Shown: one piece after another, positions 1 through 64,000 of the stretch
Layout of the letters: each line of letters begins with the position of its first letter
Position numbering within the stretch: the first letter of the stretch is position 1
NCBI GenBank assembly: GCA_016196755.1
Contig: JACPXC010000062.1
Span: 45,043-109,042 of the forward strand
Direction: 5' to 3'
Source: Elusimicrobiota bacterium
GTDB taxonomy: Bacteria; Elusimicrobiota; Elusimicrobia; UBA1565
Length of the DNA stretch: 64,000 bases
The notes under the pieces: model-generated
Seen by the model: only the letters and a program-made list of their open reading frames with translations
Databases searched by the model: none
Told to the model about the DNA's origin: nothing
Position numbers and translations under genes: made by a program

Positions 1-2163
1 GTCGAGGTCGTAGTCGGCCCAGGCCGCGCCGCGGGCGTTCGCCGAGTCGCTCAGCCCCACGACCGTGAAGGACCCGCGCCCGTCGTTCTTGAGGATGAAG
101 CTGTCGGTGCCGCCGTCCTTGGCGCAGGCCAGGTCCAGGTCGCCGTCGTTGTCGTAGTCTCCCCAGGCCACCCCCGCGATGCGGCCGGTCGTCGTCAAGT
201 CGCGGCTGCCGTAGCCGGATGGGTGCCGGATGAGCAGCATGACCCCGGCCCCGTGCCCGACCGCGGCATCGAGGTCGCCGTCGCCGTCCGCGTCGCCCAT
301 GGCCACGGCGTAGCCGTCGAGAGAGCCCGCCGTGTCAAACGGCATGAAGGAGAGGCCGCCGTCGTTTCTTAGGAGCCGCGGAGAGAAGGTCGAGCGCGAA
401 GCGATAACATCCAGGTCGCCGTCGAGGTCGACGTCGCCCAGCGCCAGACCCCGGTAAGCCTCGAGTCCCCCCAGCTCGACCTTGACGAAGGTGCTGACCG
501 AGATGTCGTTGCGGAGCACGAAGCTCCTGTCCACCACGCCGCTGTCGCCAACCAAGATGTCCGGGTCCCCGTCGTTGTCGATGTCGCCGGCGTCCAGACC
601 CCAGTTGTCGCCGCCAGCCATGAAGTTACGGGTCATGTACGCGGTGGTCTGGGCTCCGAGGTTGGACAAGAGGGAGCTGTTTTGGAAGCTGTCGGTGGAG
701 CGGATGGCGAAGTAATACGAAAGGCTCGAAGACAGCACGGAGAAGGTGGCGGTCTGGAGGGAGCCGGCCTTCGCTCCCGACACCGGGATGTCGAGCCTGA
801 TGTTCGCATTGTCATAGAGCGGTTGCCCTACGATCGGGACCTGCGAGGCCCGCAGCGAGAAGAAGCCGTTGAGCAGCGAGTTGACGTCCGACGAGTCGGC
901 GCTGGGCGAGGTCCATTCCAGCGTCACCGCCATCGTGCTGACGCCCAGCCCGGATACCGTGACAGAAGCGACCCTCAGGTCCGTGATGGCGGCCGGCGCC
1001 TTGAACGGATCGTCGAAGGTGACCTGGTCCGAGGACCCGGACGAGAAGCCGGGATCGCTCGAGCCGACCTTGTTGGCGGAATTGAGCAGCGCGATCCGTC
1101 CAACGGAACCTTCGCCGCCGTCGGAGCCGGTGCCCAGTCCCGCCGCCCCTTGGGTGGAGGCGACGACTCCGACGCCGAGGTCCACGGTACGCGTCGACAA
1201 GAGCAGGATCGAACCGCCGGCGCCGCCGCCGCCGCTGGCCCCCGTGCCGTTCCCGGTGCCCGAGGCGCCGCTGGCGCTGACCTTGGCGCCGGAAAGGATG
1301 ATGTCGCCGCAGGAGACCAGGAGCATGATCCCGCCTCCGGAGCCGCCCTGGGCACCGACGCCGCTCAAAGTACCGCCGCCGCCGCCGCCGCCGCCGCCCA
1401 TGTACAGAAAGTCCGTCAACGAGACGGTTCCCGTGGAAGCCCCCCCCGTTCCCACGGGCGCGCCGCCGTCTCCGCCGTTTTGCCCGCCGGTCGCATAGCC
1501 GCCGCCGCCGCCGCCCGAGGCGGGGCCGGCCGCGCCGCCGCCGCCGCCGCCGCCGGTCCCCAGATTGGCCGTGGCGTTGGACTGCGCCGCGTTCGTCGGG
1601 GATTCCCCCTGCCGACCGGTGCCGCTATCGGGACCGCCGAAGCCAGAACGATAGCCGGCGCCCTGGACCGTAACGGTCCCGCCGGTGACCTGGATCGGCC
1701 CGGAGGACACCGCCACGAACACGCCGCCCACCCCCGCCCCGGGGTTCCAGCCCCCGGCGCCCCAGAGCGCGCCCGACTGGACGTTGACGTAGGAGTATTC
1801 GCGGACCCGGATGATCTGGACCCTATCGACTGATTGGAAATTGTGGCTGAGACCCTTCGAAAGCTGCAGGTTGCTCGGAGCCGTGCCGAACAGACGGTTG
1901 AATTCGTAGACGCCGCCGGTGGGCAGCTTCATCGCGATGATCAGGACGAGGTCCCCGGCGGCGAAGCCGCTCTCGTTGACGACGCCGAGAGCCATGCTGC
2001 CGACGGAGGCATCGCTCGCCAAGATTGTGCGGACGCTGTCCTCGAGCCTGGGGGCGTTCACCGTCAACGGCCCGTCCGAGCCGTCACCGCAATACCAGGA
2101 GGCCGCGTCGGCCGAGCCCGGCGGCAAGGCGGACAGCAGGAGACCGAGCGCCAGCCGCCTCAA
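1..2163 (-). CDS. FG-GAP/VCBS repeat secreted protein, N-terminal ~720 aa (C-terminus beyond window start)
   Basis: Minus-strand frame is open from nt 1 up to the stop at 2179-2181. Translation shows repeated FG-GAP Ca-binding motifs (DYDNDGDLDLA, DIDNDGDPDILVG, DVDLDGDLDV) and a long Gly/Ser/Thr-rich tract. After TTG at 2163-2161 there is a signal-like N-terminus RRLALGLLLSALPPGSADAAS. Missing from the ORF track only because its stop lies off-window. Confidence 0.7.
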   Translation of the reverse strand, partial: MRRLALGLLLSALPPGSADAASWYCGDGSDGPLTVNAPRLEDSVRTILASDASVGSMALGVVNESGFAAGDLVLIIAMKLPTGGVYEFNRLFGTAPSNLQLSKGLSHNFQSVDRVQIIRVREYSYVNVQSGALWGAGGWNPGAGVGGVFVAVSSGPIQVTGGTVTVQGAGYRSGFGGPDSGTGRQGESPTNAAQSNATANLGTGGGGGGGAAGPASGGGGGGYATGGQNGGDGGAPVGTGGASTGTVSLTDFLYMGGGGGGGGGTLSGVGAQGGSGGGIMLLVSCGDIILSGAKVSASGASGTGNGTGASGGGGAGGSILLLSTRTVDLGVGVVASTQGAAGLGTGSDGGEGSVGRIALLNSANKVGSSDPGFSSGSSDQVTFDDPFKAPAAITDLRVASVTVSGLGVSTMAVTLEWTSPSADSSDVNSLLNGFFSLRASQVPIVGQPLYDNANIRLDIPVSGAKAGSLQTATFSVLSSSLSYYFAIRSTDSFQNSSLLSNLGAQTTAYMTRNFMAGGDNWGLDAGDIDNDGDPDILVGDSGVVDRSFVLRNDISVSTFVKVELGGLEAYRGLALGDVDLDGDLDVIASRSTFSPRLLRNDGGLSFMPFDTAGSLDGYAVAMGDADGDGDLDAAVGHGAGVMLLIRHPSGYGSRDLTTTGRIAGVAWGDYDNDGDLDLACAKDGGTDSFILKNDGRGSFTVVGLSDSANARGAAWADYDLD

Positions 2164-3197
2164 CGCGCACCTCCGCCGTTAGGCGCCGCCGCCGGCCCCG
2201 CCAGCGGCCCCACCTTCTGCCCGCCGAAGCGCAGGGTGAACGACACCCGGTGCGCGTTGCCGAGCTCGCCGTAGGGGAGCAAGGTGTAGTCCATGTTCCC
2301 GAACTTGGACCGGAACCCCATCCCCATGAACATCCCGTAGAACTCGGCCAGCCCGGGCGCCGTCGAGCCCAGAGCCTTCCCCAGCGCCGCCGTGCGCTGG
2401 GCCGAGGTCGTCGTGCGGTAGCCGGCGCGGAGGGCGAACGGGCCGAAGCCCAGATACTCGAAGCCGAGCCTAAACGCAGGGCTGTTGTCGCGCGGCAGGT
2501 CGAGCTGGAAGCTCAGCGCATGCGGGAACTTGGCCGTCATCCCGTAGGCGCCGCCCAGGCGCAGGGTCAACGGCAGGGGATAGCCCTGGTCGAGGAAGGT
2601 CACCTTGGTGCCGAGGTTGACGACCGAGGCGCCCAACGACAACGGCAGGACGCGCAGGCGGTAAAGCGCGCCCATGTCGGCCGCGTAGGCGGTGGCCGAG
2701 TACTCGCCGATGGTCTGGCGGATGAACTTGCCCGTGAAGCCCAGCCCCACGGCCGTGCCGGTCAGCCGCTTGCCGTAGCTGAAACCCAGCATGAGGTCGG
2801 AGGCGCCGAAGGTGCCCTCGGGCGCGGCGGTCTCCGTGGTGCGGCGCTCGATGCCGTCCAAGCCCAGGTGCGTGACGCTCATCCCCCACGGCCGGGCCAG
2901 GAAGCCGAACTGCGAGAGCCGGATGTCCTGGATGTGCATGGCATGCGAGGCCAGCATCTCGTAGCGGCGCGTCGTCTGGCGGGCGGCCTGGCCGGGGTCG
3001 AAGGCGAGCCCGGCGGGGTTGTAGTGCAGAGCCGAGACGTCGTCAGCCATCCCGACGAAGGCCTCGCCTATGCCCAGGGGACGGGCGCCGAAGCCGAGGT
3101 TGAGGAAGCTGGCGGCCGAGGTGCCGGGGCCGGCGGCGGAGATAGGCGAGGAGACCAGGACGAGGGCCGCCGTTATCAGGAGGGAAAGGCTTCGCAC
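2160..3197 (-). CDS. Outer-membrane beta-barrel transport protein, FadL/TodX/PorV-like
   Basis: ORF 2160..3848, trimmed to GTG at 3197 (MRSLSLLITAALVLVSSPISAAG signal peptide). N-terminal hatch motif ALHYNPAGLAF, alternating beta-strand pattern, C-terminal aromatic end. Its stop overlaps the TTG start of the downstream FG-GAP gene (TTGA). Confidence 0.6.
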   Translation of the reverse strand: MRSLSLLITAALVLVSSPISAAGPGTSAASFLNLGFGARPLGIGEAFVGMADDVSALHYNPAGLAFDPGQAARQTTRRYEMLASHAMHIQDIRLSQFGFLARPWGMSVTHLGLDGIERRTTETAAPEGTFGASDLMLGFSYGKRLTGTAVGLGFTGKFIRQTIGEYSATAYAADMGALYRLRVLPLSLGASVVNLGTKVTFLDQGYPLPLTLRLGGAYGMTAKFPHALSFQLDLPRDNSPAFRLGFEYLGFGPFALRAGYRTTTSAQRTAALGKALGSTAPGLAEFYGMFMGMGFRSKFGNMDYTLLPYGELGNAHRVSFTLRFGGQKVGPLAGPAAAPNGGGAR

Positions 3198-3281
3198 AGA
3201 TGGCCTGGAGCTCGCTATTAGGGTAGACGGGCTGTGCGAAGAAAGTGTTAACAGGATGCGAATAACGTATGTAAAACTCGC

Positions 3282-3287
3282 TAGAAT
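3282..3287 (+). promoter_or_regulatory. -10 box TAGAAT, 6 nt upstream of ATG 3294 (leaderless-type)
   Basis: Motif cgCTAGAAT immediately before the start codon. The same gCTAGAAT motif recurs upstream of smpB and of the HEAT-repeat gene. Confidence 0.35.
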
Positions 3288-3293
3288 CCCACG

Positions 3294-3896
3294 ATGCCCC
3301 GTCGGAGCTTCCCGGCCGCCCTTGCCGCCTGCGCCTTGGCCTGCTCGGTCCCGGCCCCCGTGGCGCCTCCCCCGTCGCCGGTCGCCAGCGCCGAGCTCCC
3401 CCGCGACCCCCAGGTCCTGCGCGCCGCTGTGCGCGACGCCTACGCCGCAGGCGACTTCACGCGCGGACTCGCGCTCGTCAAGCGCCTGCTCGAGGTCTCC
3501 ACCGACAAGGTCACCGCCTACGACGCCATCGGCTCGATCTACTTCTCCCTGGGCCGCGGGGCCGAGGCGATGGGGATGTGGGAGGCCGCCCTGCCGCTTG
3601 AGACCGACCCCAAGCGGCGCGCCGAGCTGGCCGCCTCGGTGTCCTTGGCGCGGCGCAGCCTCGGCCTGCCCGAGCCCAAGCCGGCGGCGGCCGCCAAGCC
3701 CCCCAAGAAGCCCGCCAAGACGCAGACCCCCGCCGACCCGCGCCGGGTCGAACTGCTCTACCAGGAGGGCCTGGTCAAGTACGCGAAGGGCGAGTACCTG
3801 GCCGCCACCACCCTGTTCATGCGCGCGCTGGAGCTCGACCCCAAGCATACCCCGTCGATCAAGGCCCTCGAGCGCCTCAAGCTCAACGCCCCATGA
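3294..3896 (+). CDS. TPR-like lipoprotein
   Basis: Signal peptide with lipobox LACS, TPR-like helical pairs, Lys/Pro-rich linker. Stop overlaps the next start (ATGA). Confidence 0.6.
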   Translation: MPRRSFPAALAACALACSVPAPVAPPPSPVASAELPRDPQVLRAAVRDAYAAGDFTRGLALVKRLLEVSTDKVTAYDAIGSIYFSLGRGAEAMGMWEAALPLETDPKRRAELAASVSLARRSLGLPEPKPAAAAKPPKKPAKTQTPADPRRVELLYQEGLVKYAKGEYLAATTLFMRALELDPKHTPSIKALERLKLNAP

Positions 3897-5206
3897 CCTT
3901 GCGCCTCAAACTGGGGTTGGCGCTGGCCTTGGTCGCGCTGGGCTCGACGGCCGCCGCCACGGCGCTCATGTTCCGCCTCCAGACCGAGGCCCTGCGCGCC
4001 TCCGAGGCCGAGACCCTGCGCCTGCTTTCGGACGGCGTGCGCCGCGTCGCCCAAGAATCCCTGCTCGCCCAGGACCCGCTCATGCTGCTCGACCATCTCG
4101 CCCACCTGCGCCGCGAGAGGCCCGAGGTCGCCGCCGCGCGGGCCATGGTCTCCGGTACCTGGCGCGAGGTCGGCGGCCCCGCCAAGGCCGACGCGGGGCC
4201 ACCCGTCGGAATAAAGGCGCAGGCCCCCGACGGCGCCGCGGCCGAGGCCGAGCTCTCCTTCTCGACGCGCCTCTTGGCCGAGCGCATGGCCGCGGCCCGC
4301 GCCGAGCTCGGGGCCCGCGCCCTGCGCGCCGGCGGCCTGGCCGCGGCGCTGGGGGTGGTCGTCGCGGCCCTGCTCAGCGCGCCGCTGACCGGGCGCATCC
4401 TCCGCATCGAGCGCGCCGTGGCCGAGATAGCGGAAGGCAAGCTAGGCGTCCAGGCCGAGGCGGCGGGCTCCGACGAGGTGGCCCGCCTGGCCCGCGGCGT
4501 CAACGCCATGTCGGCCCGGCTCAAGGAGCTCGACGAGCTCAAGCGCCTGTTCGTCGCCTCGGTCACCCACGAGCTGCGCTCGCCGCTGGGTGCTATCCAG
4601 GCCCAGGCCGCCGAGCTCATCGCCGCCGGCGGTCTGGCCGAGGGCCAGGCCGAGATGCTGGGACGGGTCCGGCGCAACGCGGCCCGGCTCGAGCACTTCG
4701 TGGCCTCGCTGCTCGAGGTGGCCAAGATCGAGCGCGGCCAGCTCGAGTACTCCCCCCGCCGGGCGGTCCTCGGCCCCATCGTCGAGGACGCCGCCCTGTT
4801 CTTCGCCGCCCGCGCGCGCGAGGCGGGCCTGAGCATGGAATCCCGCGTCGAGCCCGGCCTGCCCGAGCTCAACCTCGACCCCGACCTCATGACCCAGGCG
4901 GTGACGAACCTTATCTCCAACGCCATCAAGTACACCCCCAAGGGCGGCCGCGTCACGGTCTCGGCCGCCAAGGAAGGCAGAGCCGTCGAGGTGGCCGTCG
5001 CGGACACCGGCGTCGGCATCGCCCCCGAGGCTCTAGCCCGCCTCTTCACCCCCTTCGAGCGCGTCAAGAACCCCACCGGCGCCCCCGGCGTTGGCCTCGG
5101 ACTCGTCATCACCAAGTCCATCATCGAACGCCACGGCGGCACGCTCACCGTGACTTCCCAACCCGGCCAAGGCAGCCGGTTCTCCTTCCGCCTTCCTGTT
5201 GCGTAA
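3893..5206 (+). CDS. Sensor histidine kinase (2 TM, HAMP, HisKA, HATPase_c)
   Basis: H-box VTHELRSPLGAI, HAMP-like linker, G-boxes DTGVGI and GLGLVI, two hydrophobic segments. Confidence 0.85.
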   Translation: MTLRLKLGLALALVALGSTAAATALMFRLQTEALRASEAETLRLLSDGVRRVAQESLLAQDPLMLLDHLAHLRRERPEVAAARAMVSGTWREVGGPAKADAGPPVGIKAQAPDGAAAEAELSFSTRLLAERMAAARAELGARALRAGGLAAALGVVVAALLSAPLTGRILRIERAVAEIAEGKLGVQAEAAGSDEVARLARGVNAMSARLKELDELKRLFVASVTHELRSPLGAIQAQAAELIAAGGLAEGQAEMLGRVRRNAARLEHFVASLLEVAKIERGQLEYSPRRAVLGPIVEDAALFFAARAREAGLSMESRVEPGLPELNLDPDLMTQAVTNLISNAIKYTPKGGRVTVSAAKEGRAVEVAVADTGVGIAPEALARLFTPFERVKNPTGAPGVGLGLVITKSIIERHGGTLTVTSQPGQGSRFSFRLPVA

Positions 5207-5265
5207 GGGGTCAGACCTCGATGTTGCGTTTGTTGCGTTCGGGGTCAGACCTTCATGTTGCGTAA
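5191..5265. repeat. REP-like repeat cluster (tandem units built on a TGTTGCG heptamer and GGGGTCAGACC hairpin core)
   Basis: GGGGTCAGACCTCGATGTTGCG at 5207-5228 and GGGGTCAGACCTTCATGTTGCG at 5241-5262. TGTTGCG occurs at about 5196, 5222, 5231 and 5256. The histidine-kinase stop codon lies inside a partial unit (cttcctgttgcgTAAg). Confidence 0.6.
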
Positions 5266-5280
5266 GTGCCTTTTGTCGCC

Positions 5281-5309
5281 TTGACGAGCCAACGGCCGGG
5301 CCGTAAACT
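5281..5309 (+). promoter_or_regulatory. Sigma70-like promoter (TTGACG-17-TAAACT) for the response-regulator operon
   Basis: TTGACG at 5281-5286, TAAACT at 5304-5309 with 17-nt spacing, ATG at 5318. Confidence 0.4.
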
Positions 5310-5317
5310 ATCGCTCC

Positions 5318-5686
5318 ATGGCGGAAATACTCGTCGTCGATGATGAAGAGGATTACCGCCTCCTATTGCGGCACATCCTCGAGCGCGCTGGCCACAAGGT
5401 AAAGCTCGCCGACTGCGGCGAGGCAGGCCTAGCGGCCTACCACAAAGCGAAGCCTGACCTTCTCATACTAGACGCCAACATGCCGGACCTCGAGGGCTAC
5501 GAGGTCTGCAGGCAGCTCAGGTCCGCCGGGCACAAGACCCCGGTGATCTTCTGCACGGTCCGGTCCGCGGTATCGAAGGTAGCCGAAGGATTGCGCGCCG
5601 GAGGAGACGACTACGTCGTCAAGCCCTTCTCGCCGGAAGACCTCCTTGGGCGGGTGAAGGACGTCCTTTCTCGGCCCGGAAAATGA
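5318..5686 (+). CDS. Single-domain response regulator (CheY-like receiver)
   Basis: VVDDEED acidic pocket, phospho-acceptor Asp in LILDANMPDLEG, conserved Thr/Ser and Lys (VVKPF). Confidence 0.85.
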   Translation: MAEILVVDDEEDYRLLLRHILERAGHKVKLADCGEAGLAAYHKAKPDLLILDANMPDLEGYEVCRQLRSAGHKTPVIFCTVRSAVSKVAEGLRAGGDDYVVKPFSPEDLLGRVKDVLSRPGK

Positions 5687-6360
5687 GGAACCTGGACGTC
5701 GCCGTCGTGGACGGCGACGCCGGACGCCGAGAAGGATTGACGGCTATCCTCAAGTCGCGCGGTCACAAAGTAGCGAGCTACGCGACCGCTGGGCGATTCT
5801 TCGACGGTATGCTCGCGGAGCCGGCGCGGGCAGCATTCATTTCGATGGAACTGCCCGGCATGGATGGGAGGGAAGTCATCCGCGTACTGCGCGCGAACCC
5901 GGAATGCCGAGGCATGGTACTGATCGCGCTCTCGGCGGGCAGAAGGCGCCGCGAGGAGGTCCTCGCCGGGTTCGAAGCCGGGGCCGACGAGTTTCTCGAG
6001 GTCCCGTTCGACCCCGATTTCCTGACGGTACGATTGGAGTCGTTGCTCCGCGCCCGGCCGGCCGCCGCCGCGGCAAACATCTTCGACCTTGACGGCATCG
6101 CAATCGACTTAGATGCCCGTACCGTCACGGTCGCCGGAAAGCCGGTCAAGCTTACCCGCCTCGAATTCGACCTAGCCGCACATCTTGTCCGTCATAGAGG
6201 ACGCGTCCTCACGCGGGGAGCGCTTCTCGGCGCTGTATGGGGTACGAACGGTTCGAGCTCACGCACCGTCGACAAGCATGTCGAGGCGCTGCGCAGGAAG
6301 CTCCCTCCTTTGGCCAAGCGGCTCGACACCATCGTCAATGTCGGCTATCTGCTCCGCTAG
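5683..6360 (+). CDS. OmpR/PhoB-family winged-helix regulator with a degenerate (pseudo-)receiver domain
   Basis: C-terminal trans_reg_C motifs (LTRLEFDLAAHLVRHRGRVLTRGALLGAVWG...VDKHVEALRRKL). In the receiver, the phospho-acceptor position reads ISMELPGMDG (Asp to Ser) and the conserved Lys is Val (EVPFD). ATGA overlap with the upstream regulator. Confidence 0.75.
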   Translation: MRNLDVAVVDGDAGRREGLTAILKSRGHKVASYATAGRFFDGMLAEPARAAFISMELPGMDGREVIRVLRANPECRGMVLIALSAGRRRREEVLAGFEAGADEFLEVPFDPDFLTVRLESLLRARPAAAAANIFDLDGIAIDLDARTVTVAGKPVKLTRLEFDLAAHLVRHRGRVLTRGALLGAVWGTNGSSSRTVDKHVEALRRKLPPLAKRLDTIVNVGYLLR

Positions 6361-7154
6361 GTCGATTCCTGTTTTGCCCTTTTCTCCCTAGCGCGACTCG
6401 CGCAAGAACGGTCGCGCCTGAGGAATGAGGCCACATCGATCCCTTTCGCTCCCTGCCGCAGCGCTTCTTGGATGAAGCGCGCCCTTGCCTTGACGGCCGG
6501 GCCGGAACGATCGCGGCTCCGCAGTATGCCGGCCGGAAGGCCTTCCGCGCGTTCGACGCTGGCGATGATCGCCTCCAAATCGGCAGACGCCGACTGTGGC
6601 TCAGGAGCCCTTTCGGGTTCTTCCATGAACCGGTTGTAGGCCAGTACGGCCGCCGCTCTATCCAAGTCAAACAGCGAGAGTCCGAAGTCCATCTCAGCGA
6701 AGCCGTCCGGCACCCCTGTCGCATACGCGTTATGGCTAGACCACTTCCAATCTGAGGGCTTCTCGACTAAGCCGTGCCGGACGGGATTGCGGTGAATATA
6801 CCTCAAGACCTCCTGCACGTGAGCGTCTGAATGGCAGGGAAAGGCCTTGAACCGACCTTGAAAGACATGTCCAACGCGATCATGAGCCTTGTTGGATCTC
6901 ATCGCGAAAGAGGTCAGAGAGGCCTGTATCGCTCTCGAGATCGATTCCTCGAAGATACGGATTAAAAGGTGAAAATGATTCGGAATGAGGCAATAGGCGA
7001 GAAGGTCCGCGACAGGCAGCGACAATTCCTCCTTGAGCTTCTCCATGAACTTACCCCACTCGTCTTCGGCCTCGAACACCGTCTGCCTGCGATTGCCGCG
7101 GGAAATCACATGCATGACCGAACCGGGGACGAAGATCCTAGGAGGGCGTGCCAT
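6357..7154 (-). CDS. IS200-like Y1 HUH (RAYT-type) transposase with C-terminal DnaA-C-like HTH domain
   Basis: ORF 6357..7208, start taken at MARPPRIF. Motifs HVISRGNRRQTVF, LIPNHFHLLIR (HUH), HVFQGRFKA, RYIHRNPVRHG, followed by a DnaA C-terminal-like helix-turn-helix (ILRSRDRSGPAVKARARFIQEALRQ). Converges on the second response regulator with a 4-nt overlap. Confidence 0.8.
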   Translation of the reverse strand: MARPPRIFVPGSVMHVISRGNRRQTVFEAEDEWGKFMEKLKEELSLPVADLLAYCLIPNHFHLLIRIFEESISRAIQASLTSFAMRSNKAHDRVGHVFQGRFKAFPCHSDAHVQEVLRYIHRNPVRHGLVEKPSDWKWSSHNAYATGVPDGFAEMDFGLSLFDLDRAAAVLAYNRFMEEPERAPEPQSASADLEAIIASVERAEGLPAGILRSRDRSGPAVKARARFIQEALRQGAKGIDVASFLRRDRSCASRAREKRAKQEST

Positions 7155-7200
7155 AACATGTAATACGCTTATCCCCCCGATTTGGTTCCCTTTAAAGAAG

Positions 7201-7235
7201 CGCAACATCGAGGTCTGACCCCGAACGCAACAAGC
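7201..7235. repeat. REP-like repeat, inverted copy (22 nt identical to 5207-5228, 35 nt similar to 5229-5262)
   Basis: Reverse complement of 7201-7222 is GGGGTCAGACCTCGATGTTGCG; the flanking gcttgttgcgttc also matches. Lies in the 5' leader of the transposase, next to a TATAAT at 7236-7241. Confidence 0.6.
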
Positions 7236-7260
7236 TATAATGCCGCGTTGCGTCCCTCGC

Positions 7261-7350
7261 GGAGAGGTGCGTGAGTGGTTGAAACGAAACGACTGGAAAT
7301 CGTTTAGGGTGTAACAGCCCTCGGGGGTTCGAATCCCCCCCTCTCCGCCA
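7261..7350 (+). tRNA. tRNA-Ser (anticodon GGA), CCA encoded
   Basis: Hand-folded cloverleaf: acceptor GGAGAGG/CCTCTCC, anticodon loop CTGGAAA, long variable arm, T-arm GGGGGTTCGAATCCCCC, discriminator G plus CCA. Confidence 0.85.
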
Positions 7351-7381
7351 GTTCTTCATCATAGGATCCGGTGTTCCCATA

Positions 7382-7422
7382 GCCGAGCGGGTGCGTTTAG
7401 AGCGCGCCCGCTCGGCCTTTTT
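7382..7422 (+). terminator. Rho-independent terminator after tRNA-Ser
   Basis: Stem GCCGAGCGGG...CCCGCTCGGC followed by CTTTTT. Confidence 0.6.
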
Positions 7423-7487
7423 GGCGGGTACCGCAGGCGAGCGGAATATAAGGTATACTAATTATATTTAGTATTACTTTTTTATAT

Positions 7488-7516
7488 TTGACATACTTTA
7501 AGATATATGGTATACT
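7488..7516 (+). promoter_or_regulatory. Promoter (TTGACA-17-TATACT) with GTATAC palindromic operator-like repeats for the toxin-antitoxin operon
   Basis: Consensus -35 TTGACA at 7488-7493 and -10 TATACT at 7511-7516, inside a strongly AT-rich ~110-nt island. GTATAC repeated at about 7454 and 7510. RBS GGAGA lies 6 nt before ATG 7541. Confidence 0.5.
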
Positions 7517-7540
7517 TAGTTATAATCGTAGGAGATAAAA

Positions 7541-7771
7541 ATGGAAACCGGCGTCGTCACCATAAAGGGACAGGTTGTGATTCCGTCGAAAATCCGTCAT
7601 CGCCATCAGATCAAGAAAGGGACCAAGGTCTGCTTCATCGAACGCGGCGACGAGATCATCTTGAAGCCGGTCACCGACGAATACATCGACAAGCTGCGGG
7701 GGTCTCTGGGCACGAAAGGAGCCGTCCTCAGGTCCCTTATCGAGGAAAAGGGGCGCGAAAAGAAATTGTGA
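7541..7771 (+). CDS. AbrB/MazE/SpoVT-type antitoxin
   Basis: Swapped-hairpin motif TIKGQVVIPSKIRHRHQIKKG; 76 aa; stop overlaps the toxin start. Confidence 0.75.
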   Translation: METGVVTIKGQVVIPSKIRHRHQIKKGTKVCFIERGDEIILKPVTDEYIDKLRGSLGTKGAVLRSLIEEKGREKKL

Positions 7772-8175
7772 GCGGCAAGGTCTTGGACTCGTACGGAGTC
7801 ATCGCCTTCCTCGAGAATGAACCGGGAGCCGACAAGGTCGCTGAACTAATCAAGAGCGCCCGGGATAAGGACAGGCCCCTCCTCTTAAGCGTGGTGAACT
7901 GGGGAGAAGTCTATTACATCGTTCATCGCGCCGCGGGAAAAGAAGCCGCCGCCCGAACGATGCGGACGATCGACACGCTCCCGATCCAAGTCATTGAGGC
8001 GGATCGAACGCTCACGCAGATCGCCGCGGAGTTCAAATCCTCCGGAAAGATGTCCTACGCGGACTGTTTTGCGGCAGCTCTCGCCAAGGCTCGGAAGGCG
8101 GAACTCATAACCGGCGATCAGGAATTCAAGGCAGTAGAAGATGAGATCGAGATCCTCTGGCTTCCTAAAAAATGA
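7768..8175 (+). CDS. vapC: PIN-domain ribonuclease toxin (VapC-like)
   Basis: GTG at 7768 (GTGA overlap with the antitoxin stop). PIN acidic residues (LDSYGVIAF..E..., ...ITGDQEF). Confidence 0.7.
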   Translation: MSGKVLDSYGVIAFLENEPGADKVAELIKSARDKDRPLLLSVVNWGEVYYIVHRAAGKEAAARTMRTIDTLPIQVIEADRTLTQIAAEFKSSGKMSYADCFAAALAKARKAELITGDQEFKAVEDEIEILWLPKK

Positions 8176-8191
8176 GGCCCCTGAGCCGGAA

Positions 8192-9616
8192 ATGAACAAG
8201 AAGCCGACGCTGGCGCTGCCCCTGCTCGTGGGCTCCTCGGCCCTGGCGCTGTACCTTTCCCTCCCGTCGCTCGGCCACAACTTCGACGGCGTGGCCTGCG
8301 CCATCGCCGTCGAGCTGGGCGATTTCAAGCATCTCGTCCACGGCAACCACCTGGCCTACGGCCTGGCCGGGTTCGTCTTCCATCGCCTGGTCAACGCCCT
8401 CGGCCTGGCCCTGCCGGCGATCTGGGCGCTGCAGGTCATGGACTCCCTGCTCGGCGCGCTGTCGGCCGCCCTGTTCGCCCGCATGCTCCTGCGCCTGGGC
8501 CGGCCCGCCGGCGTGGCCGCGGCGGCCGGCATGGGACTGGCCGTGTCCTACGGCTGGTGGCTGCGTTCCGTCGACGCCCAGGTCTACCTGCTGGCCGCGC
8601 CGTTCATGGTCCTGGCCTTCGAGGAGGTTTTGGCCGAGCGCCCCCGGCCCCTGCGTCTGGCCGCCCTGCACACCGCCGCCATGCTCGTCCATTCGGTCCA
8701 CGTTTGCTTTACGCCGGTGGCCCTCTGGGCCCTCCTGCGCGCCGGCAAGGACTACGGCGAGTCGCGCGCCGGCCTGGGACGCTACCTGGCCTTCTGCTTT
8801 TTGGGCGTTCTGGCCGCCTATGCCGCGGCGGTGACGCTCTTGGTGCGGCCGGAAACGGTCGAGGACCTGCGCGTCTGGCTCTCCGGCAGCGCGGCGCTCG
8901 GCAACCAGCGCGACTTCCGGTTCATCCACGCCGCCTCGCTGGGCTCCGCGCTGGCCTGGTGGGGACGGGTGTCGCTCAAGGTCGTCTCGATCCGGCCGCT
9001 CCTCGGCCTGCCGCTCTGGGGCCTGGCGGCCTGGGGCTGGCTGGCCGGCGCGTCCCGCCGCGAGCGCGTCGCGGCGCTCGTCTGGGTGGCCGGCTACGCC
9101 CCCCTCCTCCTGGCCTACGAGCCGTGGAACACCGACTACCGGATCCTCGAGCTCATCCCGCTGTGGGCCTTGGCCGCCGCGGCGTTCTCACCCGAGCGCG
9201 CCCGCGGCGGCGCGCGGGCCTTGGCGTTCTACGCCGCCGCGCTCGGCGCGGTCAACGCCGCCGACGCCATCCTGCCGCTGTCGCGCCTCGCCGAGAACCC
9301 GCCGCTCGTGAAGACCCTCTGGCTGCGCCGCATCCTCCCCGAGGACGCCTGGGTCAGCGCCGCCGCCATCGACGAGGTCTACATCCCGTACTTCAGCCAT
9401 CGCCGCACGCTCAACCTGCGCTGGCACGAAGGCGACCCGGCCGGGCTGCGCCGGCGTCTCGACGGCCTGCTCGAGCGCGGCGAACCCGTGTTCGTGACCT
9501 CGGACCATCTGGCGGGCTGGCGGGAGGCCTTCGGCGGCTACGAGCTCCAGCACGCCGGGGAGCAGGACGGCGTCGTGCTCTACAGGTTGAAGGGGAAGCC
9601 CAAGGGCAGCTTGTAG
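8192..9616 (+). CDS. Polytopic membrane protein, putative GT-C-fold glycosyltransferase
   Basis: ORF 8141..9616 trimmed to ATG 8192 (MNKKPTLALPLLVGS). About 10 or more hydrophobic helices with a large C-terminal soluble domain. Confidence 0.4.
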   Translation: MNKKPTLALPLLVGSSALALYLSLPSLGHNFDGVACAIAVELGDFKHLVHGNHLAYGLAGFVFHRLVNALGLALPAIWALQVMDSLLGALSAALFARMLLRLGRPAGVAAAAGMGLAVSYGWWLRSVDAQVYLLAAPFMVLAFEEVLAERPRPLRLAALHTAAMLVHSVHVCFTPVALWALLRAGKDYGESRAGLGRYLAFCFLGVLAAYAAAVTLLVRPETVEDLRVWLSGSAALGNQRDFRFIHAASLGSALAWWGRVSLKVVSIRPLLGLPLWGLAAWGWLAGASRRERVAALVWVAGYAPLLLAYEPWNTDYRILELIPLWALAAAAFSPERARGGARALAFYAAALGAVNAADAILPLSRLAENPPLVKTLWLRRILPEDAWVSAAAIDEVYIPYFSHRRTLNLRWHEGDPAGLRRRLDGLLERGEPVFVTSDHLAGWREAFGGYELQHAGEQDGVVLYRLKGKPKGSL

Positions 9617-10404
9617 AAGAAGGTGATCATAGCACCCAGGCTCAGGTAGGGGCCGAAAGGGATCGGCTCCTGACGCTTGATCCGACCCGAGGCCAGGAGC
9701 CAGACCCCGTAGCCGGCCCCGACGAAGGAGGCCAGCATCAAGGTGTCGAAGGCGCCCAGCGCCCCGGTCCACGCCCCGACGCCGGCCAGGAGCTTGACGT
9801 CCCCGGCCCCCATCGCCTCGCGCTTGAAGAGCTTCTCGCCGGCGGCCGCCACGCCCCAGCACAAGGCCAGGCCGAAGACCGCTCCCCCGACCGACGCCCC
9901 GAGCCGGCCCCAGAACGCGCCACCCAGTCCCGCGTTGAGCGGCGAGAGCAGGATCCCCGCCGCGGCCAGGCCCAGGGAGAGCTCGTCGGGGATGAGGAAG
10001 GTGTCGCAGTCGATGAAGGCCACGCAGAGCAGGGCGATGAGCGCGGCCAAGGCGGCGGCGGCCCAGGCCCATTGCCCTTCCCAGTGCCGCCAGACCGCGG
10101 CGGCCAAGAGGCCCCCCAGGAGCTCGACGAGCGGGTAGCGCCAGGAGATGGGCTTTTCGCAGTGGCGGCAGCGGCCGCGCAGGAGGAGCCAGCTGAGCAC
10201 CGGCACGTTGTCGTAGAAGGCCACCGGGCGCCGGCAGCGCGGACAATGCGAGCCGGGGCGCACCAGCGAGCGGCCGCGCGGCAGGCGGTGGATCACGACG
10301 TTCGAGAAGCTCCCCAAGCAGAGCCCGGTCAGGACCCAGAACGCCCAGGCCGCGGTCTGGAAGGCGGCCGCCGAGGTCGGGTCTTGGAACGCGTTTGATA
10401 TCAT
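9580..10404 (-). CDS. pilD: Prepilin peptidase (A24 family, PilD-like)
   Basis: N-terminal zinc-binding CPRC...CRHC pair, catalytic-region motif GAGDVKLLA, multiple TM segments. Confidence 0.85.
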   Translation of the reverse strand: MISNAFQDPTSAAAFQTAAWAFWVLTGLCLGSFSNVVIHRLPRGRSLVRPGSHCPRCRRPVAFYDNVPVLSWLLLRGRCRHCEKPISWRYPLVELLGGLLAAAVWRHWEGQWAWAAAALAALIALLCVAFIDCDTFLIPDELSLGLAAAGILLSPLNAGLGGAFWGRLGASVGGAVFGLALCWGVAAAGEKLFKREAMGAGDVKLLAGVGAWTGALGAFDTLMLASFVGAGYGVWLLASGRIKRQEPIPFGPYLSLGAMITFFYKLPLGFPFNL

Positions 10405-10410
10405 CGGTCG

Positions 10411-11883
10411 GTGAGGCGAGCCTGGGCCGGTCTATTCTCCGCCGCGGCCGTGCTGTATTTGCTGGCCCGCGACGCCTACTGGGTCGGCTACTTCAACGAC
10501 GACGCATTCTATCTTATCGGAGCCCGGGCCCTTACCGAGGGGCGCTTCGCCGAGCTCAACCACCCCGGCCAGCCGCCGCTCATCCAATACCTGCCCGGCT
10601 ACCCCCTGCTCTTGGCCCCGCTCATGCCCTTCTGCGCGGCCTCGTGGCTGCCGGCCCAGCTCCTGAGCGTCCTCGTGGGCCTGAGCTCGGCGGCCGCCGC
10701 GGCCTGGGCCTTCGCCCCGGACCTCGACGAGGAAGGCCGCCTGCTGCTGGCCGCGCTCTGCCTCTTCAACCCGCTGGCCCTCAGCCTCTCCGGCGCCGTG
10801 CTGGCCGACGCCCCCTTCGCCTTGGCCGCGCTGCTCCTCGTCGGCACGGCGCGCCGGGCTTGGCCGCGGACCTCGCCCCGGGTCTGGGCGGCGCTGGGCG
10901 CCGCCGCCGGGGCGTCCGCTCTCATCCGCCCCAACGGCCTGGCCCTCATCCTGGCTTTGGCCGCCGCGTTGGCCTGGGAGCGGCGCGGGCGCGAGGCCGC
11001 CGCGGCGCTGGCGGCGGCCGCACTCGTCGTCGGCCCCTGGTTCCTGCGCAACGCGGCGGCGGGCGGGCACCCGCTGCTCTACGCCGCGGAGCTGGCCGGA
11101 CCGATCGAGGCCGCCCCATGGACGACATTGGGCGCGGCCGCCTCGCGGGCCGGGTTCTACCTCTCCGAGCTCTACGCGCGCGCGCTGTTCCGCTGGCCCT
11201 GGGGCGCCCCTCCCGCGGCGGCGGCGGCGGCCGCGGCGCTGGCCGGCTTGGCGGCCGCCGTGCTGGCCCTCACGCGCGGCGGCCTCTCCGGCGGCCGGCG
11301 CTTCGCCCTGCTCTCGGCGCTGGCGCTGTTCGGGCTCCTCTTGGCCTGGGACAAGCGCTCCACGCGCTACCTGCTCCCGCTCATCCCGTTGGCGGCGGCC
11401 TGGGGCCTGGCGGGCCTGGCAGGCCGGCGCGGGACGCGGCTGGCCGCCGCGGCCTTGGCGCTGGCCTCCTTCATAGTCCCGGCCCGCGCCATCCTGGCCG
11501 CCTCCCTACGCCCTGAGGCGCCGCCGGCGCGGGCGCCCGAGCGCACTTTCGCCTGGATCCGGGCCAACACCGCGCCCGGCGCGGTGTTCGCCTGCGAGCT
11601 CGACGGCCAGCTCTTCCTGCGCACCGGCCGCCGGAGCGTGACCCTGCCGCGCGGCGCCGACGGCCGAAATCTCCAGCTCTGGGCCGCCGGCTCGGGCGCG
11701 GATTTCCTGCTGGTCTCCCCCACCGCCGACATCCTGCGCACCACGCGCGGCGTCGGCCCCCACGACGCGGTGCCGGCCGCCGAGCGCCGGCGCGACGCCG
11801 GCCGAGCCTCCGTCCTCGAGCCGGTCTTCGAGGACCCCGGGGAAGGCACGGTGATATACACAAAAAAGACCCCCGGCCTTTAG
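10411..11883 (+). CDS. GT-C glycosyltransferase, ArnT/PMT-like (GT39/83-like)
   Basis: GTG start; first-loop YFNDDAFY acidic motif typical of ArnT/PMT-type GT-C enzymes; polytopic; Ala-rich. Confidence 0.55.
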   Translation: MRRAWAGLFSAAAVLYLLARDAYWVGYFNDDAFYLIGARALTEGRFAELNHPGQPPLIQYLPGYPLLLAPLMPFCAASWLPAQLLSVLVGLSSAAAAAWAFAPDLDEEGRLLLAALCLFNPLALSLSGAVLADAPFALAALLLVGTARRAWPRTSPRVWAALGAAAGASALIRPNGLALILALAAALAWERRGREAAAALAAAALVVGPWFLRNAAAGGHPLLYAAELAGPIEAAPWTTLGAAASRAGFYLSELYARALFRWPWGAPPAAAAAAAALAGLAAAVLALTRGGLSGGRRFALLSALALFGLLLAWDKRSTRYLLPLIPLAAAWGLAGLAGRRGTRLAAAALALASFIVPARAILAASLRPEAPPARAPERTFAWIRANTAPGAVFACELDGQLFLRTGRRSVTLPRGADGRNLQLWAAGSGADFLLVSPTADILRTTRGVGPHDAVPAAERRRDAGRASVLEPVFEDPGEGTVIYTKKTPGL

Positions 11884-11899
11884 GCCGAGGGTCTCTTTT
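11868..11899. terminator. Bidirectional rho-independent terminator
   Basis: GACCCCCGGCC-TTTA-GGCCGAGGGTC hairpin, followed by TCTTTTG on the plus strand and a T-run on the minus strand. Sits between convergent genes. Confidence 0.55.
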
Positions 11900-11916
11900 G
11901 ATCTTTTGGGACTAGC

Positions 11917-12369
11917 TCAGTACACCGTCCACTCGGTGCCCTTCGAGTCCGTGTGGGTACAGTTCACCCACAGCGTCCCGTAGTTGGCGTCCCCGGTGAC
12001 GTTGTTGTAGCGCCAGCCGCCCGTGCCGCCGCCCGTCTCGGCCAAGACCGAGTTGTTCGTGAACACCGCGCTGTCGGTGTGGTAGCTCGGAGCCTTCGCC
12101 TTCGGGATCGACGACATGTACTTGCCGTTGATCGTTATCGAAGCCGCGTTGAGCGGGTAGTAGCCTTCCATGTCGCCGTAGTAGATGCTCAGGGCCGACC
12201 GAATCGCGCCGAGGTTGCCCTTGGTCGCGCCTTCGTTCGACTTGCGGATCAGCTCAGCGAACTTCGGGATGGCGATAGCCGCCAAGATACCGATGATGGC
12301 GACCACGATCATCAACTCGATGAGCGTGAAGCCCCGCTTCGCCTTGCTGCTGTTGTTCAGGTTACGCAT
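11917..12369 (-). CDS. Type IV pilin / pseudopilin (N-terminal methylation motif)
   Basis: ORF 11917..12486 trimmed to MRNLNNSSKAKRGFTLIELMIVVAIIGILAAIAIPKF (class III signal, G-1/F+1/E+5). Strong RBS GGAGGGAGGACAAA precedes the ATG. Confidence 0.85.
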   Translation of the reverse strand: MRNLNNSSKAKRGFTLIELMIVVAIIGILAAIAIPKFAELIRKSNEGATKGNLGAIRSALSIYYGDMEGYYPLNAASITINGKYMSSIPKAKAPSYHTDSAVFTNNSVLAETGGGTGGWRYNNVTGDANYGTLWVNCTHTDSKGTEWTVY

Positions 12370-12477
12370 TTTGTCCTCCCTCCTTTGCGCCGTGATGATG
12401 AATTTAGGAGTGGATTTTTCGATACGGCGCTCATGGACGACGCCATGCACACCCTGAACATCCAAAGAACTGGTCAC

Positions 12478-12506
12478 AATATACACCCGCTACTTCAAAG
12501 TGTCAA
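12478..12506 (-). promoter_or_regulatory. Sigma70-like promoter (TTGACA-17-TATATT) upstream of the pilin gene
   Basis: The reverse complement reads TTGACActttgaagtagcgggtgTATATT. It lies inside the 3' end of the upstream GT-C gene. Confidence 0.35.
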
Positions 12507-13938
12507 GACGGTCATAGGTGACTTTAGTCCCGTCCACGACCTCGTACACCCTGCGCTCTCCGTCGGCGGACTCGAAGACGGTCCGAAATCCGGCCCCCAA
12601 GAGGCGCGCCTCCCAGGCCGCCAGGCCGCGCGAGGCCGGGAACGCCCCGCCCAACGAGGACCCCAGGTCGCCCGGCCTTTCCCACAGAACCCAGCGGACC
12701 TTGAGGCGGGCCAGGGCCGCGGGGTCGGAGGCCTGCGGCAGCGGCACGAAAGGTCGGCCGGTATGCCAGGCCGAGCGGGCGAAATGCAGGGCGGCCACCA
12801 GGCCCTCCGAAGGCAGGGTCCTCAGGAACGCGTAGGTCTCGAGCGGGGGCGCCTCGGCGCCCCGGGCCAGCGCCGGTCCCTGGATGGGCAGGGGCAGGGC
12901 CGCCAGCGCGGCGGCCCCCCAAGCCGCTCGGCGGCCGGGGACGCCCAGGGCGCGCACACCCTCCCAGGCGGCCAGCAAGGCGAAAGGGAGCAGCGGCGGG
13001 AGGTAGCGCTCGTACCACCACGGCCAGGCCGCGTGCAGGGCCGCCGAGCCGAGCAAGTAGAGGCCGGCGGCGTCGTAGGGACGGCGGCCAAATCGCCGGA
13101 CCAGGCCGAGACAGACCAGCGCCAGCAGCAGCGCCCCGGCGCCGAACGCCGCCGCCGCGGGACCTCCCGCCGGGGTCAGCGTCCCCCCCCATAGCGCGGG
13201 GACTTCCCGCAGGTTGTGGAGCACGGCCGCGGGCCAAGCCGACCAGCCCGCGCCGGCCAAGGCGGCCGCGGCCTCGCCTTCATCGGAGAAACCACCGTGC
13301 CGCGAGGCCCAGACCCGCCACGCCGCCCAAGCCAGGACCGGCAGACCGGCCGCCCAGGCCGCGTCACGCCGGCGCCCCCCCTTCCATAGCGCGACCGCGC
13401 AGGCCGGGGCCAAAGGGAGGAGGGCCGGGCGCACGAGGTAGCCCACGGCGGCCAGCGCCCCGACCAGGGGGCCCGAGCCGGCGCGGCGGCGGTCGGCTAG
13501 AAACAGCGCCGCCAACGCCGCGGCCAGGCCGGGCAGCTCCGGCATGACGACGCCGGCGCGCGAGAGCACGAGCGGGTTGAGCGCGAAAAGCGCCGTCACC
13601 GCCAGGGCCGCGCGCGCGCCCGAGCGGCGCCGCGCCCAGAGGAAGACCAGGAGGTCGCAGACCACCAGCCACAAGAACGCCCAGGCCTGGTAGCCCAAGG
13701 GGATGTCGCCCGAGACGGCCGCCGCCGGCGTCAGCAGCAGCGGCCAGCCCGGCGTGTACTGGCCAAACGGCGGATCGCCGGGGACCACCTCGAGCCCATA
13801 GCGGCCATGCAGCAGGGAGCGCGAGAGCAGTGCGTAGATCGCATCGTCGCCCTCGGCGCCCAGCCAGCCCGCGGGGAACCAGGCCGTCTGGGCGGCGGCT
13901 AGGAGCAGGACGGCCATGATCGCGCCGCGGTTCTTCAT
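12490..13938 (-). CDS. GT-C glycosyltransferase, ArnT/PMT-like (GT39/83-like)
   Basis: ORF 12490..14019 trimmed to MKNRGAIMAVLLL. First-loop motif GDDAIYALL; polytopic membrane protein. Confidence 0.5.
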   Translation of the reverse strand: MKNRGAIMAVLLLAAAQTAWFPAGWLGAEGDDAIYALLSRSLLHGRYGLEVVPGDPPFGQYTPGWPLLLTPAAAVSGDIPLGYQAWAFLWLVVCDLLVFLWARRRSGARAALAVTALFALNPLVLSRAGVVMPELPGLAAALAALFLADRRRAGSGPLVGALAAVGYLVRPALLPLAPACAVALWKGGRRRDAAWAAGLPVLAWAAWRVWASRHGGFSDEGEAAAALAGAGWSAWPAAVLHNLREVPALWGGTLTPAGGPAAAAFGAGALLLALVCLGLVRRFGRRPYDAAGLYLLGSAALHAAWPWWYERYLPPLLPFALLAAWEGVRALGVPGRRAAWGAAALAALPLPIQGPALARGAEAPPLETYAFLRTLPSEGLVAALHFARSAWHTGRPFVPLPQASDPAALARLKVRWVLWERPGDLGSSLGGAFPASRGLAAWEARLLGAGFRTVFESADGERRVYEVVDGTKVTYDRLDTLK

Positions 13939-13992
13939 TCCGAAAAACCGCCCCCCACGCAGGTCCGCGCGTGAGGGGCGAGCTGAAAAGAT

Positions 13993-14076
13993 TGGGCAAG
14001 GGGGGACTTGAACCCCCAAGGGCTTTCACCCACACGGTCCTGAGCCGTGCGCGTCTGCCAGTTCCGCCACCTGCCC
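13993..14076 (-). tRNA. tRNA-Leu (anticodon CAG), CCA not encoded
   Basis: Reverse-complement cloverleaf: acceptor GGGCAGG/CTTGCCC (one G-U pair), anticodon loop CTCAGGA, long variable arm, T-arm GGGGGTTCAAGTCCCCC. Confidence 0.8.
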
Positions 14077-14103
14077 GACGACAGCACTGCCTTGACGGCG
14101 AAG

Positions 14104-14112
14104 TGCTAGAAT
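14104..14112 (+). promoter_or_regulatory. Extended -10 promoter TGcTAGAAT upstream of smpB
   Basis: TG-n-TAGAAT lies 18 nt before ATG 14131. Confidence 0.4.
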
Positions 14113-14130
14113 CGGATTTTACCGGATTCA

Positions 14131-14613
14131 ATGGCCAAGCGCAAGGACGACGACGACGGACGGCTCCTCATCGGGGAGAACCGCAAGGCACGCCACCACT
14201 ACGAGATCGTGGAGGTGATCGAGGCCGGGCTCCAGCTCAAGGGGCCCGAGGTCAAGTCCCTGCGCGCGCGCCAGATCTCCTTCGAGGGCGCCTTCGCGCG
14301 GGTCACCGACGGAGAGGCCTTCCTCCACAACCTCCACATCGCGGCCTACAAGCAGAACACCCTCGAGGACATCTCCTCGACCCGCACCCGCAAGCTCCTG
14401 CTCAAGCGCCGCCAGATCGAGAAGCTGGCGACGGCCCAGGACCAGAAGGGCATGACCCTGATCCCGCTCGAGATCTACTTCAAGCGCGGCTGGGCCAAGG
14501 TGGCGGTAGCGGTCGGCAAGGGCAAGCGCGGCCCCGACAAGCGCGACGAGCTCCGCCGGCGCGACGCCACGCGCGAACTGGCGCGCTCCTTCAAAGGCAA
14601 GTTCAAGGCGTGA
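14131..14613 (+). CDS. smpB: SsrA-binding protein SmpB
   Basis: ENRKARHHYEI, LxGxEVKSLR and C-terminal basic tail KRGPDKRDELRRRD are diagnostic of SmpB. Confidence 0.9.
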   Translation: MAKRKDDDDGRLLIGENRKARHHYEIVEVIEAGLQLKGPEVKSLRARQISFEGAFARVTDGEAFLHNLHIAAYKQNTLEDISSTRTRKLLLKRRQIEKLATAQDQKGMTLIPLEIYFKRGWAKVAVAVGKGKRGPDKRDELRRRDATRELARSFKGKFKA

Positions 14614-16208
14614 CGCCGTTCGTGCTCTTCGCCGCGCTGGGGGCCGGCGGCTTGCACCAGCCTTGGCTCTGGACGCCCTTCGCCGTGCTGAGCTGGGGAG
14701 CGGCCGCCGCCCTCCTCCCCCGCGCCCGGCTTCCCGGCGGCCCGCTCTGGGGCGCGCTCCTCGCCTGGGCCGCCGCCAGCGCCCTGCTCTCTCCCGAGCC
14801 GCTCATCTCGCTCTCCGCCTTCGCCTACGCCGCGACGGCGTTTCTTTGGCTCTCGCTGGGCGCAACGCGCGCGGGCGCCGACGAGCGCCGCTGGGGGGCC
14901 GCGCTGCTCATGGCCGCGGGGCCGTTGGCCGCGGCGGCGGCGATCCTCATCGACGTGCCCGATTACCCCGCCGTCGGCCTGCTCTTCCCTTATTACAACT
15001 ACACCGCGGCCTTGGTGGCCGCCGCGGGCGCCGCGGCCGCGGCCGGTCCGGCCGCCGCGACGGCCGTCCCCGCCGCGGCGCTCTATCTCGTCTGGGCCGG
15101 CTCGCGCGGCGGCTTGGCGGCGCTGGCCGCCGGCACGGCCGTGGCGCTGTGGCGCGGCGGCCGGCGGAAGACGGTCGTGCTGGGCGCGGCGGCCGCGCTG
15201 GCCTTCCTGGCCGGCTCCTCGACGCCGCGCGACATCCTCCTCAAGGCCGATAAGGCCGGGGCCCACGCCCGTCCGGCGATCTGGCGCGCGGCGCTCCAGG
15301 TGGCGGCCGAGAGCCCGTGGCTCGGCGAAGGGCCGGGCCGGTTCGGCCGCGGCTTCCTGCGCCACCAAGTTCCCGCCCCCCCCTCCCTTCGCCCGACCCG
15401 CTTTTCGCTGACGACCGCGCATGCCCATTCCGGCCCGCTCGACGTGTTGGCCGAAGTCGGCTTCCCCGGAGCCGTCCTGCTGACGGCGGCGTTGCTGGCG
15501 CTCTGGCGAGCGCGTCCGGTCGTCACGGACCCCGACCGCGAGGCACTGCTGACCGGGGCCGTCGCCCTCGGGACGCAGGCTCTCGGCGACAGCATCCTCG
15601 TCCTTCCCGCGCTGGCCTGGCTGTTCGCCTGGCTCCTGGGTGCCGCCTGCGCCTCGGAGAACGCGCAGGTCCCGCGGCTTCCCGAGTCGGCGCGCCGCGC
15701 CTTCCTGCTCCTGGGTCTGGGCCTGGCCGCCGCGGCCTGGTGGCCGGGCTGGGCGGTCTCGTCCTGGCGGGGCGCGGAACCCGAAGCCGCCGTGACCGTG
15801 GCCCCCGCCGACGCCGGCCTGTGGCAGGACATCGCCCGGCGGCGTCTCGGAGCCGGCGACGCGCGCGGCGGCCTGGCGGCCTTGGCGCGCGCCGCCGAGC
15901 TGCGCCCCTTCGACGTCCGGCCGCGGATCATGGCCGCCGAGGTCCTGCGCTCCGGCGGCGCCTGGCACTTCGTCTTGGAAGCCGCGTCGGAAGTCGTCGC
16001 CCTCGAGCCGGCTTGCGGCCAAGGCCGGATCCTCAAGGCCGAGGCCCTGCTCCGCCTAGGCCGCCCCGCCGAGGCCCGCGCCGAGTTGGCCGCCCTGCCG
16101 TCTTCCGGCGCCAAGCCCCTGACCGACCTGCGTCGGGACAACCCCGAAGGCCTGGTCCTAGGCTACGATCCCGCCCGCCTAGCCGCCCTCCAGTCAGAAC
16201 TCAAATAG
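14610..16208 (+). CDS. Wzy_C (O-antigen ligase/polymerase-like) membrane protein with C-terminal TPR domain
   Basis: GTG 14610 overlapping the smpB stop. Wzy_C motif SLTTAHAHSGPLDVLAEVG; 10 or more TM helices; C-terminal TPR-like repeats. The track ORF 13971.. is an artefactual 5' extension across tRNA-Leu and smpB. Confidence 0.6.
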   Translation: MTPFVLFAALGAGGLHQPWLWTPFAVLSWGAAAALLPRARLPGGPLWGALLAWAAASALLSPEPLISLSAFAYAATAFLWLSLGATRAGADERRWGAALLMAAGPLAAAAAILIDVPDYPAVGLLFPYYNYTAALVAAAGAAAAAGPAAATAVPAAALYLVWAGSRGGLAALAAGTAVALWRGGRRKTVVLGAAAALAFLAGSSTPRDILLKADKAGAHARPAIWRAALQVAAESPWLGEGPGRFGRGFLRHQVPAPPSLRPTRFSLTTAHAHSGPLDVLAEVGFPGAVLLTAALLALWRARPVVTDPDREALLTGAVALGTQALGDSILVLPALAWLFAWLLGAACASENAQVPRLPESARRAFLLLGLGLAAAAWWPGWAVSSWRGAEPEAAVTVAPADAGLWQDIARRRLGAGDARGGLAALARAAELRPFDVRPRIMAAEVLRSGGAWHFVLEAASEVVALEPACGQGRILKAEALLRLGRPAEARAELAALPSSGAKPLTDLRRDNPEGLVLGYDPARLAALQSELK

Positions 16209-16224
16209 AAAGTTAAAAAGTTAA

Positions 16225-16253
16225 GGTGCCTGGCACCGATACTTTTTACTTTT
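16225..16253. terminator. Bidirectional terminator hairpin GGTGCC-T-GGCACC with flanking T/A runs
   Basis: Perfect 6-bp stem followed by GATACTTTTTACTTTT, between convergent genes. Confidence 0.55.
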
Positions 16254-17046
16254 AGAAACGGATGCCGATGCCGGAGTCCATGCCGGCCTGGCGGTTGGTG
16301 TAGGTGGCGGCGAGGTGGAGGTAGACGTAGGCCTTGGGGCGCATCGAGACGCCGAGCGTACCGCGCGGGACCATCGTGGAGGCGGTCTCGCCCACCATCG
16401 TGGGGTCGAGCCTCGGGACGGCGCGGACCACGACGCGCGTGCGGTCCACGCCCAAGCCCAAGTACGGAGTGATGAGCTTGTACTGGACCGAGGTGACGAG
16501 GTTCAGTCCCATGTGGCTGGCCGAGAAGTCGCGGTGCGCCACGGAATGGCCGGCCCAGCAGAGCAGGAATTGGGGCGTCAGCGGCTTGTCGGTGGCCTTG
16601 CGGACCGAGTAGCGCAGGCCCCCGCCGGCGATGGTGATTCCTTGGAAGCTGACGCCGCGGATGAAGCCGTCGAGGCTGAAGGGAAGGCCGATCTCGGCCT
16701 GCAGCCAGGGTAGGCCGAAGGCCTTGACCCCGCGGCCGCGCAGGACTCGGTCGTCCTTGTCGGGGGACATCACCATACCGCCGCGCACGCCTATGTCGAA
16801 GCCGGAGAAGCCCAGCGAGCGGCCGCTATGAAAGGTAGCGGCCCCAAGGACGCCGCCCAAGTCGCGCGCGAAGGGCTTTAGGGCTCCGCGATCGACGAAT
16901 TCCTGGAAACCACCGTATTGGTCCTGAGAAAAAGCATTATTAGGATTGAATAAAATAGAAGCCAGGACCAGAAAAACCGCGAAAACGACCCTTCCTAGGA
17001 GGTTATCCACAGGCTTATCCCCATTGTCCACAATGGATGTTAACAT
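16252..17046 (-). CDS. Outer-membrane beta-barrel protein (hypothetical)
   Basis: Signal-like N-terminus, alternating amphipathic strands, C-terminal Phe (GIGIRF). Confidence 0.45.
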   Translation of the reverse strand: MLTSIVDNGDKPVDNLLGRVVFAVFLVLASILFNPNNAFSQDQYGGFQEFVDRGALKPFARDLGGVLGAATFHSGRSLGFSGFDIGVRGGMVMSPDKDDRVLRGRGVKAFGLPWLQAEIGLPFSLDGFIRGVSFQGITIAGGGLRYSVRKATDKPLTPQFLLCWAGHSVAHRDFSASHMGLNLVTSVQYKLITPYLGLGVDRTRVVVRAVPRLDPTMVGETASTMVPRGTLGVSMRPKAYVYLHLAATYTNRQAGMDSGIGIRF

Positions 17047-17801
17047 TTTGTGACTTGGCGCTCGTAAGCCAGCCTAAGGCCCTGCAAAGTCAGGTCCGGG
17101 ACGTGCTTCGCCCCCGGAAGGCGCTTGGCGAACAGCGGCGCCAGCCCTCCGGTCAAGATGACCCGCGCCTCCGGAGTACGCATCTCGCGCAGGCTCTCTT
17201 TCAGCACGCGCTCGATCATGCCGAGATAGCCCCAGTAGAGGCCGGCCTGGATGCATTCGACCGTGTCTTTTCCGATGACGCGCCGCGTCGGGACGATACG
17301 AACCTCGGGGAGCTTCGCGGTGTGCAGGGCCAAGGCTTTCGCGGCCAGCCTCGGGCCCGGCAGGATGGCGCCGCCCAGGTACTCGCCGCGCCGCGACAGA
17401 CAGTCGAAGGTCGTCGCGGTGCCGAAGTCGACGACGACGGCCGGCAGGCCGCAGAGCTCGCGCGCGGCCAGCGCATTGAGGACGCGGTCTGCGCCGACCT
17501 GGCTCGGCCGGCGCACCGCCAGCTTGAGCCCCAACGGCGTCCCCGGCCCCACCTCCAGCGGCTTCTGGCCCAAAAGGCGCCCCGCCGCGAGCAGGACCGG
17601 ACGCAGGGCCGGCACGACGGTGGCGAACACGAAGCCCGAGAGCCGGGGCCCCGCGCGGCGGCGCGCGAACGCCGCCACGGCGCGGGCTTGGAACGCCCCT
17701 CTGGGGGGATGCGTCTCGACGCGCCCAAGCGCGGCGAGACGCTCCCCCCGGAAGAGGCCCAGCGTCAGGTTCGTGTTGCCGGCGTCGACCGCTAGCAGCA
17801 C
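17040..17801 (-). CDS. coaX: Type III pantothenate kinase
   Basis: GTG start; motifs LLAVDAGNTN and VVVDFGTATTFD; ASKHA fold. Confidence 0.85.
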   Translation of the reverse strand: MLLAVDAGNTNLTLGLFRGERLAALGRVETHPPRGAFQARAVAAFARRRAGPRLSGFVFATVVPALRPVLLAAGRLLGQKPLEVGPGTPLGLKLAVRRPSQVGADRVLNALAARELCGLPAVVVDFGTATTFDCLSRRGEYLGGAILPGPRLAAKALALHTAKLPEVRIVPTRRVIGKDTVECIQAGLYWGYLGMIERVLKESLREMRTPEARVILTGGLAPLFAKRLPGAKHVPDLTLQGLRLAYERQVTKC

Positions 17802-17803
17802 GC

Positions 17804-18736
<933 letters not shown>

Positions 18737-18811
18737 GGTCCCTCCTGGAAAAACTCTGACGCCCCGCATTATGCCACAACTCGCCCCCGCGCGTCGCCTG
18801 CCGCCCGAGGA

Positions 18812-20170
18812 TCAAAGGCCGGTGCCCCGCAGGACGACCGGGACGGTCTTGAGGATGACCTTGAGGTCGAGCCACAGGCTCCACCCGTCGAGATAGGTAA
18901 GGTCCAGCCTCACCCAGTCGTTGAAGTCGGGGATCTCGTGGCGCCCGTTGACCTGCCACAGGCCGGTCAGTCCCGGGCGCATCGAGAGCCGGCGCCGGTG
19001 CCAGACCTCGTAGCGCTCGACCTCGGCCGGCAGAGGAGGGCGCGGCCCCACGAGGCTCATATCCCCGGTCAGGACGTTCCAGAGCTGGGGGAGCTCGTCG
19101 AGGGAGTACTTGCGCATCAGGCGCCCGACGCGGGTCATCCTCGGGTCATCCTTCATCTTGAAGACCGGCCCTTTCATGTCGTTTCGGAGCTCCAGGTCTT
19201 CCGGCGCCCCGCCGTCGGCCATCGAGCGGAACTTAAGCAGCGTGAAGGCCCGCCCGTGGAGCCCGACGCGCCGCTGGCGGAACAGCACGGGCCCCGGGCT
19301 CGTCAGAGCCACGGACGCGGCCAAGGCCGCCAAGAAGGGGGCCAGCGCGACGAACAAGAAGGCGGATAGGACGACGTCGATGAGGCGCTTGGCGAGGAGG
19401 GCGGCGCCCGAGCGCGGGGCGGCGGGCAGGACCAAGAGCGGGAGGTCGCCGAGATAATCCACCCGGGAGAAGGCCAGCTCCGGGCTCTCCATGTCGGGCA
19501 TCAGCCAGACCTCGACCCCTCGCGCCCGGCAGACCAGCATCGCATCCTCGACGGCCGCCGGGTCGCGCCGATGCCCGCCAAAGAGCGCGAAGTCCACGAC
19601 CGAGTCGTCGAGCGCGGCCTCGAGCGCGGCGAGCCCCCCCTCCCCCAGGCGCACGGCACCGGCCGACTCGAGCCCGGCCAGCCGGCCCTCTTGGATGCGG
19701 GCGGCAGCCCGGCCCAAGGCTCCGCCGTCGCCCACCAGCAGGACACGGCGCCGCTCGCGCCCGCGGCCGCCGAGCCGGTCCAGCGCGTCGAGGGCGGCGG
19801 CGAGCGCGGCTGAGGCGAGCGCGCCCCCGGCCAGGCCGCCGTAGACGAAGAGCCGGCTCAGGTGCGGCAGGCGTAGGGTATAGACGATGAAGCCGTAGCC
19901 GAGCGCGGCGCAAAGGCAGGCGAGTGCCAGCTCGCGGCCGAGACGCTCGCGCGCGAAGAGCGGCCCGGCCCCCTCGCCGCGGCGAGCCGAGAGCACCGCC
20001 GTCACGATGAGGATCAGGATGGCGATGGTCGGGACGTAGGCGGAGAACGGCTCCAGCGGCGGCTGGTGGCCGCGCATCAGGCGGTAGAGCGCGGCGTAGG
20101 AGGCGGCTAAGACCGCCCCGGTCGCGAGGATGCGCGCGCCGTCGAGGAGCCGATGGTCTTCCCTCAGCAT
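18812..20170 (-). CDS. Polyprenyl-phosphate hexose-1-phosphate transferase (WbaP/WcaJ/EpsB family), glycan-initiating enzyme
   Basis: C-terminal bacterial sugar-transferase domain (KFRSM...DELPQLWNVLTGDMSLVGPRP), N-terminal TM bundle and central Rossmann-like linker. Confidence 0.85.
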   Translation of the reverse strand: MLREDHRLLDGARILATGAVLAASYAALYRLMRGHQPPLEPFSAYVPTIAILILIVTAVLSARRGEGAGPLFARERLGRELALACLCAALGYGFIVYTLRLPHLSRLFVYGGLAGGALASAALAAALDALDRLGGRGRERRRVLLVGDGGALGRAAARIQEGRLAGLESAGAVRLGEGGLAALEAALDDSVVDFALFGGHRRDPAAVEDAMLVCRARGVEVWLMPDMESPELAFSRVDYLGDLPLLVLPAAPRSGAALLAKRLIDVVLSAFLFVALAPFLAALAASVALTSPGPVLFRQRRVGLHGRAFTLLKFRSMADGGAPEDLELRNDMKGPVFKMKDDPRMTRVGRLMRKYSLDELPQLWNVLTGDMSLVGPRPPLPAEVERYEVWHRRRLSMRPGLTGLWQVNGRHEIPDFNDWVRLDLTYLDGWSLWLDLKVILKTVPVVLRGTGL

Positions 20171-21279
20171 GGTCGGGCCGCTAGGCGGCCGTACAATTCA
20201 ACAAAAGAACGGGCCATCGCCTCCGCGGAAAACCTCTCGCGCGCGAGCGCGCGCCCCGCCTCCCCGAGCCGGCGGGACAGCGCCGGGTCCGCCAGCAGGC
20301 GGGCCAGGGCCGCGCGCAGGCCCGCGGGATCGCCCGGCTCGACGACGAGGCCGTTGACGCCGTCCCGGCAGACCGTCGTCGTGCCGGTGCCCAGGCGCGT
20401 CGCGACGACCGGCTTCCCGCAGTGCATCGCCTCGACCAAGCTGAGCCCGAAGGCCTCGGTCCGCTCGGTCGAAGGGAGGACGGCCGCGTCGGCGGCCAGC
20501 CAGTACGGGCCGAGAGGACGGTCGTGCGGTACGGCCTCGAAGAAGACCCGGCCCGCCAGGCCCGGGCGCGCCGCCGCGGCGCGGAGCTCGGCTTCGAGCG
20601 GCCCGCTGCCGACCACCAGCAAGCGCGCGTCGAGGCCGCGCATGGCCTCCAGCAGGCAGCCCAGCCCCTTGTAGTAGACCAGCCGCCCGACGAAGACGAT
20701 CAGCGGGCCCCCGAAGCGCGCGCGCAGCCTCCGCGCCGGCTCCTCGGCGCCTTCCAGGCCCAGGCTCCCCGCATCGACCCCCAGCTCGATGACGTGGATC
20801 TTGTCAACGAAGGCGCGCAGGGCCTCGGAGCCCTCGGCGTATTCGCGGCTGGTGGCGACGATCGCGTCCGCCCGCCGGAGGAACGCCGCTTGGAGCGGGG
20901 CGAACGCGCGGCCGAGGCGCTTCTGGCGCACGATGTCGTGGTGGTACCAGGCCACCAGCCGCCCGGCGGGGCGGGCGAGCAGGACGGCGAGCACCGCCAT
21001 CGGATTCTGGAGGGAGACCTGGACGACGTCGAAACCGCGCGCCGCCCGAAGGCGGGAGACGAGAGCCGGGACCAGCGGCGTGGACGCCGCCGTCAGCCAG
21101 GTGGGCAGGACATGCTCGGTGAACCTTCCTTCCGCGCGCGTGCGGCCTTCGCGGCTCGGAGAAGCGGCCAGGAGCTCCACGTCGTGCTCTTTGGCCAGCT
21201 CGCGGCAGAGTGTATAGACGGCCGTCTCCACGCCCCCCGGCTTGTCCTGGGTGTATTTGCCGACCTGGAGGATCCTCAT
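20164..21279 (-). CDS. Glycosyltransferase family 4 (GT-B)
   Basis: EAMHCGKPVVATRLGTGTTTVCRDGVNGLVVEP (EX7E region). Start trimmed to MRILQVGKYT. Confidence 0.8.
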   Translation of the reverse strand: MRILQVGKYTQDKPGGVETAVYTLCRELAKEHDVELLAASPSREGRTRAEGRFTEHVLPTWLTAASTPLVPALVSRLRAARGFDVVQVSLQNPMAVLAVLLARPAGRLVAWYHHDIVRQKRLGRAFAPLQAAFLRRADAIVATSREYAEGSEALRAFVDKIHVIELGVDAGSLGLEGAEEPARRLRARFGGPLIVFVGRLVYYKGLGCLLEAMRGLDARLLVVGSGPLEAELRAAAARPGLAGRVFFEAVPHDRPLGPYWLAADAAVLPSTERTEAFGLSLVEAMHCGKPVVATRLGTGTTTVCRDGVNGLVVEPGDPAGLRAALARLLADPALSRRLGEAGRALARERFSAEAMARSFVELYGRLAARPC

Positions 21280-21321
21280 CGGTGAGCGCGGCGCCCACGG
21301 GTATGATATCATCGATTCCGG

Positions 21322-22320
21322 TTGAGCCCCCGCGCCAGCGTCATCATCCTGAACTACGCCGGGGAGGCGCTGCTGCCCCCCTGCCTGGCGGCGCTGGAAG
21401 CCCAGACCTTCCCCGATTTCGAGCTGATCTTGGTCGACAACGCCTCGAGCGACCGTTCAGTCGAGGTCATCGAGAGCTTCACGCGGCGCTCCCCTCTGAG
21501 GGTCAAGACCGTCCTCCTCCGCGAGAACCTGGGGTGCTGCGGCAATCAGAAGGGCCTGGATCGAGCCGAGGGCGGGCTCATCGTGCTGCTCAATAACGAC
21601 ACGCGTCCCGACCCGCGCTGGCTGGAGGAGCTCGTCGAGGCGGCGGACGCCCACCCGGAGGTCGGGGCCTGCGCGTCGAAGATGCTCGTCGAGGGGACCT
21701 CCATCATCGACAGCGCGGGCGTGGGCTATTCCACCCTGCTCAAGGGCTTCAACCACGGCGAGGGCGAAGAGGGCGCCAAGCACGACGACCCGGTCCTGGT
21801 GTTCGGCGTCTGCACCGGGGCGGCCCTCTTTCGCAGGACCCTTCTCGCCGAGATGGGATTCCACGATGAGGACTTCTTCCTCATCCACGATGACACCGAC
21901 CTGAGCTTCAGGGCCCAGCTCGCCGGCTGGAAGGTGCTTTATGTCCCGACGGCCGTCGTCCACCATAAGGTCAGGGCTTCGATAGGGCGCATGAGCGACC
22001 TCGCCGTCTATCACACGCTGCGCAACAGCGAGTTCGTGCGGATCAAGAATCTCCCTGCTGCCCTGTTCCTTCGCTTCCTCCCCGAGTTCCTCGCGGGCAT
22101 GCTCCTGGAATTCCTTTACTTCGCCGTCAAGCACGGGCGGCTGCGGCTCTACCTCCGGGCGAAGCGCGACGCGTTAAAGGCGCTGCCGCGGATGCTCGAG
22201 AAGAGGCGCTGGATCTTGGCGCACCGCAAGATCGACGACGCCGCCATCCGCGCCGTCATGACGCCCATCTTCCAAGCATCCTTCGTCCGCGAGAAAGCCG
22301 CCAAGTTCTTTTTCCAATGA
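21322..22320 (+). CDS. Glycosyltransferase family 2
   Basis: VIILNYAG...LILVDNASSD...; DxD motif (DDTD) and GT-A fold motifs. TTG start. Confidence 0.8.
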   Translation: MSPRASVIILNYAGEALLPPCLAALEAQTFPDFELILVDNASSDRSVEVIESFTRRSPLRVKTVLLRENLGCCGNQKGLDRAEGGLIVLLNNDTRPDPRWLEELVEAADAHPEVGACASKMLVEGTSIIDSAGVGYSTLLKGFNHGEGEEGAKHDDPVLVFGVCTGAALFRRTLLAEMGFHDEDFFLIHDDTDLSFRAQLAGWKVLYVPTAVVHHKVRASIGRMSDLAVYHTLRNSEFVRIKNLPAALFLRFLPEFLAGMLLEFLYFAVKHGRLRLYLRAKRDALKALPRMLEKRRWILAHRKIDDAAIRAVMTPIFQASFVREKAAKFFFQ

Positions 22321-23315
22321 TAGGCTGGAAACCCCTAGCCCCCGACTTCTGGTACCGCCTCATCGGCAAGACGGACATAGCAAGCGCCCGCTACCGCTGC
22401 CTGCTGCCTCTAGCGGAATTGCGCAAGCGCGGATTCCCGGTGGAGCTCTTCAGGGAATCCAACCGAGGACGATACAAGACCGTGCTCTTTTCCAAGACCT
22501 ACGGACGAAAGGACATCGAACTGGCTCGCGCTCTACGCGAAAAGGGCCGGGGCGTCATCCTGGACATCTGCGACAATCATTTCTACAACCCGATGGACCT
22601 GCCGCGTTACCGCGGCTTCCGTGAAGACCTCCTCAGCATGATCGCCCTGACCAACCAGGTCTGCTGCTCCACCCCCACGCTGGCCAAATTCGTCGCCGCC
22701 GAGGCGGGGCTCGAAAGGCCGCCCGCCATCGTCGCCGATCCGGTGGATCCCGCGCTGCAATCGGCCTTCCCCGCCCCCCAGCCGAACCGGCCGCAGCTCC
22801 TATGGTTCGGGGCGCACGGCGCGCAGAACGCCCCATGCGGCATGGAAGACCTTCTGCGCATCGCGGAGCCGCTGGAGCGATTGAGCCGGCGCTGGGCATT
22901 CGAGCTGGTAGTGGTCAGCAACAGCCGCTGGAAATTCCGCAAGCTCATCTCAAGGCTGCCCTTCCCGACCGCGTATATCCCCTGGGAGCGGCAGGCTTTC
23001 CCCGGGATCCTCGCCCGCGCGCGGGCGGTCCTCATTCCCGTCGCCCCGAATCCCTTCACGCTGAGCAAGTCCAGCAATCGCCTTGCCGCGGCCCTGTTCT
23101 CGGGCATCCCCGTCGTGGCGGACGCCATCCCGAGCTATCTGGAATTCGCCGAATTCGCGTCGCTGGACGATTGGGAGCGCGGGCTCGACGCCGTCTTCCA
23201 GCAGCGGCCGCTGGCCTTGGCCAAGGCCGCAAGAGGCCGGGAATACCTGTCCCAGCGCTACCTGCCGTCCCACATCGCCGCTTCCTGGGAGAAGGTCCTC
23301 GCTCCGTGGACATGA
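22317..23315 (+). CDS. Hypothetical GT-B-like glycosyltransferase
   Basis: C-terminal SKSSNRLAAALFSGIPVVADAIPSYLEFAE resembles the GT4 nucleotide-sugar binding region. ATGA-type overlaps on both sides. Confidence 0.4.
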   Translation: MIGWKPLAPDFWYRLIGKTDIASARYRCLLPLAELRKRGFPVELFRESNRGRYKTVLFSKTYGRKDIELARALREKGRGVILDICDNHFYNPMDLPRYRGFREDLLSMIALTNQVCCSTPTLAKFVAAEAGLERPPAIVADPVDPALQSAFPAPQPNRPQLLWFGAHGAQNAPCGMEDLLRIAEPLERLSRRWAFELVVVSNSRWKFRKLISRLPFPTAYIPWERQAFPGILARARAVLIPVAPNPFTLSKSSNRLAAALFSGIPVVADAIPSYLEFAEFASLDDWERGLDAVFQQRPLALAKAARGREYLSQRYLPSHIAASWEKVLAPWT

Positions 23316-24190
23316 GGCCCCAGACCAAGCAGCTCATCTCCCAAGGCGTCCTTGTTTGCCCGTCCTCCAAGCAGAGACTGCAATTGGCGGACGATGGGCG
23401 CTCGTTACTGACGGCGGACCGGAAGAAGACCTATCCGGTCATCGACGGCGTGCCCGTGCTCACCGACAGCTATGATGAGTTCCGTCGTCAGTCCGGGGAC
23501 ATGCTGCGCACGGACGCCAGAAAGCGCTCTTCTGTCGAAGGCGGCGGCTTGATCGCCAGGCTGGAACGTTATGCGCGCCGAGGATATGAGGGCGAGGATT
23601 TCCATAAAGCCTACGAATCCGTATTCCCATCGAGCGACAGCGGCCGGACCTGGGTGAACATCGGCGGCGGACAGAAAAGGAAATCCCACCAGCTGAATCT
23701 GAACATCGTCATCTTCGGCAGCGTGGACGTGATCGGCGACGCCCAAAAACTCCCCTTCGGCGACGAGACCGTGGACGCGGTTTGCTGCGAGGCGCTCCTT
23801 GAGCATCTGCCTTGCCCCCAGGAGGCCGTCCTGGAGATGCGCCGAATCCTTAAACCCGGAGGCAAGGTCTTCGCCTCCACGCCTTTCATGCAGAATTACC
23901 ACGGCTATCCCGGCCATTACCAGAACTTCACTCACCAAGGACATCGCCTGCTCTTTGAAGCCGCCGGTTTCCGCGTCTTGGCCTGCGGTACGGGCGTCGG
24001 CCCTGTTTACACGATCCTGACTTTGAACGCCTTGTTCATCAAGGAGTTCTTCCCGCGCCCCCTCTCTTCTTGGCTGAGCCGGCTCTTCCGCTATGCGACG
24101 GCTCCTCTTCGGCGACTGGATCGCCGGTTGGCTTCGCATCCATCGTCATATCTGCTGGCGTCGACCACCTATCTGACCGCCGTCAAATGA
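23312..24190 (+). CDS. Class I SAM-dependent methyltransferase with N-terminal Trm112-like zinc-ribbon domain
   Basis: N-terminus VCPSSKQRLQL...YPVIDGVPVL (Trm112-like), then DAVCCEALLEHLP..ILKPGGKVF (Methyltransf_11). Track ORF trimmed to MRPQTK. Confidence 0.65.
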   Translation: MRPQTKQLISQGVLVCPSSKQRLQLADDGRSLLTADRKKTYPVIDGVPVLTDSYDEFRRQSGDMLRTDARKRSSVEGGGLIARLERYARRGYEGEDFHKAYESVFPSSDSGRTWVNIGGGQKRKSHQLNLNIVIFGSVDVIGDAQKLPFGDETVDAVCCEALLEHLPCPQEAVLEMRRILKPGGKVFASTPFMQNYHGYPGHYQNFTHQGHRLLFEAAGFRVLACGTGVGPVYTILTLNALFIKEFFPRPLSSWLSRLFRYATAPLRRLDRRLASHPSSYLLASTTYLTAVK

Positions 24191-24244
24191 CGGCGGTCAT
24201 GTCGGCCGTTTCCACTTCCTGATACATTATCCCCGCTGGTCAAG

Positions 24245-25393
24245 ATGCGCCTCAGGCCCCGATTCATATCGCGCTGGCACCGCTGGGCGAAAGTCTCCGG
24301 CCATTACCTCTTCGGGAACGGAGGAGCCCCGCTGCCGCTCAGCCACGTCAGTCTGGAGCTCACCTATCGGTGCAACCACCGCTGCAACATGTGCTTCCTC
24401 TACGGGGACCACCTCCGGCCCCAGAATCCCGTCCTCGATACGATAGGCCGCCGGCGGGAGCTTTCGGCGGCGGAGTGGAGTCTCGCGCTCGAGGGCATCC
24501 GGGAAACCGGGACCCGGAGCCTGGTATTCACCGGCGGGGAGGCCTTTCTCAAGGAGGGCCTGCTAGGTCTCTTAGGGCAAGCGAAGGTCCTGGGCTTCTC
24601 GGTCTCGCTCCTGAGCAACGGGTCGCGGATCACGGAGGACGCGGCCCGGGAGCTGGTCCGCATAGGAGTCGACTTCGTGCGATTCTCCTTAGACGGCGAC
24701 CGGGAGACACACGATGAGATCTGCGGGGCGCCGAACTACGACCTGCTGATGGCCTCGGTCCGGAGGATCGTGCGGGCCAAGGAGTCCTTGGCCGCCGCCC
24801 AGCCCCGCCTGGGCTTCGAGAACGTCGTCCAGCGGCGCAACCAGGGGAGGATATGCAGCGTCGTGGAGGCCGCGCACCGGGAGGGGGTCGGGCACGTCAC
24901 GGTCTCCAACGTCTACTTCGCTCCCCAGCCCGGCGCGGCGGCCCGCTCCGCCGGGATGCAGACGCGCCACGTCCAACGTGAGCTCTACGCGGTGGACGCC
25001 GGGGCGCTGGCGGAAGAATTGGCGCGCGCCAGGGCTCTCGCCCGCCGATACGGCATCGACCTGCGCAGCCGGCTGGGCGGATGCGCGGAGGTCCAGCGCC
25101 TCTATCACGACCCGGCCTTCTCGTACGCGGACAAGTGCCTCTATCCGTGGCTGATGTGCCGGATCAACCCTTATGGCGACGTGATCCCCTGCACGGGGTC
25201 GAGCCTGGCGATGGGGAACATCATGGAAGCGTCGCTGGCCGAGATATGGAACGGCGAGGCCTACCTGCGCTTCCGGCGCGAGCTTCGGGCCGCCGGCCTC
25301 TTCGGGGACTGTCTCAAGTGCAATACCCTCGCCTCGGAGGATGCCCGCCGCTGGCGGTGGCTCCCCCGCCTCCGGGGTGGGGTGCCGACATGA
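24245..25393 (+). CDS. Radical SAM enzyme with C-terminal SPASM/twitch domain
   Basis: CNHRCNMC (CxxxCxxC) near the N-terminus. C-terminal Cys cluster CLYPW..C...C...C..C. Confidence 0.8.
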   Translation: MRLRPRFISRWHRWAKVSGHYLFGNGGAPLPLSHVSLELTYRCNHRCNMCFLYGDHLRPQNPVLDTIGRRRELSAAEWSLALEGIRETGTRSLVFTGGEAFLKEGLLGLLGQAKVLGFSVSLLSNGSRITEDAARELVRIGVDFVRFSLDGDRETHDEICGAPNYDLLMASVRRIVRAKESLAAAQPRLGFENVVQRRNQGRICSVVEAAHREGVGHVTVSNVYFAPQPGAAARSAGMQTRHVQRELYAVDAGALAEELARARALARRYGIDLRSRLGGCAEVQRLYHDPAFSYADKCLYPWLMCRINPYGDVIPCTGSSLAMGNIMEASLAEIWNGEAYLRFRRELRAAGLFGDCLKCNTLASEDARRWRWLPRLRGGVPT

Positions 25394-26874
25394 GGGTCGG
25401 CTTGGTCACGCTGCAAGACGACCTTAACTGCTACGGGCTCCGCTGCCTCTCGTCGGCCCTGCGCGAGAAGGGCGTGGAGACCCGGGTCCTGATGCTCGAC
25501 CGCTGGGGCGCCGACGGCGCCGCGAAGGCGTACCGCGGCGGCATGGTCCCCTACGAGAGCCGGGCCGTCGACCAGGCCATCGCGGTCCTGGATGGATGCG
25601 ACCTGGTGGGCTTCTCCGTCATGACCCTCTATCACCGGGAGAGCGCGGCATGGAGCGGCCGGATCCGTCGCGCGCTGGGCGTCCCCATCGTCTGGGGCGG
25701 GATCCATCCCATCTGCAGGCCGGAGGAGTGCCTGGAGCACGCCGATATCATCTGCCGCGGCGAGGCGGAGGAGACGCTCCCCGAGATCGCGGCGCGGCTG
25801 GCCGGCGGGGACGGCCTCGAGGGGCTCCCCGGGGTCTGGTTCCGCAAGGGGTCCGAGATCGTCCAGAACCCGGTCCGGCAGCCGGCGCGCGAGCTCGACG
25901 GCTTCCCGTTCCCGGACATCTCCGTGGACGGCCACTACGCCTACCGGGACGGGAATATCCAGCCGCTGACGGCCCCGGAACTGCTGCGGCGATGGAAGCA
26001 CACCTACATGACCATCGACGCGCGCGGCTGCGCGCTGCGCTGCACCTATTGCTGCAACAGCCAACTGGCCCGCCATTTCGATTGGACGATCGTCCGCGCC
26101 AAGGGCGTGCCGCGGATCATCGCGGAGCTGCGCGCGGCCGTGCGCCGATACCCCGGCCTCGAGGCGATCAAACTCTCCGACGACGCCTTCGGCGACCTGC
26201 CCATCGGGTACATCCGCGATTTCGCCCAGGCCTACAAGCGCGAGGTCGGCTTGCCTCTGGACATCCCCGGCTTCAGCCCCTCGAACCTGACCCGCGAGAA
26301 GCTGGAACTGCTCGTCGACGCCGGCCTCATGCGCACGCGCATCGGGATACAGGCGGGGAGCCCGAGGATCCGCCGGCTCTACGGGCGCTCGGAGACCGAC
26401 GCCCAGATCCTCCAGGCCGTCGAGACGGTGCAAAGCTTCCGGCCGCGGATAAAGCACTTCAAGATCGACGTCATCACCGACAATCCCTGGGAGTCGGAGG
26501 AGGAGGTCGTGGAATCGATCCGTCTCCTCCTGCGCCTGCCAAGGCCGTATTCCCTGGCTTTGTTCTCGCTGACCCTCTATCCCGGGACGCCCTTGTATAC
26601 CAAGGCCGAGCGCGAGGGGTTGGTCGCCAGCGATGGGACCTTCGCCCCTTATCGCCTGCACTTCTACGGCATCGATCAAGGCAAGAGGCTCAACCGCATC
26701 CTCGACCTATTCAGGCGGCCGGACCTGGATCGCCCAGGGGTCGAGAGGCTCGTCGCCGTCTATCGGGATCCGGAGGCGTTCGAAAGGGAGTATGAGCGCT
26801 ACGTGAGGAGCCTGCCGTCACCGCCCTTATGGAGGAAGGTGGCGGGTTTTATACGCGCGAGGCTCGACGTCTAA
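25390..26874 (+). CDS. Cobalamin-binding radical SAM enzyme (B12-rSAM, class B methyltransferase-like)
   Basis: N-terminal B12-binding Rossmann-like domain (MRVGLVTLQDDLNCYGLRCLSSAL...) followed by CALRCTYCCNS radical-SAM cluster motif. ATGA overlap with the upstream radical-SAM gene. Confidence 0.75.
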   Translation: MRVGLVTLQDDLNCYGLRCLSSALREKGVETRVLMLDRWGADGAAKAYRGGMVPYESRAVDQAIAVLDGCDLVGFSVMTLYHRESAAWSGRIRRALGVPIVWGGIHPICRPEECLEHADIICRGEAEETLPEIAARLAGGDGLEGLPGVWFRKGSEIVQNPVRQPARELDGFPFPDISVDGHYAYRDGNIQPLTAPELLRRWKHTYMTIDARGCALRCTYCCNSQLARHFDWTIVRAKGVPRIIAELRAAVRRYPGLEAIKLSDDAFGDLPIGYIRDFAQAYKREVGLPLDIPGFSPSNLTREKLELLVDAGLMRTRIGIQAGSPRIRRLYGRSETDAQILQAVETVQSFRPRIKHFKIDVITDNPWESEEEVVESIRLLLRLPRPYSLALFSLTLYPGTPLYTKAEREGLVASDGTFAPYRLHFYGIDQGKRLNRILDLFRRPDLDRPGVERLVAVYRDPEAFEREYERYVRSLPSPPLWRKVAGFIRARLDV

Positions 26875-26897
26875 CGACGCTTCTCGGCGCTCCCAGC

Positions 26898-28025
26898 CTA
26901 TGAAGGTCCATGGGGCGCGAGCACGAGGTCCAGCTGGCGCGCGAGGACGGCTGTCGAATAGCGGCGCTCGCAGAACTCCCGCGCGGCGGTGTGGACGCGT
27001 TCCAGCCGGACCCGGTCGCCCAAGAGCCGGAAGAGCTTATCGGCGTCCAGCTCGTCGCATGACACCGCCGCCCCCGCCTCCAGCGCTTCACGATAGGGTT
27101 CGACACGAGACGCGACCGTGACCGCCCCCATCGCGCTGTACTCGACGAACTTGGTCGCCGACCTGCATCTGTTGAACTCATCCTTGACCAGAGGCGCCAG
27201 CCCCACGACCCAGTCCTTGGTGTTGAGCATCTCGCGGAAGCGCCGATAGCCGCGCACCGCCGGCGTCGCGAGGACCTGCCGGCGCACGGCCGGCGGCCAG
27301 CGGATCTCCGCAAGGTCTCCGATCGATTCAAAGCGCCAGTCCGGATGCTCGCTCAAGAACCGCAGCAATGACGGAAGAACGACCTTCAGGTCCCGGATAT
27401 GGCTGATAGTGCCCATAAACCCAAGGGTCTTCGACGAATTGAGGCTCTTGGCCCGGCCCACGCCGGGATAGGGGCAGTAGATGCCTGAAAAAGTCCGCGC
27501 CGCCGGAAAGCGGCCGCGCATGAAGTCTTCAAGGGGCTTCGTCGAGCAATAGACCAGGTCGGCTCTCCTGGCCAGGGCTTCGCGGCAGCCGACGACAAGG
27601 GGAGCCAGATGGGCTTTCCGCTTCGCTGCCGGAAGATCAGGCGGCAGGTCGAAGAGGTTGTCGTCGATATGGAAGACGGTCTTCACTCGGCGCGGTTTCG
27701 CCCAGTCAAGGATCTGGTCGTAGAGCGGCCCGCCGTAACGGGAGAAGACCACGGTCTGCGGCTGGAAACCTGCGATGGCGGCCAAGACATCCGGACCGCG
27801 GCCGGCCTCCACGAGGGCGGCGAGCTCACCCTGCGAATAGACCAGCCCCGCTCGCGCGCCGCCGCTGAACTGGTCGGCCAGCGGGATCTCGAAGGAGATG
27901 CTGAAGGTCGGGCCTCGATCGTCTACGAGAAAGACGGTTCGCTGAGGCGCTCCCGGCTCCCCAAGCAGCGTCCCTCCTGCCCGCGGCGCCAGCAAGCCCT
28001 TAAGAAAACCCCTCAAGCTCCCCAC
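26898..28025 (-). CDS. GT-B glycosyltransferase (group-1-like)
   Basis: C-terminal TKFVEYSAMGAVTVASRVEPYRE (E..E) and GT-B layout. Confidence 0.5.
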   Translation of the reverse strand: MGSLRGFLKGLLAPRAGGTLLGEPGAPQRTVFLVDDRGPTFSISFEIPLADQFSGGARAGLVYSQGELAALVEAGRGPDVLAAIAGFQPQTVVFSRYGGPLYDQILDWAKPRRVKTVFHIDDNLFDLPPDLPAAKRKAHLAPLVVGCREALARRADLVYCSTKPLEDFMRGRFPAARTFSGIYCPYPGVGRAKSLNSSKTLGFMGTISHIRDLKVVLPSLLRFLSEHPDWRFESIGDLAEIRWPPAVRRQVLATPAVRGYRRFREMLNTKDWVVGLAPLVKDEFNRCRSATKFVEYSAMGAVTVASRVEPYREALEAGAAVSCDELDADKLFRLLGDRVRLERVHTAAREFCERRYSTAVLARQLDLVLAPHGPS

Positions 28026-28029
28026 TGGC

Positions 28030-29106
28030 TTAGGCCTGGGTCCGGCTCCAGCGAGCCAGCTCCTCGAGGCCTTCCTGCAGGGAGGTCCGCGGCGTCCAGC
28101 CCAGGAGCGCGCGGGCCTTGGCGATGTCGGCGGTAGCGTGCCGGACGTCTCCCAGGCGGAACTGGCCGGTGACGGCGATGGTCCGCTCCGGGTCCTTGCC
28201 GAAGATGCGGCAGAGCAGCCGGGCCGCCGAGAGGATGCTGACCGGCCGGCCCGACCCCAGGTTGATGACCGTGCCGCCCGCCGTCCCGGCGGCGATGCCG
28301 CTCAGTATCCCGGCGACGACGTCGTCGGCCGCCACGAAGTCGCGGATGATTCCGCCATCCTCGAAGACGGCAAGAGGTTGATTCTTGAGCAAAAGCGAGC
28401 AGAAGACCGATAAGACGCCGGTGTATGGGTTGCGCAGGCTTTGGCCGGCGCCGTAGACGTTCTGCAGCCGGAAGACCAAGGCCTTCTCCCCTAGGGCCGA
28501 TTGGGTGAGCAGATGCTCCTGCATCAGCTTGGTGGAGGCATAGATCGAGACCGGCGACGCCGGCGTCGATTCCACCGCGGCCAAGGGCTCGGAGAGCCGC
28601 ACGGCCTTCCCGTCCTCGTAGGCCGCGGGGTCGAAGCGGCCCGCGGCCAGGTCCTCTCCGCGGCGCGCGCCGGGCACCACGACCTGGCCGTCGGCCCGGC
28701 GCCACGGGCCTTCGCCATGGACCGCCCGCGAGGAGGCCAGGATCACTTGCCCGAGCTCGCCCGCGCCGGCGATCAACGCCTCCAAGAGGATGGCGGTGCC
28801 GTCCACGTTCACGCTGCAATAGCGCTGCAGCTCGTCTCGGGACTGTCCGGTGCCGGTCTCCGCGGCCAGATGGACCACATGGGTCGGTTTGAATTCCGCG
28901 ACCGCATCCTTGATGCTTCCGGCGTCGCGCAGGTCATATCGGAGGCAGGACACGTTGGAGGCGAAGTCCGGGAAAGCCGCGTCCGGCCCATGTACTTGCT
29001 CAGTGAGGTCGTCGATCACGCAGCATCGGTGGGCCGGGTCCTTCTGGAGCTCCCGGACCAGTTTAGTCCCGATAAATCCCGCGCCGCCGGTGATCAGGAA
29101 CCTCAT
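28030..29106 (-). CDS. NAD-dependent nucleotide-sugar epimerase/dehydratase (SDR family)
   Basis: MRFLITGGAGFIGTKL Rossmann motif and catalytic YxxxK (YASTK). Confidence 0.85.
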   Translation of the reverse strand: MRFLITGGAGFIGTKLVRELQKDPAHRCCVIDDLTEQVHGPDAAFPDFASNVSCLRYDLRDAGSIKDAVAEFKPTHVVHLAAETGTGQSRDELQRYCSVNVDGTAILLEALIAGAGELGQVILASSRAVHGEGPWRRADGQVVVPGARRGEDLAAGRFDPAAYEDGKAVRLSEPLAAVESTPASPVSIYASTKLMQEHLLTQSALGEKALVFRLQNVYGAGQSLRNPYTGVLSVFCSLLLKNQPLAVFEDGGIIRDFVAADDVVAGILSGIAAGTAGGTVINLGSGRPVSILSAARLLCRIFGKDPERTIAVTGQFRLGDVRHATADIAKARALLGWTPRTSLQEGLEELARWSRTQA

Positions 29107-29981
29107 CGCCCGGCGGCCTGCCGGGCCCTCTTGGCCATATAGACTTCCCGGTGAGGGACAAATCCCTTGGCGCGGTCCGCGAGAAATTGCCAGCTGCGCA
29201 GCACGAAGCCCAGGGCGCCGGAGACCCTTGAGCGCCCCTCGAGGTCGCGCAAGAGAGACGGGCGGAAGTAGCCCAGCCTGATCTGCTCTTCCACCTCGGC
29301 GCGCCCCAGGGCGCCTTCCTTCAGCATCAGCCGGACCTCCTCGTACCAGACCTCCGCGTTCCTATTCAACGGAAACACCCAGGGCTGCGTGCTCATATCG
29401 GTGTAGTGGATATTGCAGGTCGTCGCGTCCAGATGCTCCAGGCTGTTCCAGCGGAAAGGGACCGCGTAGCGGATCTCCGGCTCCTTAAGGAGGCAAAGGT
29501 CGAACATCAGGCCCTGGTAATCGTATCTCGCCTCATCCAGGCCCCCGATGATGTCGTCGATCCTCCAATCCAAGCGCGCGCAGTCCATGACCATCACGGC
29601 GCACTGTTTGGCGCGCTTGCCGGGCGCCCCAAGCTTCAGGGCGGTATGACTCTGCTCTTGGCTCAACTCTTCCTGCACGATCACCTTGGCGCCCTTGAAG
29701 TCCAGCTCCCAAAGCTCCCGGATATCCTTCATGACCAGCATGTCGGCGTCCATATAGATGGCCCGCCCTCGATACCCCGCCAAGGCAGGGATGCAGAAGC
29801 GGCTAAACGAGAACCCCGTCCTCTGAGTCTGCCGCGGATCTTTGGGCACCCGGATCGGCAGGTCGCACATGGGGATGACTTCCACCGGCAGCGAGGCGTG
29901 CCGCTTGATGGAATGCTCCAGCACCTTCACGGCCAGCAGCTGGGATCTGTCGGTTCCTACGAAGACCCGGACCGCTTCCAC
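29103..29981 (-). CDS. Glycosyltransferase family 8-like (nucleotide-diphospho-sugar transferase)
   Basis: IYMDADMLV DxD motif, GT-A fold, similar to LPS glucosyl/galactosyltransferases. Confidence 0.6.
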   Translation of the reverse strand: MEAVRVFVGTDRSQLLAVKVLEHSIKRHASLPVEVIPMCDLPIRVPKDPRQTQRTGFSFSRFCIPALAGYRGRAIYMDADMLVMKDIRELWELDFKGAKVIVQEELSQEQSHTALKLGAPGKRAKQCAVMVMDCARLDWRIDDIIGGLDEARYDYQGLMFDLCLLKEPEIRYAVPFRWNSLEHLDATTCNIHYTDMSTQPWVFPLNRNAEVWYEEVRLMLKEGALGRAEVEEQIRLGYFRPSLLRDLEGRSRVSGALGFVLRSWQFLADRAKGFVPHREVYMAKRARQAAGR

Positions 29982-29991
29982 TACTCCTCCC

Positions 29992-31095
29992 TCATAAAGA
30001 GCCCTCTATGTATTGCGCGATCCGGCTTGCCCCGTCGCCAGGCAGACAGACGCGGTCCCGAAACCCGCGGGCCGACGCTTCCAGGCGAGGGCCCTCGCGC
30101 CCATCCAGCGCTTGGCCGACGAACTCGTTCCAGCCTTTTGAGCTTCGGATGATCGCAAGAGGCTCATAGAGAGGCACGGGGATGTCGTAGGCCGCCACCG
30201 CGACCGGCTTGCCCATGCAGACCGAGTCAAAAACGGTCGTGGAAGGCGTCGTGATGACCGCGTCGGCGGCCTTGATGAGGGCTGGGGCAGTATAAGGCTC
30301 CCAGACCGGATCCTTGGGATCGGCGAGCATCAGGTTGGGCGAGGCCGGCAGCCTGCCGCCGAACCGCTCCGACAGCCAACGGCCGGAATGATGCGGCTTG
30401 ACGAGGAACGAGACGGCCGGAAAGGCTGCCGCCGCGGCCTCGAGGTCCGCGAGGAACCGCTCCCGATAGCCCCCGTCATAACGGCTCCAGTGCAGGTTCT
30501 CGAACACGACGACCAGCTTATCACGATGAAAAGGGAGCTTGACGTCGGGCACGCGCGCGGGCTCGCGGACTTTCGGGCACCCGACCGGCACGCAGCGTCT
30601 TTTGATCGCCTCGGGGACCCGCGGATCCAGTCCCGAGAGCGGACCCCAGGTGAAGATTATATCCGAAGCGAAATCCACGCGCTGAGGCGGATACTCGGCG
30701 TCATAGTAGGTGAGGCCGATGTTCTCAAGCCCATGCTGGAGCGTGAAGGTGCGCAGCCCGCACAGCCTGGCCATGCGCGTCAGCCAATACCCTCGGGCGT
30801 GAGGGCGCGCCGTGGTGTCGCAAGCGGTGACGAGCGCCGAGCTGCGCAGCAGCGCGGGGAGGAGCCTTAAGCCCAGAGCGGAGCCTACGAAGGTCTCAAA
30901 GGCTGGACTCCCAAGCGCCGCCGACGTGCGCGGCGAGCTCGCGCGCAGCCTGGGGTCGAGGAGCGCCAAGACCCGGAAGCCGCGCTCAGACAGCGCCTCC
31001 GCCACGGGCAAGAGCAGGTCAAGGTCCGTGCCCTGATAGAAGTATAGAGCCGCCGAGCGGCATATCGTAGAATGAGCCGTTTCCACGCGCCCCAT
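29992..31095 (-). CDS. Hypothetical polysaccharide-biosynthesis protein (TagB/KpsS-like fold suspected)
   Basis: No signature recognised with confidence. Its position in the glycan locus and the C-terminal region HHSGR...PSTTVFDSVCMGKPV are loosely reminiscent of glycerophosphotransferase or capsule transferases. Confidence 0.3.
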   Translation of the reverse strand: MGRVETAHSTICRSAALYFYQGTDLDLLLPVAEALSERGFRVLALLDPRLRASSPRTSAALGSPAFETFVGSALGLRLLPALLRSSALVTACDTTARPHARGYWLTRMARLCGLRTFTLQHGLENIGLTYYDAEYPPQRVDFASDIIFTWGPLSGLDPRVPEAIKRRCVPVGCPKVREPARVPDVKLPFHRDKLVVVFENLHWSRYDGGYRERFLADLEAAAAAFPAVSFLVKPHHSGRWLSERFGGRLPASPNLMLADPKDPVWEPYTAPALIKAADAVITTPSTTVFDSVCMGKPVAVAAYDIPVPLYEPLAIIRSSKGWNEFVGQALDGREGPRLEASARGFRDRVCLPGDGASRIAQYIEGSL

Positions 31096-32473
31096 GCTGT
31101 TTAATTCACTCGAGTATCTGACCCTGCTGGCGCTCTCGACCCTTCTCTATTGGCTCGCCCGAAGCCAAGAGTCGCGCAACGCCATCCTACTCGTCGGCAG
31201 CCTGATATTCTATGCCAGTTGGAGCGTCCCTTATCTGGGCCTGCTGCTCGCGGTCCTGTTCCTGAACTGGTTCATCGCCCTTCGGCTGAGCCCCTCGCGG
31301 CCCTACTTGCTGACCACGGCCCTAGTCGCCAGCCTCGGCGTCCTAGCCTACTACAAATACGCGAATTTCTTGCTCGAAAACCTTGGGGCCGTTTTGCGGG
31401 TCTTCGGTGAGGGGTCCCCCCGAACCTCCGTCTCGGTGCTGCTCCCGTTGGGCATCTCGTTCTATGTCTTTCAGATCATCGCCTACACGATAGACGTCTA
31501 TCGAGGGGATATCGAGCCGGAGGAGAAGTTCTCCGTGGTCGTCCTCTTTACCTTGTTCTTCCCGCAGCTCATCGCGGGGCCCATCTGCCGGGCCAGCGAG
31601 CTCATTCCGCAGTTGAAGACCAAGCAGACCTTCCGGCTCGCCGACCTCGTGGACGGGTCGTTCATGCTGCTGGCGGGTTTCGTGCTGAAATCCTGCTTCG
31701 CCGACGGTCTGGCGCCCTACGTGGACGTCATCTTCAGATCGCCCGAAGGGTACTCCGGCCTCGACAACCTCCTCGGCACCGCGGCTTTCGGGGTCCAGAT
31801 CCTCTGCGATTTCTGGGGCTATTCCACCATGGCGGTGGGCTCAGCCCGGCTCTTCGGCCTGCGGGTCCCATTCAACTTCAACCTGCCTTACGACGCCCTC
31901 TCTATCCGGGATTTTTGGAAACGCTGGCATATCACGCTCAGCCGCTGGCTCAAGGATTACCTGTTCATCCCCTTGGGAGGATCCCGGACCTCTTCAAGAC
32001 CCAAGCTGTACCGCAATCTGCTGATCACGATGCTGCTCGGCGGGCTGTGGCACGGAGCGAACTGGACCTTCGTGGTCTGGGGGGCGATCCACGGCGGGGC
32101 CCTTATGGTGAACCGGGCCTTCGGCGAACGCCGCCCCCGACTCGAGCTGCCGAAGAGCCTTTGCTGGCTCTTGACCATGGCCGCCGTCTTCCTCGGCTGG
32201 GTCTTTTTTCGCGCGCCGAGCGTCGACCAGGCCTGGCGGCAGCTCGGCCTTATCGTCCTTCCATCCCGTCATTGGTGGCGCACCGCGCTCGACCTGCGTT
32301 TCTTCGAGCTGCTCGCGCTGTTTGTGCCGGCGCACCGGCTGATCCACAGATACAGCTATGAGCGGCCGATCAGTCAGGAAGGATCGGCGGCCTACTGCCT
32401 GGTGCCCGCGCTCGTGGTCTTTTCCATCGTATATTTCGTCAGAGGCTCGGATTTCATCTATTTCCAGTTCTGA
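31094..32473 (+). CDS. MBOAT-family membrane O-acyltransferase (AlgI/DltB/PatA-like)
   Basis: Conserved MBOAT His (LLGGLWHGANW...AIHGG) and a polytopic membrane protein. Confidence 0.85.
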   Translation: MLFNSLEYLTLLALSTLLYWLARSQESRNAILLVGSLIFYASWSVPYLGLLLAVLFLNWFIALRLSPSRPYLLTTALVASLGVLAYYKYANFLLENLGAVLRVFGEGSPRTSVSVLLPLGISFYVFQIIAYTIDVYRGDIEPEEKFSVVVLFTLFFPQLIAGPICRASELIPQLKTKQTFRLADLVDGSFMLLAGFVLKSCFADGLAPYVDVIFRSPEGYSGLDNLLGTAAFGVQILCDFWGYSTMAVGSARLFGLRVPFNFNLPYDALSIRDFWKRWHITLSRWLKDYLFIPLGGSRTSSRPKLYRNLLITMLLGGLWHGANWTFVVWGAIHGGALMVNRAFGERRPRLELPKSLCWLLTMAAVFLGWVFFRAPSVDQAWRQLGLIVLPSRHWWRTALDLRFFELLALFVPAHRLIHRYSYERPISQEGSAAYCLVPALVVFSIVYFVRGSDFIYFQF

Positions 32474-33692
32474 TAGACCCATCCTCCGGCGGGCGGCGGC
32501 GGCGATCGCGCTCTCAGCGGCCGCGATCCTCTTTTGCGAGGCCCTGGTGCGCCTCCTCTCCCCGCCGAGCCAAGATTGGGCTCCGCGGACAGCCAAGGAG
32601 CTCATCGCGCAGGCCCGCGGCTACCTGCCTGCGTACGCGCGGGAGAAGGAGAACCGCTTCATCATCCATAACGTCGCCCTGCTCTCCGAGCATCCAGACC
32701 CGGCCTCGGTCACGCTGGCCTTCGTGGGCTCGTCGAGGACGAGGTTCCTTCGTCCCCGCGGGCTTCTGGGCTTGGACGCCGTGGTCGTCGCCGGCAATTC
32801 CTATAACGAGATCCCTTACGGGACGCTCGTGGAGCTGAACATCATCAGACGGCTGTTCCCGGGCCTCAAGACCGTGTTCGTCGAGGCTCCCCTCTTGATG
32901 CGCCGTTCGCGCCTCAGGCTGACTACGGACCATGAGAAATACCTTTTCGCGCTCAAAGAACTCGAGCCTTTGCGGCGCCGGCTTCCGGGGGGCGAGGAGC
33001 TCTCGCGCTTCCTCGCCTTCCACCAGGCGAATGTCGGGGGGTTCCGGCCGGAGCTGAAGCTCTTCAGAGCCCGCCGCGAGCTCCAGCTCTCCGAGCTCTT
33101 CAAGAGGCTTGTCCTCAAACGCGCTCCGGAGCGGGCGGAGCCCGAGCGGGCGAAGCTTGCCGCCAACGGGGAGTACCGCGAGCTCCAAGGGCCGCTGCTT
33201 GCGCGCCGGGATTGGCCCCCCCGCATCCAGCCGTCAAGCGAGAAGATCTGGCGCATCCAGGGGGCCGGACGCGACATTCCGGGAGACCACGTCTTCGAGC
33301 TTTGGGCCCTTTGGGCGCGGCAGGAAGGCTTGGAGCTGGTGTTCTACGACCCCCCCGTGCGCGGCGACCTCCTGGACGTCAAGGCGGGCCTGGGCCTGAA
33401 GAGCCACCATGAGGACCTCGTGCGCTTATCCGGGCGCTACGGGCTGCCCGTCGTCATCCTCAACGACTCGAAGCTGGGCTATGGGGACCAATGGTCCCTG
33501 TTCAGCGACGAGGACCACCTGGGGACATGCCTAGGCTCGCTGCTCCTGACCACGGCCATATGGGATTCTTATCGCGATTGGAAAGAGACCGGAAAACTCG
33601 TCCATCGGGTCCCGCTATCCAAGGCTCTTGAAGCCCTGCCCCGGGTCGAGAATCCTTGCCCGGAGACTTCTCTAGAGGGGTTCGGATCATGA
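32358..33692 (+). CDS. Membrane-anchored partner of the MBOAT protein (AlgJ/DltD/PatB-like O-acetylation accessory protein); start uncertain
   Basis: Single N-terminal TM helix (AAAIALSAAAILFCEALVRLL) followed by a soluble domain. The track start at 32358 overlaps the MBOAT gene by 116 nt. A later non-ATG start near 32480-32545 is plausible. Confidence 0.4.
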   Translation: MSGRSVRKDRRPTAWCPRSWSFPSYISSEARISSISSSDRPILRRAAAAIALSAAAILFCEALVRLLSPPSQDWAPRTAKELIAQARGYLPAYAREKENRFIIHNVALLSEHPDPASVTLAFVGSSRTRFLRPRGLLGLDAVVVAGNSYNEIPYGTLVELNIIRRLFPGLKTVFVEAPLLMRRSRLRLTTDHEKYLFALKELEPLRRRLPGGEELSRFLAFHQANVGGFRPELKLFRARRELQLSELFKRLVLKRAPERAEPERAKLAANGEYRELQGPLLARRDWPPRIQPSSEKIWRIQGAGRDIPGDHVFELWALWARQEGLELVFYDPPVRGDLLDVKAGLGLKSHHEDLVRLSGRYGLPVVILNDSKLGYGDQWSLFSDEDHLGTCLGSLLLTTAIWDSYRDWKETGKLVHRVPLSKALEALPRVENPCPETSLEGFGS

Positions 33693-33791
33693 TGAGGTCC
33701 GTCCTCGACAAGGTCTCCGTCTTCCTCGCCGATCCCAACGGCTATAACCTGTTCTCGAGGGCCCTCGGCTCCAGCCGCGCCTGCGCGGTCT

Positions 33792-34703
33792 ATGCCAGGG
33801 AGAGCGATGTCAATTGATTACAATGAGGTCTCAATGGAGGCCGCTGCCGAGATGAGCGCCGCCGTTTCGCGCGTGTACAGCTCCGAAAGCGAGTTGCGCC
33901 ACCCACGCGCGCTGGCCTCGGCGCTTCGGCGCGACGCCGGCGAGGCATTCCGGCTCGGCTGGACGCTGTTTCGCCGGGATATCTCGCTGCAGCGCCGGCA
34001 GGCCTTCTTGGGCGCCTCCTGGGTGCTGCTGCCGCCGGTGCTGCTGGCGTTGACGCTGCGAGCCGCGCAGGAATCGCAAGTCTTCCGCATCGCGCCGACC
34101 GAGCTCCACTACCCTCTCTACGTCATCCTCGGCATGGTGTTTTGGCAGACCTTCTCGGACGCCCTGCAGGCGCCGATCCAAGGGATTACGTCGGCTCGGC
34201 CGTTCCTGGGCAAGATCCACTTCCCCCGCGAGGCGATCGTGGTCTCCAAGTTCTACCAATCGCTGTTGCACCTCGCGCTGAAGGCTTTTCTCGTGGCCGG
34301 CGTCTTCCTCTGGCTCGAAACGCCGCTTCCGGCCGGCGCCGTCTGGGCCGCCGCGCTGGTCTGGCCCTTGCTGCTGCTTGGAATGGGACTGGGCATGCTT
34401 TTGGCGCCCCTCGCCGTCGTGTTCGCCGACATCGGTAAGGCCGCGTCTATCCTCTCGGGCGTCTGGTTCTTCCTGACGCCGGTCATATTTCCCCGTCCAG
34501 CCGAAGGGCTGTTCGGATCGCTGATGCGCTGGAATCCGGTCACGCCGCTGCTCGAGGCCTGCCGCGACGCCGTCGCTCTCGGCGTTCCTCCTCAGCAGCC
34601 GTCCTGGCCGTTTGCCGCCGCGGCGGCCGCGGCCGCCTTCATCATCGGCTGGCTCGTCTATCGGCTGTCGCTGTCGTTCGCGGTGGAACGGTCGCAATCC
34701 TGA
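33792..34703 (+). CDS. wzm: ABC-2 type polysaccharide exporter permease (Wzm/KpsM-like)
   Basis: ABC2_membrane signature (FRRDISLQRRQAFLGASWVLL...) and 6 TM helices. Confidence 0.8.
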   Translation: MPGRAMSIDYNEVSMEAAAEMSAAVSRVYSSESELRHPRALASALRRDAGEAFRLGWTLFRRDISLQRRQAFLGASWVLLPPVLLALTLRAAQESQVFRIAPTELHYPLYVILGMVFWQTFSDALQAPIQGITSARPFLGKIHFPREAIVVSKFYQSLLHLALKAFLVAGVFLWLETPLPAGAVWAAALVWPLLLLGMGLGMLLAPLAVVFADIGKAASILSGVWFFLTPVIFPRPAEGLFGSLMRWNPVTPLLEACRDAVALGVPPQQPSWPFAAAAAAAAFIIGWLVYRLSLSFAVERSQS

Positions 34704-34713
34704 CGCGAGCGGC

Positions 34714-35934
34714 CTACGAGCTTTCCCAAAGGTGCGGCTGGAAGAGCGAGCCGCGCGTCAGCCCGTCGCGAGGAGCCACCCGGAACCGGACGCCGTCGCG
34801 CGCGTCGTAGCTGAGCAATCGGCTTTCCCTGATATTGATCTTCATCTGATAATGGCCCGGGCCTAGATTGAGCACCGGCAGCCGGCAGCGCAGCTCCCCG
34901 ACACCCTCCCGGACCGCCAAGCCCTCGCTGGCATCCATGTTGTGCAGGCGCAGCATCCACCCCTCTCCCCAGCCGCTCTCCCGGACAACGGCGGTCACGC
35001 GCAGTCCGCTCAGGGCCTTCGCGCTGTGGACCTTCAGGCAAAGCATGACCGGCTCGCCGGTGGTAGGCAGGTCCAGGATGTTGCCGTCCCCCCCCCTGAA
35101 ATACACTTCGAGTATCCGCAGAACGCCGTCGGCGGACGCCGCCGAGGGCGCCTCCGGCGACTCCGCGCCCTCCATCGCCAGAGCTTGCTCGTAGCGACCG
35201 AGCGCCTCCTCGAGCGAGCCCAACGAGCCCATGCGGCCGGCGCGAAGGTAAAGGCCACGCTCGCAGGCCGCTCCGAGGGCCCATGGATTATGGGAGACGA
35301 ACATAAGGGCCAGTCCGCCCTTAAGCATCTCGTCGAGCTTCCGATAGCATTTCAGCCGGAACTTCATATCCCCCACGGCGAGGGTCTCGTCGATCAGGAG
35401 CAGGTCGGGCCGGGAGAACACCGAGCATGCAAATCCCAGGCGAGCCTGCATCCCCGAGCTGTAGGTCCTCAACGGCGCGTCGACGGCCTCCCAGAGCTCG
35501 GCGAAGTCGACTACCGCGTCGAATACCTTGCGTATCTCCGCTCTTGCAAGCCCCAGCAACGACAGGTTGAGCGCGACGTTCTCCCGCCCGGTCAAGAGCG
35601 GATGGAAGCCCGCGCCCAGCGCCAACAGCGGCGCGACGCGGCCCCGGACCTCGACGCGCCCGGCGTCGAGCTTGATCAAGCCGCTGATCAACTTGAGCAG
35701 CGTCGTCTTGCCGCTGCCGTTGCTGCCCATCACCCCGAGCGACTCGCCCGGCGACAGCTCGAAGGAAACATCGCGAACCGCCCAAAACTCGCGCCCGCGC
35801 AGCCGGGCGCCCGAGCGCCGCAGGCCGAGCACCTCGCCCAGCGCGTCGACGGATCCATAGGCCATGGAGAGGCCGGCATGGCGGCAGAACTTCTTCGAGA
35901 CGCCCTCGACCCTCAGCACCCGCTCAGGCCGCAT
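34714..35934 (-). CDS. wzt: ABC polysaccharide exporter ATP-binding protein with C-terminal carbohydrate-binding domain (Wzt-like)
   Basis: Walker A GSNGSGKTTLLKLISG, signature LSGG-like motif, Walker B LLLIDE, plus a ~150-aa C-terminal beta-rich extension as in Wzt of capped O-antigen systems. Confidence 0.8.
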   Translation of the reverse strand: MRPERVLRVEGVSKKFCRHAGLSMAYGSVDALGEVLGLRRSGARLRGREFWAVRDVSFELSPGESLGVMGSNGSGKTTLLKLISGLIKLDAGRVEVRGRVAPLLALGAGFHPLLTGRENVALNLSLLGLARAEIRKVFDAVVDFAELWEAVDAPLRTYSSGMQARLGFACSVFSRPDLLLIDETLAVGDMKFRLKCYRKLDEMLKGGLALMFVSHNPWALGAACERGLYLRAGRMGSLGSLEEALGRYEQALAMEGAESPEAPSAASADGVLRILEVYFRGGDGNILDLPTTGEPVMLCLKVHSAKALSGLRVTAVVRESGWGEGWMLRLHNMDASEGLAVREGVGELRCRLPVLNLGPGHYQMKINIRESRLLSYDARDGVRFRVAPRDGLTRGSLFQPHLWESS

Positions 35935-37402
35935 CGCCCCCCCGTGTCAGCAGGAACAGCGGACGGTCCGAGGCCGCTTCGCCGATCTTCTCGATTTTAG
36001 GGAACAGAGTCTTCGCGGCGCCGAGGAAGCGCTCCAGGTCGTAGGGACGGCTTTGGGGACGGCCCGGCATCCCGGTCCATTGGCGCGCTTTGCGATCGTC
36101 GCCGGTCGGGAACTCGACGATCGCGTAAGCGGAGCAAAGCGACGCAAGCTTGAGCACGATGGGCTCCAGGTCGCCGTATTCCTCGGTCCGGTGATAAAGA
36201 TGATGAATCACGCCGAGCAACGAGACGCACTGGTAGCGCCCCTCAAGCTCTGAATACCGGCGCAGCTCGAAACGGCAGCCCAGCCCGAGCCTCTCGTTGA
36301 TCTCCGAACAGCGGCGGACGTACTCCGGATTGTAATCGACCCCGTGCGCTCGCGCCTTTTGACGGATCGCCGCCGAGAAGACGTGCATCCCCATGTTCGA
36401 GCCGATGTCGAGGTACTCGCTGACTCCGAGGCGTGAAAGAACCGCGTCGACCGCCTTCCATTTCCGGTAGGACGGAGCCCATTCGTGCCCTGCCTCCAAT
36501 GCGCGGATCGAGTCCGGGCCGACGTCGAAATTCTGATACCCGCGCACTTGGTAGACGGGCCCGTCCCGGCGCACCGAGGATACGTCGGCGGGCTCCAGAG
36601 CCGGCGGATCATCCTCGAGCGAATCCAAGGCGCTCTCCAGCGACCGCCTTAGCGCCCGCCAACCCTCCACCGTCCTCAAGTCGTTGGCAAGCGCCGCCGT
36701 CCCGACCGCTTCGAACGGCGTGCCGCGCAAGGCCGCGAGAGCCTCCTTCTCGGCGCGGTCGAAGGAGGAGCTATCGTCCTGGATCGCCGATCCCCACGCG
36801 AGCAGCGCGCGTCTCCCTAAGCCGAACACAGCGAGGTGGATCAGCAGGGAAAGCTGGATGAAGCGGTTCTTCGCCGCCACCAGGTTCTCGCGGGGGCTCG
36901 GAGGGACGCCTTGCGGAGGGGAGACGAAAAGCAGCGCGTTGCCGCCGAAATCCACCCATCGCAAGCGGCCGTCGCGGCCCCACATGTAGTTCAATTCCAG
37001 CCCGCCGAGATCCCAGAGCACGAGGTTCCTCGGGATCAGCGCCTGCTGCAGGGATGCGACCTCGGCCAGCGCTCGCAGCAGCTCGCTCGGATAAGGCCGC
37101 ACGGGACGGAGCTCTTCATATGGATATTCCAGGACCCGATCGTCCGACACGCGGATCGGGGGGAGGGCCGGGTGATCGATCCTCGCCGACTCCAGGGCCC
37201 GGGTCATGAAGAGGAACCGGCGCGCGTAGGGCGTGAGCGCCTTGGCGACCACCTCGCGCCCAGCCCGGCGCGCGCGGTAGACCGGCCCATCCTTGCCTTG
37301 GCCGAGGAAAATCAGGCCCCGGTATCCCAGACGCGTCAGGGTCCAACGTCCCCGCAGCCTCTGTCCGAGGCGTACCCACCGCCTGCGCGTCGACTCTGTC
37401 AA
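35924..37402 (-). CDS. Bifunctional kinase-like / SAM-methyltransferase protein (WbdD-like glycan chain terminator candidate)
   Basis: N-terminal half has a Gly-rich loop GQGKDGPVY, a VAK Lys and a DFG motif (RWVDFGGN). C-terminal half has class I methyltransferase motifs (LDIGSNMG, VDYNPEYV, LLGVIHHL). TTG start; 11-nt overlap with the wzt-like start. Confidence 0.55.
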   Translation of the reverse strand: MTESTRRRWVRLGQRLRGRWTLTRLGYRGLIFLGQGKDGPVYRARRAGREVVAKALTPYARRFLFMTRALESARIDHPALPPIRVSDDRVLEYPYEELRPVRPYPSELLRALAEVASLQQALIPRNLVLWDLGGLELNYMWGRDGRLRWVDFGGNALLFVSPPQGVPPSPRENLVAAKNRFIQLSLLIHLAVFGLGRRALLAWGSAIQDDSSSFDRAEKEALAALRGTPFEAVGTAALANDLRTVEGWRALRRSLESALDSLEDDPPALEPADVSSVRRDGPVYQVRGYQNFDVGPDSIRALEAGHEWAPSYRKWKAVDAVLSRLGVSEYLDIGSNMGMHVFSAAIRQKARAHGVDYNPEYVRRCSEINERLGLGCRFELRRYSELEGRYQCVSLLGVIHHLYHRTEEYGDLEPIVLKLASLCSAYAIVEFPTGDDRKARQWTGMPGRPQSRPYDLERFLGAAKTLFPKIEKIGEAASDRPLFLLTRGGDAA

Positions 37403-37433
37403 GGCGCCCTCAATCGCGGGCGCGTCAGCATAA

Positions 37434-38474
37434 TCATAGGACCGGGTCGGCCACGCCCAGCATCGCGCGCAGCCTCGCCGCGTAGTTCTCCCAGCTCAAG
37501 TGCTCGACGGTCCGCCGCACGTCGGCGCCGAGGCGATACGCTTGCTCGATGAGCTCGGCGACGCGCTCCGCCGGGGCCTGGGGGTCGAAAAGGAAACCGT
37601 TGTCGCCGTGCCGTATGATGTCCGGCGCGAAGCCGGTCGCGCTCGCCACCGGCGCCGCGTTGCACATCATCGCCTCGATCAGCGGGATCGGCCCGCCTTC
37701 CAGCACGCCCGGAGAAACGAACACGTCCATCCGCGCGTAATGGCGCGGATACTCCGAATAGGGCGCCTCGACGTACTCGAAGTTCGGCAATTCGCTCAAC
37801 TCGGCAAACCGAGGCCATTCGCGCCAGCGACGTCCGAGCATGATGAATTTACGCTGGGGTAGCCGGCGCGCCAGTTCCAAAACGAGCGCCGGGCGCTTGC
37901 GCTCGTAATACGCGGTTGAAAACCCGACCGCTCCAAGGCCGCGGCGATGCGGCTCGAACAACGCGGGGTCCGCGGCCGCCGGGATCCAGGCCAGCCGCCG
38001 TTCCTGCACGCCGAGCGCTCTCAGCAGGCCCACCGCGGCGGAATTGGGGGCGATGACGCGCGTCGCCCTATTGAAGGCGTAGACCAGCTCTTCCTCGCCG
38101 ACCGTCAACTCCCTCGGATGGGTGTAATGCACGAGCAACTTCGCTCCCCAGGCCGCGGTATTGAGCTTGAGGAACTTGGGCAACAGACCGTAATGAGCGA
38201 GGAAGTAGGCGCGCGCCGGCGGAGGATCGGCGATGGCGTAATGAAAGGCCGTCTTTCCCCCGAACCGCGCCGCCGTTTCCCGGCAGATCGCCTCCAAGAT
38301 CCAGCCACGCGCGGGTTCCGGCACCACGAACGCCAGGTCGTAGAGGGGCGCCGGGGTCGCGCCGAGCAGCCGGGAGACCAGATAGCGGGCCCGCGTCCGA
38401 CGATAGGCCCAAGGATCGAAAAGCGGGGCCACCGTGATGCCGCGACCGCCTGTATGAAGGCCGGCAGCTGACAT
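37434..38474 (-). CDS. Glycosyltransferase family 4 (GT-B)
   Basis: GT-B layout and C-terminal Glyco_trans_1 region (VSPGVLEGGPIPLIEAMMCNAAPVAS). Confidence 0.7.
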   Translation of the reverse strand: MSAAGLHTGGRGITVAPLFDPWAYRRTRARYLVSRLLGATPAPLYDLAFVVPEPARGWILEAICRETAARFGGKTAFHYAIADPPPARAYFLAHYGLLPKFLKLNTAAWGAKLLVHYTHPRELTVGEEELVYAFNRATRVIAPNSAAVGLLRALGVQERRLAWIPAAADPALFEPHRRGLGAVGFSTAYYERKRPALVLELARRLPQRKFIMLGRRWREWPRFAELSELPNFEYVEAPYSEYPRHYARMDVFVSPGVLEGGPIPLIEAMMCNAAPVASATGFAPDIIRHGDNGFLFDPQAPAERVAELIEQAYRLGADVRRTVEHLSWENYAARLRAMLGVADPVL

Positions 38475-38549
38475 GGCTCCATCCTACAATTCTTCCCGAG
38501 CACCCGCCATCGCGTTTCACTTTGGTAGACTGGAGCAGGCCCGCGCGCC

Positions 38550-39272
38550 ATGCCGACCCCGCCGACCGAATTCCTAGTGCCCGACGTCGCCGTCGAGTAC
38601 ATCCTGCTGCAGCGGACCGCCCTACAGCGTTATCCGCGCCTGCTCCGCGCGCTAAGCATCCCCTACCGACCCTGCGTTTCCTTTTTCGATTCTCGGCTGC
38701 GACGCCGCAGCATCAAGGCCGGTTTCGTCCGAAGCATAGTAGAGGATTTCGAAACGCTCAAGCCGTTCTTGCCGACGCGGGCCCGCGCCATCCTCGACAT
38801 CGGCTGCGGCGTGGCGGGCATCGACGTCCTTCTGCACCGGCACTACGCCGTCGACTCCGGCGGCCCGCAGTTCTACCTGGTCGACAAGAGCGAGGTCGCC
38901 GCGAAGATTTACTACGGTCTTGAGCCGAAAGCCGCCTTTTACAACTCCCTCGACGCGGCGCAGCAGTTGCTCGCCGCCAATGGGGTCCCGCCCTGGAAGG
39001 TGCGCGCGCTCTGGAGCCGCGACGACGGCCTGATCGACGTCGCGAGCGGCGCCGTCGACCTAGTCGTTTCGCTGCTCTCTTGGGGGCATCACTACCCGGT
39101 GGAGACCTATCTCGACGCCGTCTGGGCCGCGCTCGCGACCGGCGGAGCGCTGATCCTCGACGTTCGAAATGGGACCGGGGGCGAGGACGCGTTGCGGCGC
39201 AGGTTCGGGCACATCGAAGCGCTTGCCGTTGACTCGAAAAAGACCCGGTTCCGCTGCGTTAAGGGCTCCTGA
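38550..39272 (+). CDS. Class I SAM-dependent methyltransferase
   Basis: Motif I ILDIGCGVAGIDVLL and FkbM/Methyltransf-like layout. Confidence 0.65.
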   Translation: MPTPPTEFLVPDVAVEYILLQRTALQRYPRLLRALSIPYRPCVSFFDSRLRRRSIKAGFVRSIVEDFETLKPFLPTRARAILDIGCGVAGIDVLLHRHYAVDSGGPQFYLVDKSEVAAKIYYGLEPKAAFYNSLDAAQQLLAANGVPPWKVRALWSRDDGLIDVASGAVDLVVSLLSWGHHYPVETYLDAVWAALATGGALILDVRNGTGGEDALRRRFGHIEALAVDSKKTRFRCVKGS

Positions 39273-39280
39273 CTAGCGAG

Positions 39281-39298
39281 CGCGCAAACCCTTGCGCG
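39281..39298. terminator. Hairpin CGCGCAA-ACCC-TTGCGCG between convergent genes
   Basis: Perfect 7-bp stem with a weak T tract (TCTT). Confidence 0.3.
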
Positions 39299-39322
39299 TC
39301 TTAGGCTTGCGGACGGGGCTCC

Positions 39323-41035
39323 TCATCGCCGCAGGGCCTCGGCCGCGGGGTCCGCGAAGTCCTCGGCCAGCCGGTCAAGACGCGAGTCGAAGGGGTCCAG
39401 CGCCCGCGCCGCGGCCAGGGCGGCGCGGCCCGCGGGCAAGGAGTCCGAGCCGGCCCAGCGGGCCCGGCGCAGCTCGGCAAGCGCCAAGAGGCGCAGGAAC
39501 TCCGGCTCGGCGGGCCGGAGGCGGGCGCCGGCCAGGGCCGTGTCGCGCGCGCCCTCCAGCAGCGCCCCCCGTCCGGACGGCGGGGCGGCGCCGGCCGCGT
39601 CCCAAAGCAGGTTCATGAGATCCGTCCTGAAGGGCACGGACTCCGGGAGGCCGTCGACGGCGGCTCGGAAGTGATCCGCCGCCTCCCGCGGCCGCCCCTC
39701 GCTCCGCGCCAGCCGTCCCAAGAAGGCATGGCGCTCGGCGGGGATGCGGCGCAGCCCGGCCCAGGCGTTCCAGAGCGTCCCGCTCAGGAAGAGCACGGCG
39801 GCCGCGACCGCCGCGCCCCGCCCGCCCTGCGAGGGACGCGCCCCCAGCGCGGCGCCCGCCAGGGTGGCGGCCAGGAAGGCCACCGGCAGGATCGGGAGGT
39901 TGGTCTTGCTGAACAGAAAGATCGCAAGGAGTCCTCCCCCGGCCGCGGCGCCGGCCGCTCCCGGCGCCAGGGCCAGGCGCAGGCCGGCGATGTGCAGCCA
40001 GGCGTAGGCCGCCGCGCCCAAAGCGCCGAGGGCCGCCAGGACCTCCGCCCAGTCGTTATGGGCGTGGGGATAGACCGAGCCGGGAGGCGCCGCCGCGGCC
40101 AATGACTCTGAGCGCCGGCGCCTGTATAGGTTGCCGAAGGTCCCCGGCCCCTGGCCCAGGAGCGGCCGCTCGGCCAGGCCCCGCGCGGCGACCAGCAGGG
40201 CCGGCAGGCGCGTGCCCGCGGGGCGGGAACCCTTGAAACCGATCCAAGCCGTCGCCGCCGCCGCCGCCGCCAAGCAGCCGACCACCAGAGTCCATGCCGC
40301 GCGCCGGGCCCAAGGCCGCCCATCGCGCCACAGGAGCAGCCCGCCGCCGCAGGCGGCTCCCAGCCAGGCTCCCCGGGTCCCCGAGGCGGCCAGCGCACCC
40401 GCCGCCAAGGCCGCTGAAGCCGACGCGGCGACGCGCTCGGCTCCCGGCCGCGCCGCCAGCGCCCAGGCCAGGGCGGCGGGGGCGGCCAACGCCAGGTAGC
40501 CGCCCAGGGCCACGGGATGGCCGAAGAGGCCGCTGGCCCGGTCCAATTCGCCGCGGACCAGGAAGAACGCCCACCGAGGCGCCAACACCTGGGCCAGCGA
40601 GACCAGCGCGACCAGCACGGAGCCCGCGGCCAAACAGACGCCCAGCCCGCGGTCGGCCCCCGGTTCCGAGCGGCCCGCGGCCACGCCCAGGTAAAATCCG
40701 GCCAGCACGGCCGCCAGCCCGGTCAGCGAGGCTAGCGGCTCGAGCTCCGGGCCATAGAGGCTGGCGGGCAGGTCCGCGGAAACCGCCGTGGAGGCCAGCG
40801 CGGCCAGGCTGAAGGCCGCCAACGGAGCCTCCAGGCCGACCGCCAGCGAGCCGGCACCCCCGGCCGCCCAGGCCAGCGCTCCGGCGGCGGCGGCTGCCGC
40901 GGCCAGCAGGCACTTGGGAAGGAGCGCGGCGTCGCGCAGGCCGAAGAAAACCAGGCTCGGCGCGGCCAATGCGGCGGCGCAGGCGGCCCGGTAGGGGAGC
41001 ATGGCCAAGGAATCCCTAGAGCGGGATGTTCCCAT
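39323..41035 (-). CDS. Wzy_C (O-antigen ligase/polymerase-like) membrane protein with C-terminal TPR-like domain
   Basis: Motif SVYPHAHNDWAEVLAALG (Wzy_C), 10 or more TM helices, C-terminal helical repeats. Paralogous in architecture to the protein at 14610..16208. Confidence 0.65.
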   Translation of the reverse strand: MGTSRSRDSLAMLPYRAACAAALAAPSLVFFGLRDAALLPKCLLAAAAAAAGALAWAAGGAGSLAVGLEAPLAAFSLAALASTAVSADLPASLYGPELEPLASLTGLAAVLAGFYLGVAAGRSEPGADRGLGVCLAAGSVLVALVSLAQVLAPRWAFFLVRGELDRASGLFGHPVALGGYLALAAPAALAWALAARPGAERVAASASAALAAGALAASGTRGAWLGAACGGGLLLWRDGRPWARRAAWTLVVGCLAAAAAATAWIGFKGSRPAGTRLPALLVAARGLAERPLLGQGPGTFGNLYRRRRSESLAAAAPPGSVYPHAHNDWAEVLAALGALGAAAYAWLHIAGLRLALAPGAAGAAAGGGLLAIFLFSKTNLPILPVAFLAATLAGAALGARPSQGGRGAAVAAAVLFLSGTLWNAWAGLRRIPAERHAFLGRLARSEGRPREAADHFRAAVDGLPESVPFRTDLMNLLWDAAGAAPPSGRGALLEGARDTALAGARLRPAEPEFLRLLALAELRRARWAGSDSLPAGRAALAAARALDPFDSRLDRLAEDFADPAAEALRR

Positions 41036-42569
41036 GCTTCTTAGGCGACTTCGCCGCCTTCTTGCCGCGCAGGAACCGGAACGCGTTGACGATCTTTCCG
41101 CGCGTCTTGCGCGCCTCGATGACCTCGTCGATGTAGCCTCGCTGGGCCGCGAGGTAGGGGTTCGCGAACTGCTTGGTGTAATCGTCGACGAGCTCCTTGC
41201 GGCGCTCCTCGGGCTTGGCCGCGCGCCGGATCTCGCGCGCGAAAAGGATGCTGACCGCCCCCTGCGGGCCCATCACGGCGATCTCGGCGCAGGGCCAGGC
41301 GAAGTTGAGGTCGCCGCGCACGTGCTTGGAGCTCATGACGTCGTAGGCGCCGCCGTAGGCCTTCTTGAGCACGACCGTCACCTTGGGGACCGTGGCCTGA
41401 CAGTAGGCGTAGAGGAGCTTAGCACCCTTGCGGATGATGCCGCCGTGCTCCTGCTCGACGCCCGGCCAGTAGCCGGGGACGTCGACCAAGGTCAAAAGCG
41501 GGATGTTGAACGCGTCGCAGCAGCGCACGAAGCGCGCGGCCTTCTCCGAGGCCGCGATATCGAGCGCGCCGGAGAGGTGGGCCGGGTTGTTGGCGACCAC
41601 CCCGACGGACTTCCCGCCCAGGCGGATGAAGCCGATGACGATGTTGCGCGCAAATCCGGCGTGCACCTCGAAGAAGCTGCGTTCGTCGGCCAGCTCGCGG
41701 ATGACCTCGTGGGCGGCGTAGGGCCGCTTGGCGTCCTGGTGGGCGATGCGGTCGAGCGCGGCGGACTCGCGGTTGGGGTCGTCGGCGGTGACCCGGGGCT
41801 TGACGGGCTCGGCGTAGTTCTGGGGCAGGAACTCGAGCAGTTCCTGGATCTGACGGAAGCAGTCGGGTTCGGAGTTGGCGACGAAGTGGCAGACCCCCGA
41901 ACGCTCGCTGTGGGCCTCCACGCCGCCCAGGGTGTCGAAGTCGGTCTCCTCGCCGGTGGCCGCGCGGATGACCTCGGGGCCGGTGATGAACATGTGGCTG
42001 GTATCCTTCACCATGAAGACGAAGTCGGTGATGGCCGGAGAGTAGACGGCCCCGCCCGCGCAGGGGCCGAGGATCGCGGAGATCTGCGGGATCGCCCCCG
42101 ACGCCTGGACGTTTCGGTAGAAGATCTCGGCGTAGCCGCCCAAGGCGTCGACGCCCTCCTGGATGCGCGCCCCGCCCGAGTCGCAGAGGCCGATGACCGG
42201 CACGCCGCTCTCCAAGGCTAGGTCCATGATCTTGCAGATCTTCTCGGCGTGGGCGAGGCCCAGGGAACCGCCCATCACCGTGAAGTCTTGGCTGTAGACG
42301 CAGACGTTGCGGCCATGGATGCGGCCCATGCCGGTGACCACACCGTCGGCGGGCAGGTCCTTGTCGGCCAGGCCGAACTCCTTGGCCCGGGTCTGGCGCA
42401 GGAGGTCGAGCTCCTGGAAGCTGTCCTCGTCGAGCAGGAGGTCGAGGCGCTCGCGGGCGGTGAGCTTGCCGGCCTTTTTCTGGGCCTCGAGCCGCTCGGG
42501 CCCGCCCATCGCCTTGGCCTTCTCGCTCCGGCGCTGGAGGTCGGCCGTCTTATCGGAGACGATCTTCAT
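41016..42569 (-). CDS. pccB: Acyl-CoA carboxyltransferase beta subunit (propionyl-CoA carboxylase / methylmalonyl-CoA carboxyltransferase 12S-like)
   Basis: Carboxyl_trans motifs (GGSLG..., VIGLCDSGGARIQEG, GPCAGGAVYSPA). Confidence 0.85.
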   Translation of the reverse strand: MKIVSDKTADLQRRSEKAKAMGGPERLEAQKKAGKLTARERLDLLLDEDSFQELDLLRQTRAKEFGLADKDLPADGVVTGMGRIHGRNVCVYSQDFTVMGGSLGLAHAEKICKIMDLALESGVPVIGLCDSGGARIQEGVDALGGYAEIFYRNVQASGAIPQISAILGPCAGGAVYSPAITDFVFMVKDTSHMFITGPEVIRAATGEETDFDTLGGVEAHSERSGVCHFVANSEPDCFRQIQELLEFLPQNYAEPVKPRVTADDPNRESAALDRIAHQDAKRPYAAHEVIRELADERSFFEVHAGFARNIVIGFIRLGGKSVGVVANNPAHLSGALDIAASEKAARFVRCCDAFNIPLLTLVDVPGYWPGVEQEHGGIIRKGAKLLYAYCQATVPKVTVVLKKAYGGAYDVMSSKHVRGDLNFAWPCAEIAVMGPQGAVSILFAREIRRAAKPEERRKELVDDYTKQFANPYLAAQRGYIDEVIEARKTRGKIVNAFRFLRGKKAAKSPKKHGNIPL

Positions 42570-42974
42570 TCACCCTCCCACCAGCTCGATGAGGACACCG
42601 CCGCAATGCTTGGGATGCACGAAGCAGATCTGGTGGCCGCGGGCGCCCTCGCGCGGCGCGGCCTCGAGCGGCGGCGCGCCGCCCTTTCTCAAAACGTCCA
42701 TCGCGGGTGCTACGAGAGGTGCGGCGAAGGCGAGGTGGTGGAGGCCGGGCCCTCGGGCGCCGATGAACTTGGCCACCGAGGCCTCGGGGGCGGTGGGCTC
42801 GAGCAGCTCGATGGCAGTCCCCCCGAGCTCGCTCGGGTCGACGAGGAAGGCCACGCGCACCTTCTGGGAAAGGACTTCCTCGCGATGGACCTCGACGAGG
42901 CCGAGCAGTTCCTTGTAGAAACGCGCCGACTCATCGAGCGAGCTGACCGCCACCCCGATGTGGTCGATCTTCAC
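42570..42974 (-). CDS. mce: Methylmalonyl-CoA epimerase (glyoxalase/VOC family)
   Basis: [10 protein letters not shown]...HLAF...HICFV metal ligands and a 134-aa VOC fold. Confidence 0.8.
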   Translation of the reverse strand: MKIDHIGVAVSSLDESARFYKELLGLVEVHREEVLSQKVRVAFLVDPSELGGTAIELLEPTAPEASVAKFIGARGPGLHHLAFAAPLVAPAMDVLRKGGAPPLEAAPREGARGHQICFVHPKHCGGVLIELVGG

Positions 42975-43915
42975 TTCCGCCCCGCGAGCAGGGTCCCGCC
43001 CAAGGACTGCGGGCTGGACTTCTTGGCGGCCAGGAGGTCGATGTGCCGGTCGGTGACGCGCGCCATGGCGTCGCGGTAGAGCCGCCGGGAGAGGACCAGG
43101 GACAGCTCGCGGCGCAGCTGTCGGCGCCGCCGGCTCTCGAGCTCCCCGGAGGAGGCCAGGTGGGCACGGTGCGCGTCGATGTCGGCGGCCAGCTCGGCGA
43201 CGCCCTTGCCGGTCAAAGCCGAGACGGGCGCTATCCGCGGGGCCCAGCCGCCGTCGTGGAGCGGGTTGAGCGAGAGCGCGTCCTTGAGCATCGCCACGGC
43301 GCGCTCCACCTCGGGCAGGTCGGCCTTGTTGACCGCGAACACGTCGCCGATCTCCATGGTGCCGGCCTTCATGGCCTGGAACTCGTCGCCCTGGTAGGGA
43401 GCGCTGACGCAGACGACGGTGTCGACCACCTCGGCTACGTCCACCTCGTCCTGCCCGGTGCCGACGGTCTCGACGAGCACCTTCGAGAAGCCGCAGGCCT
43501 CCAGGACGTGGATCGCCGCGAAGATGGTCGCATTGAGGCCGCCCATCATGCCGCGCGTGGCCAAGGAGCGCATGAAGACGCCGTCGTCGAGCGAGTGCGC
43601 CTGGAAGCGCATACGGTCGCCGAGGAAAGCGCCGCCGGTGAAGGCGCTGGTGGGGTCCACGGCCAGCACTCCCACCGTCTCGCCCGCGGCGCGCAGGCGC
43701 GTCACCAGGCGGTTGACCAGGGAGGACTTGCCGCTGCCCGGCGAGCCGCAGAGGCCGACGGTGTGCGAGGCCCCGTGATCAGAGAAGAAGGCTCCCGCCA
43801 GAGCCTCGTGGCCGGGACGCTCCTCGGTGACGATGCTCAGAGCGCGCGCGGCCGCCGCCCGGTCGCCGCGCCGGACGCGCGCGGCCAGCTCGCGGACGTC
43901 CTTAGCGCTTGGCAC
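42971..43915 (-). CDS. meaB: Methylmalonyl-CoA mutase-associated GTPase MeaB/ArgK
   Basis: P-loop [10 protein letters not shown]-motifs, ArgK family layout. Confidence 0.85.
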
Positions 43916-44348
43916 GGCTTCCCTTCGCCGCCTTGGGGGCGGCGTCGAGACGCTCGCGCAGGAAAGCGACGATGGCGTCGGTCGGCGTGCCCGGCCCGAA
44001 GACGCCCGCGACGCCCTTCTTCTTGAGCGCGGCCACGTCCTCGTCGGGGATGATCCCGCCGCCGAAGACCAGCACGCCGCCGAGTCCCTGCTTCTTCATG
44101 AGATCGACGACGCGCGGGAAGAGGGTCATGTGGGCGCCCGAGAGCAGCGAGAGTCCCACGGCCTCCACGTCCTCCTGGAGGGCGGTGCGCGCGATCATCT
44201 CGGGGGTCTGGCGGATGCCGGTGTAGATCACCTCGAAGCCCGCGTCGCGCAGGGCCCGCACGATGATCTTGGCCCCGCGGTCGTGGCCGTCGAGGCCCGG
44301 CTTGGCGATGAGGATGCGGTGCGAGGGAAGGGTGTTCACTTCGGTCAT
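43902..44348 (-). CDS. Methylmalonyl-CoA mutase, B12-binding small subunit
   Basis: DxHxxG cobalamin-binding motif ([11 protein letters not shown]) and Rossmann-like B12-binding domain. Confidence 0.85.
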
Positions 44349-45444
44349 AGCATACCGTCCTGGGTCTCGAGGAGCTCCACGACCGCGTCGACGGCCTCCG
44401 GCCAGAAGCGCGTGCCGCGGCCGGACTTCACCTCGGCCACCGCGCGGGCCTTGAGCTCCTCGGGCGGCACGCCGGCGTTCATGCGCAGTTCCTCGATGAC
44501 CTCGACGATCCCGAGGATGCGCGCCCCGACCGGGATATCCTCGCCCTTGAGCTTGCCCGGATAGCCTTGGCCGTCCCAGCGCTCATGATGGTGCTTGATG
44601 ATCGGGATCGCCCCGTCGAGCAGGCGGATGCCCTCGAGCATCTTGACCGACATGAGAGGATGCTGCTCCTCGACCGGGGTGAGGATGCCCACCTCGGCCA
44701 GGATCTTGGGGTTCTTAAAGCCCACGTAGCCGATGTCGTGCAGGAGCCCGGCGTAGTACATCATCCGGTACTCGTACTCGTCGCCCCCCATCGCCCGGGT
44801 GATGGCGCAGGCCAGGCGCGCGGCGCGGGTCGGGTGCTCGAGCATGCGGGGTTTGGAGATCTCGATCATGCCGACCAAGAGCTCGAGGACGTGCGAGAAG
44901 AAGTTCTTCTGGTCCTGGATGATGCGGGTGTTGGTGATGGCCACCGAAGCCAAATTCGAGAGCGCCGAGAGCAGGCCGATGTCCTCGGGGGAGTAGGGCG
45001 GCTGGCGCTTGTTGAGCACCTCGCAGACCCCGACGAGCTCGCCGCGGAAGAACATCGGCACGGCCAAGAGCGAGCGCGTGATGAAGCCCGAGGCCTTGTC
45101 GAACTGGCCGGCGAAGCGCGGGTCCTTGGAGGTGTCGTTGACCACCTCGGGCTTGCCGTGCTGGGCCACCCAGCCGGCGATGCCCTTGCCGATGGGCAGG
45201 GTCATGGTCTTGAGCTTGGCGCCGGCAGCACCTCCGGCGGTCTTGAAGAACAGGCTCTTCTTGTCGTCGGTGACCAGCATGATGGCGCTGGCCTCGGAGT
45301 CGAGCAGGCGCTCGGCCGCCGCGCCGATCTTCTCGAGCAGGAAGTCGAGGTCCGGGGTGGAGTTGAGCGAGCCGGCGATGGAGAAGAGCTCGAGAGCCAG
45401 GCCGGTGTCGAAGACGCGGCCGGCGGCGGCGGGAGGCGTCGTGG

Positions 45445-45448
<4 letters not shown>
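44345..45448 (-). CDS. GAF-domain / HD-GYP phosphodiesterase
   Basis: N-terminal GAF domain; C-terminal HD-GYP (HDIGYVG...[14 protein letters not shown]). Trimmed from the fused 903-aa track ORF to [14 protein letters not shown] overlap with the pilB stop. Confidence 0.8.
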
Positions 45449-48863
<3,415 letters not shown>

Positions 48864-48871
<8 letters not shown>

Positions 48872-49208
48872 CGCGCAGTTCCAGCTCGTCTCCGGGGGAG
48901 AGCTTCCCCCCCGCCGTCCCGGCAGCCATCTCAAGCACGCTGTGGGCCGAGTAGACCCAAGGCGAGAGTCGCCAGGGCTTGAGGCCCTCCGCTACCCGCC
49001 GGACCCTCAGGCCCCGGTCGATGAAGACCACGTCGATCGGGAACCTCATGAAGAACATGTGGACCATCGCGCACGGCACGATCCACACGCCTTCGCCGGG
49101 TCCCAGGGAGTCCCGTCCGAGGAGCCCCTTGGCTCGCGTCGTCGCCGTGTCGCACCGGTCGATTCGGTCCGCTACGACGGCTCCGCGAGTCTTGTTGAAT
49201 ATTATCAA
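48864..49208 (-). CDS. DUF192 (COG1430) domain protein
   Basis: VWIVPCAMVHMFFMRFPIDVVFID is diagnostic of DUF192. TTG start at 49208 lies inside the 40-nt direct repeat. Confidence 0.65.
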
Positions 49209-49214
49209 AATGGG
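49175..49214. repeat. Direct repeat copy 1 (about 40 nt; spans the DUF192 start codon and first codons)
   Basis: CGACGGCTCCGCGAGTCTTGTTGAATATTATCAAAATGGG matches 49555-49594 with 4 mismatches. Confidence 0.7.
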
Positions 49215-49217
49215 CGC

Positions 49218-49379
49218 TCAATCCCGCAGCGTCTTGACCCAGCGAACCGAGCCTTTGGACAACTCGGGATGGTCGACGCTCTTCCAAGACCCGGAGGCGG
49301 CCTTAAGCGCACGCAACTGGCGGAGCGCTTTGCGCACTCTAGCTGCTTGCGGCTTCGTTCGCGGGTTGTTCTTGTTCAT
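49218..49379 (-). CDS. Small basic hypothetical protein (53 aa)
   Basis: Sub-threshold ORF MNKNNPRTKPQAARVRKALRQLRALKAASGSWKSVDHPELSKGSVRWVKTLRD. Lys/Arg-rich, preceded by an 18-bp perfect palindrome. Not in the ORF track (under 60 aa). Confidence 0.35.
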   Translation of the reverse strand: MNKNNPRTKPQAARVRKALRQLRALKAASGSWKSVDHPELSKGSVRWVKTLRD

Positions 49380-49390
49380 CCTAGCGTCCA

Positions 49391-49408
49391 ACTGTCCACG
49401 TGGACAGT
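49391..49408. promoter_or_regulatory. 18-bp perfect palindrome ACTGTCCACGTGGACAGT (operator-like) with adjacent TATACT
   Basis: Perfect dyad with a CACGTG core. It lies 12 nt upstream of the small basic ORF's ATG on its coding strand. A TATACT -10-like hexamer is adjacent. Confidence 0.45.
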
Positions 49409-49424
49409 ATACCCCGCGCCCGCG

Positions 49425-49554
49425 CTACCGGATGACGGCAACCCGGGCGGTCTGGGAGCCGGAGTCGGTCTTGACCAGGAGCAGGTAGACGCCCGAGGCC
49501 ACGAAGTTGCCGTGGTCGTTCTTGCCGTCCCAGGAGGTCAGGGCGCGCAGGTCC
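49425..49554 (-). pseudogene. Remnant of a C-terminal sorting/FlgD-Ig-like domain (gene fragment)
   Basis: Translates to ...RRDLRALTSWDGKNDHGNFVASGVYLLLVKTDSGSQTARVAVIR*. This is homologous to the C-terminus of the S8 protease at 50240 (FWDGKNTNGTFVASGVYIIMVKAG...). It has no upstream body and abuts repeat copy 2. Confidence 0.55.
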
Positions 49555-49594
49555 CGACGACCCCGCGCGTCTTGTTGAATACTATCAAAATGGG
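49555..49594. repeat. Direct repeat copy 2 (about 40 nt)
   Basis: CGACGACCCCGCGCGTCTTGTTGAATACTATCAAAATGGG. It would encode a DUF192-like N-terminus (L/M)IVFNKTRG fused out of frame to the sorting-domain remnant. Confidence 0.7.
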
Positions 49595-49607
49595 GCCTTG
49601 GGGAAGG

Positions 49608-49946
49608 CTACTCGCGGACGCGCACCCCGGCACGATCGACGACGAAGAGCTTGCCGGAGAAGCCCTTGGCCGGGAGTGCAAGCACTCCGGCTAAAGCCCG
49701 GACCATCTCCTCGAGCACCGGCGGGTGAACCCGCAGGAGAATGACTCCCTTCGTGACGCTCGGCGGGTACTGGAGCACGTTGGCGAAGTCCTTATCTTGA
49801 GTAAGCAGGACGCGCTCCTGAGCGACGGCAAGAGAAACGATGTCCCTGTCGTTTGCGCCGCGCGGAGAATCCTCGACATCGTGACCTTTGCCGCGAAGCA
49901 CGGCGACGAGGGCTGCCGGGATGTTCTCGTCGGCCAGCAGGCGCAT
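49608..49946 (-). CDS. DUF5615 domain protein (PIN-like, putative toxin partner of DUF433)
   Basis: MRLLADENIP...LTQDKDF is typical of DUF5615/Mut7-C-like proteins. 1-nt gap to the upstream DUF433 gene. Confidence 0.55.
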   Translation of the reverse strand: MRLLADENIPAALVAVLRGKGHDVEDSPRGANDRDIVSLAVAQERVLLTQDKDFANVLQYPPSVTKGVILLRVHPPVLEEMVRALAGVLALPAKGFSGKLFVVDRAGVRVRE

Positions 49947-49947
49947 C

Positions 49948-50190
49948 CTAACTGACGGACGGTATGAATTCCCGGTCCCTGATCAGTTGGGCGGCGTAAT
50001 GGAGAGCGGCCTGGATGGATTGCTGGGTAAGCGTGGGGTAGTAATCCTTTAGAATATCTTCCTGAGAAATCCCCGCCTCGAGGAGCTCTAAAACGAGGTA
50101 GACCATGACCCGCGTCCCCTTGAAGCAAGGCTGGCCATGGCAGACGTCGGCGGTTACGGAGATATGGTTTCTCACATCCATCGTGCCCAT
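49948..50190 (-). CDS. DUF433 domain protein (putative antitoxin-like partner)
   Basis: GQPCFKGTRVMVYLVLELLEAGISQEDILKDYPTL is the DUF433 signature. Confidence 0.6.
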   Translation of the reverse strand: MGTMDVRNHISVTADVCHGQPCFKGTRVMVYLVLELLEAGISQEDILKDYYPTLTQQSIQAALHYAAQLIRDREFIPSVS

Positions 50191-50239
50191 ACTTTAGCAG
50201 GGGCTTTGCCGAGCGTCAAGGCTGGCTGGGACGGCAGGA

Positions 50240-51889
50240 TCAATGGATAAAGGCCAGCTTGAACCGCCTAATGTCGCTGCCCGCCTTCACCATGATTATG
50301 TATACGCCGGACGCCACGAATGTCCCGTTGGTGTTCTTCCCGTCCCAGAACGCCGTGGTCGTGAACGGCTGCAGGGTCCGGACCGGCTGCCCTTCCATCG
50401 TATGGACGGTCACTGCAGGACTCTTCCCATGGAACGAGACGGGAAGCTTGATGGTGACGCCGGAGGACTCGTTAGCCCTGAAGGGATTAGGGAACGCGAC
50501 GACCGGATCGGCGACCACGAAGCCGGCCAAGGCCGACCCGTTGCTGCAGGCGCCGACAGGAACGCCCTGAGCCAGCTTGATCGCCTTGCAGGCGTTGACG
50601 CGCCCCGCGCCCTGGCTCGTGGCGGCAAGACCGATGCTGTCGGCGCCGTTTCGGATATGGGTCCGGACCTGCAGCGGCGTCAGGGCGGCGTTCTCGGACA
50701 AGAGGAGCGCCGACAGTCCGGCTACGATCGGAGCGGAAAAAGAGGTGCCGGTGGCGAGATCGCTGGCTGACGTGACGCCCCCGCCGATGGTGGTCGTAAG
50801 CAGCTTGACGCCGGGCGCGACCACTCCGCGCGCCGTCATCTCGGCGCCGCGGGAGGAGAAGGACGCCAGCTGGTCCAGGCTGTCGGTGGCGCCGACGGGG
50901 AACGCGTCGGTGCAATTCCCAGGGGCGTCGACGGCCCCGCCGTCATTTCCCGCCGAGGCGATGAAGACGACGCCGGCGGCGACGGCGTTCGTGATGGCCG
51001 TATCCAAGAGGCCGGAACAGGCGATGCTCTCGCCGAGGCTGGTGTTGACGACCACCCGCCCGAAGACCCCCGGAGCGACGGCCAACACCGTGCGCGCGTA
51101 GTCGATTGCGCTGATTATCGCCGTGTCGTCGGTCGCGCATATCTGGCCCGTCCCGTCGCCGCAGGAGGACGTGCAGTCCTGGGTTCGAAAGACGCGCAGC
51201 GAGATCAATTGGGCGCCCCACGACACGCCGGACACTCCGAAATTATTATTAGTGCCCGCCGTCGCCACCCCGGCGACCCGAGTCCCATGGTTGCATGCCG
51301 CGACCGCACCCCCACTAGGCTCAGCCCCGCAGGCGGTGTTATCTCCTCCAATGAGCTTGCTGTCACCCGGGTTGCAGAACTGGCTGACCCCGACCATTTT
51401 CCCCGAGAGTTCAGGGTGGCTGCCTTCGATCCCTGAGTCGAGAACGGCGATCGTCACTTTGGCCGTCGCCCCATCCTCATCGTCCCATGCCTGAGGCGAA
51501 TTTATCTTTTCGAACTGATACTGAGACCAGAACAGAGGGTCATTAGGCACCTTGCTCACGTGATAGACGTGGTTCGGCTGAACCGCCAAGACGCCCGGGA
51601 CGGCGGCGAGCCTGGTCAGGCCGTCCGAAACCGCCATCCCCGCGGGCAGAAGGACGTGGGTGCCCTCTGACAATTCCCGGATGATTCCCGCGCCGATGGC
51701 GGCCAAAGCGGTCTCGCGGCTGGAACGATTCACGGCCGGGTCGAAACGGACCAGAACCTCTCCGACGACGACTTCGATGCCGTCTCCCGCCAACGGACGC
51801 CCCCCTAAGGACCGCAGTCTCTCCACCTGGATGGCGTTCACGGTTGCTGGACATAGCAGCAGCATGGCGAACAGATGAAATTTATTCAT
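50240..51889 (-). CDS. Secreted subtilisin-like serine protease (S8) with I9 propeptide and C-terminal FlgD-Ig-like/sorting domain
   Basis: D-H-S triad motifs (AVLDSGI, HGTRVAGV, GTSFSAPIVAG). Signal peptide MNKFHLFAMLLLCPATVNA. C-terminal WDGKNTNGTFVASGVYII module. Confidence 0.85.
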   Translation of the reverse strand: MNKFHLFAMLLLCPATVNAIQVERLRSLGGRPLAGDGIEVVVGEVLVRFDPAVNRSSRETALAAIGAGIIRELSEGTHVLLPAGMAVSDGLTRLAAVPGVLAVQPNHVYHVSKVPNDPLFWSQYQFEKINSPQAWDDEDGATAKVTIAVLDSGIEGSHPELSGKMVGVSQFCNPGDSKLIGGDNTACGAEPSGGAVAACNHGTRVAGVATAGTNNNFGVSGVSWGAQLISLRVFRTQDCTSSCGDGTGQICATDDTAIISAIDYARTVLAVAPGVFGRVVVNTSLGESIACSGLLDTAITNAVAAGVVFIASAGNDGGAVDAPGNCTDAFPVGATDSLDQLASFSSRGAEMTARGVVAPGVKLLTTTIGGGVTSASDLATGTSFSAPIVAGLSALLLSENAALTPLQVRTHIRNGADSIGLAATSQGAGRVNACKAIKLAQGVPVGACSNGSALAGFVVADPVVAFPNPFRANESSGVTIKLPVSFHGKSPAVTVHTMEGQPVRTLQPFTTTAFWDGKNTNGTFVASGVYIIMVKAGSDIRRFKLAFIH

Positions 51890-51925
51890 GTTTCTCCACC
51901 CGGGATTGTAGAACATTACCGCCGT

Positions 51926-52225
51926 TTATCTTGACCCCGTTCTTGATCCCGCGCACGCGACGGCCCGCTCGTAGCCGACGAGGCGGCGTAGGAGAGCGTT
52001 GTACCTGGAATGGGCGGCGTCGGAACCCTCGCGGCTCAATAAGGCGTAGAGCCGTTTTTCAGGATCCAGGAACGGCTCCGCCAAGGTGAGGCCGAGGCTG
52101 CGGAGCTTGGGAGCTCCAATTGAGACCAGGAGCGCCTCCGCCGTCTCGCGTCTCCCGGCCAGGTCGGCCGCGCCTTGGGCTACGAGGTCAGCCCCAGGCA
52201 GGCCGGGGTTGATGTCTGCAGCCAT
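51926..52225 (-). CDS. Hypothetical protein (99 aa) downstream partner of the COG1373 ATPase
   Basis: Ala/Leu-rich and helical; no motif recognised. 1-nt gap after the ATPase stop. Confidence 0.3.
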   Translation of the reverse strand: MAADINPGLPGADLVAQGAADLAGRRETAEALLVSIGAPKLRSLGLTLAEPFLDPEKRLYALLSREGSDAAHSRYNALLRRLVGYERAVACAGSRTGSR

Positions 52226-52226
52226 T

Positions 52227-53738
52227 TCACCTCAAGAGCATAAACGACGATAATGGAATCGTGACGATCCTCGGATCAATGACTTCAGACACTTCGGTTT
52301 GACAGATTAGCAGGCCGAAAGGCGCGTTGTTCACTTTCTTCTCGATAAATGCACGCAGCCCTTCAGTGTCCGCCAGCGGGTCGATTCTCCTCTGATACTT
52401 CACTTCCAAAGGGATTCTTCGCGTCCCGACGGTAAGAATAAAATCGACCTCGGGGTCATCCCCGCGAGCCGGAAGATGCGCCAGATCCAATGCCGGGATC
52501 GTGGCGAGCAACGCGCCGACGGCGCTCTCGGCGAGATGTCCGGCGAGAGTCGTCAAATGGGGATTCTTCTCAAGCTCCCGAGGATCCAAAGGAATGATTT
52601 CCTGCAGCCAACTCGCTCGCAAACCATGATCGGCAAGGCAGATTTTGGAATTGCCGCGGCGTTGCTTGAGTCTAATCTCAAGAGGCTCAACCAGCCTAAT
52701 CAAAAGCGTGTCAGACAAAAAACGCAGATATTGTCTTACGCGCTGCGACCCGATGTTGGCGTCGAGAGAGCGCTTTGTCTCTCTCGCAAAGAGCGCGTAG
52801 CCGGGAGTTTGTCCCACGTAACGGCAAGCCATCCGAAAAAGTTCTTCCAAAAGCGATTGGTCGCGCTTCCGTCCACGCTCACCGACCCGAAGATCATGTT
52901 CGATGACTCTTTTAATGACGGTCTCGTTCAAATGATCGGCGACTTGCGCCCAAGGCAACTCTCGACGTTCGTGTCCGAAGGGATATCCACCTCTCTCGGA
53001 AAATGCGCGAAAGGCGTTGTCTCGAAATTCACTGTTCTTGCGACCAGATTCGAGCAGAGAATGCCAAAATCCGTGCTCAACCAAGGGTTCCAATCCATTA
53101 TCTCTCAACCCCGGCTCAAGAGCACCCAATCCTTGGAACAATCCGATTTCCGTAAGCGACAGCACCCCGGCTTCGATCGTCGAGATTCGTCCAGCCAAAC
53201 TGTCACGACCCAAACCAATCCGCAAAGCAGAACTGCCCGTAACCAATATTTGAACGGCGGAATTATCAACCAGGTGCTTGAGCTGAGGCGCCCAGTCCTT
53301 TAGATTTTGGACCTCGTCCAAAAAAATGGTCGCCGGCCGTCCAACCTTTGCCGCTTCATTCAGCGACATGCCGAGAATCGATGTTTCGAACCAATCGACG
53401 ATACGCAGGATTGGCTCGGACAATTTTTCAATTTCCACCAGCTCATCAGTCTGAACTCGAAGAATTCGCCGAGGTTCCACTCCGGAAGAGAGCAAATCCT
53501 CAAGGACCTGCATCTGCGCGGTCGTCTTACCGATCTGTCGTGGACCGCGAACGACGACGATCGGCGCCACTTTTGCATTGAGTCGCTTTTGGATGGAACG
53601 AACCAGATGCCGCCTGGTCTCCGGCTGGGGTTTCGAAGGAAGGCCTTCCCACCAAGGGTTCATCCGCCGCAAATCCCGGACCAAAGGATCACTAAGCTTC
53701 ATAGCGGAAAAAAGGAAACTGGGGGAGGCTTCAGGCAA
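52227..53738 (-). CDS. AAA+ ATPase of the COG1373 family (AAA_14 + DUF4143)
   Basis: Walker A GPRQIGKTT, Walker B FLDEVQ, N-terminal MNPWWE motif, C-terminal DUF4143-like region. Confidence 0.7.
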   Translation of the reverse strand: MPEASPSFLFSAMKLSDPLVRDLRRMNPWWEGLPSKPQPETRRHLVRSIQKRLNAKVAPIVVVRGPRQIGKTTAQMQVLEDLLSSGVEPRRILRVQTDELVEIEKLSEPILRIVDWFETSILGMSLNEAAKVGRPATIFLDEVQNLKDWAPQLKHLVDNSAVQILVTGSSALRIGLGRDSLAGRISTIEAGVLSLTEIGLFQGLGALEPGLRDNGLEPLVEHGFWHSLLESGRKNSEFRDNAFRAFSERGGYPFGHERRELPWAQVADHLNETVIKRVIEHDLRVGERGRKRDQSLLEELFRMACRYVGQTPGYALFARETKRSLDANIGSQRVRQYLRFLSDTLLIRLVEPLEIRLKQRRGNSKICLADHGLRASWLQEIIPLDPRELEKNPHLTTLAGHLAESAVGALLATIPALDLAHLPARGDDPEVDFILTVGTRRIPLEVKYQRRIDPLADTEGLRAFIEKKVNNAPFGLLICQTEVSEVIDPRIVTIPLSSFMLLR

Positions 53739-54417
53739 GGCCGTTCTCCTTCTTGATGATGTCGACGAGCTCGATGATGTCGCCCAGCTCGTAGTCGGCG
53801 CCCGACTCCTTGGTGTCGAAGGTGTCGCCGTACTTGGCCCAGGCCGTCTTCAAGCCGATCTTCTTGGCCCCCACGATGTCGCGGTCGGGCCAGTCGCCGA
53901 CCATGAGGGTCTCCTCGGCCTTGGTGCCGAGGACCTCGAGGGCCTTCCGGAAGGGGATCTGGTCGGGCTTCTTGACCCCGTAGTCCTCGGAGGCGATGAC
54001 GTGGTCGAAGTAGTTGTGGATCCCTAAGCCCACGATGCGCAGCCAGACCTCGAGCTTCGGGGCATCGGAGAGGACGGTCGAGCGGATACCCATCTTGAGC
54101 AGCTCGAAGAGCGTCACCGTGACGTGGGGGTAGAGGGCCAGGGACCCCGCCTTCGAGCGCCGGTAGCCGACGATCCCGGCGGCCAGGATCTTGATGTCGA
54201 TGCGCCCGAACTCCTTCTGAAGGATCTTGTCGAAGATGCGCTGGTCCTCGACCCCCTCTTTCCAATAGAGCTCGAAGATCTTCTCGACGAAAGCGGTCTT
54301 GTCGACCTTGAGGCCGGCGTCGATCATCATCTCCACCGCCACGTCCACCGCCATGCGCTTGGTGCGCATGAAGTCGGTGAGCGTGTTGTCGATGTCGAAG
54401 ATGACCCCGCGGATCAA
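53731..54417 (-). CDS. HAD-superfamily hydrolase (subfamily IA)
   Basis: Motif I FDIDNTLTD, motif III K, motif IV GDWPDRD. TTG start overlapping the efp stop (TTGA). Confidence 0.75.
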   Translation of the reverse strand: MIRGVIFDIDNTLTDFMRTKRMAVDVAVEMMIDAGLKVDKTAFVEKIFELYWKEGVEDQRIFDKILQKEFGRIDIKILAAGIVGYRRSKAGSLALYPHVTVTLFELLKMGIRSTVLSDAPKLEVWLRIVGLGIHNYFDHVIASEDYGVKKPDQIPFRKALEVLGTKAEETLMVGDWPDRDIVGAKKIGLKTAWAKYGDTFDTKESGADYELGDIIELVDIIKKENGLA

Positions 54418-54977
54418 TCGACCACCCGGCCGACGTACTCTCCGGAGCGGGTGTCGACCTTGATCCGGTCGCCCTCTTTGATGAAGAGCGGGACCCGGAC
54501 GGTGATGCCGTTGGCGGTGACGGCGTTCTTGAGCAGGTTCGACACCGAGTCGCCCTTGAAACCCGGCTCGGCGCTGGAGATCTCCACGGTGATGTTCGGC
54601 GGGACCTCGACGGTGCGGAACACGCCGTCGAAGAACACCCCGATCACGTCCATGTTGTCGGTCATGAAGCGCGCCTGGTCGCCGATCTGCTCGCGCTTGA
54701 GGGTCGACTGCTCGTAGTTCTCCTGATCCATGAAGTGGAAGGTGTCGCCCTCGGAGTAGAGGAACTGGAAGTCGCGCTTGCGGACGTCGACCTCGCGGAA
54801 TTTCTCGGAGGAGTTGTAGGCCTCTTCGACGATCGAGCCGGAGTCCATGTCGCGCAGCTTGCACTGCACCTTGGCGCGCGCCTGGGACTTGCGGTGGTGC
54901 TGGTAGGTGATGACCTGATACTTGCGGCCGTTGGACTCGAAAATGAGGCCTTCCCTGAAGTCGTTGGGGGTGATCAT
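54414..54977 (-). CDS. efp: Translation elongation factor P
   Basis: Three-domain EF-P with KOW-like N-terminal domain and loop HHRKSQARAKV. RBS GGAGG precedes the ATG. Confidence 0.9.
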   Translation of the reverse strand: MITPNDFREGLIFESNGRKYQVITYQHHRKSQARAKVQCKLRDMDSGSIVEEAYNSSEKFREVDVRKRDFQFLYSEGDTFHFMDQENYEQSTLKREQIGDQARFMTDNMDVIGVFFDGVFRTVEVPPNITVEISSAEPGFKGDSVSNLLKNAVTANGITVRVPLFIKEGDRIKVDTRSGEYVGRVVD

Positions 54978-55005
54978 GTATTGCCTCCGAAAACTGTCCG
55001 TGGAT

Positions 55006-55013
55006 TGTAGAAT
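55006..55013 (+). promoter_or_regulatory. TG-TAGAAT -10 element, 8 nt upstream of ATG 55022 (leaderless-type)
   Basis: Same TAGAAT hexamer as at 3282, 14107 and 57155. Confidence 0.3.
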
Positions 55014-55021
55014 ATTCGACG

Positions 55022-56026
55022 ATGAGCGCGCCCCCCCTCTCCGCCGCCCGCCGAGTGGTCATCCTGTGGACCGGCCGCCTGGGCGACATCCTGGTCTCCA
55101 CCCCCTTCCTCGACGGCCTGCGCCGGGCCGTCCCCGGGGCCCGCATCGGCCTCATCACCGCGGAGGCCGGGGAGGGCGGCGCGCGCCTGCTCGACTGCGT
55201 CGACGAGGTGGGCGTCGTGCGCAAGGGCCGGCGCGTGCTGGCCAACGCGGCCCTCGTCCCGTTCCTGGGCCGGACCACCGACCTCCTCATCGACATGAAC
55301 TCGGCGCCGTCTGGGACCTCGACGGCCCTGGCCCGGCTCTCGCGCGCCAAGGCCAAGGCCGCCTTCGCCCGCGGACGCGGCGACGGAGCCTTCGACCTCT
55401 TGGCCGAAGCCCCCGGCGAGCGCGAGCACATGCTGGCGCGCTACGAGCGGCTCGCCGCCCTCTTGGGCTTCTCCTGCGCGCCGCGCATGCGGGTGCCGGT
55501 GCCCGAGGCCGACGCCGCCAAGGCCAAGCGCGCCCTGCGGGTCCTTCACGAAGGACGCCTGCCCGTGGCGCTCTTTGCGGGCAACTTCAAGAAGAAGGAG
55601 AACCGCTGGGCCGAGGACCGCTTCGCCGCCCTGGCCGACCGCCTGGCCGACCAGCGCGACCTCGCACCCTACTGGCTGGCCGGACCCGGCGAGCTCGAGC
55701 GCGTGGAGGCGGCCGCGGCGCTGGCGGCGGCGCGCCTGCCGGTCCTGGGCCCCTTCTCGCTTGGGGTGACGGCGGGCATCCTCGGACAGTCGGCGCTCTA
55801 CGTCGGCAACTGTACGGGGACCTCGCACCTGGCGGTCTGCGCCGGCACGCCCACCTTCACGGTCCTGGCCGGCTACACCGCCGCGGTATGGGCGCCCCCC
55901 GCCGCGCCGCCGCATTGGCGGGCCGTGTCGGCGGACTGGGAGTCCTGCCGCGAGGTCGGCGTCGAGGAGGCCTGGAAGGCCCTTCAGCCGGCGTTGGCTT
56001 TCTGCCGCTCGGCCAAGCGCGCGTAG
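55022..56026 (+). CDS. Glycosyltransferase family 9 (heptosyltransferase-like)
   Basis: RVVILWTGRLGDILVSTPFL...VGNCTGTSHLA are GT9 signatures. Confidence 0.75.
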   Translation: MSAPPLSAARRVVILWTGRLGDILVSTPFLDGLRRAVPGARIGLITAEAGEGGARLLDCVDEVGVVRKGRRVLANAALVPFLGRTTDLLIDMNSAPSGTSTALARLSRAKAKAAFARGRGDGAFDLLAEAPGEREHMLARYERLAALLGFSCAPRMRVPVPEADAAKAKRALRVLHEGRLPVALFAGNFKKKENRWAEDRFAALADRLADQRDLAPYWLAGPGELERVEAAAALAAARLPVLGPFSLGVTAGILGQSALYVGNCTGTSHLAVCAGTPTFTVLAGYTAAVWAPPAAPPHWRAVSADWESCREVGVEEAWKALQPALAFCRSAKRA

Positions 56027-57105
56027 TAGGCCATCGTCAGCCGGACCGAGGCCTTGTCGCTGAAGCGCTCGCGCACGACCTCGGCGCCGGCCCGCGCCAA
56101 GGCCTTCGCGGCGGGAAGGTCGGCCAGGGTCTCCTTGAGGACGCGCGCCAAGCGTTCGTCATTGCCGGCCTCGAACATCCTCCCTGTGACGCCCTCCACG
56201 ACGAGCTCGGCGTTGCCGCCCGCGGCGCTGGCCACCGCGGGGACCTCCATCGCCAGGGACTCGCGCAGGGCGCCGGAGATCCCCTCGCCGCGCCGGGCGG
56301 CGTTGACGCTGACGGTGAAGTTGGACAAGAGCTCGGGGATGTCCTCGCGAAAGCCCAAAAAACGGCAGTCCTCGGCCGCCACGCCGGCCTTCTTGGCCCG
56401 CGCCTTGAGCTCGGGCGAGTCGGTGTCGCGCCCCGCGAAGACGAGGACCGCGCGCACGCCGTCGCGGCGCAGGCGCGCCGCGGCGTCGAGCACCACGTCC
56501 TGGCCCTTCCACTCCGAGTAGTTGGCGATCTTGCCGATGACCGGCACGCCGGGGGGCAGGGCCAGCTCGCCGCGCACCGCATCGTGCGGCGGAGAGGGCT
56601 TGAAGCGCTGGAGGTCGACCCCGGAGGGGATGGTCTCGACCCGCTCAGGCGCCACGCCGCCGGCGATGAGCTCGCCGCGGACGTTCTCGGCCACCGCGAT
56701 GTAGCCGTCGATGCGCGGATGGCGGTACTTGAGCGCGCTGAAGGGGTTCGAGGAAACTTTGAACGAGACCCGGCGCGTCACGACGAACACCGGCCGGCGC
56801 GATGAGAGATACAAGCTCGCCAGACCGACGGCGTGGCCGCGCGGGTGGTGGGCGTGCAGGACCTCGATGCCCTCCTTGTCGATGAGCTTGGCCAGGCGGT
56901 AAGCCGCCGAGAGGTCGTAATCCTGGCGCGGGTGCAGAGCGACGTGGCGCATGCCGGCTCCTTCCGCGCGCCGCGCCACCTCGCCGCCCTCGGGACTGCA
57001 GAGCGTGACCTGCCAGCCCGCCTCGCTCAGCCCGCGGCCGAGCACGAGGATCTGCGCCGCCCCGCCCGACCAGCCGTGGCTCTCGCTGATGAAGGCGACC
57101 TTCAC
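55984..57105 (-). CDS. Glycosyltransferase family 4 (GT-B)
   Basis: MKVAFIS..SGGAAQ N-terminus and C-terminal Glyco_trans_1 region ESLAMEVPAVASAAGGNAELV. Confidence 0.75.
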   Translation of the reverse strand: MKVAFISESHGWSGGAAQILVLGRGLSEAGWQVTLCSPEGGEVARRAEGAGMRHVALHPRQDYDLSAAYRLAKLIDKEGIEVLHAHHPRGHAVGLASLYLSSRRPVFVVTRRVSFKVSSNPFSALKYRHPRIDGYIAVAENVRGELIAGGVAPERVETIPSGVDLQRFKPSPPHDAVRGELALPPGVPVIGKIANYSEWKGQDVVLDAAARLRRDGVRAVLVFAGRDTDSPELKARAKKAGVAAEDCRFLGFREDIPELLSNFTVSVNAARRGEGISGALRESLAMEVPAVASAAGGNAELVVEGVTGRMFEAGNDERLARVLKETLADLPAAKALARAGAEVVRERFSDKASVRLTMAYYARLAERQKANAG

Positions 57106-57151
57106 GCGGAAAGGATACGAATAATAAGGGCTGGCAAAAAATGGACTCGTC

Positions 57152-57160
57152 TGCTAGAAT
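57152..57160 (+). promoter_or_regulatory. Extended -10 promoter TGcTAGAAT upstream of the HEAT-repeat gene
   Basis: Identical 9-mer to the smpB promoter element. Confidence 0.35.
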
Positions 57161-57219
57161 CACGTCACGCCGAGCCGGGGTCCCTTGCGGACCTGGAAGA
57201 AGTTCCCGGAGGTTCGGCG

Positions 57220-58062
57220 ATGTCCCTCCTAAAGACGCTGCCGTTGACGCTCGTCCTTGCCGCGGCGCCGGTGCGCGCCCAGTCGGAAGACTCCGCCCCG
57301 CAGTTCCCGCCGGTGGCCGAGATCCTGGGCGAGACCGCGCCGCTCCTGCCGACCGCCGAGACCGCCGACCTGCGCGACGCCCTGCGCGCGATGCCGCCGC
57401 TGCAGTCCGAGCTCCGGGCCCTGAGCTCGGGTTCGGCCAGCCGCCAACGCGGAGCGCTCGAGCGGCTCGGCGAGGCGCGCAACCGCCGCGCCGCGCCCTA
57501 CATCGGCGCCCTGCTCCTTCAGGTCAACGCTCCCGTCCAGAGCCGGGTCTCGGCCGCCACCGCCCTGGGCCGCATCGGCGACGTCGACTCGGTCCCCTTC
57601 CTCGAGCGCGCCACCCGCGACGAGGTGAAGGAAGTGCGCTTCGCGGCGGCCCTGGCGCTGGGCAAGACCAAGTCGCTCGACGCCGTGGCCGCGCTGGAGA
57701 CGACCCTCCAGAACGACCCGCATTGGTGGGTCCGCTACGCCGCGGCCGTCGGCCTCGGAGACACCCGCCAGCCCGCCGCCGTGCCGGCCCTCTCCCGCGT
57801 CCTCAACGAGGAACTGCGCTGGCAGGTGCGCCAGCAGGCGGCGCGCGCGCTGGGACAGATCGGCAACCAGCCCGCCGTCGCCGCCCTGGGACGGGCCCTG
57901 ACCGACTCCGACCCGACGGTGCGCTACAGCGCGGCGCGGGCCTTGGGCGAGATCGGCGGCAGCGAGAGCCTCGACCTCATGCACGCGGCCTACGCCGCCG
58001 AGAAGGACCCTTTGCCGAGCGGCCAGCTGCGGGCGTCTCTGCGCCGCGCCTCGAGCCGTTAG
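57220..58062 (+). CDS. Secreted HEAT/PBS-lyase repeat protein
   Basis: Signal peptide MSLLKTLPLTLVLAAAPVRAQ. Tandem HEAT-like units (VRxxAAxALGxIGD...). RBS GGAGG. Confidence 0.7.
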   Translation: MSLLKTLPLTLVLAAAPVRAQSEDSAPQFPPVAEILGETAPLLPTAETADLRDALRAMPPLQSELRALSSGSASRQRGALERLGEARNRRAAPYIGALLLQVNAPVQSRVSAATALGRIGDVDSVPFLERATRDEVKEVRFAAALALGKTKSLDAVAALETTLQNDPHWWVRYAAAVGLGDTRQPAAVPALSRVLNEELRWQVRQQAARALGQIGNQPAVAALGRALTDSDPTVRYSAARALGEIGGSESLDLMHAAYAAEKDPLPSGQLRASLRRASSR

Positions 58063-58139
58063 AATTTGGGCCTAAAGACCCGGTTGGCCCCTGGGTCCAC
58101 GGCCCCCTGCCGCAAGGCCGCCATCGCTCCATCCTCTGA

Positions 58140-59120
58140 GTGGTGGCGGCCTTTCTTTTCCCCCTCCTTTCCCTGATAGCATGCTCTCACGCCCTGGCCG
58201 CCGACCCGTTGGCCCTTCCCGTCGGCCAAGCCCAGCGGGCGGTGGCCGCCGCGCAGGACGACGAGTCGCGCCGCTATAGGTTCATCGACCAGTCCGCCTG
58301 GTACTTGTGCAAGAACCAAGGCGGCGACACGGGCCGCAACTCGATCCCCCTGGAGACGTTCATCAAGCAGCGCCAGGGAGACTGCACGGATTTCATCGGC
58401 GCCGTCCTGGAAGGGTTGGACCTGCGCGGCGCCGCCTTGGACGGGGCCGACCTCAACTACGCCCGCCTGGCCAAGACCCAGCTGCGCGGCGCTCGCCTGA
58501 AGTACGCCAACGCGAACTACGCGCGCTTCGAGGCTGCCGACCTGCGCGCCGCGCACGGCGAAGGCGCGCGCTTCGTGGGGACGGTTCTCGAAAGAGCCGA
58601 CATGGAGCAGGCCGTGCTCGACGGCGCGGTATTCGTCTCCGCCGACATGACCGGGACGAACCTCAAGGAGGCCTCGCTCGAGGAGGCCGTGTTCCGGGGC
58701 GCGCGGATGATCGGCGCGCGCCTGGGCAGCGCCAAGCTCACGCGCGCGGTCTTCACGGGCGCGGACCTGACCGGCGCCGCGTTCGCCAACGCCGCCCTGC
58801 GCGGAGCGGACTTCTCGCGCGCGGAGCTCGCCGGGGCGGGCTTTCAGGCCGCCGACCTGCGCGACGCTCATTTCTACGCTGTGGTGTTCCAGAAGACCGA
58901 CCTCTCGCGCGCCGACCTGCGCGGGGCCAATCTTAGCGACGCCGTCTTCAAGAGCGGCAGCTTCGAGGGGGCCGACCTGCGCGGCGCCGTACTCTCCGGC
59001 GCCGACCTGAGCGGGGCGGTCCTGACCGGCGTCGAGCTCGAGGGCGCCACATACGACTACAAGACCAAGCTCCCCTTCGGCGACTACAAGGCCAAGCGCC
59101 TTAAGCTGGTCAAGAAGTAA
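58140..59120 (+). CDS. Pentapeptide-repeat lipoprotein
   Basis: GTG start, lipobox LIAC, long array of A(D/N)LxG pentapeptide repeats. Confidence 0.75.
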   Translation: MVAAFLFPLLSLIACSHALAADPLALPVGQAQRAVAAAQDDESRRYRFIDQSAWYLCKNQGGDTGRNSIPLETFIKQRQGDCTDFIGAVLEGLDLRGAALDGADLNYARLAKTQLRGARLKYANANYARFEAADLRAAHGEGARFVGTVLERADMEQAVLDGAVFVSADMTGTNLKEASLEEAVFRGARMIGARLGSAKLTRAVFTGADLTGAAFANAALRGADFSRAELAGAGFQAADLRDAHFYAVVFQKTDLSRADLRGANLSDAVFKSGSFEGADLRGAVLSGADLSGAVLTGVELEGATYDYKTKLPFGDYKAKRLKLVKK

Positions 59121-59123
59121 GTC

Positions 59124-59951
59124 CTACCGCCTCTGCACCGGGTGCCTGACGTTCTCGCAGGTGTTCTTGAACAGCGTCTCCCCGAAGCGCTGGACGCAGG
59201 TCCGCGTGCATGAGACGCAGGTCAGGTAGGCCTCGGCGCGCCCGAAGCCTCGGTCGGAGACGGCGTCGGGGCCGCGCAGCGCCTGGCTGAAGTTTCCGAG
59301 ACAGTCGGCCCGGCATAGCGAGCTCTGTCCCCCCCGGCCCAGCTCGGCGCCGAGCCAGCGGCTGGCCTGGATGAGGACGGCCCGGCCGCGCTGGTCGGTC
59401 ATCGCCAGGTGCTCGCGAAACGGGATCACCCCGCCCTCGAGGCGGCCCAAGGCCGGGTCGAGGCTGAAGCAGGCCCCGTCGGCGTCGACCGCCCCCGCCA
59501 CCCAATGAGCGCCCCATTCGACCTCGTTGCGGGTCGCCCCGCCGACCCCCGGCGAGAGGTCCTGGCTGCCGTCGCGGTTGTAGAGGAGGAGGTAGGCCCC
59601 GTGATAGCCGCAGGTTGCGCGCATGCGCTGAAGGATCACCACAGCCCGCAGGTCACAGGTGTCCTCGGTGAAATGGATGTTGCCGCCCTCTCGGATGAAG
59701 CCCCGGACGACGCCGCGGATGCAGGTCATCTGCTCGGGCGTGGCGCGCGCCACGTGGTAGCGGATGTGGCCGCAGTGGAGTTCCTGGCCTTCGGTTCCGC
59801 CTTCGACCGGCGTATGGACCGGCTCGGGGCCGGGGGCGGTGGGGCGGCGGTGGAAGGTCATGCCGGGAGGGAGGCGCCAAGAGTCCTCGGCGGCGGAGGG
59901 CGCGGCGAAAGGCAGAAGACCGGCAAGGAGCAGCGCGCTGGGAATACTCAT
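59124..59951 (-). CDS. Secreted Cys-rich hypothetical protein
   Basis: Signal peptide MSIPSALLLAGLLPFAAPSAA and 14 Cys. No family recognised. Confidence 0.35.
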   Translation of the reverse strand: MSIPSALLLAGLLPFAAPSAAEDSWRLPPGMTFHRRPTAPGPEPVHTPVEGGTEGQELHCGHIRYHVARATPEQMTCIRGVVRGFIREGGNIHFTEDTCDLRAVVILQRMRATCGYHGAYLLLYNRDGSQDLSPGVGGATRNEVEWGAHWVAGAVDADGACFSLDPALGRLEGGVIPFREHLAMTDQRGRAVLIQASRWLGAELGRGGQSSLCRADCLGNFSQALRGPDAVSDRGFGRAEAYLTCVSCTRTCVQRFGETLFKNTCENVRHPVQRR

Positions 59952-60100
59952 GCCTTACTCTAAACGTGATCGGCGTCTGCTGCCCCTAAAATAGACCTTA
60001 AGCAGAAAAAGCTTATTCTAGAATGATTAATCAAATGACAGGCACCCCACATCACCCGGCATTAAGACAACCCGGAGCTGACTGGGGTGTTAAATAGCAC

Positions 60101-60601
60101 CTAATAGAAGCCGCGGATCAGGCCACGGACTTTGCCTAGTGGGACGAAGGGCTGGGGCTGGCCGTCGGCGTCGAGCCAAGAGGCGGAGTCCTTGGACTCG
60201 TCGCGGTTGTCGCCGAGGACGAAGAGGTGCTGGCGCGGGACGGGCAGGGGGCCGAGGTTGTCGCCCTTGAGGGCCTCGCCGGCGCGCTTGTGGCGGGCGT
60301 AGGACTCGTCGAGCGGCTTGCCGTCGATGAGGACCAGCTTCTGGCGCAGCTCCACCGTCTCGCCGCCCACGGCGATGACGCGCTTGACCAGTTCCTCATC
60401 CTCGGGGCCTCGGAAGGCGATGATGTCGCCGCGGCGCGGATCGCGGAACTGGAAGGTGAGCTTGTCGAGGACGAGGTGCGTCCCTACCTCGAGGGTGGGC
60501 TCCATCGACCCGGAGGCGATGTAGATCCCCTCGCCGACCCAGGCGCGCAGGGCCAAAGCGCCGAGGACTCCGAGGACGACGAGGTAGATGATGCGGCTCA
60601 C
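60101..60601 (-). CDS. lepB: Signal peptidase I
   Basis: Catalytic Ser motif SGSMEPTL, Lys box KRVIAVGGE, GDNRDES. Confidence 0.9.
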   Translation of the reverse strand: MSRIIYLVVLGVLGALALRAWVGEGIYIASGSMEPTLEVGTHLVLDKLTFQFRDPRRGDIIAFRGPEDEELVKRVIAVGGETVELRQKLVLIDGKPLDESYARHKRAGEALKGDNLGPLPVPRQHLFVLGDNRDESKDSASWLDADGQPQPFVPLGKVRGLIRGFY

Positions 60602-61218
60602 GCGCGTTCGAGCAGGGAGACGAGGCAGGACGGGGTGATGTCGCCGTCGCGGGCCGAGACCACGGTCTCGGAGACCAGGCGAAAGCCCCGGGCCTCGAAG
60701 CGCGCGCGGTAGTGCTCGCGGCGCGCGCGCTCGGCCGGGTCGGCGAAGCCGTGGGCGAGCAGGAGCCTCCCCCCCGCCCAGGCCGCCATGCGCTCCAGGG
60801 CCTCCTCGAACTCCTCCTGCACGAGCGGCTTGTCGAGGTAGTAGAGTACCTCGCCCAAGACGACCAGGTCGAAGGGCGCGCCGGCGCCGTCCCAGACCCG
60901 GACGTCGCCCAGATGGAAGCTCACACCCAAGCCGGTCGTCGCCTCGCGCGCCCGGGCCAAGGCCACCGGCGAGAGCTCGAGTGCGGTCACCGCGACGGAG
61001 AACGCCGCCATGCGCCGCGTGAAGTGCCCCTCGGCGGCGCCGACCTCCAGCGCGTTCTTGTAGCGCCGCCCCGCCACCGCCTTCTCCATCGCGTCGAGGC
61101 GCGCGGTCTCGTAGGGCGAGGCCGCGTAGCGGTAGGGGTCCTTGCCGCGCCCGAAGACGCGGTCCATCTTGCGCCTGACCGTCCAGCGGTGCCAGGCAAG
61201 GCGCAGGGCCTTGAGCAT
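60598..61218 (-). CDS. Class I SAM-dependent methyltransferase (NodS-like)
   Basis: Motif I LEVGAAEGHFT, acidic post-I residue, Rossmann fold. Confidence 0.6.
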   Translation of the reverse strand: MLKALRLAWHRWTVRRKMDRVFGRGKDPYRYAASPYETARLDAMEKAVAGRRYKNALEVGAAEGHFTRRMAAFSVAVTALELSPVALARAREATTGLGVSFHLGDVRVWDGAGAPFDLVVLGEVLYYLDKPLVQEEFEEALERMAAWAGGRLLLAHGFADPAERARREHYRARFEARGFRLVSETVVSARDGDITPSCLVSLLERA

Positions 61219-61997
61219 CAGGCCGCCGCCTTGAGCGCGCGGGTCAAGGCCGCGAACTGGGCCAACGAAATCGTCTCGGCCCGCGCCGTAGGCTCGATGC
61301 CGCTGGTCGAGAACGCCGCGTCGACCGTGGGACGCGGCAGGTTCAGGGCCGAGGCCAGGAGCTTGGCCGCCATCTTGCGGCGCTGGGAGAAGGCGGAGTG
61401 GATGACGCGGTTGAACTCCCCCTCGGTCAGCCCCTCGGGCAGGCGCGGCGCCTTGAGCCGAGTCAGGCGCACCACGCCCGAGTCCACCTTCGGCATGGGC
61501 CTAAACGCCTCCGCCGGCACGTCGATCATGTACTCGGCGTCGGCCCTGAGCTGGACGGCCAAGGTCAGCGTGCCGTAGTCCCGGGTCCCCGGTTCGGAGA
61601 CCAGGCGCAGGGCCACCTCTTTCTGGAACATGAGCACCGCGGTCTCCCAGGCCGGCCATTCGAGGAGCTTGAGCATGATGGGGGTCCCCACCGCGTAGGG
61701 CAGGTTCGAGACGATGGTGCAAGGCGACGGCAGGGAGGCCAGGTCGAGGCGCAGGAAGTCCGCGCAGACCATGCTCAGGGAGGCGTCCTTGAGGCGGTCG
61801 GGCAGGGAATGGGCCAGCCGGGAATCGATCTCCACGGCGGTGACCTTGGCGCCTAGAAAAAGCATGCGCTGGGTGAGCACGCCGCGGCCCGGGCCGATCT
61901 CGACGACCGTGGTCCCCGGCCGGATGCCGGCGGCGCCGACGATGGCGTCGGCCGCCGCGGGGTCGGCGAGGAAGTGCTGGTCGAGCCGGGCGCCCAT
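61218..61997 (-). CDS. rsmA: 16S rRNA (adenine1518/1519-N6)-dimethyltransferase
   Basis: VVEIGPGRGVLT and NLPY motifs of the KsgA/Dim1 family. Confidence 0.9.
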   Translation of the reverse strand: MGARLDQHFLADPAAADAIVGAAGIRPGTTVVEIGPGRGVLTQRMLFLGAKVTAVEIDSRLAHSLPDRLKDASLSMVCADFLRLDLASLPSPCTIVSNLPYAVGTPIMLKLLEWPAWETAVLMFQKEVALRLVSEPGTRDYGTLTLAVQLRADAEYMIDVPAEAFRPMPKVDSGVVRLTRLKAPRLPEGLTEGEFNRVIHSAFSQRRKMAAKLLASALNLPRPTVDAAFSTSGIEPTARAETISLAQFAALTRALKAAA

Positions 61998-63397
61998 CAG
62001 GAGTCGGAGAGCGTGCCGCCCTCGAGGCGGCGCAGGAGGTCGGCCCCCACCTTCCAGACGTCCCCCGCCCCCAAGGTCAGGACCACGTCCCCGGCGGCCA
62101 GCTCGCAGGCCAGGTCCACGGCCCGCGTGAACGGCCGCGCGGCCACGCCGGCCCGCCGCGCGGCGCCGATGATGAGCCCGGAGGACACCCCGCGGATCGG
62201 CTTCTCGCCCGCGGCGTAGACGGGGAGGACGTAGGCCGCGTCCGCGCCCTTGAGCGCCGGGCCGAACTGGCGCCAGAGCTGGCGGGTCCGCGTGTAGCGG
62301 TGGGGCTGGAACACGACGACCAGGCGGCGGCCCTTGGCGAAGGAACCGCGCATCGCGGCCAAGGTGGCGCGCACCTCAGTGGGATGGTGGCCGTAGTCGT
62401 CGATGAAGAGGACGCCGCGCGCCGAGCCGAGGCGCTCCAGACGCCGGCCCACGCCGCGGAAATCCGAGAGCCCCTTGGCCACCTTCTTAGGCGCGCAGCC
62501 GATGAAGTCCGCGGCCGCGGCCGCGGCCAGGGCGTTTAAGGCATTGTGCCGGCCCGGCACGCGCAGGTCGAGCGTGCCCCAGCGCCGGCCGTGCTTCTTC
62601 ACCTCGAGCCGCTGCGCCGCCTTGCCCGAAAGGGCGGGCAGGACCTTGCCGCGCCAGTCGGCGGCGCGGTCCAGGGCGTAGGTGAGGACAGGCCGACCGG
62701 CGGCGCGCGCTGCCGCCACGGCGTTGGCGTCCTCGCCGCAGACCACGGCCAGGCCATAGAACGGCAGGCGCCCCAGGTGCTCCCGGAACGCCGCCTTGAG
62801 GTTTTCCATCGTGCCGTAGTGGTCGAGATGGTCGTCGTCGATGTTGGTGACCACGGCCACCAGCGGGAAGAGACTCAGGAAGGAGCCGTCGGACTCGTCG
62901 GCTTCGGCCACCAGGTAGTCGCCCAGCCCGACACGGGCGTTAGCACCCATCAGGTTCGCCACCTGCCCGCCGACCACGACCGTCGGATCGACGCCGGCGG
63001 CCTGCAGGGCCATGCCCACCATGGCCGTCGTCGTGGTCTTGCCGTGCGAGCCGGCCACCGTGATGGTCTTCTTAAGGCGCGCCAGCTCGGCCAGCATCGC
63101 CACGCGCGGCACCACCGGGACGCCATGCGCGCGGGCCCAGCGCGCCTCGGGGTTCTCCGCGGCCACCGCCGAGCTCACCACCACGACCTCGGCGCCCGCG
63201 GCGTGCGCGGCGCGGTGGCCGAGATGGACCTTGGCGCCGGCCCGGCGCAGGCGCCGGGTCAGCTCGGTGTCCTTTAAGTCCGAGCCCGAGACCGAGAAGC
63301 CGAGGTTGAGGAGCACCTGGGCGATCCCGCTCATGCCGACGCCGCCGATGCCGACGAAATGGACCCGGCGCACGAACTGCCGCATGGGCTCTTTCAT
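61997..63397 (-). CDS. murC: UDP-N-acetylmuramate--L-alanine ligase
   Basis: HFVGIGGVGMSGIA, GSHGKTTTT P-loop, Mur ligase middle and C-terminal domains. Start at ATG 63397 with RBS AGGGAG. Confidence 0.9.
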   Translation of the reverse strand: MKEPMRQFVRRVHFVGIGGVGMSGIAQVLLNLGFSVSGSDLKDTELTRRLRRAGAKVHLGHRAAHAAGAEVVVVSSAVAAENPEARWARAHGVPVVPRVAMLAELARLKKTITVAGSHGKTTTTAMVGMALQAAGVDPTVVVGGQVANLMGANARVGLGDYLVAEADESDGSFLSLFPLVAVVTNIDDDHLDHYGTMENLKAAFREHLGRLPFYGLAVVCGEDANAVAAARAAGRPVLTYALDRAADWRGKVLPALSGKAAQRLEVKKHGRRWGTLDLRVPGRHNALNALAAAAAADFIGCAPKKVAKGLSDFRGVGRRLERLGSARGVLFIDDYGHHPTEVRATLAAMRGSFAKGRRLVVVFQPHRYTRTRQLWRQFGPALKGADAAYVLPVYAAGEKPIRGVSSGLIIGAARRAGVAARPFTRAVDLACELAAGDVVLTLGAGDVWKVGADLLRRLEGGTLSDS

Positions 63398-64000
63398 TTG
63401 GCTCCCTGCGCCGGCGCCCGCTTGAGCCACTCGAGTCCCTCGGCGGCCGCTTTGTTCTTGGGGTTGATGCCCAGGGCCTTCGTGTAGGCCTCGATGGCCC
63501 CGGCCTCATCGCCGCGGATGACCATGGCCACGCCGCGGCCCAGGAAGGCCAGTTCGCTCTTGGGGTCGAGCAGGAGCGCGCGCTCGAAGGCCTGGGCGGC
63601 GGCCCCCGCGTCGCCGAGCGCGGAATGGCCGATGCCGAGCACCACCTGCCAGAGCGCGGGGTCGGCGGAGGACGGAGCGGAGTCCTCGAGGACCTCCTCG
63701 ATGAGGTTCATCCAGCCCGTGCCCATGACCCACAGGCCGAGGTCGTTGCCCACGTCGCGCGGCTGGTAGGCCACCTTGGGCTTGTCGGCGGCGTCGCCGC
63801 CGCCGGGGGCGGCCGAGGGCCGGTCGCTGAACTTGAGGTTCATGCCGACCCGGGTCTCGGCGTCGGCCGGGGCCTGGGCCAGGGCCTTCTTCAAGTCATC
63901 GAGGACCTGCCAGATCCGGGCCTGGCGCTCCTCAGGAGAGGCGGGCGGCAGAGAGTATTCCCGGTGTCCGCCGGAGACCGGCGGCTCGGGCGGCTTGCCG
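63394..64000 (-). CDS. TPR-repeat protein (C-terminal part; N-terminus beyond window end)
   Basis: The frame stays open to nt 64000 upstream of the listed ORF. TPR-like helical repeats (AQAFERALLLDPKSELAFLGRGVAMVIRGDEAGAIEAYTKALGINPKN). Confidence 0.55.
   Translation of the reverse strand, partial: GKPPEPPVSGGHREYSLPPASPEERQARIWQVLDDLKKALAQAPADAETRVGMNLKFSDRPSAAPGGGDAADKPKVAYQPRDVGNDLGLWVMGTGWMNLIEEVLEDSAPSSADPALWQVVLGIGHSALGDAGAAAQAFERALLLDPKSELAFLGRGVAMVIRGDEAGAIEAYTKALGINPKNKAAAEGLEWLKRAPAQGAK

Follow-up and report, generated by a model that had tools for sequence, protein, structure and literature searches.

A translationally coupled Twitch and cobalamin radical-SAM pair as a candidate sugar-tailoring module in an O-antigen-type locus of an uncultured Elusimicrobia bacterium

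On what kind of molecule do radical-SAM enzymes act when their genes lie in a surface-polysaccharide locus? The question is raised by a 64,000-nucleotide stretch of DNA (hereafter the window) from an uncultured Elusimicrobia bacterium (a MAG), which carries an O-antigen-type, ABC-transporter-dependent (Wzm/Wzt) polysaccharide locus with two such enzymes in one operon. The initial annotation described a trio of a Trm112-domain methyltransferase, a SPASM radical-SAM enzyme and a B12-binding radical-SAM enzyme acting on a sugar or lipid-linked intermediate. In our analysis a sugar or lipid-linked glycan, and not a peptide, is the best-supported target of the radical chemistry, and we assign a probability of roughly 0.6 to the reading that the two radical-SAM enzymes form a translationally coupled, co-inherited sugar-tailoring module that was recruited here into an ABC-transporter-dependent O-antigen-type operon. 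The genes concerned are listed below by position in the window.

18812..20170, minus strand: initiating polyprenyl-phosphate sugar transferase (Pfam Bac_transf, E 8e-67)
21322..22320, plus strand: GT2 glycosyltransferase, operon gene 1, TTG start (Pfam Glycos_transf_2, E 2.8e-24)
22317..23315, plus strand: GT-B-like protein of unknown specificity (weak Glyco_trans_1_2 match, E 0.01)
23312..24190, plus strand: class-I SAM methyltransferase, MT (Pfam Methyltransf_11, E 4.9e-13)
24245..25393, plus strand: Twitch-type radical-SAM enzyme (Pfam Radical_SAM, E 6e-17; SPASM, E 1.8e-13)
25390..26874, plus strand: predicted cobalamin-binding radical-SAM enzyme, class-B architecture (Pfam B12-binding, E 1.1e-13; Radical_SAM, E 2e-14)
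26898..28025, minus strand: Glyco_trans_1_2-like glycosyltransferase, convergent with the operon (Pfam PF13524, E 2e-6)
28030..29106, minus strand: SDR nucleotide-sugar epimerase/dehydratase (Pfam Epimerase and GDP_Man_Dehyd, E about 3e-34)
29103..29981, minus strand: GT8-like glycosyltransferase (Pfam Glyco_transf_8, E 7e-8)
33792-34703, plus strand: Wzm, ABC exporter permease (Pfam ABC2_membrane)
34714-35934, minus strand: Wzt, ABC exporter ATPase (Pfam ABC_tran and Wzt_C, the latter at 24.6 bits, under the 30.4-bit Pfam cut-off)
39323-41035: Wzy_C ligase-like protein (Wzy_C)

The three open reading frames that were first singled out were confirmed with Pfam domains, and they close an operon of five genes (GT2, GT-B-like, MT, Twitch, B12). 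ATGA overlaps are shared by the GT2 stop and the GT-B-like start (at 22317), by the GT-B-like stop and the MT start (at 23312), and by the two radical-SAM genes (at 25390); the ATGA coupling described for the whole trio therefore stands for the Twitch-B12 junction and fails for the MT-Twitch junction, where the genes are 54 nt apart (24191-24244). The B12 gene ends 23 nt before the next gene (26875-26897), and gaps this small leave no room for a peptide gene. A promoter and terminator scan of 20900-27300 gave zero matches internal to the operon, and an Rfam scan detected neither a cobalamin riboswitch nor any other RNA close to it, the window having two tRNAs only. Methylmalonyl-CoA mutase and MeaB are encoded in the window, which indicates that the genome uses B12. 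The locus was typed as Wzm/Wzt because of the ABC exporter at 33792..35934; an ABC-2 permease, a Wzt_C ATPase, a phosphoglycosyl transferase and glycosyltransferases were all found. The operon does have glycan genes as neighbors, but not, as had been stated, only glycosyltransferases: SDR, MBOAT, Wzm, Wzt, Bac_transf and Wzy_C genes accompany the GT4 and GT1 genes (Pfam). The GT-B-like protein has a full-length homolog of 353 aa (31% identity over 348 aa) in L014, a glycan locus from Planctomycetota in which the Twitch-B12 pair is present too.

What is conserved is a Twitch gene followed by a B12 gene, not the trio of MT and two radical-SAM genes that had been proposed. The B12 gene directly follows the Twitch gene in 12 of 12 orthologous loci, with junctions that range from an overlap of 4-22 nt to a gap of 14 nt and most commonly are a 4-nt overlap. 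The identities of the two proteins co-vary (for example, 72/80% in L098 and 47/52% in L015), and B12 + Twitch fusion proteins were found in independent samples. A scan of genome contigs returned one orthologue (L004) and nine relatives at 28-33% identity. Owing to the generic pattern LDGDR[ED]TH, unrelated SPASM enzymes swamped a scan of metagenomes based on the Twitch alignment, and only L018 and L019 were orthologous. The MT is not co-conserved with the pair: its homologs at other pair loci are weak, partial matches, and we rejected it as a member of the module after finding a homolog beside the pair at no other locus. Its identity as a methyltransferase held, but the Trm112p domain (PF03966) attributed to it is sub-threshold on residues 13-46 (18.7 bits against a gathering cut-off of 22, E 0.0017), and the motif region holds one Cys only. 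Unrelated class-I MTs are frequent in such clusters.

Contexts of the pair are mixed. Of the independent contexts in which the orthologous pair occurs, roughly half are glycan loci (the window, L003, L014 and L017/L100), and no recognizable glycan genes accompany it in L001, L002, L015/L016/L018 and L098, the last being the closest relative (80% identity). Local glycan genes are thus not required, and the substrate could be common to many cells. The comparison of homologous neighborhoods that had been suggested yielded neither a sulfatase nor a conserved small ORF or RRE/PqqD domain beside the pair, and a glycan context in about half. Among the neighbors of the pair in glycan loci, the GT8-like gene alone shows recurrent co-conservation, in three of four such contexts, where it has 34-39% identity to the C-terminal halves of larger proteins (478 aa in L014, 458 aa in L017 and 449 aa in L100). 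In L099 the pair adjoins a Steroid_dh (polyprenol-reductase-like) gene.

The full SPASM motif, CX9-15GX4C ... CX2CX5CX3C ... C, comprises seven cysteines and binds two auxiliary [4Fe-4S] clusters. The first radical-SAM protein has the CX3CX2C core motif as C43-x3-C47-x2-C50 (C47 and C50 invariant, C43 present in at least 90% of 79 Twitch-family members) and keeps four of the seven SPASM cysteines, as C298-x17-C316 ... C356-x2-C359, the first part of which includes C298-x12-G311-x4-C316; it lacks the CX2CX5CX3C block, and none of the 23 residues beyond C359 is Cys. A profile of 14 Twitch orthologues aligns residues 293-367 to the Twitch domain of BtrN (4m7s) at E 4e-9, with the cysteines in register. 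Because of the four retained cysteines and this alignment, we assign the C-terminal domain to the Twitch type, and the original SPASM designation is withdrawn; the NCBIfam model N_Twi_rSAM matches 78 of the 79 family members (best E 3e-33). The missing block allows at most one auxiliary cluster, and the sequence has a single putative auxiliary-cluster site at C298, C316, C356 and C359. With only about 35 residues ahead of the radical-SAM core, Pfam found no PqqD, RRE or other peptide-recognition domain in the protein.

BtrN, the butirosin 2-deoxy-scyllo-inosamine dehydrogenase, is the founding Twitch radical-SAM enzyme, and SpeY, HygY and NeoN are its relatives. In BtrN as in the window protein, the radical-SAM core precedes an abbreviated SPASM-like domain that has a single auxiliary-cluster site; BtrN lacks a peptide-recognition domain, and its substrate is a small, carbohydrate-like molecule. 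The window protein is longer (382 aa against about 250), matches BtrN in sequence in the C-terminal domain only and belongs to a surface-polysaccharide locus instead of an aminoglycoside pathway. Its highest structural similarity scores are to anSME/SPASM peptide maturases; anSME and SkfB, PqqE, SuiB and MftC share the core and the first SPASM half (CX12GX4C) with it, but it differs from them in having no CX2CX5CX3C block, no RRE/PqqD domain and no nearby precursor or sulfatase.

The identification of the second protein as a B12-binding radical-SAM enzyme was upheld. It has about 490 aa, with an N-terminal Rossmann B12-binding domain, a radical-SAM barrel with CX3CX2C and a short C-terminal helical cap. 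Base-off cobalamin (Cbl) binding is marked by G-x-S/T-x-X after beta3, Gly-Gly on beta4 and Gly-Glu starting alpha5 (PMC9204698). The corresponding G74-F-S76-V-M78, G103-G104 and G124-E125 do not vary across 14 orthologues, except that position 78 is either Met or Leu, and the AF2 model places them at the ends of strands 72-76 and 100-103 and ahead of helix 126-138. The protein fits the class-B cobalamin radical-SAM architecture and is predicted to bind cobalamin, and its fold neighbors are class-B enzymes. The top structural neighbor, MgmA, methylates a protein and counts against a sugar substrate; BtrN, BlsE, DesII and AprD4 are among the structural neighbors of the pair.

We also compared the proteins with named NCBIfam families (HpnJ, ladderane B12-rSAM, BchE, PhpK, RiPP C-MT, PqqE, NirJ, AhbD, MftC, W-cofactor maturase and SkfB). 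No cut-off was reached by any of the three proteins or by the 79 wider family members, which came nowhere close (best E 1e-41), so the assignment to a curated radical-SAM subgroup failed and membership in these families was rejected. The Twitch protein scored at most 102 bits against a cut-off of 380, its best sub-threshold matches being cofactor enzymes (W-cofactor maturase, PqqE, NirJ and AhbD). For the B12 protein the top match was the ladderane-type B12 radical-SAM enzyme (70 bits against 360) and the third-best was HpnJ (63.5 bits against 577); its PDB and NCBIfam matches have E 1e-8 to 1e-19, far under family cut-offs.

At the family level the tie of both radical-SAM families to sugar genes is strong. 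GT2-Twitch fusion proteins exist (P0172 and P0249); relatives at 25-30% identity lie in SDR-WbqC-Twitch-(B12 x2)-GT2-rSAM-MT cassettes (L102 and L103) or in a Wzy_C/GT4/Trm112-MT cluster (L101); and in L010 small GT2s, GT-C transferases, an SDR and an MT-GT2 fusion are interspersed in an array of B12 paralogues. We found no characterized member of either family, and the curated NCBIfam models all stay under cut-off.

We also searched for a precursor peptide among all ORFs of 20-130 aa that lie at most 2 kb from the pair, comparing the 382 such ORFs of 10 loci all-against-all. No conserved small ORF emerged, in agreement with the initial annotation; the matches reduced to noise from high GC content, shadow ORFs antisense to the Twitch gene and L017/L100 synteny, and a precursor peptide was rejected. 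Maturation of an anSME/sulfatase type was likewise rejected, given the incomplete SPASM motif and the absence of a sulfatase nearby.

We infer a sugar substrate because three ATGA overlaps join the pair to GT2, GT-B-like and MT genes inside a locus with Wzm/Wzt, Bac_transf and Wzy_C, and because of the missing RRE/PqqD domain and small ORF, the BtrN-type Twitch domain, the GT2 fusions and the SDR-WbqC-GT2-MT cassettes. The sugar or lipid-linked target first proposed is thus favored by the fusions, the cassettes and the lack of a peptide, with the non-glycan half of the pair contexts weighing against it. By analogy, the chemistry is probably C-methylation plus oxidation or epimerization. In the Twitch enzyme, a 5'-deoxyadenosyl radical would take a hydrogen from a sugar C-H, and the single auxiliary [4Fe-4S] cluster could accept an electron to leave a keto-sugar, as in BtrN; alternatively, the radical may be re-quenched to give an inverted center, as in an epimerase. 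The cobalamin enzyme would make a second sugar radical, most likely quenched by the methyl group of methylcobalamin in a C-methylation of the GenK/GenD1/MoeK5 type, and less likely would rearrange or dehydrate the ring, as do HpnJ, OxsB and AprD4. Nucleotide-sugars, polyprenyl-phosphate-sugars and lipid-linked oligosaccharides are the candidate substrates. The modified residue would best be installed or used by the GT8-like transferase, and the class-I MT would be an independent, locus-specific O-methylase.

Precedents for cobalamin radical-SAM enzymes acting on sugars include the C-methyltransferases GenK, GenD1, Fms7 and MoeK5, along with HpnJ and OxsB (PMC9204698), and Cds and again HpnJ (PMC13459092). 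The four C-methyltransferases resemble the window enzyme in their N-terminal Rossmann Cbl domain and radical-SAM barrel, in their GxSx, GG and GE motifs and, by analogy, in an expected sugar-carbon substrate; they differ in that the sequence kinship is remote, that the window-type enzyme always has a Twitch radical-SAM partner and that it occurs in glycan loci of uncultured phyla instead of antibiotic clusters.

This interpretation must be weighed against others. One, which we consider unlikely, makes the pair an autonomous module with a housekeeping role or with lipids or cofactors as targets (for instance a membrane-lipid head group or chain, a quinone or a tetrapyrrole); in this genome it would merely have ended up in the locus and would not act on the local glycan. 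The loci in which the pair stands alone, the lipid enzymes (ladderane-type and HpnJ) and cofactor enzymes among the weak NCBIfam matches, and the Steroid_dh neighbor agree with it; the ATGA coupling into the GT2/GT/MT operon, the GT2-Twitch fusions, the recurring SDR-WbqC-GT2 cassette and the co-conserved GT8-like gene do not, and the named-family scores are about 4-8 fold under cut-offs. As the substrate of HpnJ is a glycosyl head group (PMC9204698), even this interpretation in part comes down to sugar chemistry.

Unlikely to a similar degree is that the cobalamin enzyme does not methylate but ring-contracts, rearranges or dehydrates (HpnJ, Cds, OxsB or AprD4 type) and, with the Twitch enzyme, turns a hexose into a carbocycle, deoxy or branched sugar. 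HpnI-HpnJ-HpnK convert hopanoid glucosamine to a cyclitol ether, and Cds is the archaeal calditol synthase; we know of no Twitch partner in the hpn pathway. In these systems a GT2 adjoins a B12-type radical-SAM enzyme that remodels the attached sugar (PMC9204698, PMC13459092), and the same adjacency recurs in L010 and L103, mirroring hpnI-hpnJ. The rank of HpnJ among the matches also speaks for such chemistry, as do the separate class-I MTs of many clusters, by which methylation needs would be met otherwise. The HpnJ score is low, and the window showed no hopanoid genes. AprD4, which performs C3'-deoxygenation in apramycin, is not known to use cobalamin and has an NADPH reductase, AprD3, as its partner in place of a second radical-SAM enzyme, whereas the Cbl motifs of the window enzyme are intact. 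The majority of characterized cobalamin radical-SAM enzymes methylate, HpnJ, BchE and OxsB being among those that do not (PMC9204698).

Finally, it is improbable that the pair matures a peptide or protein encoded elsewhere (a RiPP, a sulfatase-type formylglycine, or side-chain methylation as by MgmA and Mmp10): the Pfam SPASM call and the RiPP C-methyltransferases among the weak NCBIfam matches favor this, against the short N-terminus, the partial cysteine set, the narrow gaps, the failed small-ORF search, the lack of a sulfatase among annotated window neighbors and fusions to GT2 in place of peptide-binding domains.

There is good documentation of radical-SAM enzymes that tailor sugars in antibiotic pathways (BtrN, GenK, AprD4 and MoeK5) and in lipid head groups (HpnJ and Cds); a limited literature search (O-antigen, capsule, WbqC, C-methyl) found no characterized case on a bacterial surface polysaccharide. 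We tentatively suggest, as a reading that falls somewhat short of even odds, a large glycan-tailoring system in which the Twitch family and cobalamin radical-SAM families, beside GT2 (polyprenyl-phosphate-sugar type) or GT-C transferases and in some cases fused to GT2 or each other, build surface glycans with C-methylated, branched, keto/epimerized or carbocyclic sugars. Its carriers would be Elusimicrobia, Planctomycetota, Nitrospinae, Omnitrophota and further, mostly uncultured, phyla, and it would be a radical-SAM polysaccharide branch without a characterized member. The GT2-Twitch and B12-Twitch fusions are ready test constructs. If O-antigen or EPS sugars are the targets of this pair and of related enzymes, the glycans of many environmental bacteria would contain C-methyl, branched or carbocyclic residues beyond the reach of ordinary sugar-nucleotide chemistry, the synthesis of such glycans would depend on cobalamin and low oxygen, and a function would be assigned to a family with over 700 sequence clusters (715 for the Twitch enzymes at 50% identity).

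The methyltransferase (MT), radical-SAM (rSAM) enzyme and B12-binding rSAM enzyme that the initial annotation had described as a trio were all found as open reading frames on the plus strand, where they form the 3′ end of a five-gene operon:

21322-22320, plus strand: GT2 glycosyltransferase, gene 1; ATGA overlap with gene 2
22317-23315, plus strand: GT-B-like protein, gene 2; ATGA overlap with the MT gene
23312-24190, plus strand: MT, gene 3; Pfam Methyltransf_11, E = 4.9e-13
24245-25393, plus strand: first rSAM enzyme, gene 4; Pfam Radical_SAM, E = 6e-17, and SPASM, E = 1.8e-13; ATGA overlap with gene 5
25390-26874, plus strand: B12-binding rSAM enzyme (B12-rSAM), gene 5; Pfam B12-binding, E = 1.1e-13, and Radical_SAM, E = 2e-14

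A scan for promoters and terminators gave no match inside the operon's coding run, and two terminator-like matches lie at its 5′ edge (21236-21251 and 21601-21618). The proposed ATGA coupling of the trio holds between the two rSAM genes but not between the MT and the first rSAM gene, which are 54 nt apart; similarly, the label of Trm112-domain methyltransferase was borne out for the methyltransferase domain, whereas the Trm112p match at the N-terminus was sub-threshold (18.7 bits vs 22). Genes around the operon encode a Bac_transf initiating transferase, a GT4, a Glyco_trans_1_2-like protein, an SDR epimerase/dehydratase, a GT8-like protein, an MBOAT protein, Wzm, Wzt with a Wzt_C domain, two more methyltransferases, a GT1 and a Wzy_C ligase-like protein, and they define an ABC-transporter-dependent, O-antigen-type locus. 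Together with a GT9 heptosyltransferase and another GT4 at 55-57 kb of the window, this locus suggests that the host is a diderm with LPS.

Elsewhere in the window, which has a G+C content of about 68-70%, an island at 6000-8200 (57% vs about 70%) probably arose by insertion at a tRNA. A second low-GC stretch at 52000-54000 (56%) carries an AAA_14/DUF4143 ATPase; a DUF4143 protein also lies near the related rSAM genes at another locus (L001, below), which is probably a coincidence. No tmRNA was reported within the window by Rfam. The features concerned are:

6357-7208, minus strand: IS200-like Y1 transposase, low-GC island
7261-7347, plus strand: tRNA, low-GC island
7507-8175, plus strand: PIN-domain protein, low-GC island
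13993-14076, minus strand: tRNA, upstream of smpB
14131-14613, plus strand: smpB
52227-53738, minus strand: AAA_14/DUF4143 ATPase

The domain of the first rSAM enzyme that had been called SPASM is instead a Twitch domain, the shortened, BtrN-type form: the CX2CX5CX3C block is absent, and the only cysteines of the domain kept across 14 orthologues and 79 wider family members, those of C298-x12-G311-x4-C316 and C356-x2-C359, match BtrN. In a profile alignment of the orthologues, this region matches the Twitch domain of BtrN at E = 4e-9, cysteine for cysteine, and the AF2 model of the enzyme is confident (pLDDT 80.8). Cys160 (HDxIC; window positions 24722-24724) is invariant in the 14 orthologues, whereas the consensus of the wider family has Arg at this position (HDxIRG); this candidate orthologue-specific catalytic residue could, for example, donate a hydrogen atom, as happens in rSAM epimerases.

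The B12-rSAM enzyme also gave a confident AF2 model (pLDDT 83.2), with MgmA (29.7), CysS (28.6), TsrM (27.8), AprD4 (26.8), TokK and OxsB as structural neighbours. All three cobalamin (Cbl)-binding motifs, as defined from the structures of OxsB, TsrM and TokK (PMC9204698), are invariant among its orthologues: G74-x-S76-x-(M/L)78 after β3, G103-G104 on β4 and G124-E125 before α5. Genes for methylmalonyl-CoA mutase and MeaB are present in the window as well, so the organism uses cobalamin; this run of genes is interrupted by a secretion ATPase, and the closest relative of the two rSAM genes (L098) adjoins T2SSF:

41016-42569: carboxyl transferase
42971-43915: MeaB
45445-47244: T2SSE/MshEN secretion ATPase
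47234-48934: methylmalonyl-CoA mutase

For each rSAM protein, homologue searches recovered about 20 orthologues (47-80% identity), the two sets lying on the same contigs. The Twitch gene stands directly 5′ of the B12 gene in 12 of the 12 loci recovered (the window, L001, L002, L003, L014, L015/L016/L018, L017, L098, L099 and L100; L004 is the same contig as L014), the spacing ranging from overlaps of 4-22 nt up to a gap of 14 nt, and from locus to locus the two proteins co-vary in their identity to the window counterparts. The trio did not hold together as a unit, as the MT lies outside this conserved pair and matched other MTs only weakly and in part (tblastn, blastp). In the window, a glycosyltransferase operon thus holds a Twitch-rSAM/Cbl-rSAM pair whose two genes are translationally coupled and inherited together.

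We favour the reading that the pair tailors a sugar, to which we assign a probability of roughly 0.6. Glycan loci surround the pair in the window, L003, L014 (Planctomycetota) and the syntenic L017 and L100 (NeuB, CTP_transf_3, GT2s), and a GT8-like protein is co-conserved with it in three of four independent glycan contexts. The window GT8-like protein (29103-29981; 292 aa) aligns with its 449-478-aa homologues beside the pair (L014:341-1777, L017:12432-13808 and L100:3866-5215) over their C-terminal half alone, at about residues 206-446; no counterpart of their N-terminal 200-aa domain was detected in the window. The GT-B-like operon protein has a full-length homologue in L014. The context of L099 is ambiguous, with an SDR epimerase/dehydratase and a Steroid_dh protein (PF02544, polyprenol-reductase-like) upstream of the pair (L099:142-1886); this arrangement may hint at a reduced polyprenol carrier.

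What speaks most against the sugar reading is how often the orthologous pair occurs on its own; action on some widespread substrate other than a glycan, for instance a lipid or a cofactor, must therefore be considered, although we think it unlikely. Recognisable glycan genes are absent around the pair in L001, L002, L015/L016/L018 (Gemmatimonadetes) and L098, the closest relative (80%/72% identity), where the pair has T2SSF and a DAO oxidoreductase as neighbours. In the non-glycan context of L001, a third, B12-like rSAM protein (571 aa, L001:6910-8625; 26% identity to a B12-rSAM of L003) is encoded just upstream of the pair; it has no Pfam B12-binding match, and small unannotated ORFs lie near it. 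We consider it improbable that the target is a protein or peptide encoded elsewhere, more so than a lipid or cofactor. When 382 small ORFs from the flanks of the pair in 10 loci were compared all against all, no conserved candidate emerged, in agreement with the earlier claim that a precursor peptide is lacking. The annotated genes of the window include no sulfatase, the rSAM core of the Twitch protein is preceded by only about 35 residues, this protein has no Pfam match to RRE/PqqD, and the window has intergenic gaps of 54 and 23 nt, so that none of the signs of peptide or protein maturation named by the initial annotation was found.

Sugar tailoring also accords with the wider families, both of which recur alongside glycan enzymes and in some cases are fused to them. 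An exhaustive profile search placed 715 clusters (50% identity) in the Twitch family at E ≤ 1e-30, and none of 79 members tested reached a curated NCBIfam cut-off. Two members are predicted GT2-Twitch rSAM fusions (P0172, 651 aa; P0249, 807 aa), and others (P0125, P0216/P0345; 1246-1927 aa) are predicted to join a B12-rSAM to 2-3 Twitch modules, the P0216 type being found in two independent samples (P0216, P0345). Three Twitch relatives at 25-30% identity all lie within sugar clusters (3/3):

L101: Wzy_C, GT4, Trm112p-MT, GT4, Twitch, GT2
L102, 8170-13808: SDR epimerase, WbqC, Twitch, GT2, small 285-aa SPASM rSAM, MT
L103 (Nitrospinae), 4006-12713: as L102, with two B12-rSAM genes directly after Twitch, the first overlapping it by 4 nt

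The L102/L103 cassette is compact and conserved, and lies near an SMC gene in both genomes; WbqC also adjoins B12-rSAM genes in two further loci (L005 and L013). B12-rSAM relatives at 28-33% identity form tandem arrays, and their pooled neighbourhoods contain GT2, WbqC, SDR, class-I MT and GT-C (PMT_2/TMEM260-like) genes. One such array (L010:1-22109, MAG contig CAZTBA010000004.1) interleaves at least six B12-rSAM genes with three small GT2 genes (one an MT-GT2 fusion), two GT-C genes, one SDR epimerase gene and genes for two DUF362 Fe-S proteins. We take the GT2/GT-C layout around these arrays to resemble polyprenyl-phosphate-sugar pathways of the ArnC/ArnT type, and the L010 array looks like a heavily radical-tailored pathway of this kind.

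The specific chemistry is much less certain than sugar tailoring itself. By analogy with BtrN and its relatives, the Twitch enzyme would take a hydrogen atom from the sugar and oxidise or epimerise that carbon; the Cbl enzyme, if it resembles GenK, GenD1 and MoeK5, would C-methylate an unactivated sugar carbon, or might alternatively catalyse a ring rearrangement or dehydration like HpnJ, OxsB or AprD4. As substrate we would expect a sugar linked to a nucleotide or to polyprenyl, and it may be the residue that the co-conserved GT8-like transferase handles.

Among known systems, the nearest are Twitch enzymes of the BtrN type, the sugar C-methyltransferases that depend on Cbl, and the HpnI/HpnJ pair. 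The proteins of the window have their cofactor architecture in common with these but pass no curated family threshold. A limited literature search found no characterised rSAM enzyme for bacterial surface polysaccharides. What is new here would be radical-SAM sugar tailoring moved to surface glycans, by an uncharacterised, widespread family pair.

Follow-up and report, generated by a model that had tools for sequence, protein, structure and literature searches.

A kinase-methyltransferase fusion protein beside a Wzm-Wzt exporter in an Elusimicrobia glycan cluster: a putative methyl-phosphate capping enzyme without a coiled-coil ruler

The genes described here encode what we propose, at roughly even confidence, to be an ABC-dependent glycan export module in which a methyl-phosphate cap, added by a 492-aa kinase-methyltransferase protein (KinMT), ends elongation and is read by the carbohydrate-binding domain (CBD) of the neighboring ATPase, Wzt. 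Wzm and Wzt form an exporter, and the Wzt CBD belongs to the type that recognizes a cap at the chain end. Judging from its sequence, KinMT most likely acts last in the cytoplasm, adding methyl-phosphate just before the glycan is exported, and at this locus the methyl-phosphate is probably the cap read by Wzt. To our knowledge, methyl-phosphate capping of glycans is established for only two architectures, those of WbdD and Klebsiella O7 ORF6; in each, the methyltransferase precedes the kinase, and a coiled-coil ruler carries both and determines chain length. If our reading is correct, KinMT is a third architecture, with reversed domain order, an apparently different kinase lineage, and no ruler, which suggests that the fusion of kinase and methyltransferase for methyl-phosphate chemistry arose more than once, and which poses the question of what governs chain length when no ruler is present.

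Gene order and the Wzm-Wzt exporter

The window, the whole stretch of 64,000 nucleotides that was analyzed, contains a 22-kb polysaccharide cluster in a high-GC MAG labelled Elusimicrobia (Table 1). Encoded in the cluster are an initiating sugar-phosphate transferase, GT4 and GT2 proteins, methyltransferases, two radical-SAM enzymes, further glycosyltransferases, an epimerase/dehydratase, GT8 and MBOAT proteins, Wzm, Wzt, KinMT, a GT4 protein, a methyltransferase, and a Wzy_C protein, the last a candidate WaaL-type ligase at the cluster end. No Wzx-like ORF was found anywhere within the window.

Table 1 Features of the glycan cluster, with positions numbered from the first nucleotide of the window and residues numbered within each protein.
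Feature	Position	Strand	Basis
Glycan biosynthesis cluster	18812..41035	.	Pfam scans
wzm, ABC-2 permease	33792..34703	+	Pfam ABC2_membrane
wzt, ABC ATPase, 406 aa	34714..35934	-	ABC_tran and Aquifex aeolicus Wzt match
Wzt carbohydrate-binding domain, residues 262-406	34717..35151	-	Profile and fold match
KinMT, 492 aa, kinase then methyltransferase	35924..37402	-	ORF, TTG start
KinMT N-terminal basic helix, residues 3-24	37331..37396	-	Helix in AF2 model
KinMT eukaryotic-type protein-kinase-like domain, residues ~25-262	36617..37330	-	
KinMT class I SAM methyltransferase domain, WbdD type, residues ~273-488	35939..36586	-	
GT4 glycosyltransferase, 346 aa	37434..38474	-	Glycos_transf_1, 6.3e-18
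Stand-alone methyltransferase, 240 aa	38550..39272	+	Methyltransf_23, 6.2e-5, below cut-off
Wzy_C/O-antigen-ligase-family membrane protein, 570 aa	39323..41035	-	Wzy_C, 1e-11, 45.3 bits, above cut-off

Transcription on the minus strand runs from GT4, the first gene of the run, through KinMT to wzt; on the plus strand, wzm closes a run composed of MBOAT, a 381-aa unknown, a 42-aa ORF, and wzm itself, the true start of which is likely at 33834, giving 289 aa. The convergence of wzm and wzt (stop codons 10 nt apart) and the 11-nt overlap of the KinMT stop with the wzt start (35924-35934) had both been proposed in the initial annotation and are borne out, the convergence by the ORF coordinates and by an independent gene call; the 492-aa gene had also been placed immediately downstream of wzt, which holds in plus-strand coordinates only, the gene lying upstream of wzt on the minus strand. 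The genes came out alike in an independent assembly with its own gene caller: KinMT in its long 492-aa form, wzm as a convergent gene of 289 aa, and the 240-aa methyltransferase gene, which is divergent from GT4 and is another candidate for making a methyl cap. Where wzm and wzt converge, the sequence shows no convincing terminator or hairpin, and a search for sigma-70-like promoters found none. A minus-strand ORF (33831-34697) was considered as a co-directional wzm and rejected: it has no family match, and the plus-strand ORF matches Pfam ABC2_membrane (6.2e-11, 42.7 bits, above cut-off) and, weakly, galactan Wzm and KpsM models.

The nucleotide-binding domain of Wzt (residues ~46-252; ABC_tran, 4.9e-20) has TagH teichoic-acid exporters as best NCBIfam matches, all far below cut-offs; the best PDB match of the protein is Aquifex aeolicus Wzt (8dku/7k2t; E 4e-53, residues 48-369). 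The C-terminal extension, for which about 150 aa and a carbohydrate-binding type had been claimed, comprises 145 residues and is a real Wzt CBD by profile and by fold. Searches with single sequences were uninformative for the CBD and for KinMT, so that profiles were needed for both: the PDB search with the CBD sequence found no CBD and only a chance racemase match, and its Pfam Wzt_C score was 24.6 bits, below the curated cut-off of 30.4 bits. A 21-sequence CBD profile matched only Aquifex Wzt CBD entries in the PDB (E 5e-8), and the domain has the beta-sandwich fold of solved Wzt CBDs; the fold match singles out the four known Wzt domains that bind a cap, other beta-sandwiches being clearly behind. 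Full-length Wzt homologues with PF14524 number in the thousands (43-51% identity). At the three closest homologue loci, the two exporter genes share a strand, with wzm first; in two of these three, a methyltransferase gene directly follows wzt, which matches the usual placement of terminators beside wzt, and these methyltransferases differ in type from KinMT.

The two domains of KinMT

The AF2 model of KinMT (pLDDT 86.4) consists of two domains with a low-confidence linker at 265-272, and it contains a basic N-terminal helix that we regard, on the strength of the model, as a candidate membrane-association element; the leader has nine Lys/Arg against one Asp/Glu, and almost all of 32 family members have a leader of similar basicity. 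NCBI lists the gene product as a 442-aa protein (P0001) that begins at an internal GTG, so that the Gly loop and the greater part of the N-lobe are missing. The long TTG start is right, since homologues conserve the Gly loop and the Lys, and it was also given by the independent gene call. The public annotation is truncated and labelled methyltransferase only, which hides the kinase half. With the single KinMT sequence, a PDB search gave only a chance beta-lactamase match, and Pfam and NCBIfam gave no kinase match and only sub-threshold methyltransferase matches.

Kinase motifs are present as G34-x-G36-K-D-G39, V52-A53-K54, D131...N138, and D151-F-G153, and the Gly loop, Lys, Asp, Asn, and DFG Asp are invariant across 29 family members. 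The nearest sequence and fold matches of the kinase are true protein kinases (CK2, YabT, ACVR1, IRAK4), and in the PDB its profile matches CK2alpha; Pfam Pkinase, the sole recurrent family, is matched by 13 of the 29 members, none of which has an APH or choline-kinase match at E up to 1. With the WbdD kinase, the alignment covers only 45 columns (17% probability); the family kinase profile finds no methyltransferase-then-kinase protein, and a last word-indexed homologue search with the kinase alignment returned nothing. At the level of sequence, the kinase is not detectably of the WbdD lineage beyond the catalytic core.

For the methyltransferase domain, the closest solved relative is WbdD (hhalign, 98% probability, E 1.6e-12), and the family methyltransferase profile retrieves proteins of 540-715 aa that are colinear with WbdD, methyltransferase then kinase. 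WbdD H132, H133, and R203 align with the family-invariant H400, H401, and R480, and WbdD D82 also aligns with an invariant residue of the family. In WbdD, H132, H133, and R203 are essential for phosphate methylation, and the O8 enzyme and other sugar methyltransferases are said to lack the set (PMC3482155). An equivalent of WbdD Y16 was looked for in KinMT and none was found; Y289, tried as its counterpart, is given no support by the global alignment.

A coiled-coil ruler is absent from the AF2 model, in which the longest helix has 22 residues, and KinMT ends 4 residues past the methyltransferase domain, without a WbdD-like C-terminal region. Of the picture drawn in the initial annotation, a WbdD-like terminator with a kinase-like domain (Gly loop, VAK Lys, DFG) ahead of a class I methyltransferase, both domains stand, as do the motifs, which are conserved in homologues, and the order opposite to that of E. 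coli O9a WbdD, KinMT having its kinase at ~25-262 and its methyltransferase at ~273-488. Aminoglycoside and choline kinases, named there as relatives of the kinase half that would, outside any glycan context, tell against this picture, gave no match; the relatives are eukaryotic-type protein kinases, and all loci are glycan clusters. Likeness to WbdD holds for the methyltransferase and its phosphate-methylation residues; it is not detectable for the kinase lineage, and it fails for the ruler and for the family neighbors, which are mostly of the Wzx type.

Family context and proposed function

The KinMT family is rare, with about 30 full-length representatives (clusters) in 1.8 billion proteins; hosts are candidate-phyla bacteria, an Asgard archaeon, and others. 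The order of kinase then methyltransferase, of which a survey had been suggested, is conserved in every homologue found (33/33 two-domain relatives), and the two parts are kept together in that order as a fusion or as adjacent genes. All KinMT loci examined are glycan clusters. An exporter gene abuts KinMT in eight of the 11 loci with usable flanks, a Wzx-type flippase in six of the eight and an ABC transporter in only two; in an unrelated Asgard locus (L005), KinMT and an ABC-2 transporter gene overlap by 8 nt. The GT4 gene immediately upstream of KinMT recurs in L001, L002, and L004, and in L009 the upstream GT4 gene is separated from KinMT by a gene for a methyltransferase; Wzy_C proteins occur near KinMT in L002 and L004.

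We propose that the basic N-terminal helix would hold KinMT at the inner membrane face, where the enzyme would phosphorylate a sugar hydroxyl of the lipid-linked glycan and then methylate the newly added phosphate, the two reactions together forming the final cytoplasmic step ahead of export. At this locus, the methyl-phosphate would be a non-reducing-end cap that halts elongation and is recognized by the Wzt CBD; chain length would be set by competition between KinMT and the elongating glycosyltransferases and not by a WbdD-style coiled-coil ruler. We infer a chain terminator for this locus only and not as a family trait, because at most homologous loci the neighbor is a Wzx-type flippase, an ABC transporter being present at only two. 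We know of no cap-dependent termination in Wzx pathways, so that the general role of the family, given its Wzx neighbors, may be modification and not termination. The other methyltransferases of the cluster and its two radical-SAM enzymes could make a different cap.

A possible, if tentative, alternative is that KinMT decorates an internal or side-chain residue with phosphate and methyl, joined or separate, and that the CBD reads the backbone or another cap, for example an O-methyl from the stand-alone methyltransferase. Such decoration would suit the Wzx-type flippases adjoining most family members, in clusters with many GT4 and methyltransferase genes, the lack of a ruler, the further methyltransferases of the present cluster, and the different type of methyltransferase that adjoins wzt at the loci of the closest Wzt homologues; it is harder to reconcile with the gene overlaps that tie KinMT to wzt here and to the ABC-2 transporter in L005, with the conservation of the WbdD phosphate-methylation residues, and with a CBD-bearing Wzt, which implies that a cap exists and for which KinMT is the closest candidate. 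Capping by KinMT might also be generalized: a speculative and rather doubtful reading is that the family is a ruler-free "completion mark" enzyme, the methyl-phosphate of which licences export of the finished lipid-linked glycan by Wzx-type or ABC-2 transporters. Export gated by a cap would then extend beyond ABC pathways with coiled-coil terminators, and the hosts would be candidate-phyla bacteria, an Asgard archaeon, and Elusimicrobia, whose surface glycans are almost unstudied. The family adjoins exporters of both kinds, flippase and ABC, in little-known lineages, and it offers a handle on whether export is more generally gated by a terminal mark.

Export of another lipid-linked product (teichoic-acid-like, or an S-layer glycan), with a CBD-like domain that is only structural or dimerizing, is unlikely: the TagH matches, the Wzt_C score under its cut-off, and a host that is an uncultured MAG with an uncharacterized envelope would allow it, and against it stand the specificity of the CBD fold match and the presence of a Wzy_C/ligase-family gene and an initiating sugar-phosphate transferase in the same cluster. 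Least probable is a regulatory protein kinase acting on a glycosyltransferase, the transporter, or itself, with the methyltransferase acting separately on a sugar hydroxyl, for the matches to true protein kinases and to Pkinase that favor it are of the same kind as those of the WbdD sugar kinase (PMC3482155), the kinase is always paired with the same methyltransferase, fused or in an adjacent gene, that methyltransferase carries the His-His-Arg set needed for phosphate methylation, and KinMT has no receiver or sensor domains.

Comparison with known capping and export systems

WbdD of E. coli O9a and K. pneumoniae O3 (PDB 4AZS, 4AX8, 4UW0) is a bifunctional methyltransferase-kinase chain terminator. 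Common to WbdD and KinMT are a eukaryotic-type kinase and a class I methyltransferase in a single polypeptide, the WbdD kinase having a eukaryotic-kinase-like fold and matches (PMC3482155), and a neighboring wzt that encodes a CBD. The order in KinMT is reversed, since WbdD has its methyltransferase at 1-210 and its kinase at 211-459 (PMC3482155). KinMT is shorter (492 aa vs. 708 aa) and lacks the C-terminal coiled-coil ruler and the membrane- and WbdA-binding region of WbdD, having the basic N-terminal helix instead. Simple circular permutation of WbdD was rejected as the origin of KinMT, because the kinases are not detectably of the same lineage (poor alignment with the WbdD kinase; no methyltransferase-then-kinase proteins found by the kinase profile).

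Characterized ABC-pathway terminators all sit in a coiled-coil ruler protein (PMC11231755). In K. pneumoniae O7 ORF6, which installs methyl-phosphate, and in the Lcin_0519 family, for which methyl-phosphate is predicted, a kinase and a methyltransferase are found beside wzm/wzt and a glycosyltransferase (PMC11231755, PMC9758233). Compared by description, O7 ORF6 differs from KinMT in its order (methyltransferase then kinase), in a kinase that resembles the small-molecule kinase AmiN, and in its extra parts (carbohydrate-binding module, coiled coil, two GT2 modules); Lcin_0519, likewise by description, commonly has a coiled coil, unlike KinMT.

The Lani_1194/NoeA family, found in bacteria and a few archaea, has a conserved kinase-methyltransferase architecture with an N-terminal helix and is proposed to decorate secreted or envelope glycoconjugates (PMC9758233). 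It has about 2,000 homologues with different neighbors (PMC9758233), against about 30 clusters for KinMT; by description, it has Arg for the catalytic Lys and a remote Gly loop, whereas KinMT has an invariant Lys and a clear GxGKDG. In tblastn searches against 72,556 plasmids, pSymA included, the KinMT kinase half had no match; the methyltransferase half alone matched TIGR04290-type methyltransferases on Sinorhizobium pSymB-type replicons, and a 49-kb pSymA stretch, not established to hold noeA, gave no KinMT matches; a distant kinship of the two families is possible.

For the exporter, Wzt finds its best PDB match in Aquifex aeolicus WzmWzt (PDB 7K2T, 8DKU, 6O14), across nucleotide-binding domain and CBD alike; the two systems share an ABC-2 permease and an ATPase with a C-terminal beta-sandwich CBD, the identity of the CBD to that of Aquifex Wzt being 15-16%.

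Gene layout and export genes

The open reading frames of wzm, wzt and KinMT (the 492-aa kinase-then-methyltransferase protein) were all found where the initial annotation had placed them, and its account of wzm and wzt as convergent is borne out, with stop codons 10 nt apart. KinMT and wzt do overlap by 11 nt, but KinMT, described as downstream, lies upstream of wzt on the minus strand, in the order GT4, KinMT, wzt, with wzt last in the run; this error excepted, the observation is real, and the KinMT gene is tightly coupled to wzt. A separate assembly with its own gene calls (Logan SRR12113416, locus L008) shows the identical gene set, including the 492-aa form and an opposite-strand wzm of 289 aa. 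An antisense ORF competing with wzm (33831-34697) matches nothing and was rejected as an alternative gene.

Wzt has an ABC ATPase domain (residues ~46-252); among solved structures it is closest to Aquifex aeolicus Wzt (E 4e-53), in an alignment that reaches into the C-terminal domain. The extension alone falls below the Pfam Wzt_C cut-off (24.6 vs 30.4 bits), and a single-sequence PDB search with it returned nothing relevant. PF14524 is carried by thousands of full-length homologues (43-51% identity); a 21-sequence profile of the extension retrieved four PDB sequences and no others, each of them the Aquifex Wzt carbohydrate-binding domain (E 5e-8); and residues 262-406 are modelled by AlphaFold as a beta-sandwich (pLDDT 88.6). 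The extension is thus a carbohydrate-binding domain, as first annotated, and Wzt is of the real cap-reading type. The convergence with wzm is atypical: each of the three closest Wzt homologue loci has wzm ahead of wzt, both on one strand. Two of them carry a methyltransferase gene right after wzt, which fits the placement of terminators beside wzt; none of these methyltransferases is of KinMT type.

The module lies inside a ~22-kb glycan cluster encoding an initiating sugar-phosphate transferase, GT4, GT2, GT8 and further glycosyltransferases, methyltransferases, an epimerase/dehydratase and a Wzy_C/ligase-family protein. No Wzx-like flippase ORF was found across the whole window, so Wzm/Wzt is its sole exporter. 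Adjacent SPASM-domain and B12-binding radical-SAM enzymes hint at unusual sugar chemistry, e.g. C-methylation or epimerisation. The co-directional run ending in wzm, which comprises a DltB/AlgI-like MBOAT acyltransferase (NCBIfam 8.5e-45, under its cut-off), a 381-aa protein without family match and a 42-aa ORF, suggests that the permease is expressed together with an O-acylation step for the exported glycan.

Window GC is ~0.63-0.75, two lower-GC islands excepted: the first (0.57 vs about 0.70; response regulator, transposase, PIN-domain protein) is probably a mobile insertion, and the second (0.56) holds an ATPase gene. Further genes flanking the cluster are listed in the table.

Table. Coordinates of features in the window, in KinMT and in homologous loci
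Feature	Position	Strand	Remarks
Low-GC island	5683-8175
IS200-like Y1 transposase	6357-7208	-	in first island
PIN-domain protein	7507-8175	+	in first island
Weak PMT_2-like membrane glycosyltransferase	10411-11883	+	upstream of main glycan cluster
Second Wzy_C/O-antigen-ligase-family protein	13971-16208	+	745 aa; upstream of main glycan cluster
Glycan cluster	18812-41035
Radical-SAM pair	24245-26874	+	in glycan cluster
MBOAT to wzm run	31094-34703	+
wzm	33792-34703	+
wzt	34714-35934	-
KinMT	35924-37402	-	492 aa
GT4	37434-38474	-
Propionate/methylmalonyl-CoA block	41016-48934	-	directly past cluster; carboxyltransferase, MeaB GTPase, methylmalonyl-CoA mutase
GAF + HD-GYP-like protein	44345-47056		903 aa; inserted into preceding block
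Second low-GC stretch	52000-54000
AAA_14/DUF4143 ATPase	52227-53738	-
HAD-hydrolase fusion	53731-55431		downstream of AAA_14/DUF4143 gene
Another GT4	55984-57105		downstream of AAA_14/DUF4143 gene
KinMT basic helix	residues 3-24		AlphaFold model
KinMT kinase-like domain	residues ~25-262		AlphaFold model
KinMT linker	residues 265-272		AlphaFold model; low confidence
KinMT Rossmann-type methyltransferase	residues ~273-488		AlphaFold model
GT4, ABC-2 permease, ABC ATPase, KinMT (566 aa)	L005:6055-9488		Promethearchaeota MAG JBHLNF010000005.1
Convergent KinMT and Wzx-like flippase genes	L002:5431-8230		candidate phylum
Convergent KinMT and Wzx-like flippase genes	L004:7929-10797		candidate phylum
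Split kinase/methyltransferase genes	L007:7983-9391
Split kinase/methyltransferase genes	L018:2657-4548

Architecture and family of KinMT

NCBI annotates this gene as a 442-aa "class I SAM-dependent methyltransferase" that begins at an internal GTG; the Gly loop and the greater part of the kinase N-lobe are missing from it. The 492-aa form is correct, because homologues conserve the Gly-loop and N-lobe residues absent from the shorter one; public annotation therefore hides the kinase half. The AlphaFold model (pLDDT 86.4) has four parts; its longest helix is of 22 residues, the protein ends just past the methyltransferase, and the model contains no coiled-coil ruler.

In the kinase half, G36, D38, K54, D131, N138 and D151 (Gly loop, catalytic Lys, catalytic Asp and Asn, DFG Asp) are invariant in 29 members. 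A eukaryotic-type fold is indicated by Foldseek matches (ACVR1, EphA2, Csk, IRAK4), a domain profile against the PDB (CK2alpha best, E 2.5e-4) and Pfam Pkinase, matched by 13 of the 29; none matches APH or choline kinase models.

The closest solved relative of the methyltransferase half is WbdD, the E. coli O9a chain terminator, its sequence confirmed from the PDB copy: E 8e-4 with the whole-family profile; E 7e-7 with the domain profile, ahead of all other PDB methyltransferases; top among 350,542 chains in Foldseek (E 1.2e-7); and 98% probability (E 1.6e-12, 188 columns) in global profile alignment with WbdD 1-218. WbdD H132, H133, R203 and the SAM-binding D82 align with KinMT H400, H401, R480 and D356, all four invariant across the family. 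The first three are essential to phosphate methylation in WbdD, with no equivalents reported in the O8 enzyme and other known sugar methyltransferases (PMC3482155); their retention is the strongest argument that KinMT may methylate a phosphate.

An exhaustive profile search over 1.84 billion representatives gave 1,154 matches: only about 30 kinase-then-methyltransferase proteins of full length (~500 aa), a further 15 or so kinase-only pieces and, among the remainder, mostly methyltransferase-only matches. The last include 540-715-aa proteins colinear with WbdD (methyltransferase-then-kinase), and the methyltransferase domain is therefore common to KinMT and WbdD-architecture proteins. The kinase profile retrieved 33 proteins in the KinMT order and none in the reverse, which rejects a simple permutation of WbdD; judged from these profiles, KinMT seems to have arisen independently, by the joining of a related methyltransferase to another lineage of kinase. 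The halves are unfused at L007, L017, L018 and L019, where they remain adjacent, overlapping genes, kinase first.

KinMT in other genomes

For gene context, the analysis covered 7 loci from genomes and 11 from metagenomes, along with 3 contig look-ups; among the hosts are Patescibacteria, Saccharibacteria, an Asgard archaeon (Promethearchaeota MAG), a MAG of Rhodospirillales and unclassified bacteria. Wherever a locus was informative, it proved to be a glycan cluster. GT4 is the gene immediately upstream of KinMT in the window, L001, L002 and L004; in L009 a methyltransferase gene stands between the two. Of 11 loci whose flanks could be used, 8 have an exporter gene directly abutting KinMT; some loci are related to one another, which leaves about five independent instances. 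No exporter was found near KinMT in L006, L007 and L010. Six of the exporters are Wzx-type flippases (L001, L002, L003, L004, L009 and L014); an ABC-2 permease with ATPase occurs only in the window and Asgard L005. The L005 ATPase (305 aa) has a DrrA-C-like tail without Wzt_C, and its gene overlaps that of KinMT by 8 nt; L005 is a second, unrelated coupling of KinMT to an ABC-2 exporter. The convergent KinMT and flippase genes of L002 and L004, with overlapping 3' ends, mirror the convergence of wzt and wzm.

Proposed function and comparison with known systems

The initial proposal of a capped-glycan export module is supported in part: the cap-reading Wzt and the kinase fused to a WbdD-type methyltransferase stand. 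KinMT joins an intact kinase to a methyltransferase in which the residues for phosphate methylation are retained. At the inner face of the membrane it would first phosphorylate and then methylate a sugar on the lipid-linked glycan, with its basic N-terminal leader as the likely membrane contact, and the resulting methyl-phosphate would be the cap at this locus. That KinMT terminates the chain we regard as an even chance. The main rival, that it decorates the glycan instead, is favoured by the linkage of its relatives to Wzx and by the missing ruler, and is held to be less likely; all other alternatives, even jointly, are less likely still. Every characterised ABC-pathway terminator sits in a coiled-coil protein (PMC11231755), and no glycosyltransferase of the cluster (292-382 aa) would, to judge by size alone, be long enough for a coiled-coil ruler. 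The most interesting implication, a speculative one, is that marks gating export may also occur outside ABC pathways.

No description of the KinMT family was found in the literature, and tblastn of its kinase half against plasmid-borne sequences gave no similarity. The order in WbdD is methyltransferase, kinase, coiled coil (PMC3482155); in Klebsiella O7 ORF6 it is methyltransferase, AmiN-like kinase, carbohydrate-binding module, coiled coil and two GT2 modules (PMC11231755). Two more predicted kinase-methyltransferase families come from a Legionella kinome survey: Lcin_0519, beside Wzt/Wzm and often with a coiled coil, and Lani_1194/NoeA, with an N-terminal helix, Arg replacing the catalytic Lys and about 2,000 homologues (PMC9758233). 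By that description the KinMT family, with its invariant Lys and clear Gly loop, differs from Lani_1194, though a remote link may exist. On good sequence and structural grounds, the window locus is best filed as a probable variant on the theme of cap-dependent ABC export, with a rare, ruler-free kinase-then-methyltransferase enzyme.

Follow-up and report, generated by a model that had tools for sequence, protein, structure and literature searches.

How did the start of one gene come to stand twice, a few hundred nucleotides apart, with pieces of other genes between the two copies? The question is raised by a locus in a high-GC member of the Elusimicrobia, where the beginning of a DUF192 gene recurs upstream of that gene within the 64-kb window (the whole stretch of DNA analysed here). 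The first-pass annotation had read the arrangement as the scar of a site-specific insertion or deletion with an att-like duplication, and not as ordinary intergenic DNA. We find that the repeat and the gene pieces are most likely debris left when a hypervariable protease gene was exchanged imprecisely, and not a mobile-element footprint, and that the locus is both real and fairly ordinary. The features of the scar all lie on the minus strand and, together with the genes around them, are as follows.

48864-49208, minus strand: intact DUF192 gene, 114 aa, TTG start (PF02643, E 9.6e-18)
49175-49214, minus strand: 40-mer copy 1, at the head of the functional DUF192 gene: the TTG (49206-49208), 6 nt upstream of it, and the first 10 codons with a further 2 nt
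49218-49379, minus strand: 53-aa basic ORF with an ATG start; alternatively extending to 49391 with a TTG start (57 aa)
49391-49408, no strand: perfect 18-bp palindrome ACTGTCCACGTGGACAGT, between the stop of the S8 remnant and the small ORF, 12 nt upstream of the ATG
49425-49560, minus strand: S8 protease remnant of L007 type, the last 43 codons (49428-49556) plus the stop codon (49425-49427), FlgD-Ig/sorting-type C-terminal domain
49555-49560, no strand: novel joint where the DUF192 5' fragment meets the S8 remnant, placed by the overlap of both sets of blastn alignments and by multiple alignment
49555-49594, minus strand: 40-mer copy 2, a DUF192 5' fragment without the rest of the gene, TTG at 49586-49588
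49608-49946, minus strand: DUF5615 (PIN-like / Mut7-C) predicted toxin gene (PF18480, E 4.7e-18; GC3 0.77)
49948-50190, minus strand: DUF433 predicted antitoxin gene (PF04255, E 4.4e-22), 1 nt from the toxin gene
50240-51916, minus strand: intact S8 protease gene, divergent allele 'S8x' (Peptidase_S8, E 8.2e-39)

The two copies of the 40-mer are identical at 36 of 40 positions and begin 380 nt apart, in full agreement with the duplication, with its four mismatches, that had been reported at the DUF192 start. The 26-nt core of the repeat is found at just two sites in the 64-kb window, where shuffled sequences lead one to expect none, and a search of the window for further copies of the 40-mer returned only these two. 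The repeat does contain the TTG start; it takes in 10-11 codons of the gene, not the first seven as originally described. Of the four differences between the copies, two are synonymous and the other two are an I/V and an A/V replacement. Copy 2 is 87-91% identical to the DUF192 starts of relatives (blastn) and translates as MIVFNKTRGVVGTCAP, ending at a stop codon at 49538-49540, with the S8 remnant in another frame. Both copies have CCCATT before the TTG, where relatives carry a GATT-like sequence; the common CCCATT would fit two closely related parents, and would also fit a duplication in situ.

The arrangement in relatives supplies the frame in which these pieces can be read. Gene order in the clade is EF-P, HAD hydrolase, S8 with a C-terminal sorting-type domain, DUF192 and methylmalonyl-CoA mutase (MCM), with HAD-S8-DUF192-MCM present in relatives; in the window, the DUF192 stop overlaps the MCM start by 8 nt. 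Elusimicrobia DUF192 orthologues adjoining S8 genes show 47-89% amino acid identity, and an S8 gene with a matching tail ends at most 33 nt before DUF192 in 39 of the 43 non-self related Elusimicrobia loci. In L010, the closest relative found (DUF192 89% identical in amino acids), S8 lies about 4-7 nt from DUF192 and HAD-S8-DUF192 is otherwise uninterrupted. The comparison with orthologous loci, suggested in the first-pass annotation as a way of defining the empty site, thus identifies that site as S8 directly upstream of DUF192, without duplication. Intact S8/sorting-domain genes in this unduplicated position in related genomes contradict the att-like reading on the very terms in which it was put forward, and the original description survives only in part: the region is a scar, comprising a rearrangement and a gene remnant, while the reading as a site-specific insertion or an att-like duplication fails.

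The sorting-domain piece had been taken for a gene remnant without a gene body, and rightly so. It preserves 43 codons, translated as RDLRALTSWDGKNDHGNFVASGVYLLLVKTDSGSQTARVAVIR and followed by the stop codon, with no start codon or gene body 5' of it and no Peptidase_S8 catalytic domain in the remnant; its FlgD_ig match, at 18.9 bits, falls under the Pfam cut-off. In a multiple alignment the remnant is colinear with the S8 tails of relatives from CGGGACC through the stop codon. It is 84.1% identical in nucleotides over 126 nt (84% in amino acids) to the 3' end of the L007 S8 gene, where the DUF192-MCM backbone is 84.06% identical in nucleotides to that of L007, and it matches L010 at 80.6% of nucleotides (77% of amino acids by tblastn), L006 at 70% of amino acids and the 3' end of the window's own S8 gene (50240-51916) at 77% of nucleotides over 64 nt. 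By these alignments the remnant is the tail of the S8 type that occupies the same position in L007. Its open frame, its GC3 of 0.98 (core genes, 0.95-0.96) and its backbone-level identity to L007 argue for a young scar rather than an old duplication. The DNA between the repeats, moreover, had been regarded as an insert, and its first 130 nt turn out to be an S8 tail, of the type and in the orientation found before DUF192 in relatives.

The intact S8 gene of the window is a different allele. S8x (GC3 0.80) shares 48-61% amino acid identity with the S8 proteins at the same locus in relatives, the nearest being that of L003, and its tail is just 37-56% identical in amino acids to the tails of L007, L010 and L006 and 42% identical to the remnant. 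Two of the relatives differ in a comparable manner: between L003 and L006 the DUF192 protein does not differ and the flanks are 93-100% identical in nucleotides, while their S8 bodies are about 65% identical in nucleotides and 57% in amino acids, with sharp boundaries. Judging from such comparisons, the hypervariable S8 gene behaves as an allelic cassette, swapped between strains via conserved flanks. Flexible genomic islands of the replacement type, and cassette switching between alleles at loci for surface or secreted proteins, are known, capsule or O-antigen loci swapped via conserved flanks being an example, and the present locus resembles them in placing a hypervariable exported-protein gene between conserved core genes and in having divergent alleles in near-identical backgrounds (L003 versus L006). 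It differs in having one S8 gene as its cassette, where those loci hold several glycan genes, and in that the swap appears to have been imprecise on one side and to have left remnants.

In the window S8x is followed by DUF433/DUF5615 and then by the second DUF192 start, with a sigma-70-like site 5' of DUF433 (50219-50191) and 13 nt between the end of the DUF5615 gene and copy 2. DUF433 and DUF5615, adjacent and 1 nt apart, score 78.1 and 65.5 bits, above the Pfam cut-offs, and form a predicted type II toxin-antitoxin pair; our literature search returned no papers that mention the two families together. Other modules are found at the same spot in relatives, with a MazE-like antitoxin and a PIN gene directly before DUF192 in L014 and a Phd/YefM and PIN pair there in L026. 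On this comparative evidence the short S8-DUF192 spacer is a hot spot that repeatedly receives toxin-antitoxin modules.

At the novel joint the DUF192 head stands before the S8 tail, as against the S8 tail followed by the DUF192 head in 39 of 43 loci. The window is colinear with DUF192 starts on the 5' side of CGGGACC and with S8 tails on its 3' side, and DUF192 codon 11-13 is joined to S8 codon -43 at about 49555-49560. Relatives read GTCGTSG in DUF192 and CTSGTSCGGGAC in S8 at the joint, about 4-7 bases being common to the two, a count that comes from relatives and not from the true parents; it suggests a short microhomology (TCGT / CGG-type).

We consider the region to be probably the scar of an illegitimate recombination that joined two haplotypes of a recombination hot spot. 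One parental haplotype would have carried the divergent S8 allele, the DUF433/DUF5615 pair and DUF192; the other would have carried the L007-type S8 allele, a decayed ribbon-helix-helix (RHH) vapB without its vapC, and DUF192, with one of the two presumably being that of the recipient. One crossover was presumably homologous and took place in flanking DNA, for which the conserved HAD and MCM sides offer possible anchors, and the other would have been illegitimate, linking haplotype-1 DUF192 at about codon 11-13 to haplotype-2 S8 at codon -43 through a few bases of microhomology. This single step would yield the orphan DUF192 start, the 43-codon S8 tail, the vapB fragment with the palindrome, and the intact DUF192 gene. 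No function need be sought for the 340 bp between the repeats, whose small ORF and palindrome, like the 16-codon DUF192 stub, are most likely non-functional leftovers. Exact look-ups of the DUF192 and DUF5615 proteins matched solely contigs identical to the window and returned neither parental haplotype.

Joints of this type have been described elsewhere. Homology-facilitated illegitimate recombination (HFIR) with joints of 3-10 bp is documented in transformable bacteria in the account of PMC6382021 (citing de Vries and Wackernagel 2002), where joints arising from natural transformation are given for Acinetobacter baylyi, Streptococcus pneumoniae and Pseudomonas stutzeri. The present locus is similar to what is set out in that account (PMC6382021) in that DNA that is non-adjacent in relatives meets at a new joint over a GC-rich microhomology of a few bases, homologous flanking DNA being presumed at the far end, and in that foreign or allelic DNA is set beside truncated resident genes. 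It differs from the HFIR described there (PMC6382021) in that our case is deduced from comparative genomics alone.

The remaining part of the interval holds the small ORF, which is Lys/Arg-rich as first noted (14 K+R versus 3 D+E). A word-indexed search of 5.8 billion proteins matched only the protein itself; its status as an orphan was overturned by exhaustive phmmer, which recovered 61 relatives. These lead to an RHH ('DHPEL') antitoxin family of at least 3340 members with a typical length of 88 aa, whose members in L146-L158, in three unrelated contexts, are followed within 1-2 nt by a PIN gene. The family HMM matches the small ORF at positions 40-76 only (48-50 bits), and the central/C-terminal motif AAGSWKDxDHPELxxGxxxWVxxLR is kept, with the invariant G, W, D-H-P and L all in place. 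This motif is what the small ORF has in common with the VapB proteins of VapBC (PIN) modules, the 88-aa RHH proteins encoded directly before PIN genes; it differs from them in having no RHH domain, no last 12 residues and no vapC partner, the DUF192 start lying 9 nt past the ORF stop and no vapC (PIN) gene following. Its N-terminal 16 aa show no homology to the family. MAFFT weakly pairs GVYCPR...GQLDARMNKNNPRT with HIVIP...EIDTLVGKRGRS, and the pairing is not significant. A hidden RHH upstream of the ATG, in frame or frameshifted, was considered and rejected, as the family HMM, run on 49150-49650 in all six frames, did not match the RHH part (positions 1-39). By homology, then, the small ORF is a fragment of a gene for an 88-aa ribbon-helix-helix antitoxin of VapB type. 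The 210-nt vapB-fragment part is missing from relatives, and blastn and tblastx found no other copy of the segment (49215-49424) in the window or in the fetched loci. A single-sequence AlphaFold model of the 53-aa ORF gives two helices at a pLDDT of 64, too weak for a fold search.

The palindrome next to it is a perfect 18-bp dyad, just as reported, and was rejected as a statistically unusual signal on the scale of the window, in which two perfect 18-nt palindromes are observed against 0.8 expected under a first-order model and for which 57% of simulated windows hold at least one. The second of the two, at 62509, is a low-complexity run of CGCGGCCGCG type, and a search for further copies of the first within the window found none. 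No sigma-70-like promoter was found at the palindrome, nor any terminator or promoter match there on the relevant strand; RNA folding of 49370-49440 gives no stability beyond that of shuffled sequence (z -0.07), and 48800-50300 had no Rfam match at E <= 1. Since the small ORF lacks the RHH DNA-binding part, binding of the palindrome by the 53-aa protein is unlikely.

There is a slim chance that the small ORF is more than a leftover, and that it has been retained as a stand-alone antitoxin tail, neutralising PIN/VapC toxins in trans. If true, it would be an anti-addiction device at a locus where PIN-type toxin-antitoxin modules arrive again and again; a toxin-binding role of the VapB part without its DNA-binding domain is presumed in such a reading. 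Compatible with it are the intact ATG-to-stop ORF and a GC3 of 0.74 against 0.52-0.57 at the other codon positions. Several of the nearest database relatives of the small ORF are likewise short forms of 49-76 aa without the RHH, and both of the two whose context was examined have no adjacent PIN gene. One short form (L160) adjoins another DUF433/DUF5615 pair. A conserved module of short DHPEL protein, DUF433 and DUF5615 was rejected on comparison with this locus, the DUF433 protein there being 41% identical to the window's and similarity of the DUF5615 protein being undetectable.

The tail-head-tail-head order of the locus is also what would be expected of a tandem duplication in situ, in which a segment starting 43 codons before the end of S8 and ending near codon 12 of DUF192 was doubled; the two spacer copies would later have gained DUF433/DUF5615 and vapBC independently, vapBC would have decayed, and a divergent allele would have replaced the full-length S8. 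The CCCATT common to both copies and unlike relatives agrees with this, the spacer is a demonstrated insertion hot spot for toxin-antitoxin modules, and S8 alleles are demonstrably exchanged. The scheme, however, requires four or more separate events where the joining of haplotypes needs one or two, and the two S8 tails are only 77% identical in nucleotides and 42% in amino acids. The undecayed remnant argues for a young scar, and the 40-mer changes, two synonymous and two conservative, suit the divergence of functional alleles better than the decay of a dead copy, and we regard a duplication in situ as unlikely. It is very improbable that the locus is an assembly chimera, in which haplotypes of two co-existing strains were mis-joined: the source is a metagenome and a locus hypervariable between strains is one where assemblers can mis-join, but two Logan assemblies from two sequencing runs are 100% identical through every joint, and the partners share few bases at the joint, well below any assembler k-mer.

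The site-specific insertion first proposed would mean that a small element bearing the 53-aa ORF together with the palindrome entered DUF192 at its 5' end and duplicated a 40-bp att-like target. Near-identical direct repeats around 340 bp, which take in the 5' end of a gene as att-site duplications do, and the absence from relatives of the vapB-fragment part with its atypical GC3 are in its favor. Against this, Pfam detects no integrase, transposase or recombinase in the nine proteins scanned from MCM to the ATPase, the repeats are imperfect, with mismatches at 4 of 40 positions, and neither 40-mer nor palindrome recurs in the window. The enclosed DNA begins with 130 nt of the S8 tail type found before DUF192 in relatives, and the ORF, a piece of a gene, has no DNA-binding domain. 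Unlike the case in att-site duplications, the clearly atypical DNA (S8x, the toxin-antitoxin pair and the ATPase; GC3 0.57-0.80) is not enclosed by the repeats but situated upstream of copy 2. The toxin-antitoxin insertions of relatives at the same spot occurred without such a duplication, a second DUF192-head copy being absent at the insertion-bearing loci L011, L014, L023 and L026. Taken together, these points make an inserted element extremely unlikely.

Read as an illegitimate joining of two haplotypes, the locus reveals no new mechanism and no new mobile element, and would be useful as a naturally occurring joint of illegitimate recombination from an uncultivated phylum. It bears on the evolution of the S8-DUF192 locus in uncultured Elusimicrobia, in which alleles of the secreted or surface S8 protease are deeply divergent and appear to be exchanged as a cassette, the gap of a few nucleotides between S8 and DUF192 repeatedly captures PIN-type toxin-antitoxin modules, and imprecise exchange leaves gene fragments that can be dated. 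It also carries a warning for annotation, as the 53-aa 'hypothetical protein' and the 16-codon DUF192 stub are fragments.

Base composition and backbone identity also vary along the region. Overall GC dips across 49200-53800, with GC3 at 0.72-0.77 in the toxin-antitoxin pair and 0.57 in the ATPase gene. The left and right backbones are 77% and 84% identical to relatives, respectively, a gap that may reflect gene-specific constraint.

All features relevant to the repeat locus lie on the minus strand, in the following order:

53731-54417, minus strand, HAD hydrolase
52227-53738, minus strand, AAA_14/DUF4143 ATPase
51926-52225, minus strand, 99-aa ORF with no Pfam match
50240-51916, minus strand, intact S8 protease
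49948-50190, minus strand, DUF433 antitoxin
49608-49946, minus strand, DUF5615 PIN-like toxin
49555-49594, minus strand, copy 2 of the 40-mer
49425-49560, minus strand, S8-tail remnant
49391-49408, palindrome
49218-49379, minus strand, 53-aa ORF
48864-49208, minus strand, DUF192
from about 48871 down, minus strand, methylmalonyl-CoA mutase (MCM)

The duplication described in the first-pass annotation is real: copies 1 (49175-49214) and 2 (49555-49594) are spaced by 380 nt and share 36 of their 40 nucleotides, and their 26-nt core has no further occurrence in the 64-kb window, with none expected by chance. Copy 1 takes in 6 nt of leader and, from the TTG start at 49206-49208 onward, the opening 10-11 codons of the functional DUF192 gene (PF02643, E 9.6e-18); copy 2 is an orphan DUF192 head, whose translation, MIVFNKTRGVVGTCAP followed by a stop, does not share the remnant's reading frame. 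Of the four positions at which the copies differ, two are synonymous, one exchanges I and V and one A and V, as expected if the copies diverged as functional alleles before being joined. The remnant, an open frame with its stop at 49425-49427 that translates as RDLRALTSWDGKNDHGNFVASGVYLLLVKTDSGSQTARVAVIR, indeed lacks a gene body, and it resembles the tail of the S8 gene at 50240-51916 (77% nucleotide identity over 64 nt); its FlgD_ig match of 18.9 bits is under the Pfam cut-off.

The small basic ORF reported between the repeats is likewise present (53 aa, K+R 14 versus D+E 3). A word-indexed search found no relatives of it; 61 came up when 1.8 billion representatives were searched exhaustively with phmmer, and a profile search outlined a family with at least 3340 members, typically 88 aa long. 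Members carry the JGI label of Arc/MetJ/CopG-type ribbon-helix-helix (RHH) regulators and, in three unrelated genomic contexts, are followed after 1-2 nt by a PIN-domain gene, which identifies the family as RHH-type VapB antitoxins. On the window the family HMM matches positions 40-76 of 88 only, and none of the six frames matches the N-terminal RHH; the ORF also lacks the final 12 residues, and no vapC gene lies beside it. The ORF is thus an internal vapB fragment, its ATG and stop retained by happenstance, and, because two of the three defining features were tested and found absent, it does not qualify as a functional VapB; binding of the palindrome through an RHH domain would not be expected of such a sequence. 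Short DHPEL-family forms with neither RHH nor adjacent PIN gene occur elsewhere, at L160:1013-1916 and L159:2001-2198 (76 aa and 65 aa); the one in L160 precedes, by 135 nt, a further DUF433/DUF5615 pair that is no more than distantly related.

The perfect 18-bp palindrome, ACTGTCCACGTGGACAGT, was also correctly reported at 49391-49408; it lies between the 40-mer copies, with the stop codon of the remnant on one side and, on the other, that 5' part of the vapB fragment which has no homology to the family. Its assignment to a promoter region finds no support, as neither a promoter nor a terminator pattern was matched there; no Rfam family was found at the site, the RNA fold is no more stable than those of shuffles, and 0.8 perfect 18-mer palindromes are expected per window of the same composition. 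The sole other one, at 62509-62526, is a low-complexity run, CGCGGCCGCGGCCGCG. The remnant stop and the 53-aa ORF share a reading frame with no stop between them (49380-49427, minus strand; R, stop, then RGRGVYCPRGQLDARMNKNN...), in which the palindrome codes YCPRGQL, a stretch that may be either chance or a decayed vapB N-terminus.

DUF192 homologues place the organism among the high-GC Elusimicrobia, and all contigs of relatives (DUF192 68-89% amino acid identity) have the order EF-P, HAD, (variable small genes), S8 protease, DUF192, MCM. The closest relative found, L010 (SCTT01000252.1; DUF192 89%), has HAD, S8 and DUF192 with nothing else there and a distance of about 4-7 nt from S8 to the DUF192 TTG, and the gap is at most 33 nt in 39 of the 43 non-self loci with an S8 tail upstream of DUF192. 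Relatives therefore carry an intact sorting-domain gene at this place without a duplication, the arrangement that the first-pass annotation had held to be at odds with its att-like reading.

In two Logan contigs, L003 and L006, the DUF192 proteins are identical and the flanks 93-100% identical in nucleotides, and the S8 genes (L003:753-2411, L006:547-2211) share about 65% of nucleotides and 57% of amino acids, the divergence having sharp edges inside the first 100 nt of S8 and at its stop. In this Elusimicrobia clade, S8 therefore behaves as a hypervariable cassette open to exchange. Its alleles have at least two tail types, VKTD..QT..AVIR in the relatives' loci L006, L007, L009 and L010 and in the window remnant, and a second in L003 and the window's intact S8, mutual best matches at 61%. 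The few large-gap loci hold insertions in which a PIN-type toxin-antitoxin pair comes last, right before DUF192 (MazE-like antitoxin and PIN at L014:5332-5960; Phd/YefM and PIN at L026:2396-3105); the insertion in L011 includes an HNH endonuclease among other ORFs, and no second DUF192 head occurs in these three loci. The L014 and L026 pairs are independent insertions, and toxin-antitoxin modules have landed repeatedly in the spacer between S8 and DUF192, so that a haplotype of S8, toxin-antitoxin pair and DUF192, one parent required by the explanation offered below, is realistic. The hypervariable cassette and the recurrent toxin-antitoxin capture beside DUF192 are a modestly interesting by-product.

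Against L007 the remnant is 84.1% identical over 126 nt (blastn) and the DUF192-MCM backbone 84.06% over 6.3 kb; the window's intact S8 reaches only 64% in its body, and its tail gives no blastn alignment. The 43-residue remnant protein is 84% identical to L007, 77% to L010, 70% to L006 and 42% to the tail of the window's intact S8; the remnant matches the L007 S8 type. GC is 66-75% in the flanks but 50-65% over about 49200-53800, and GC3 is 0.98 in the remnant, 0.95-0.96 in core genes (MCM, HAD, T2SS ATPase), 0.80 in the intact S8, 0.72-0.77 in the toxin-antitoxin genes and 0.57 in the AAA_14/DUF4143 ATPase. The intact S8 and the toxin-antitoxin pair next to it stand out as atypical in composition; the remnant, given its identity to L007 and its GC3, is backbone-like.

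Multiple alignment shows colinearity with relatives' S8 tails for the window stretch that runs from CGGGACCTG... through the TAG stop; CCCATTTTGATAGTATTCAACAAGACGCGCGGGGTCGT, immediately 5' of it, is colinear with DUF192 starts, which relatives have 3' of the S8 stop. At 49555-49560 the blastn alignments to the DUF192 part and to the S8 part overlap. Relatives have GTCGTSGTGGCGG in DUF192 and CTSGTSCGGGAC in S8, which places the joint within about 4-7 nt of putative, imperfect microhomology, as read from relatives rather than from the true parents. We consider it probable that the locus is the scar of an illegitimate recombination joining two haplotypes of a recombination hot spot, one with the divergent S8, DUF433/DUF5615 and DUF192, the other with an L007-type S8, the decayed vapB and DUF192. 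One crossover, presumably homologous, would have fallen inside a conserved flank, and the other, illegitimate, would have fused a DUF192 head to an S8 tail at the microhomology, a pattern that corresponds to the one described in PMC6382021 for homology-facilitated illegitimate recombination. Such a joining would account in one step for the head-tail-(fragment)-head order, for repeats that are 10% divergent, for a remnant of backbone-like composition and for the atypical composition upstream of copy 2.

A tandem duplication in situ, followed by cassette insertions and S8 replacement, would also leave two heads, but it would take a larger number of events and is at odds with a remnant that has not decayed and with tails that share 42% of their amino acids, and we regard it as unlikely. 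An assembly chimera is very improbable, since two Logan assemblies are 100% identical across all joints and the partners have no long k-mer in common at the joint. The site-specific, att-type insertion favored by the first-pass annotation would account for flanking repeats, yet a Pfam scan of the nine proteins from MCM to the ATPase turned up no recombinase, the repeats enclose S8-tail DNA like that of relatives and the atypical DNA lies outside them, and we give this reading hardly any credence. The feature instead works like a scar of homology-facilitated or other illegitimate recombination in a replacement-type variable locus; it is real but ordinary in kind.

Several neighboring features merit mention. 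The AAA_14/DUF4143 ATPase gene (52227-53738, minus strand; GC3 0.57 versus 0.95 in the core), between HAD and the 99-aa ORF, is missing in all fetched relatives and looks like a separate, recent foreign acquisition. The 99-aa ORF (51926-52225, minus strand) has an 88-aa counterpart of 74% amino acid identity in the corresponding place in L007 (L007:3582-4363), where that counterpart overlaps a DUF6036 nucleotidyltransferase gene; the two may form a module of which the window kept one partner only. A sigma-70-like site (50191-50219, minus strand; TTGACG-17 nt-TAAAGT with a TG extension) ends right at the annotated DUF433 start, and the DUF433/DUF5615 pair may have a promoter of its own, with an antitoxin start that is leaderless or shorter. 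The DUF192 stop and MCM start overlap by 8 nt (48864-48871, minus strand; ATGGCTGA), and after the mutase L007 encodes a T2SS-type ATPase, a GAF-HD protein, a B12-binding subunit and MeaB, a stretch along whose entire length the window aligns; DUF192 may be functionally part of the mutase operon.
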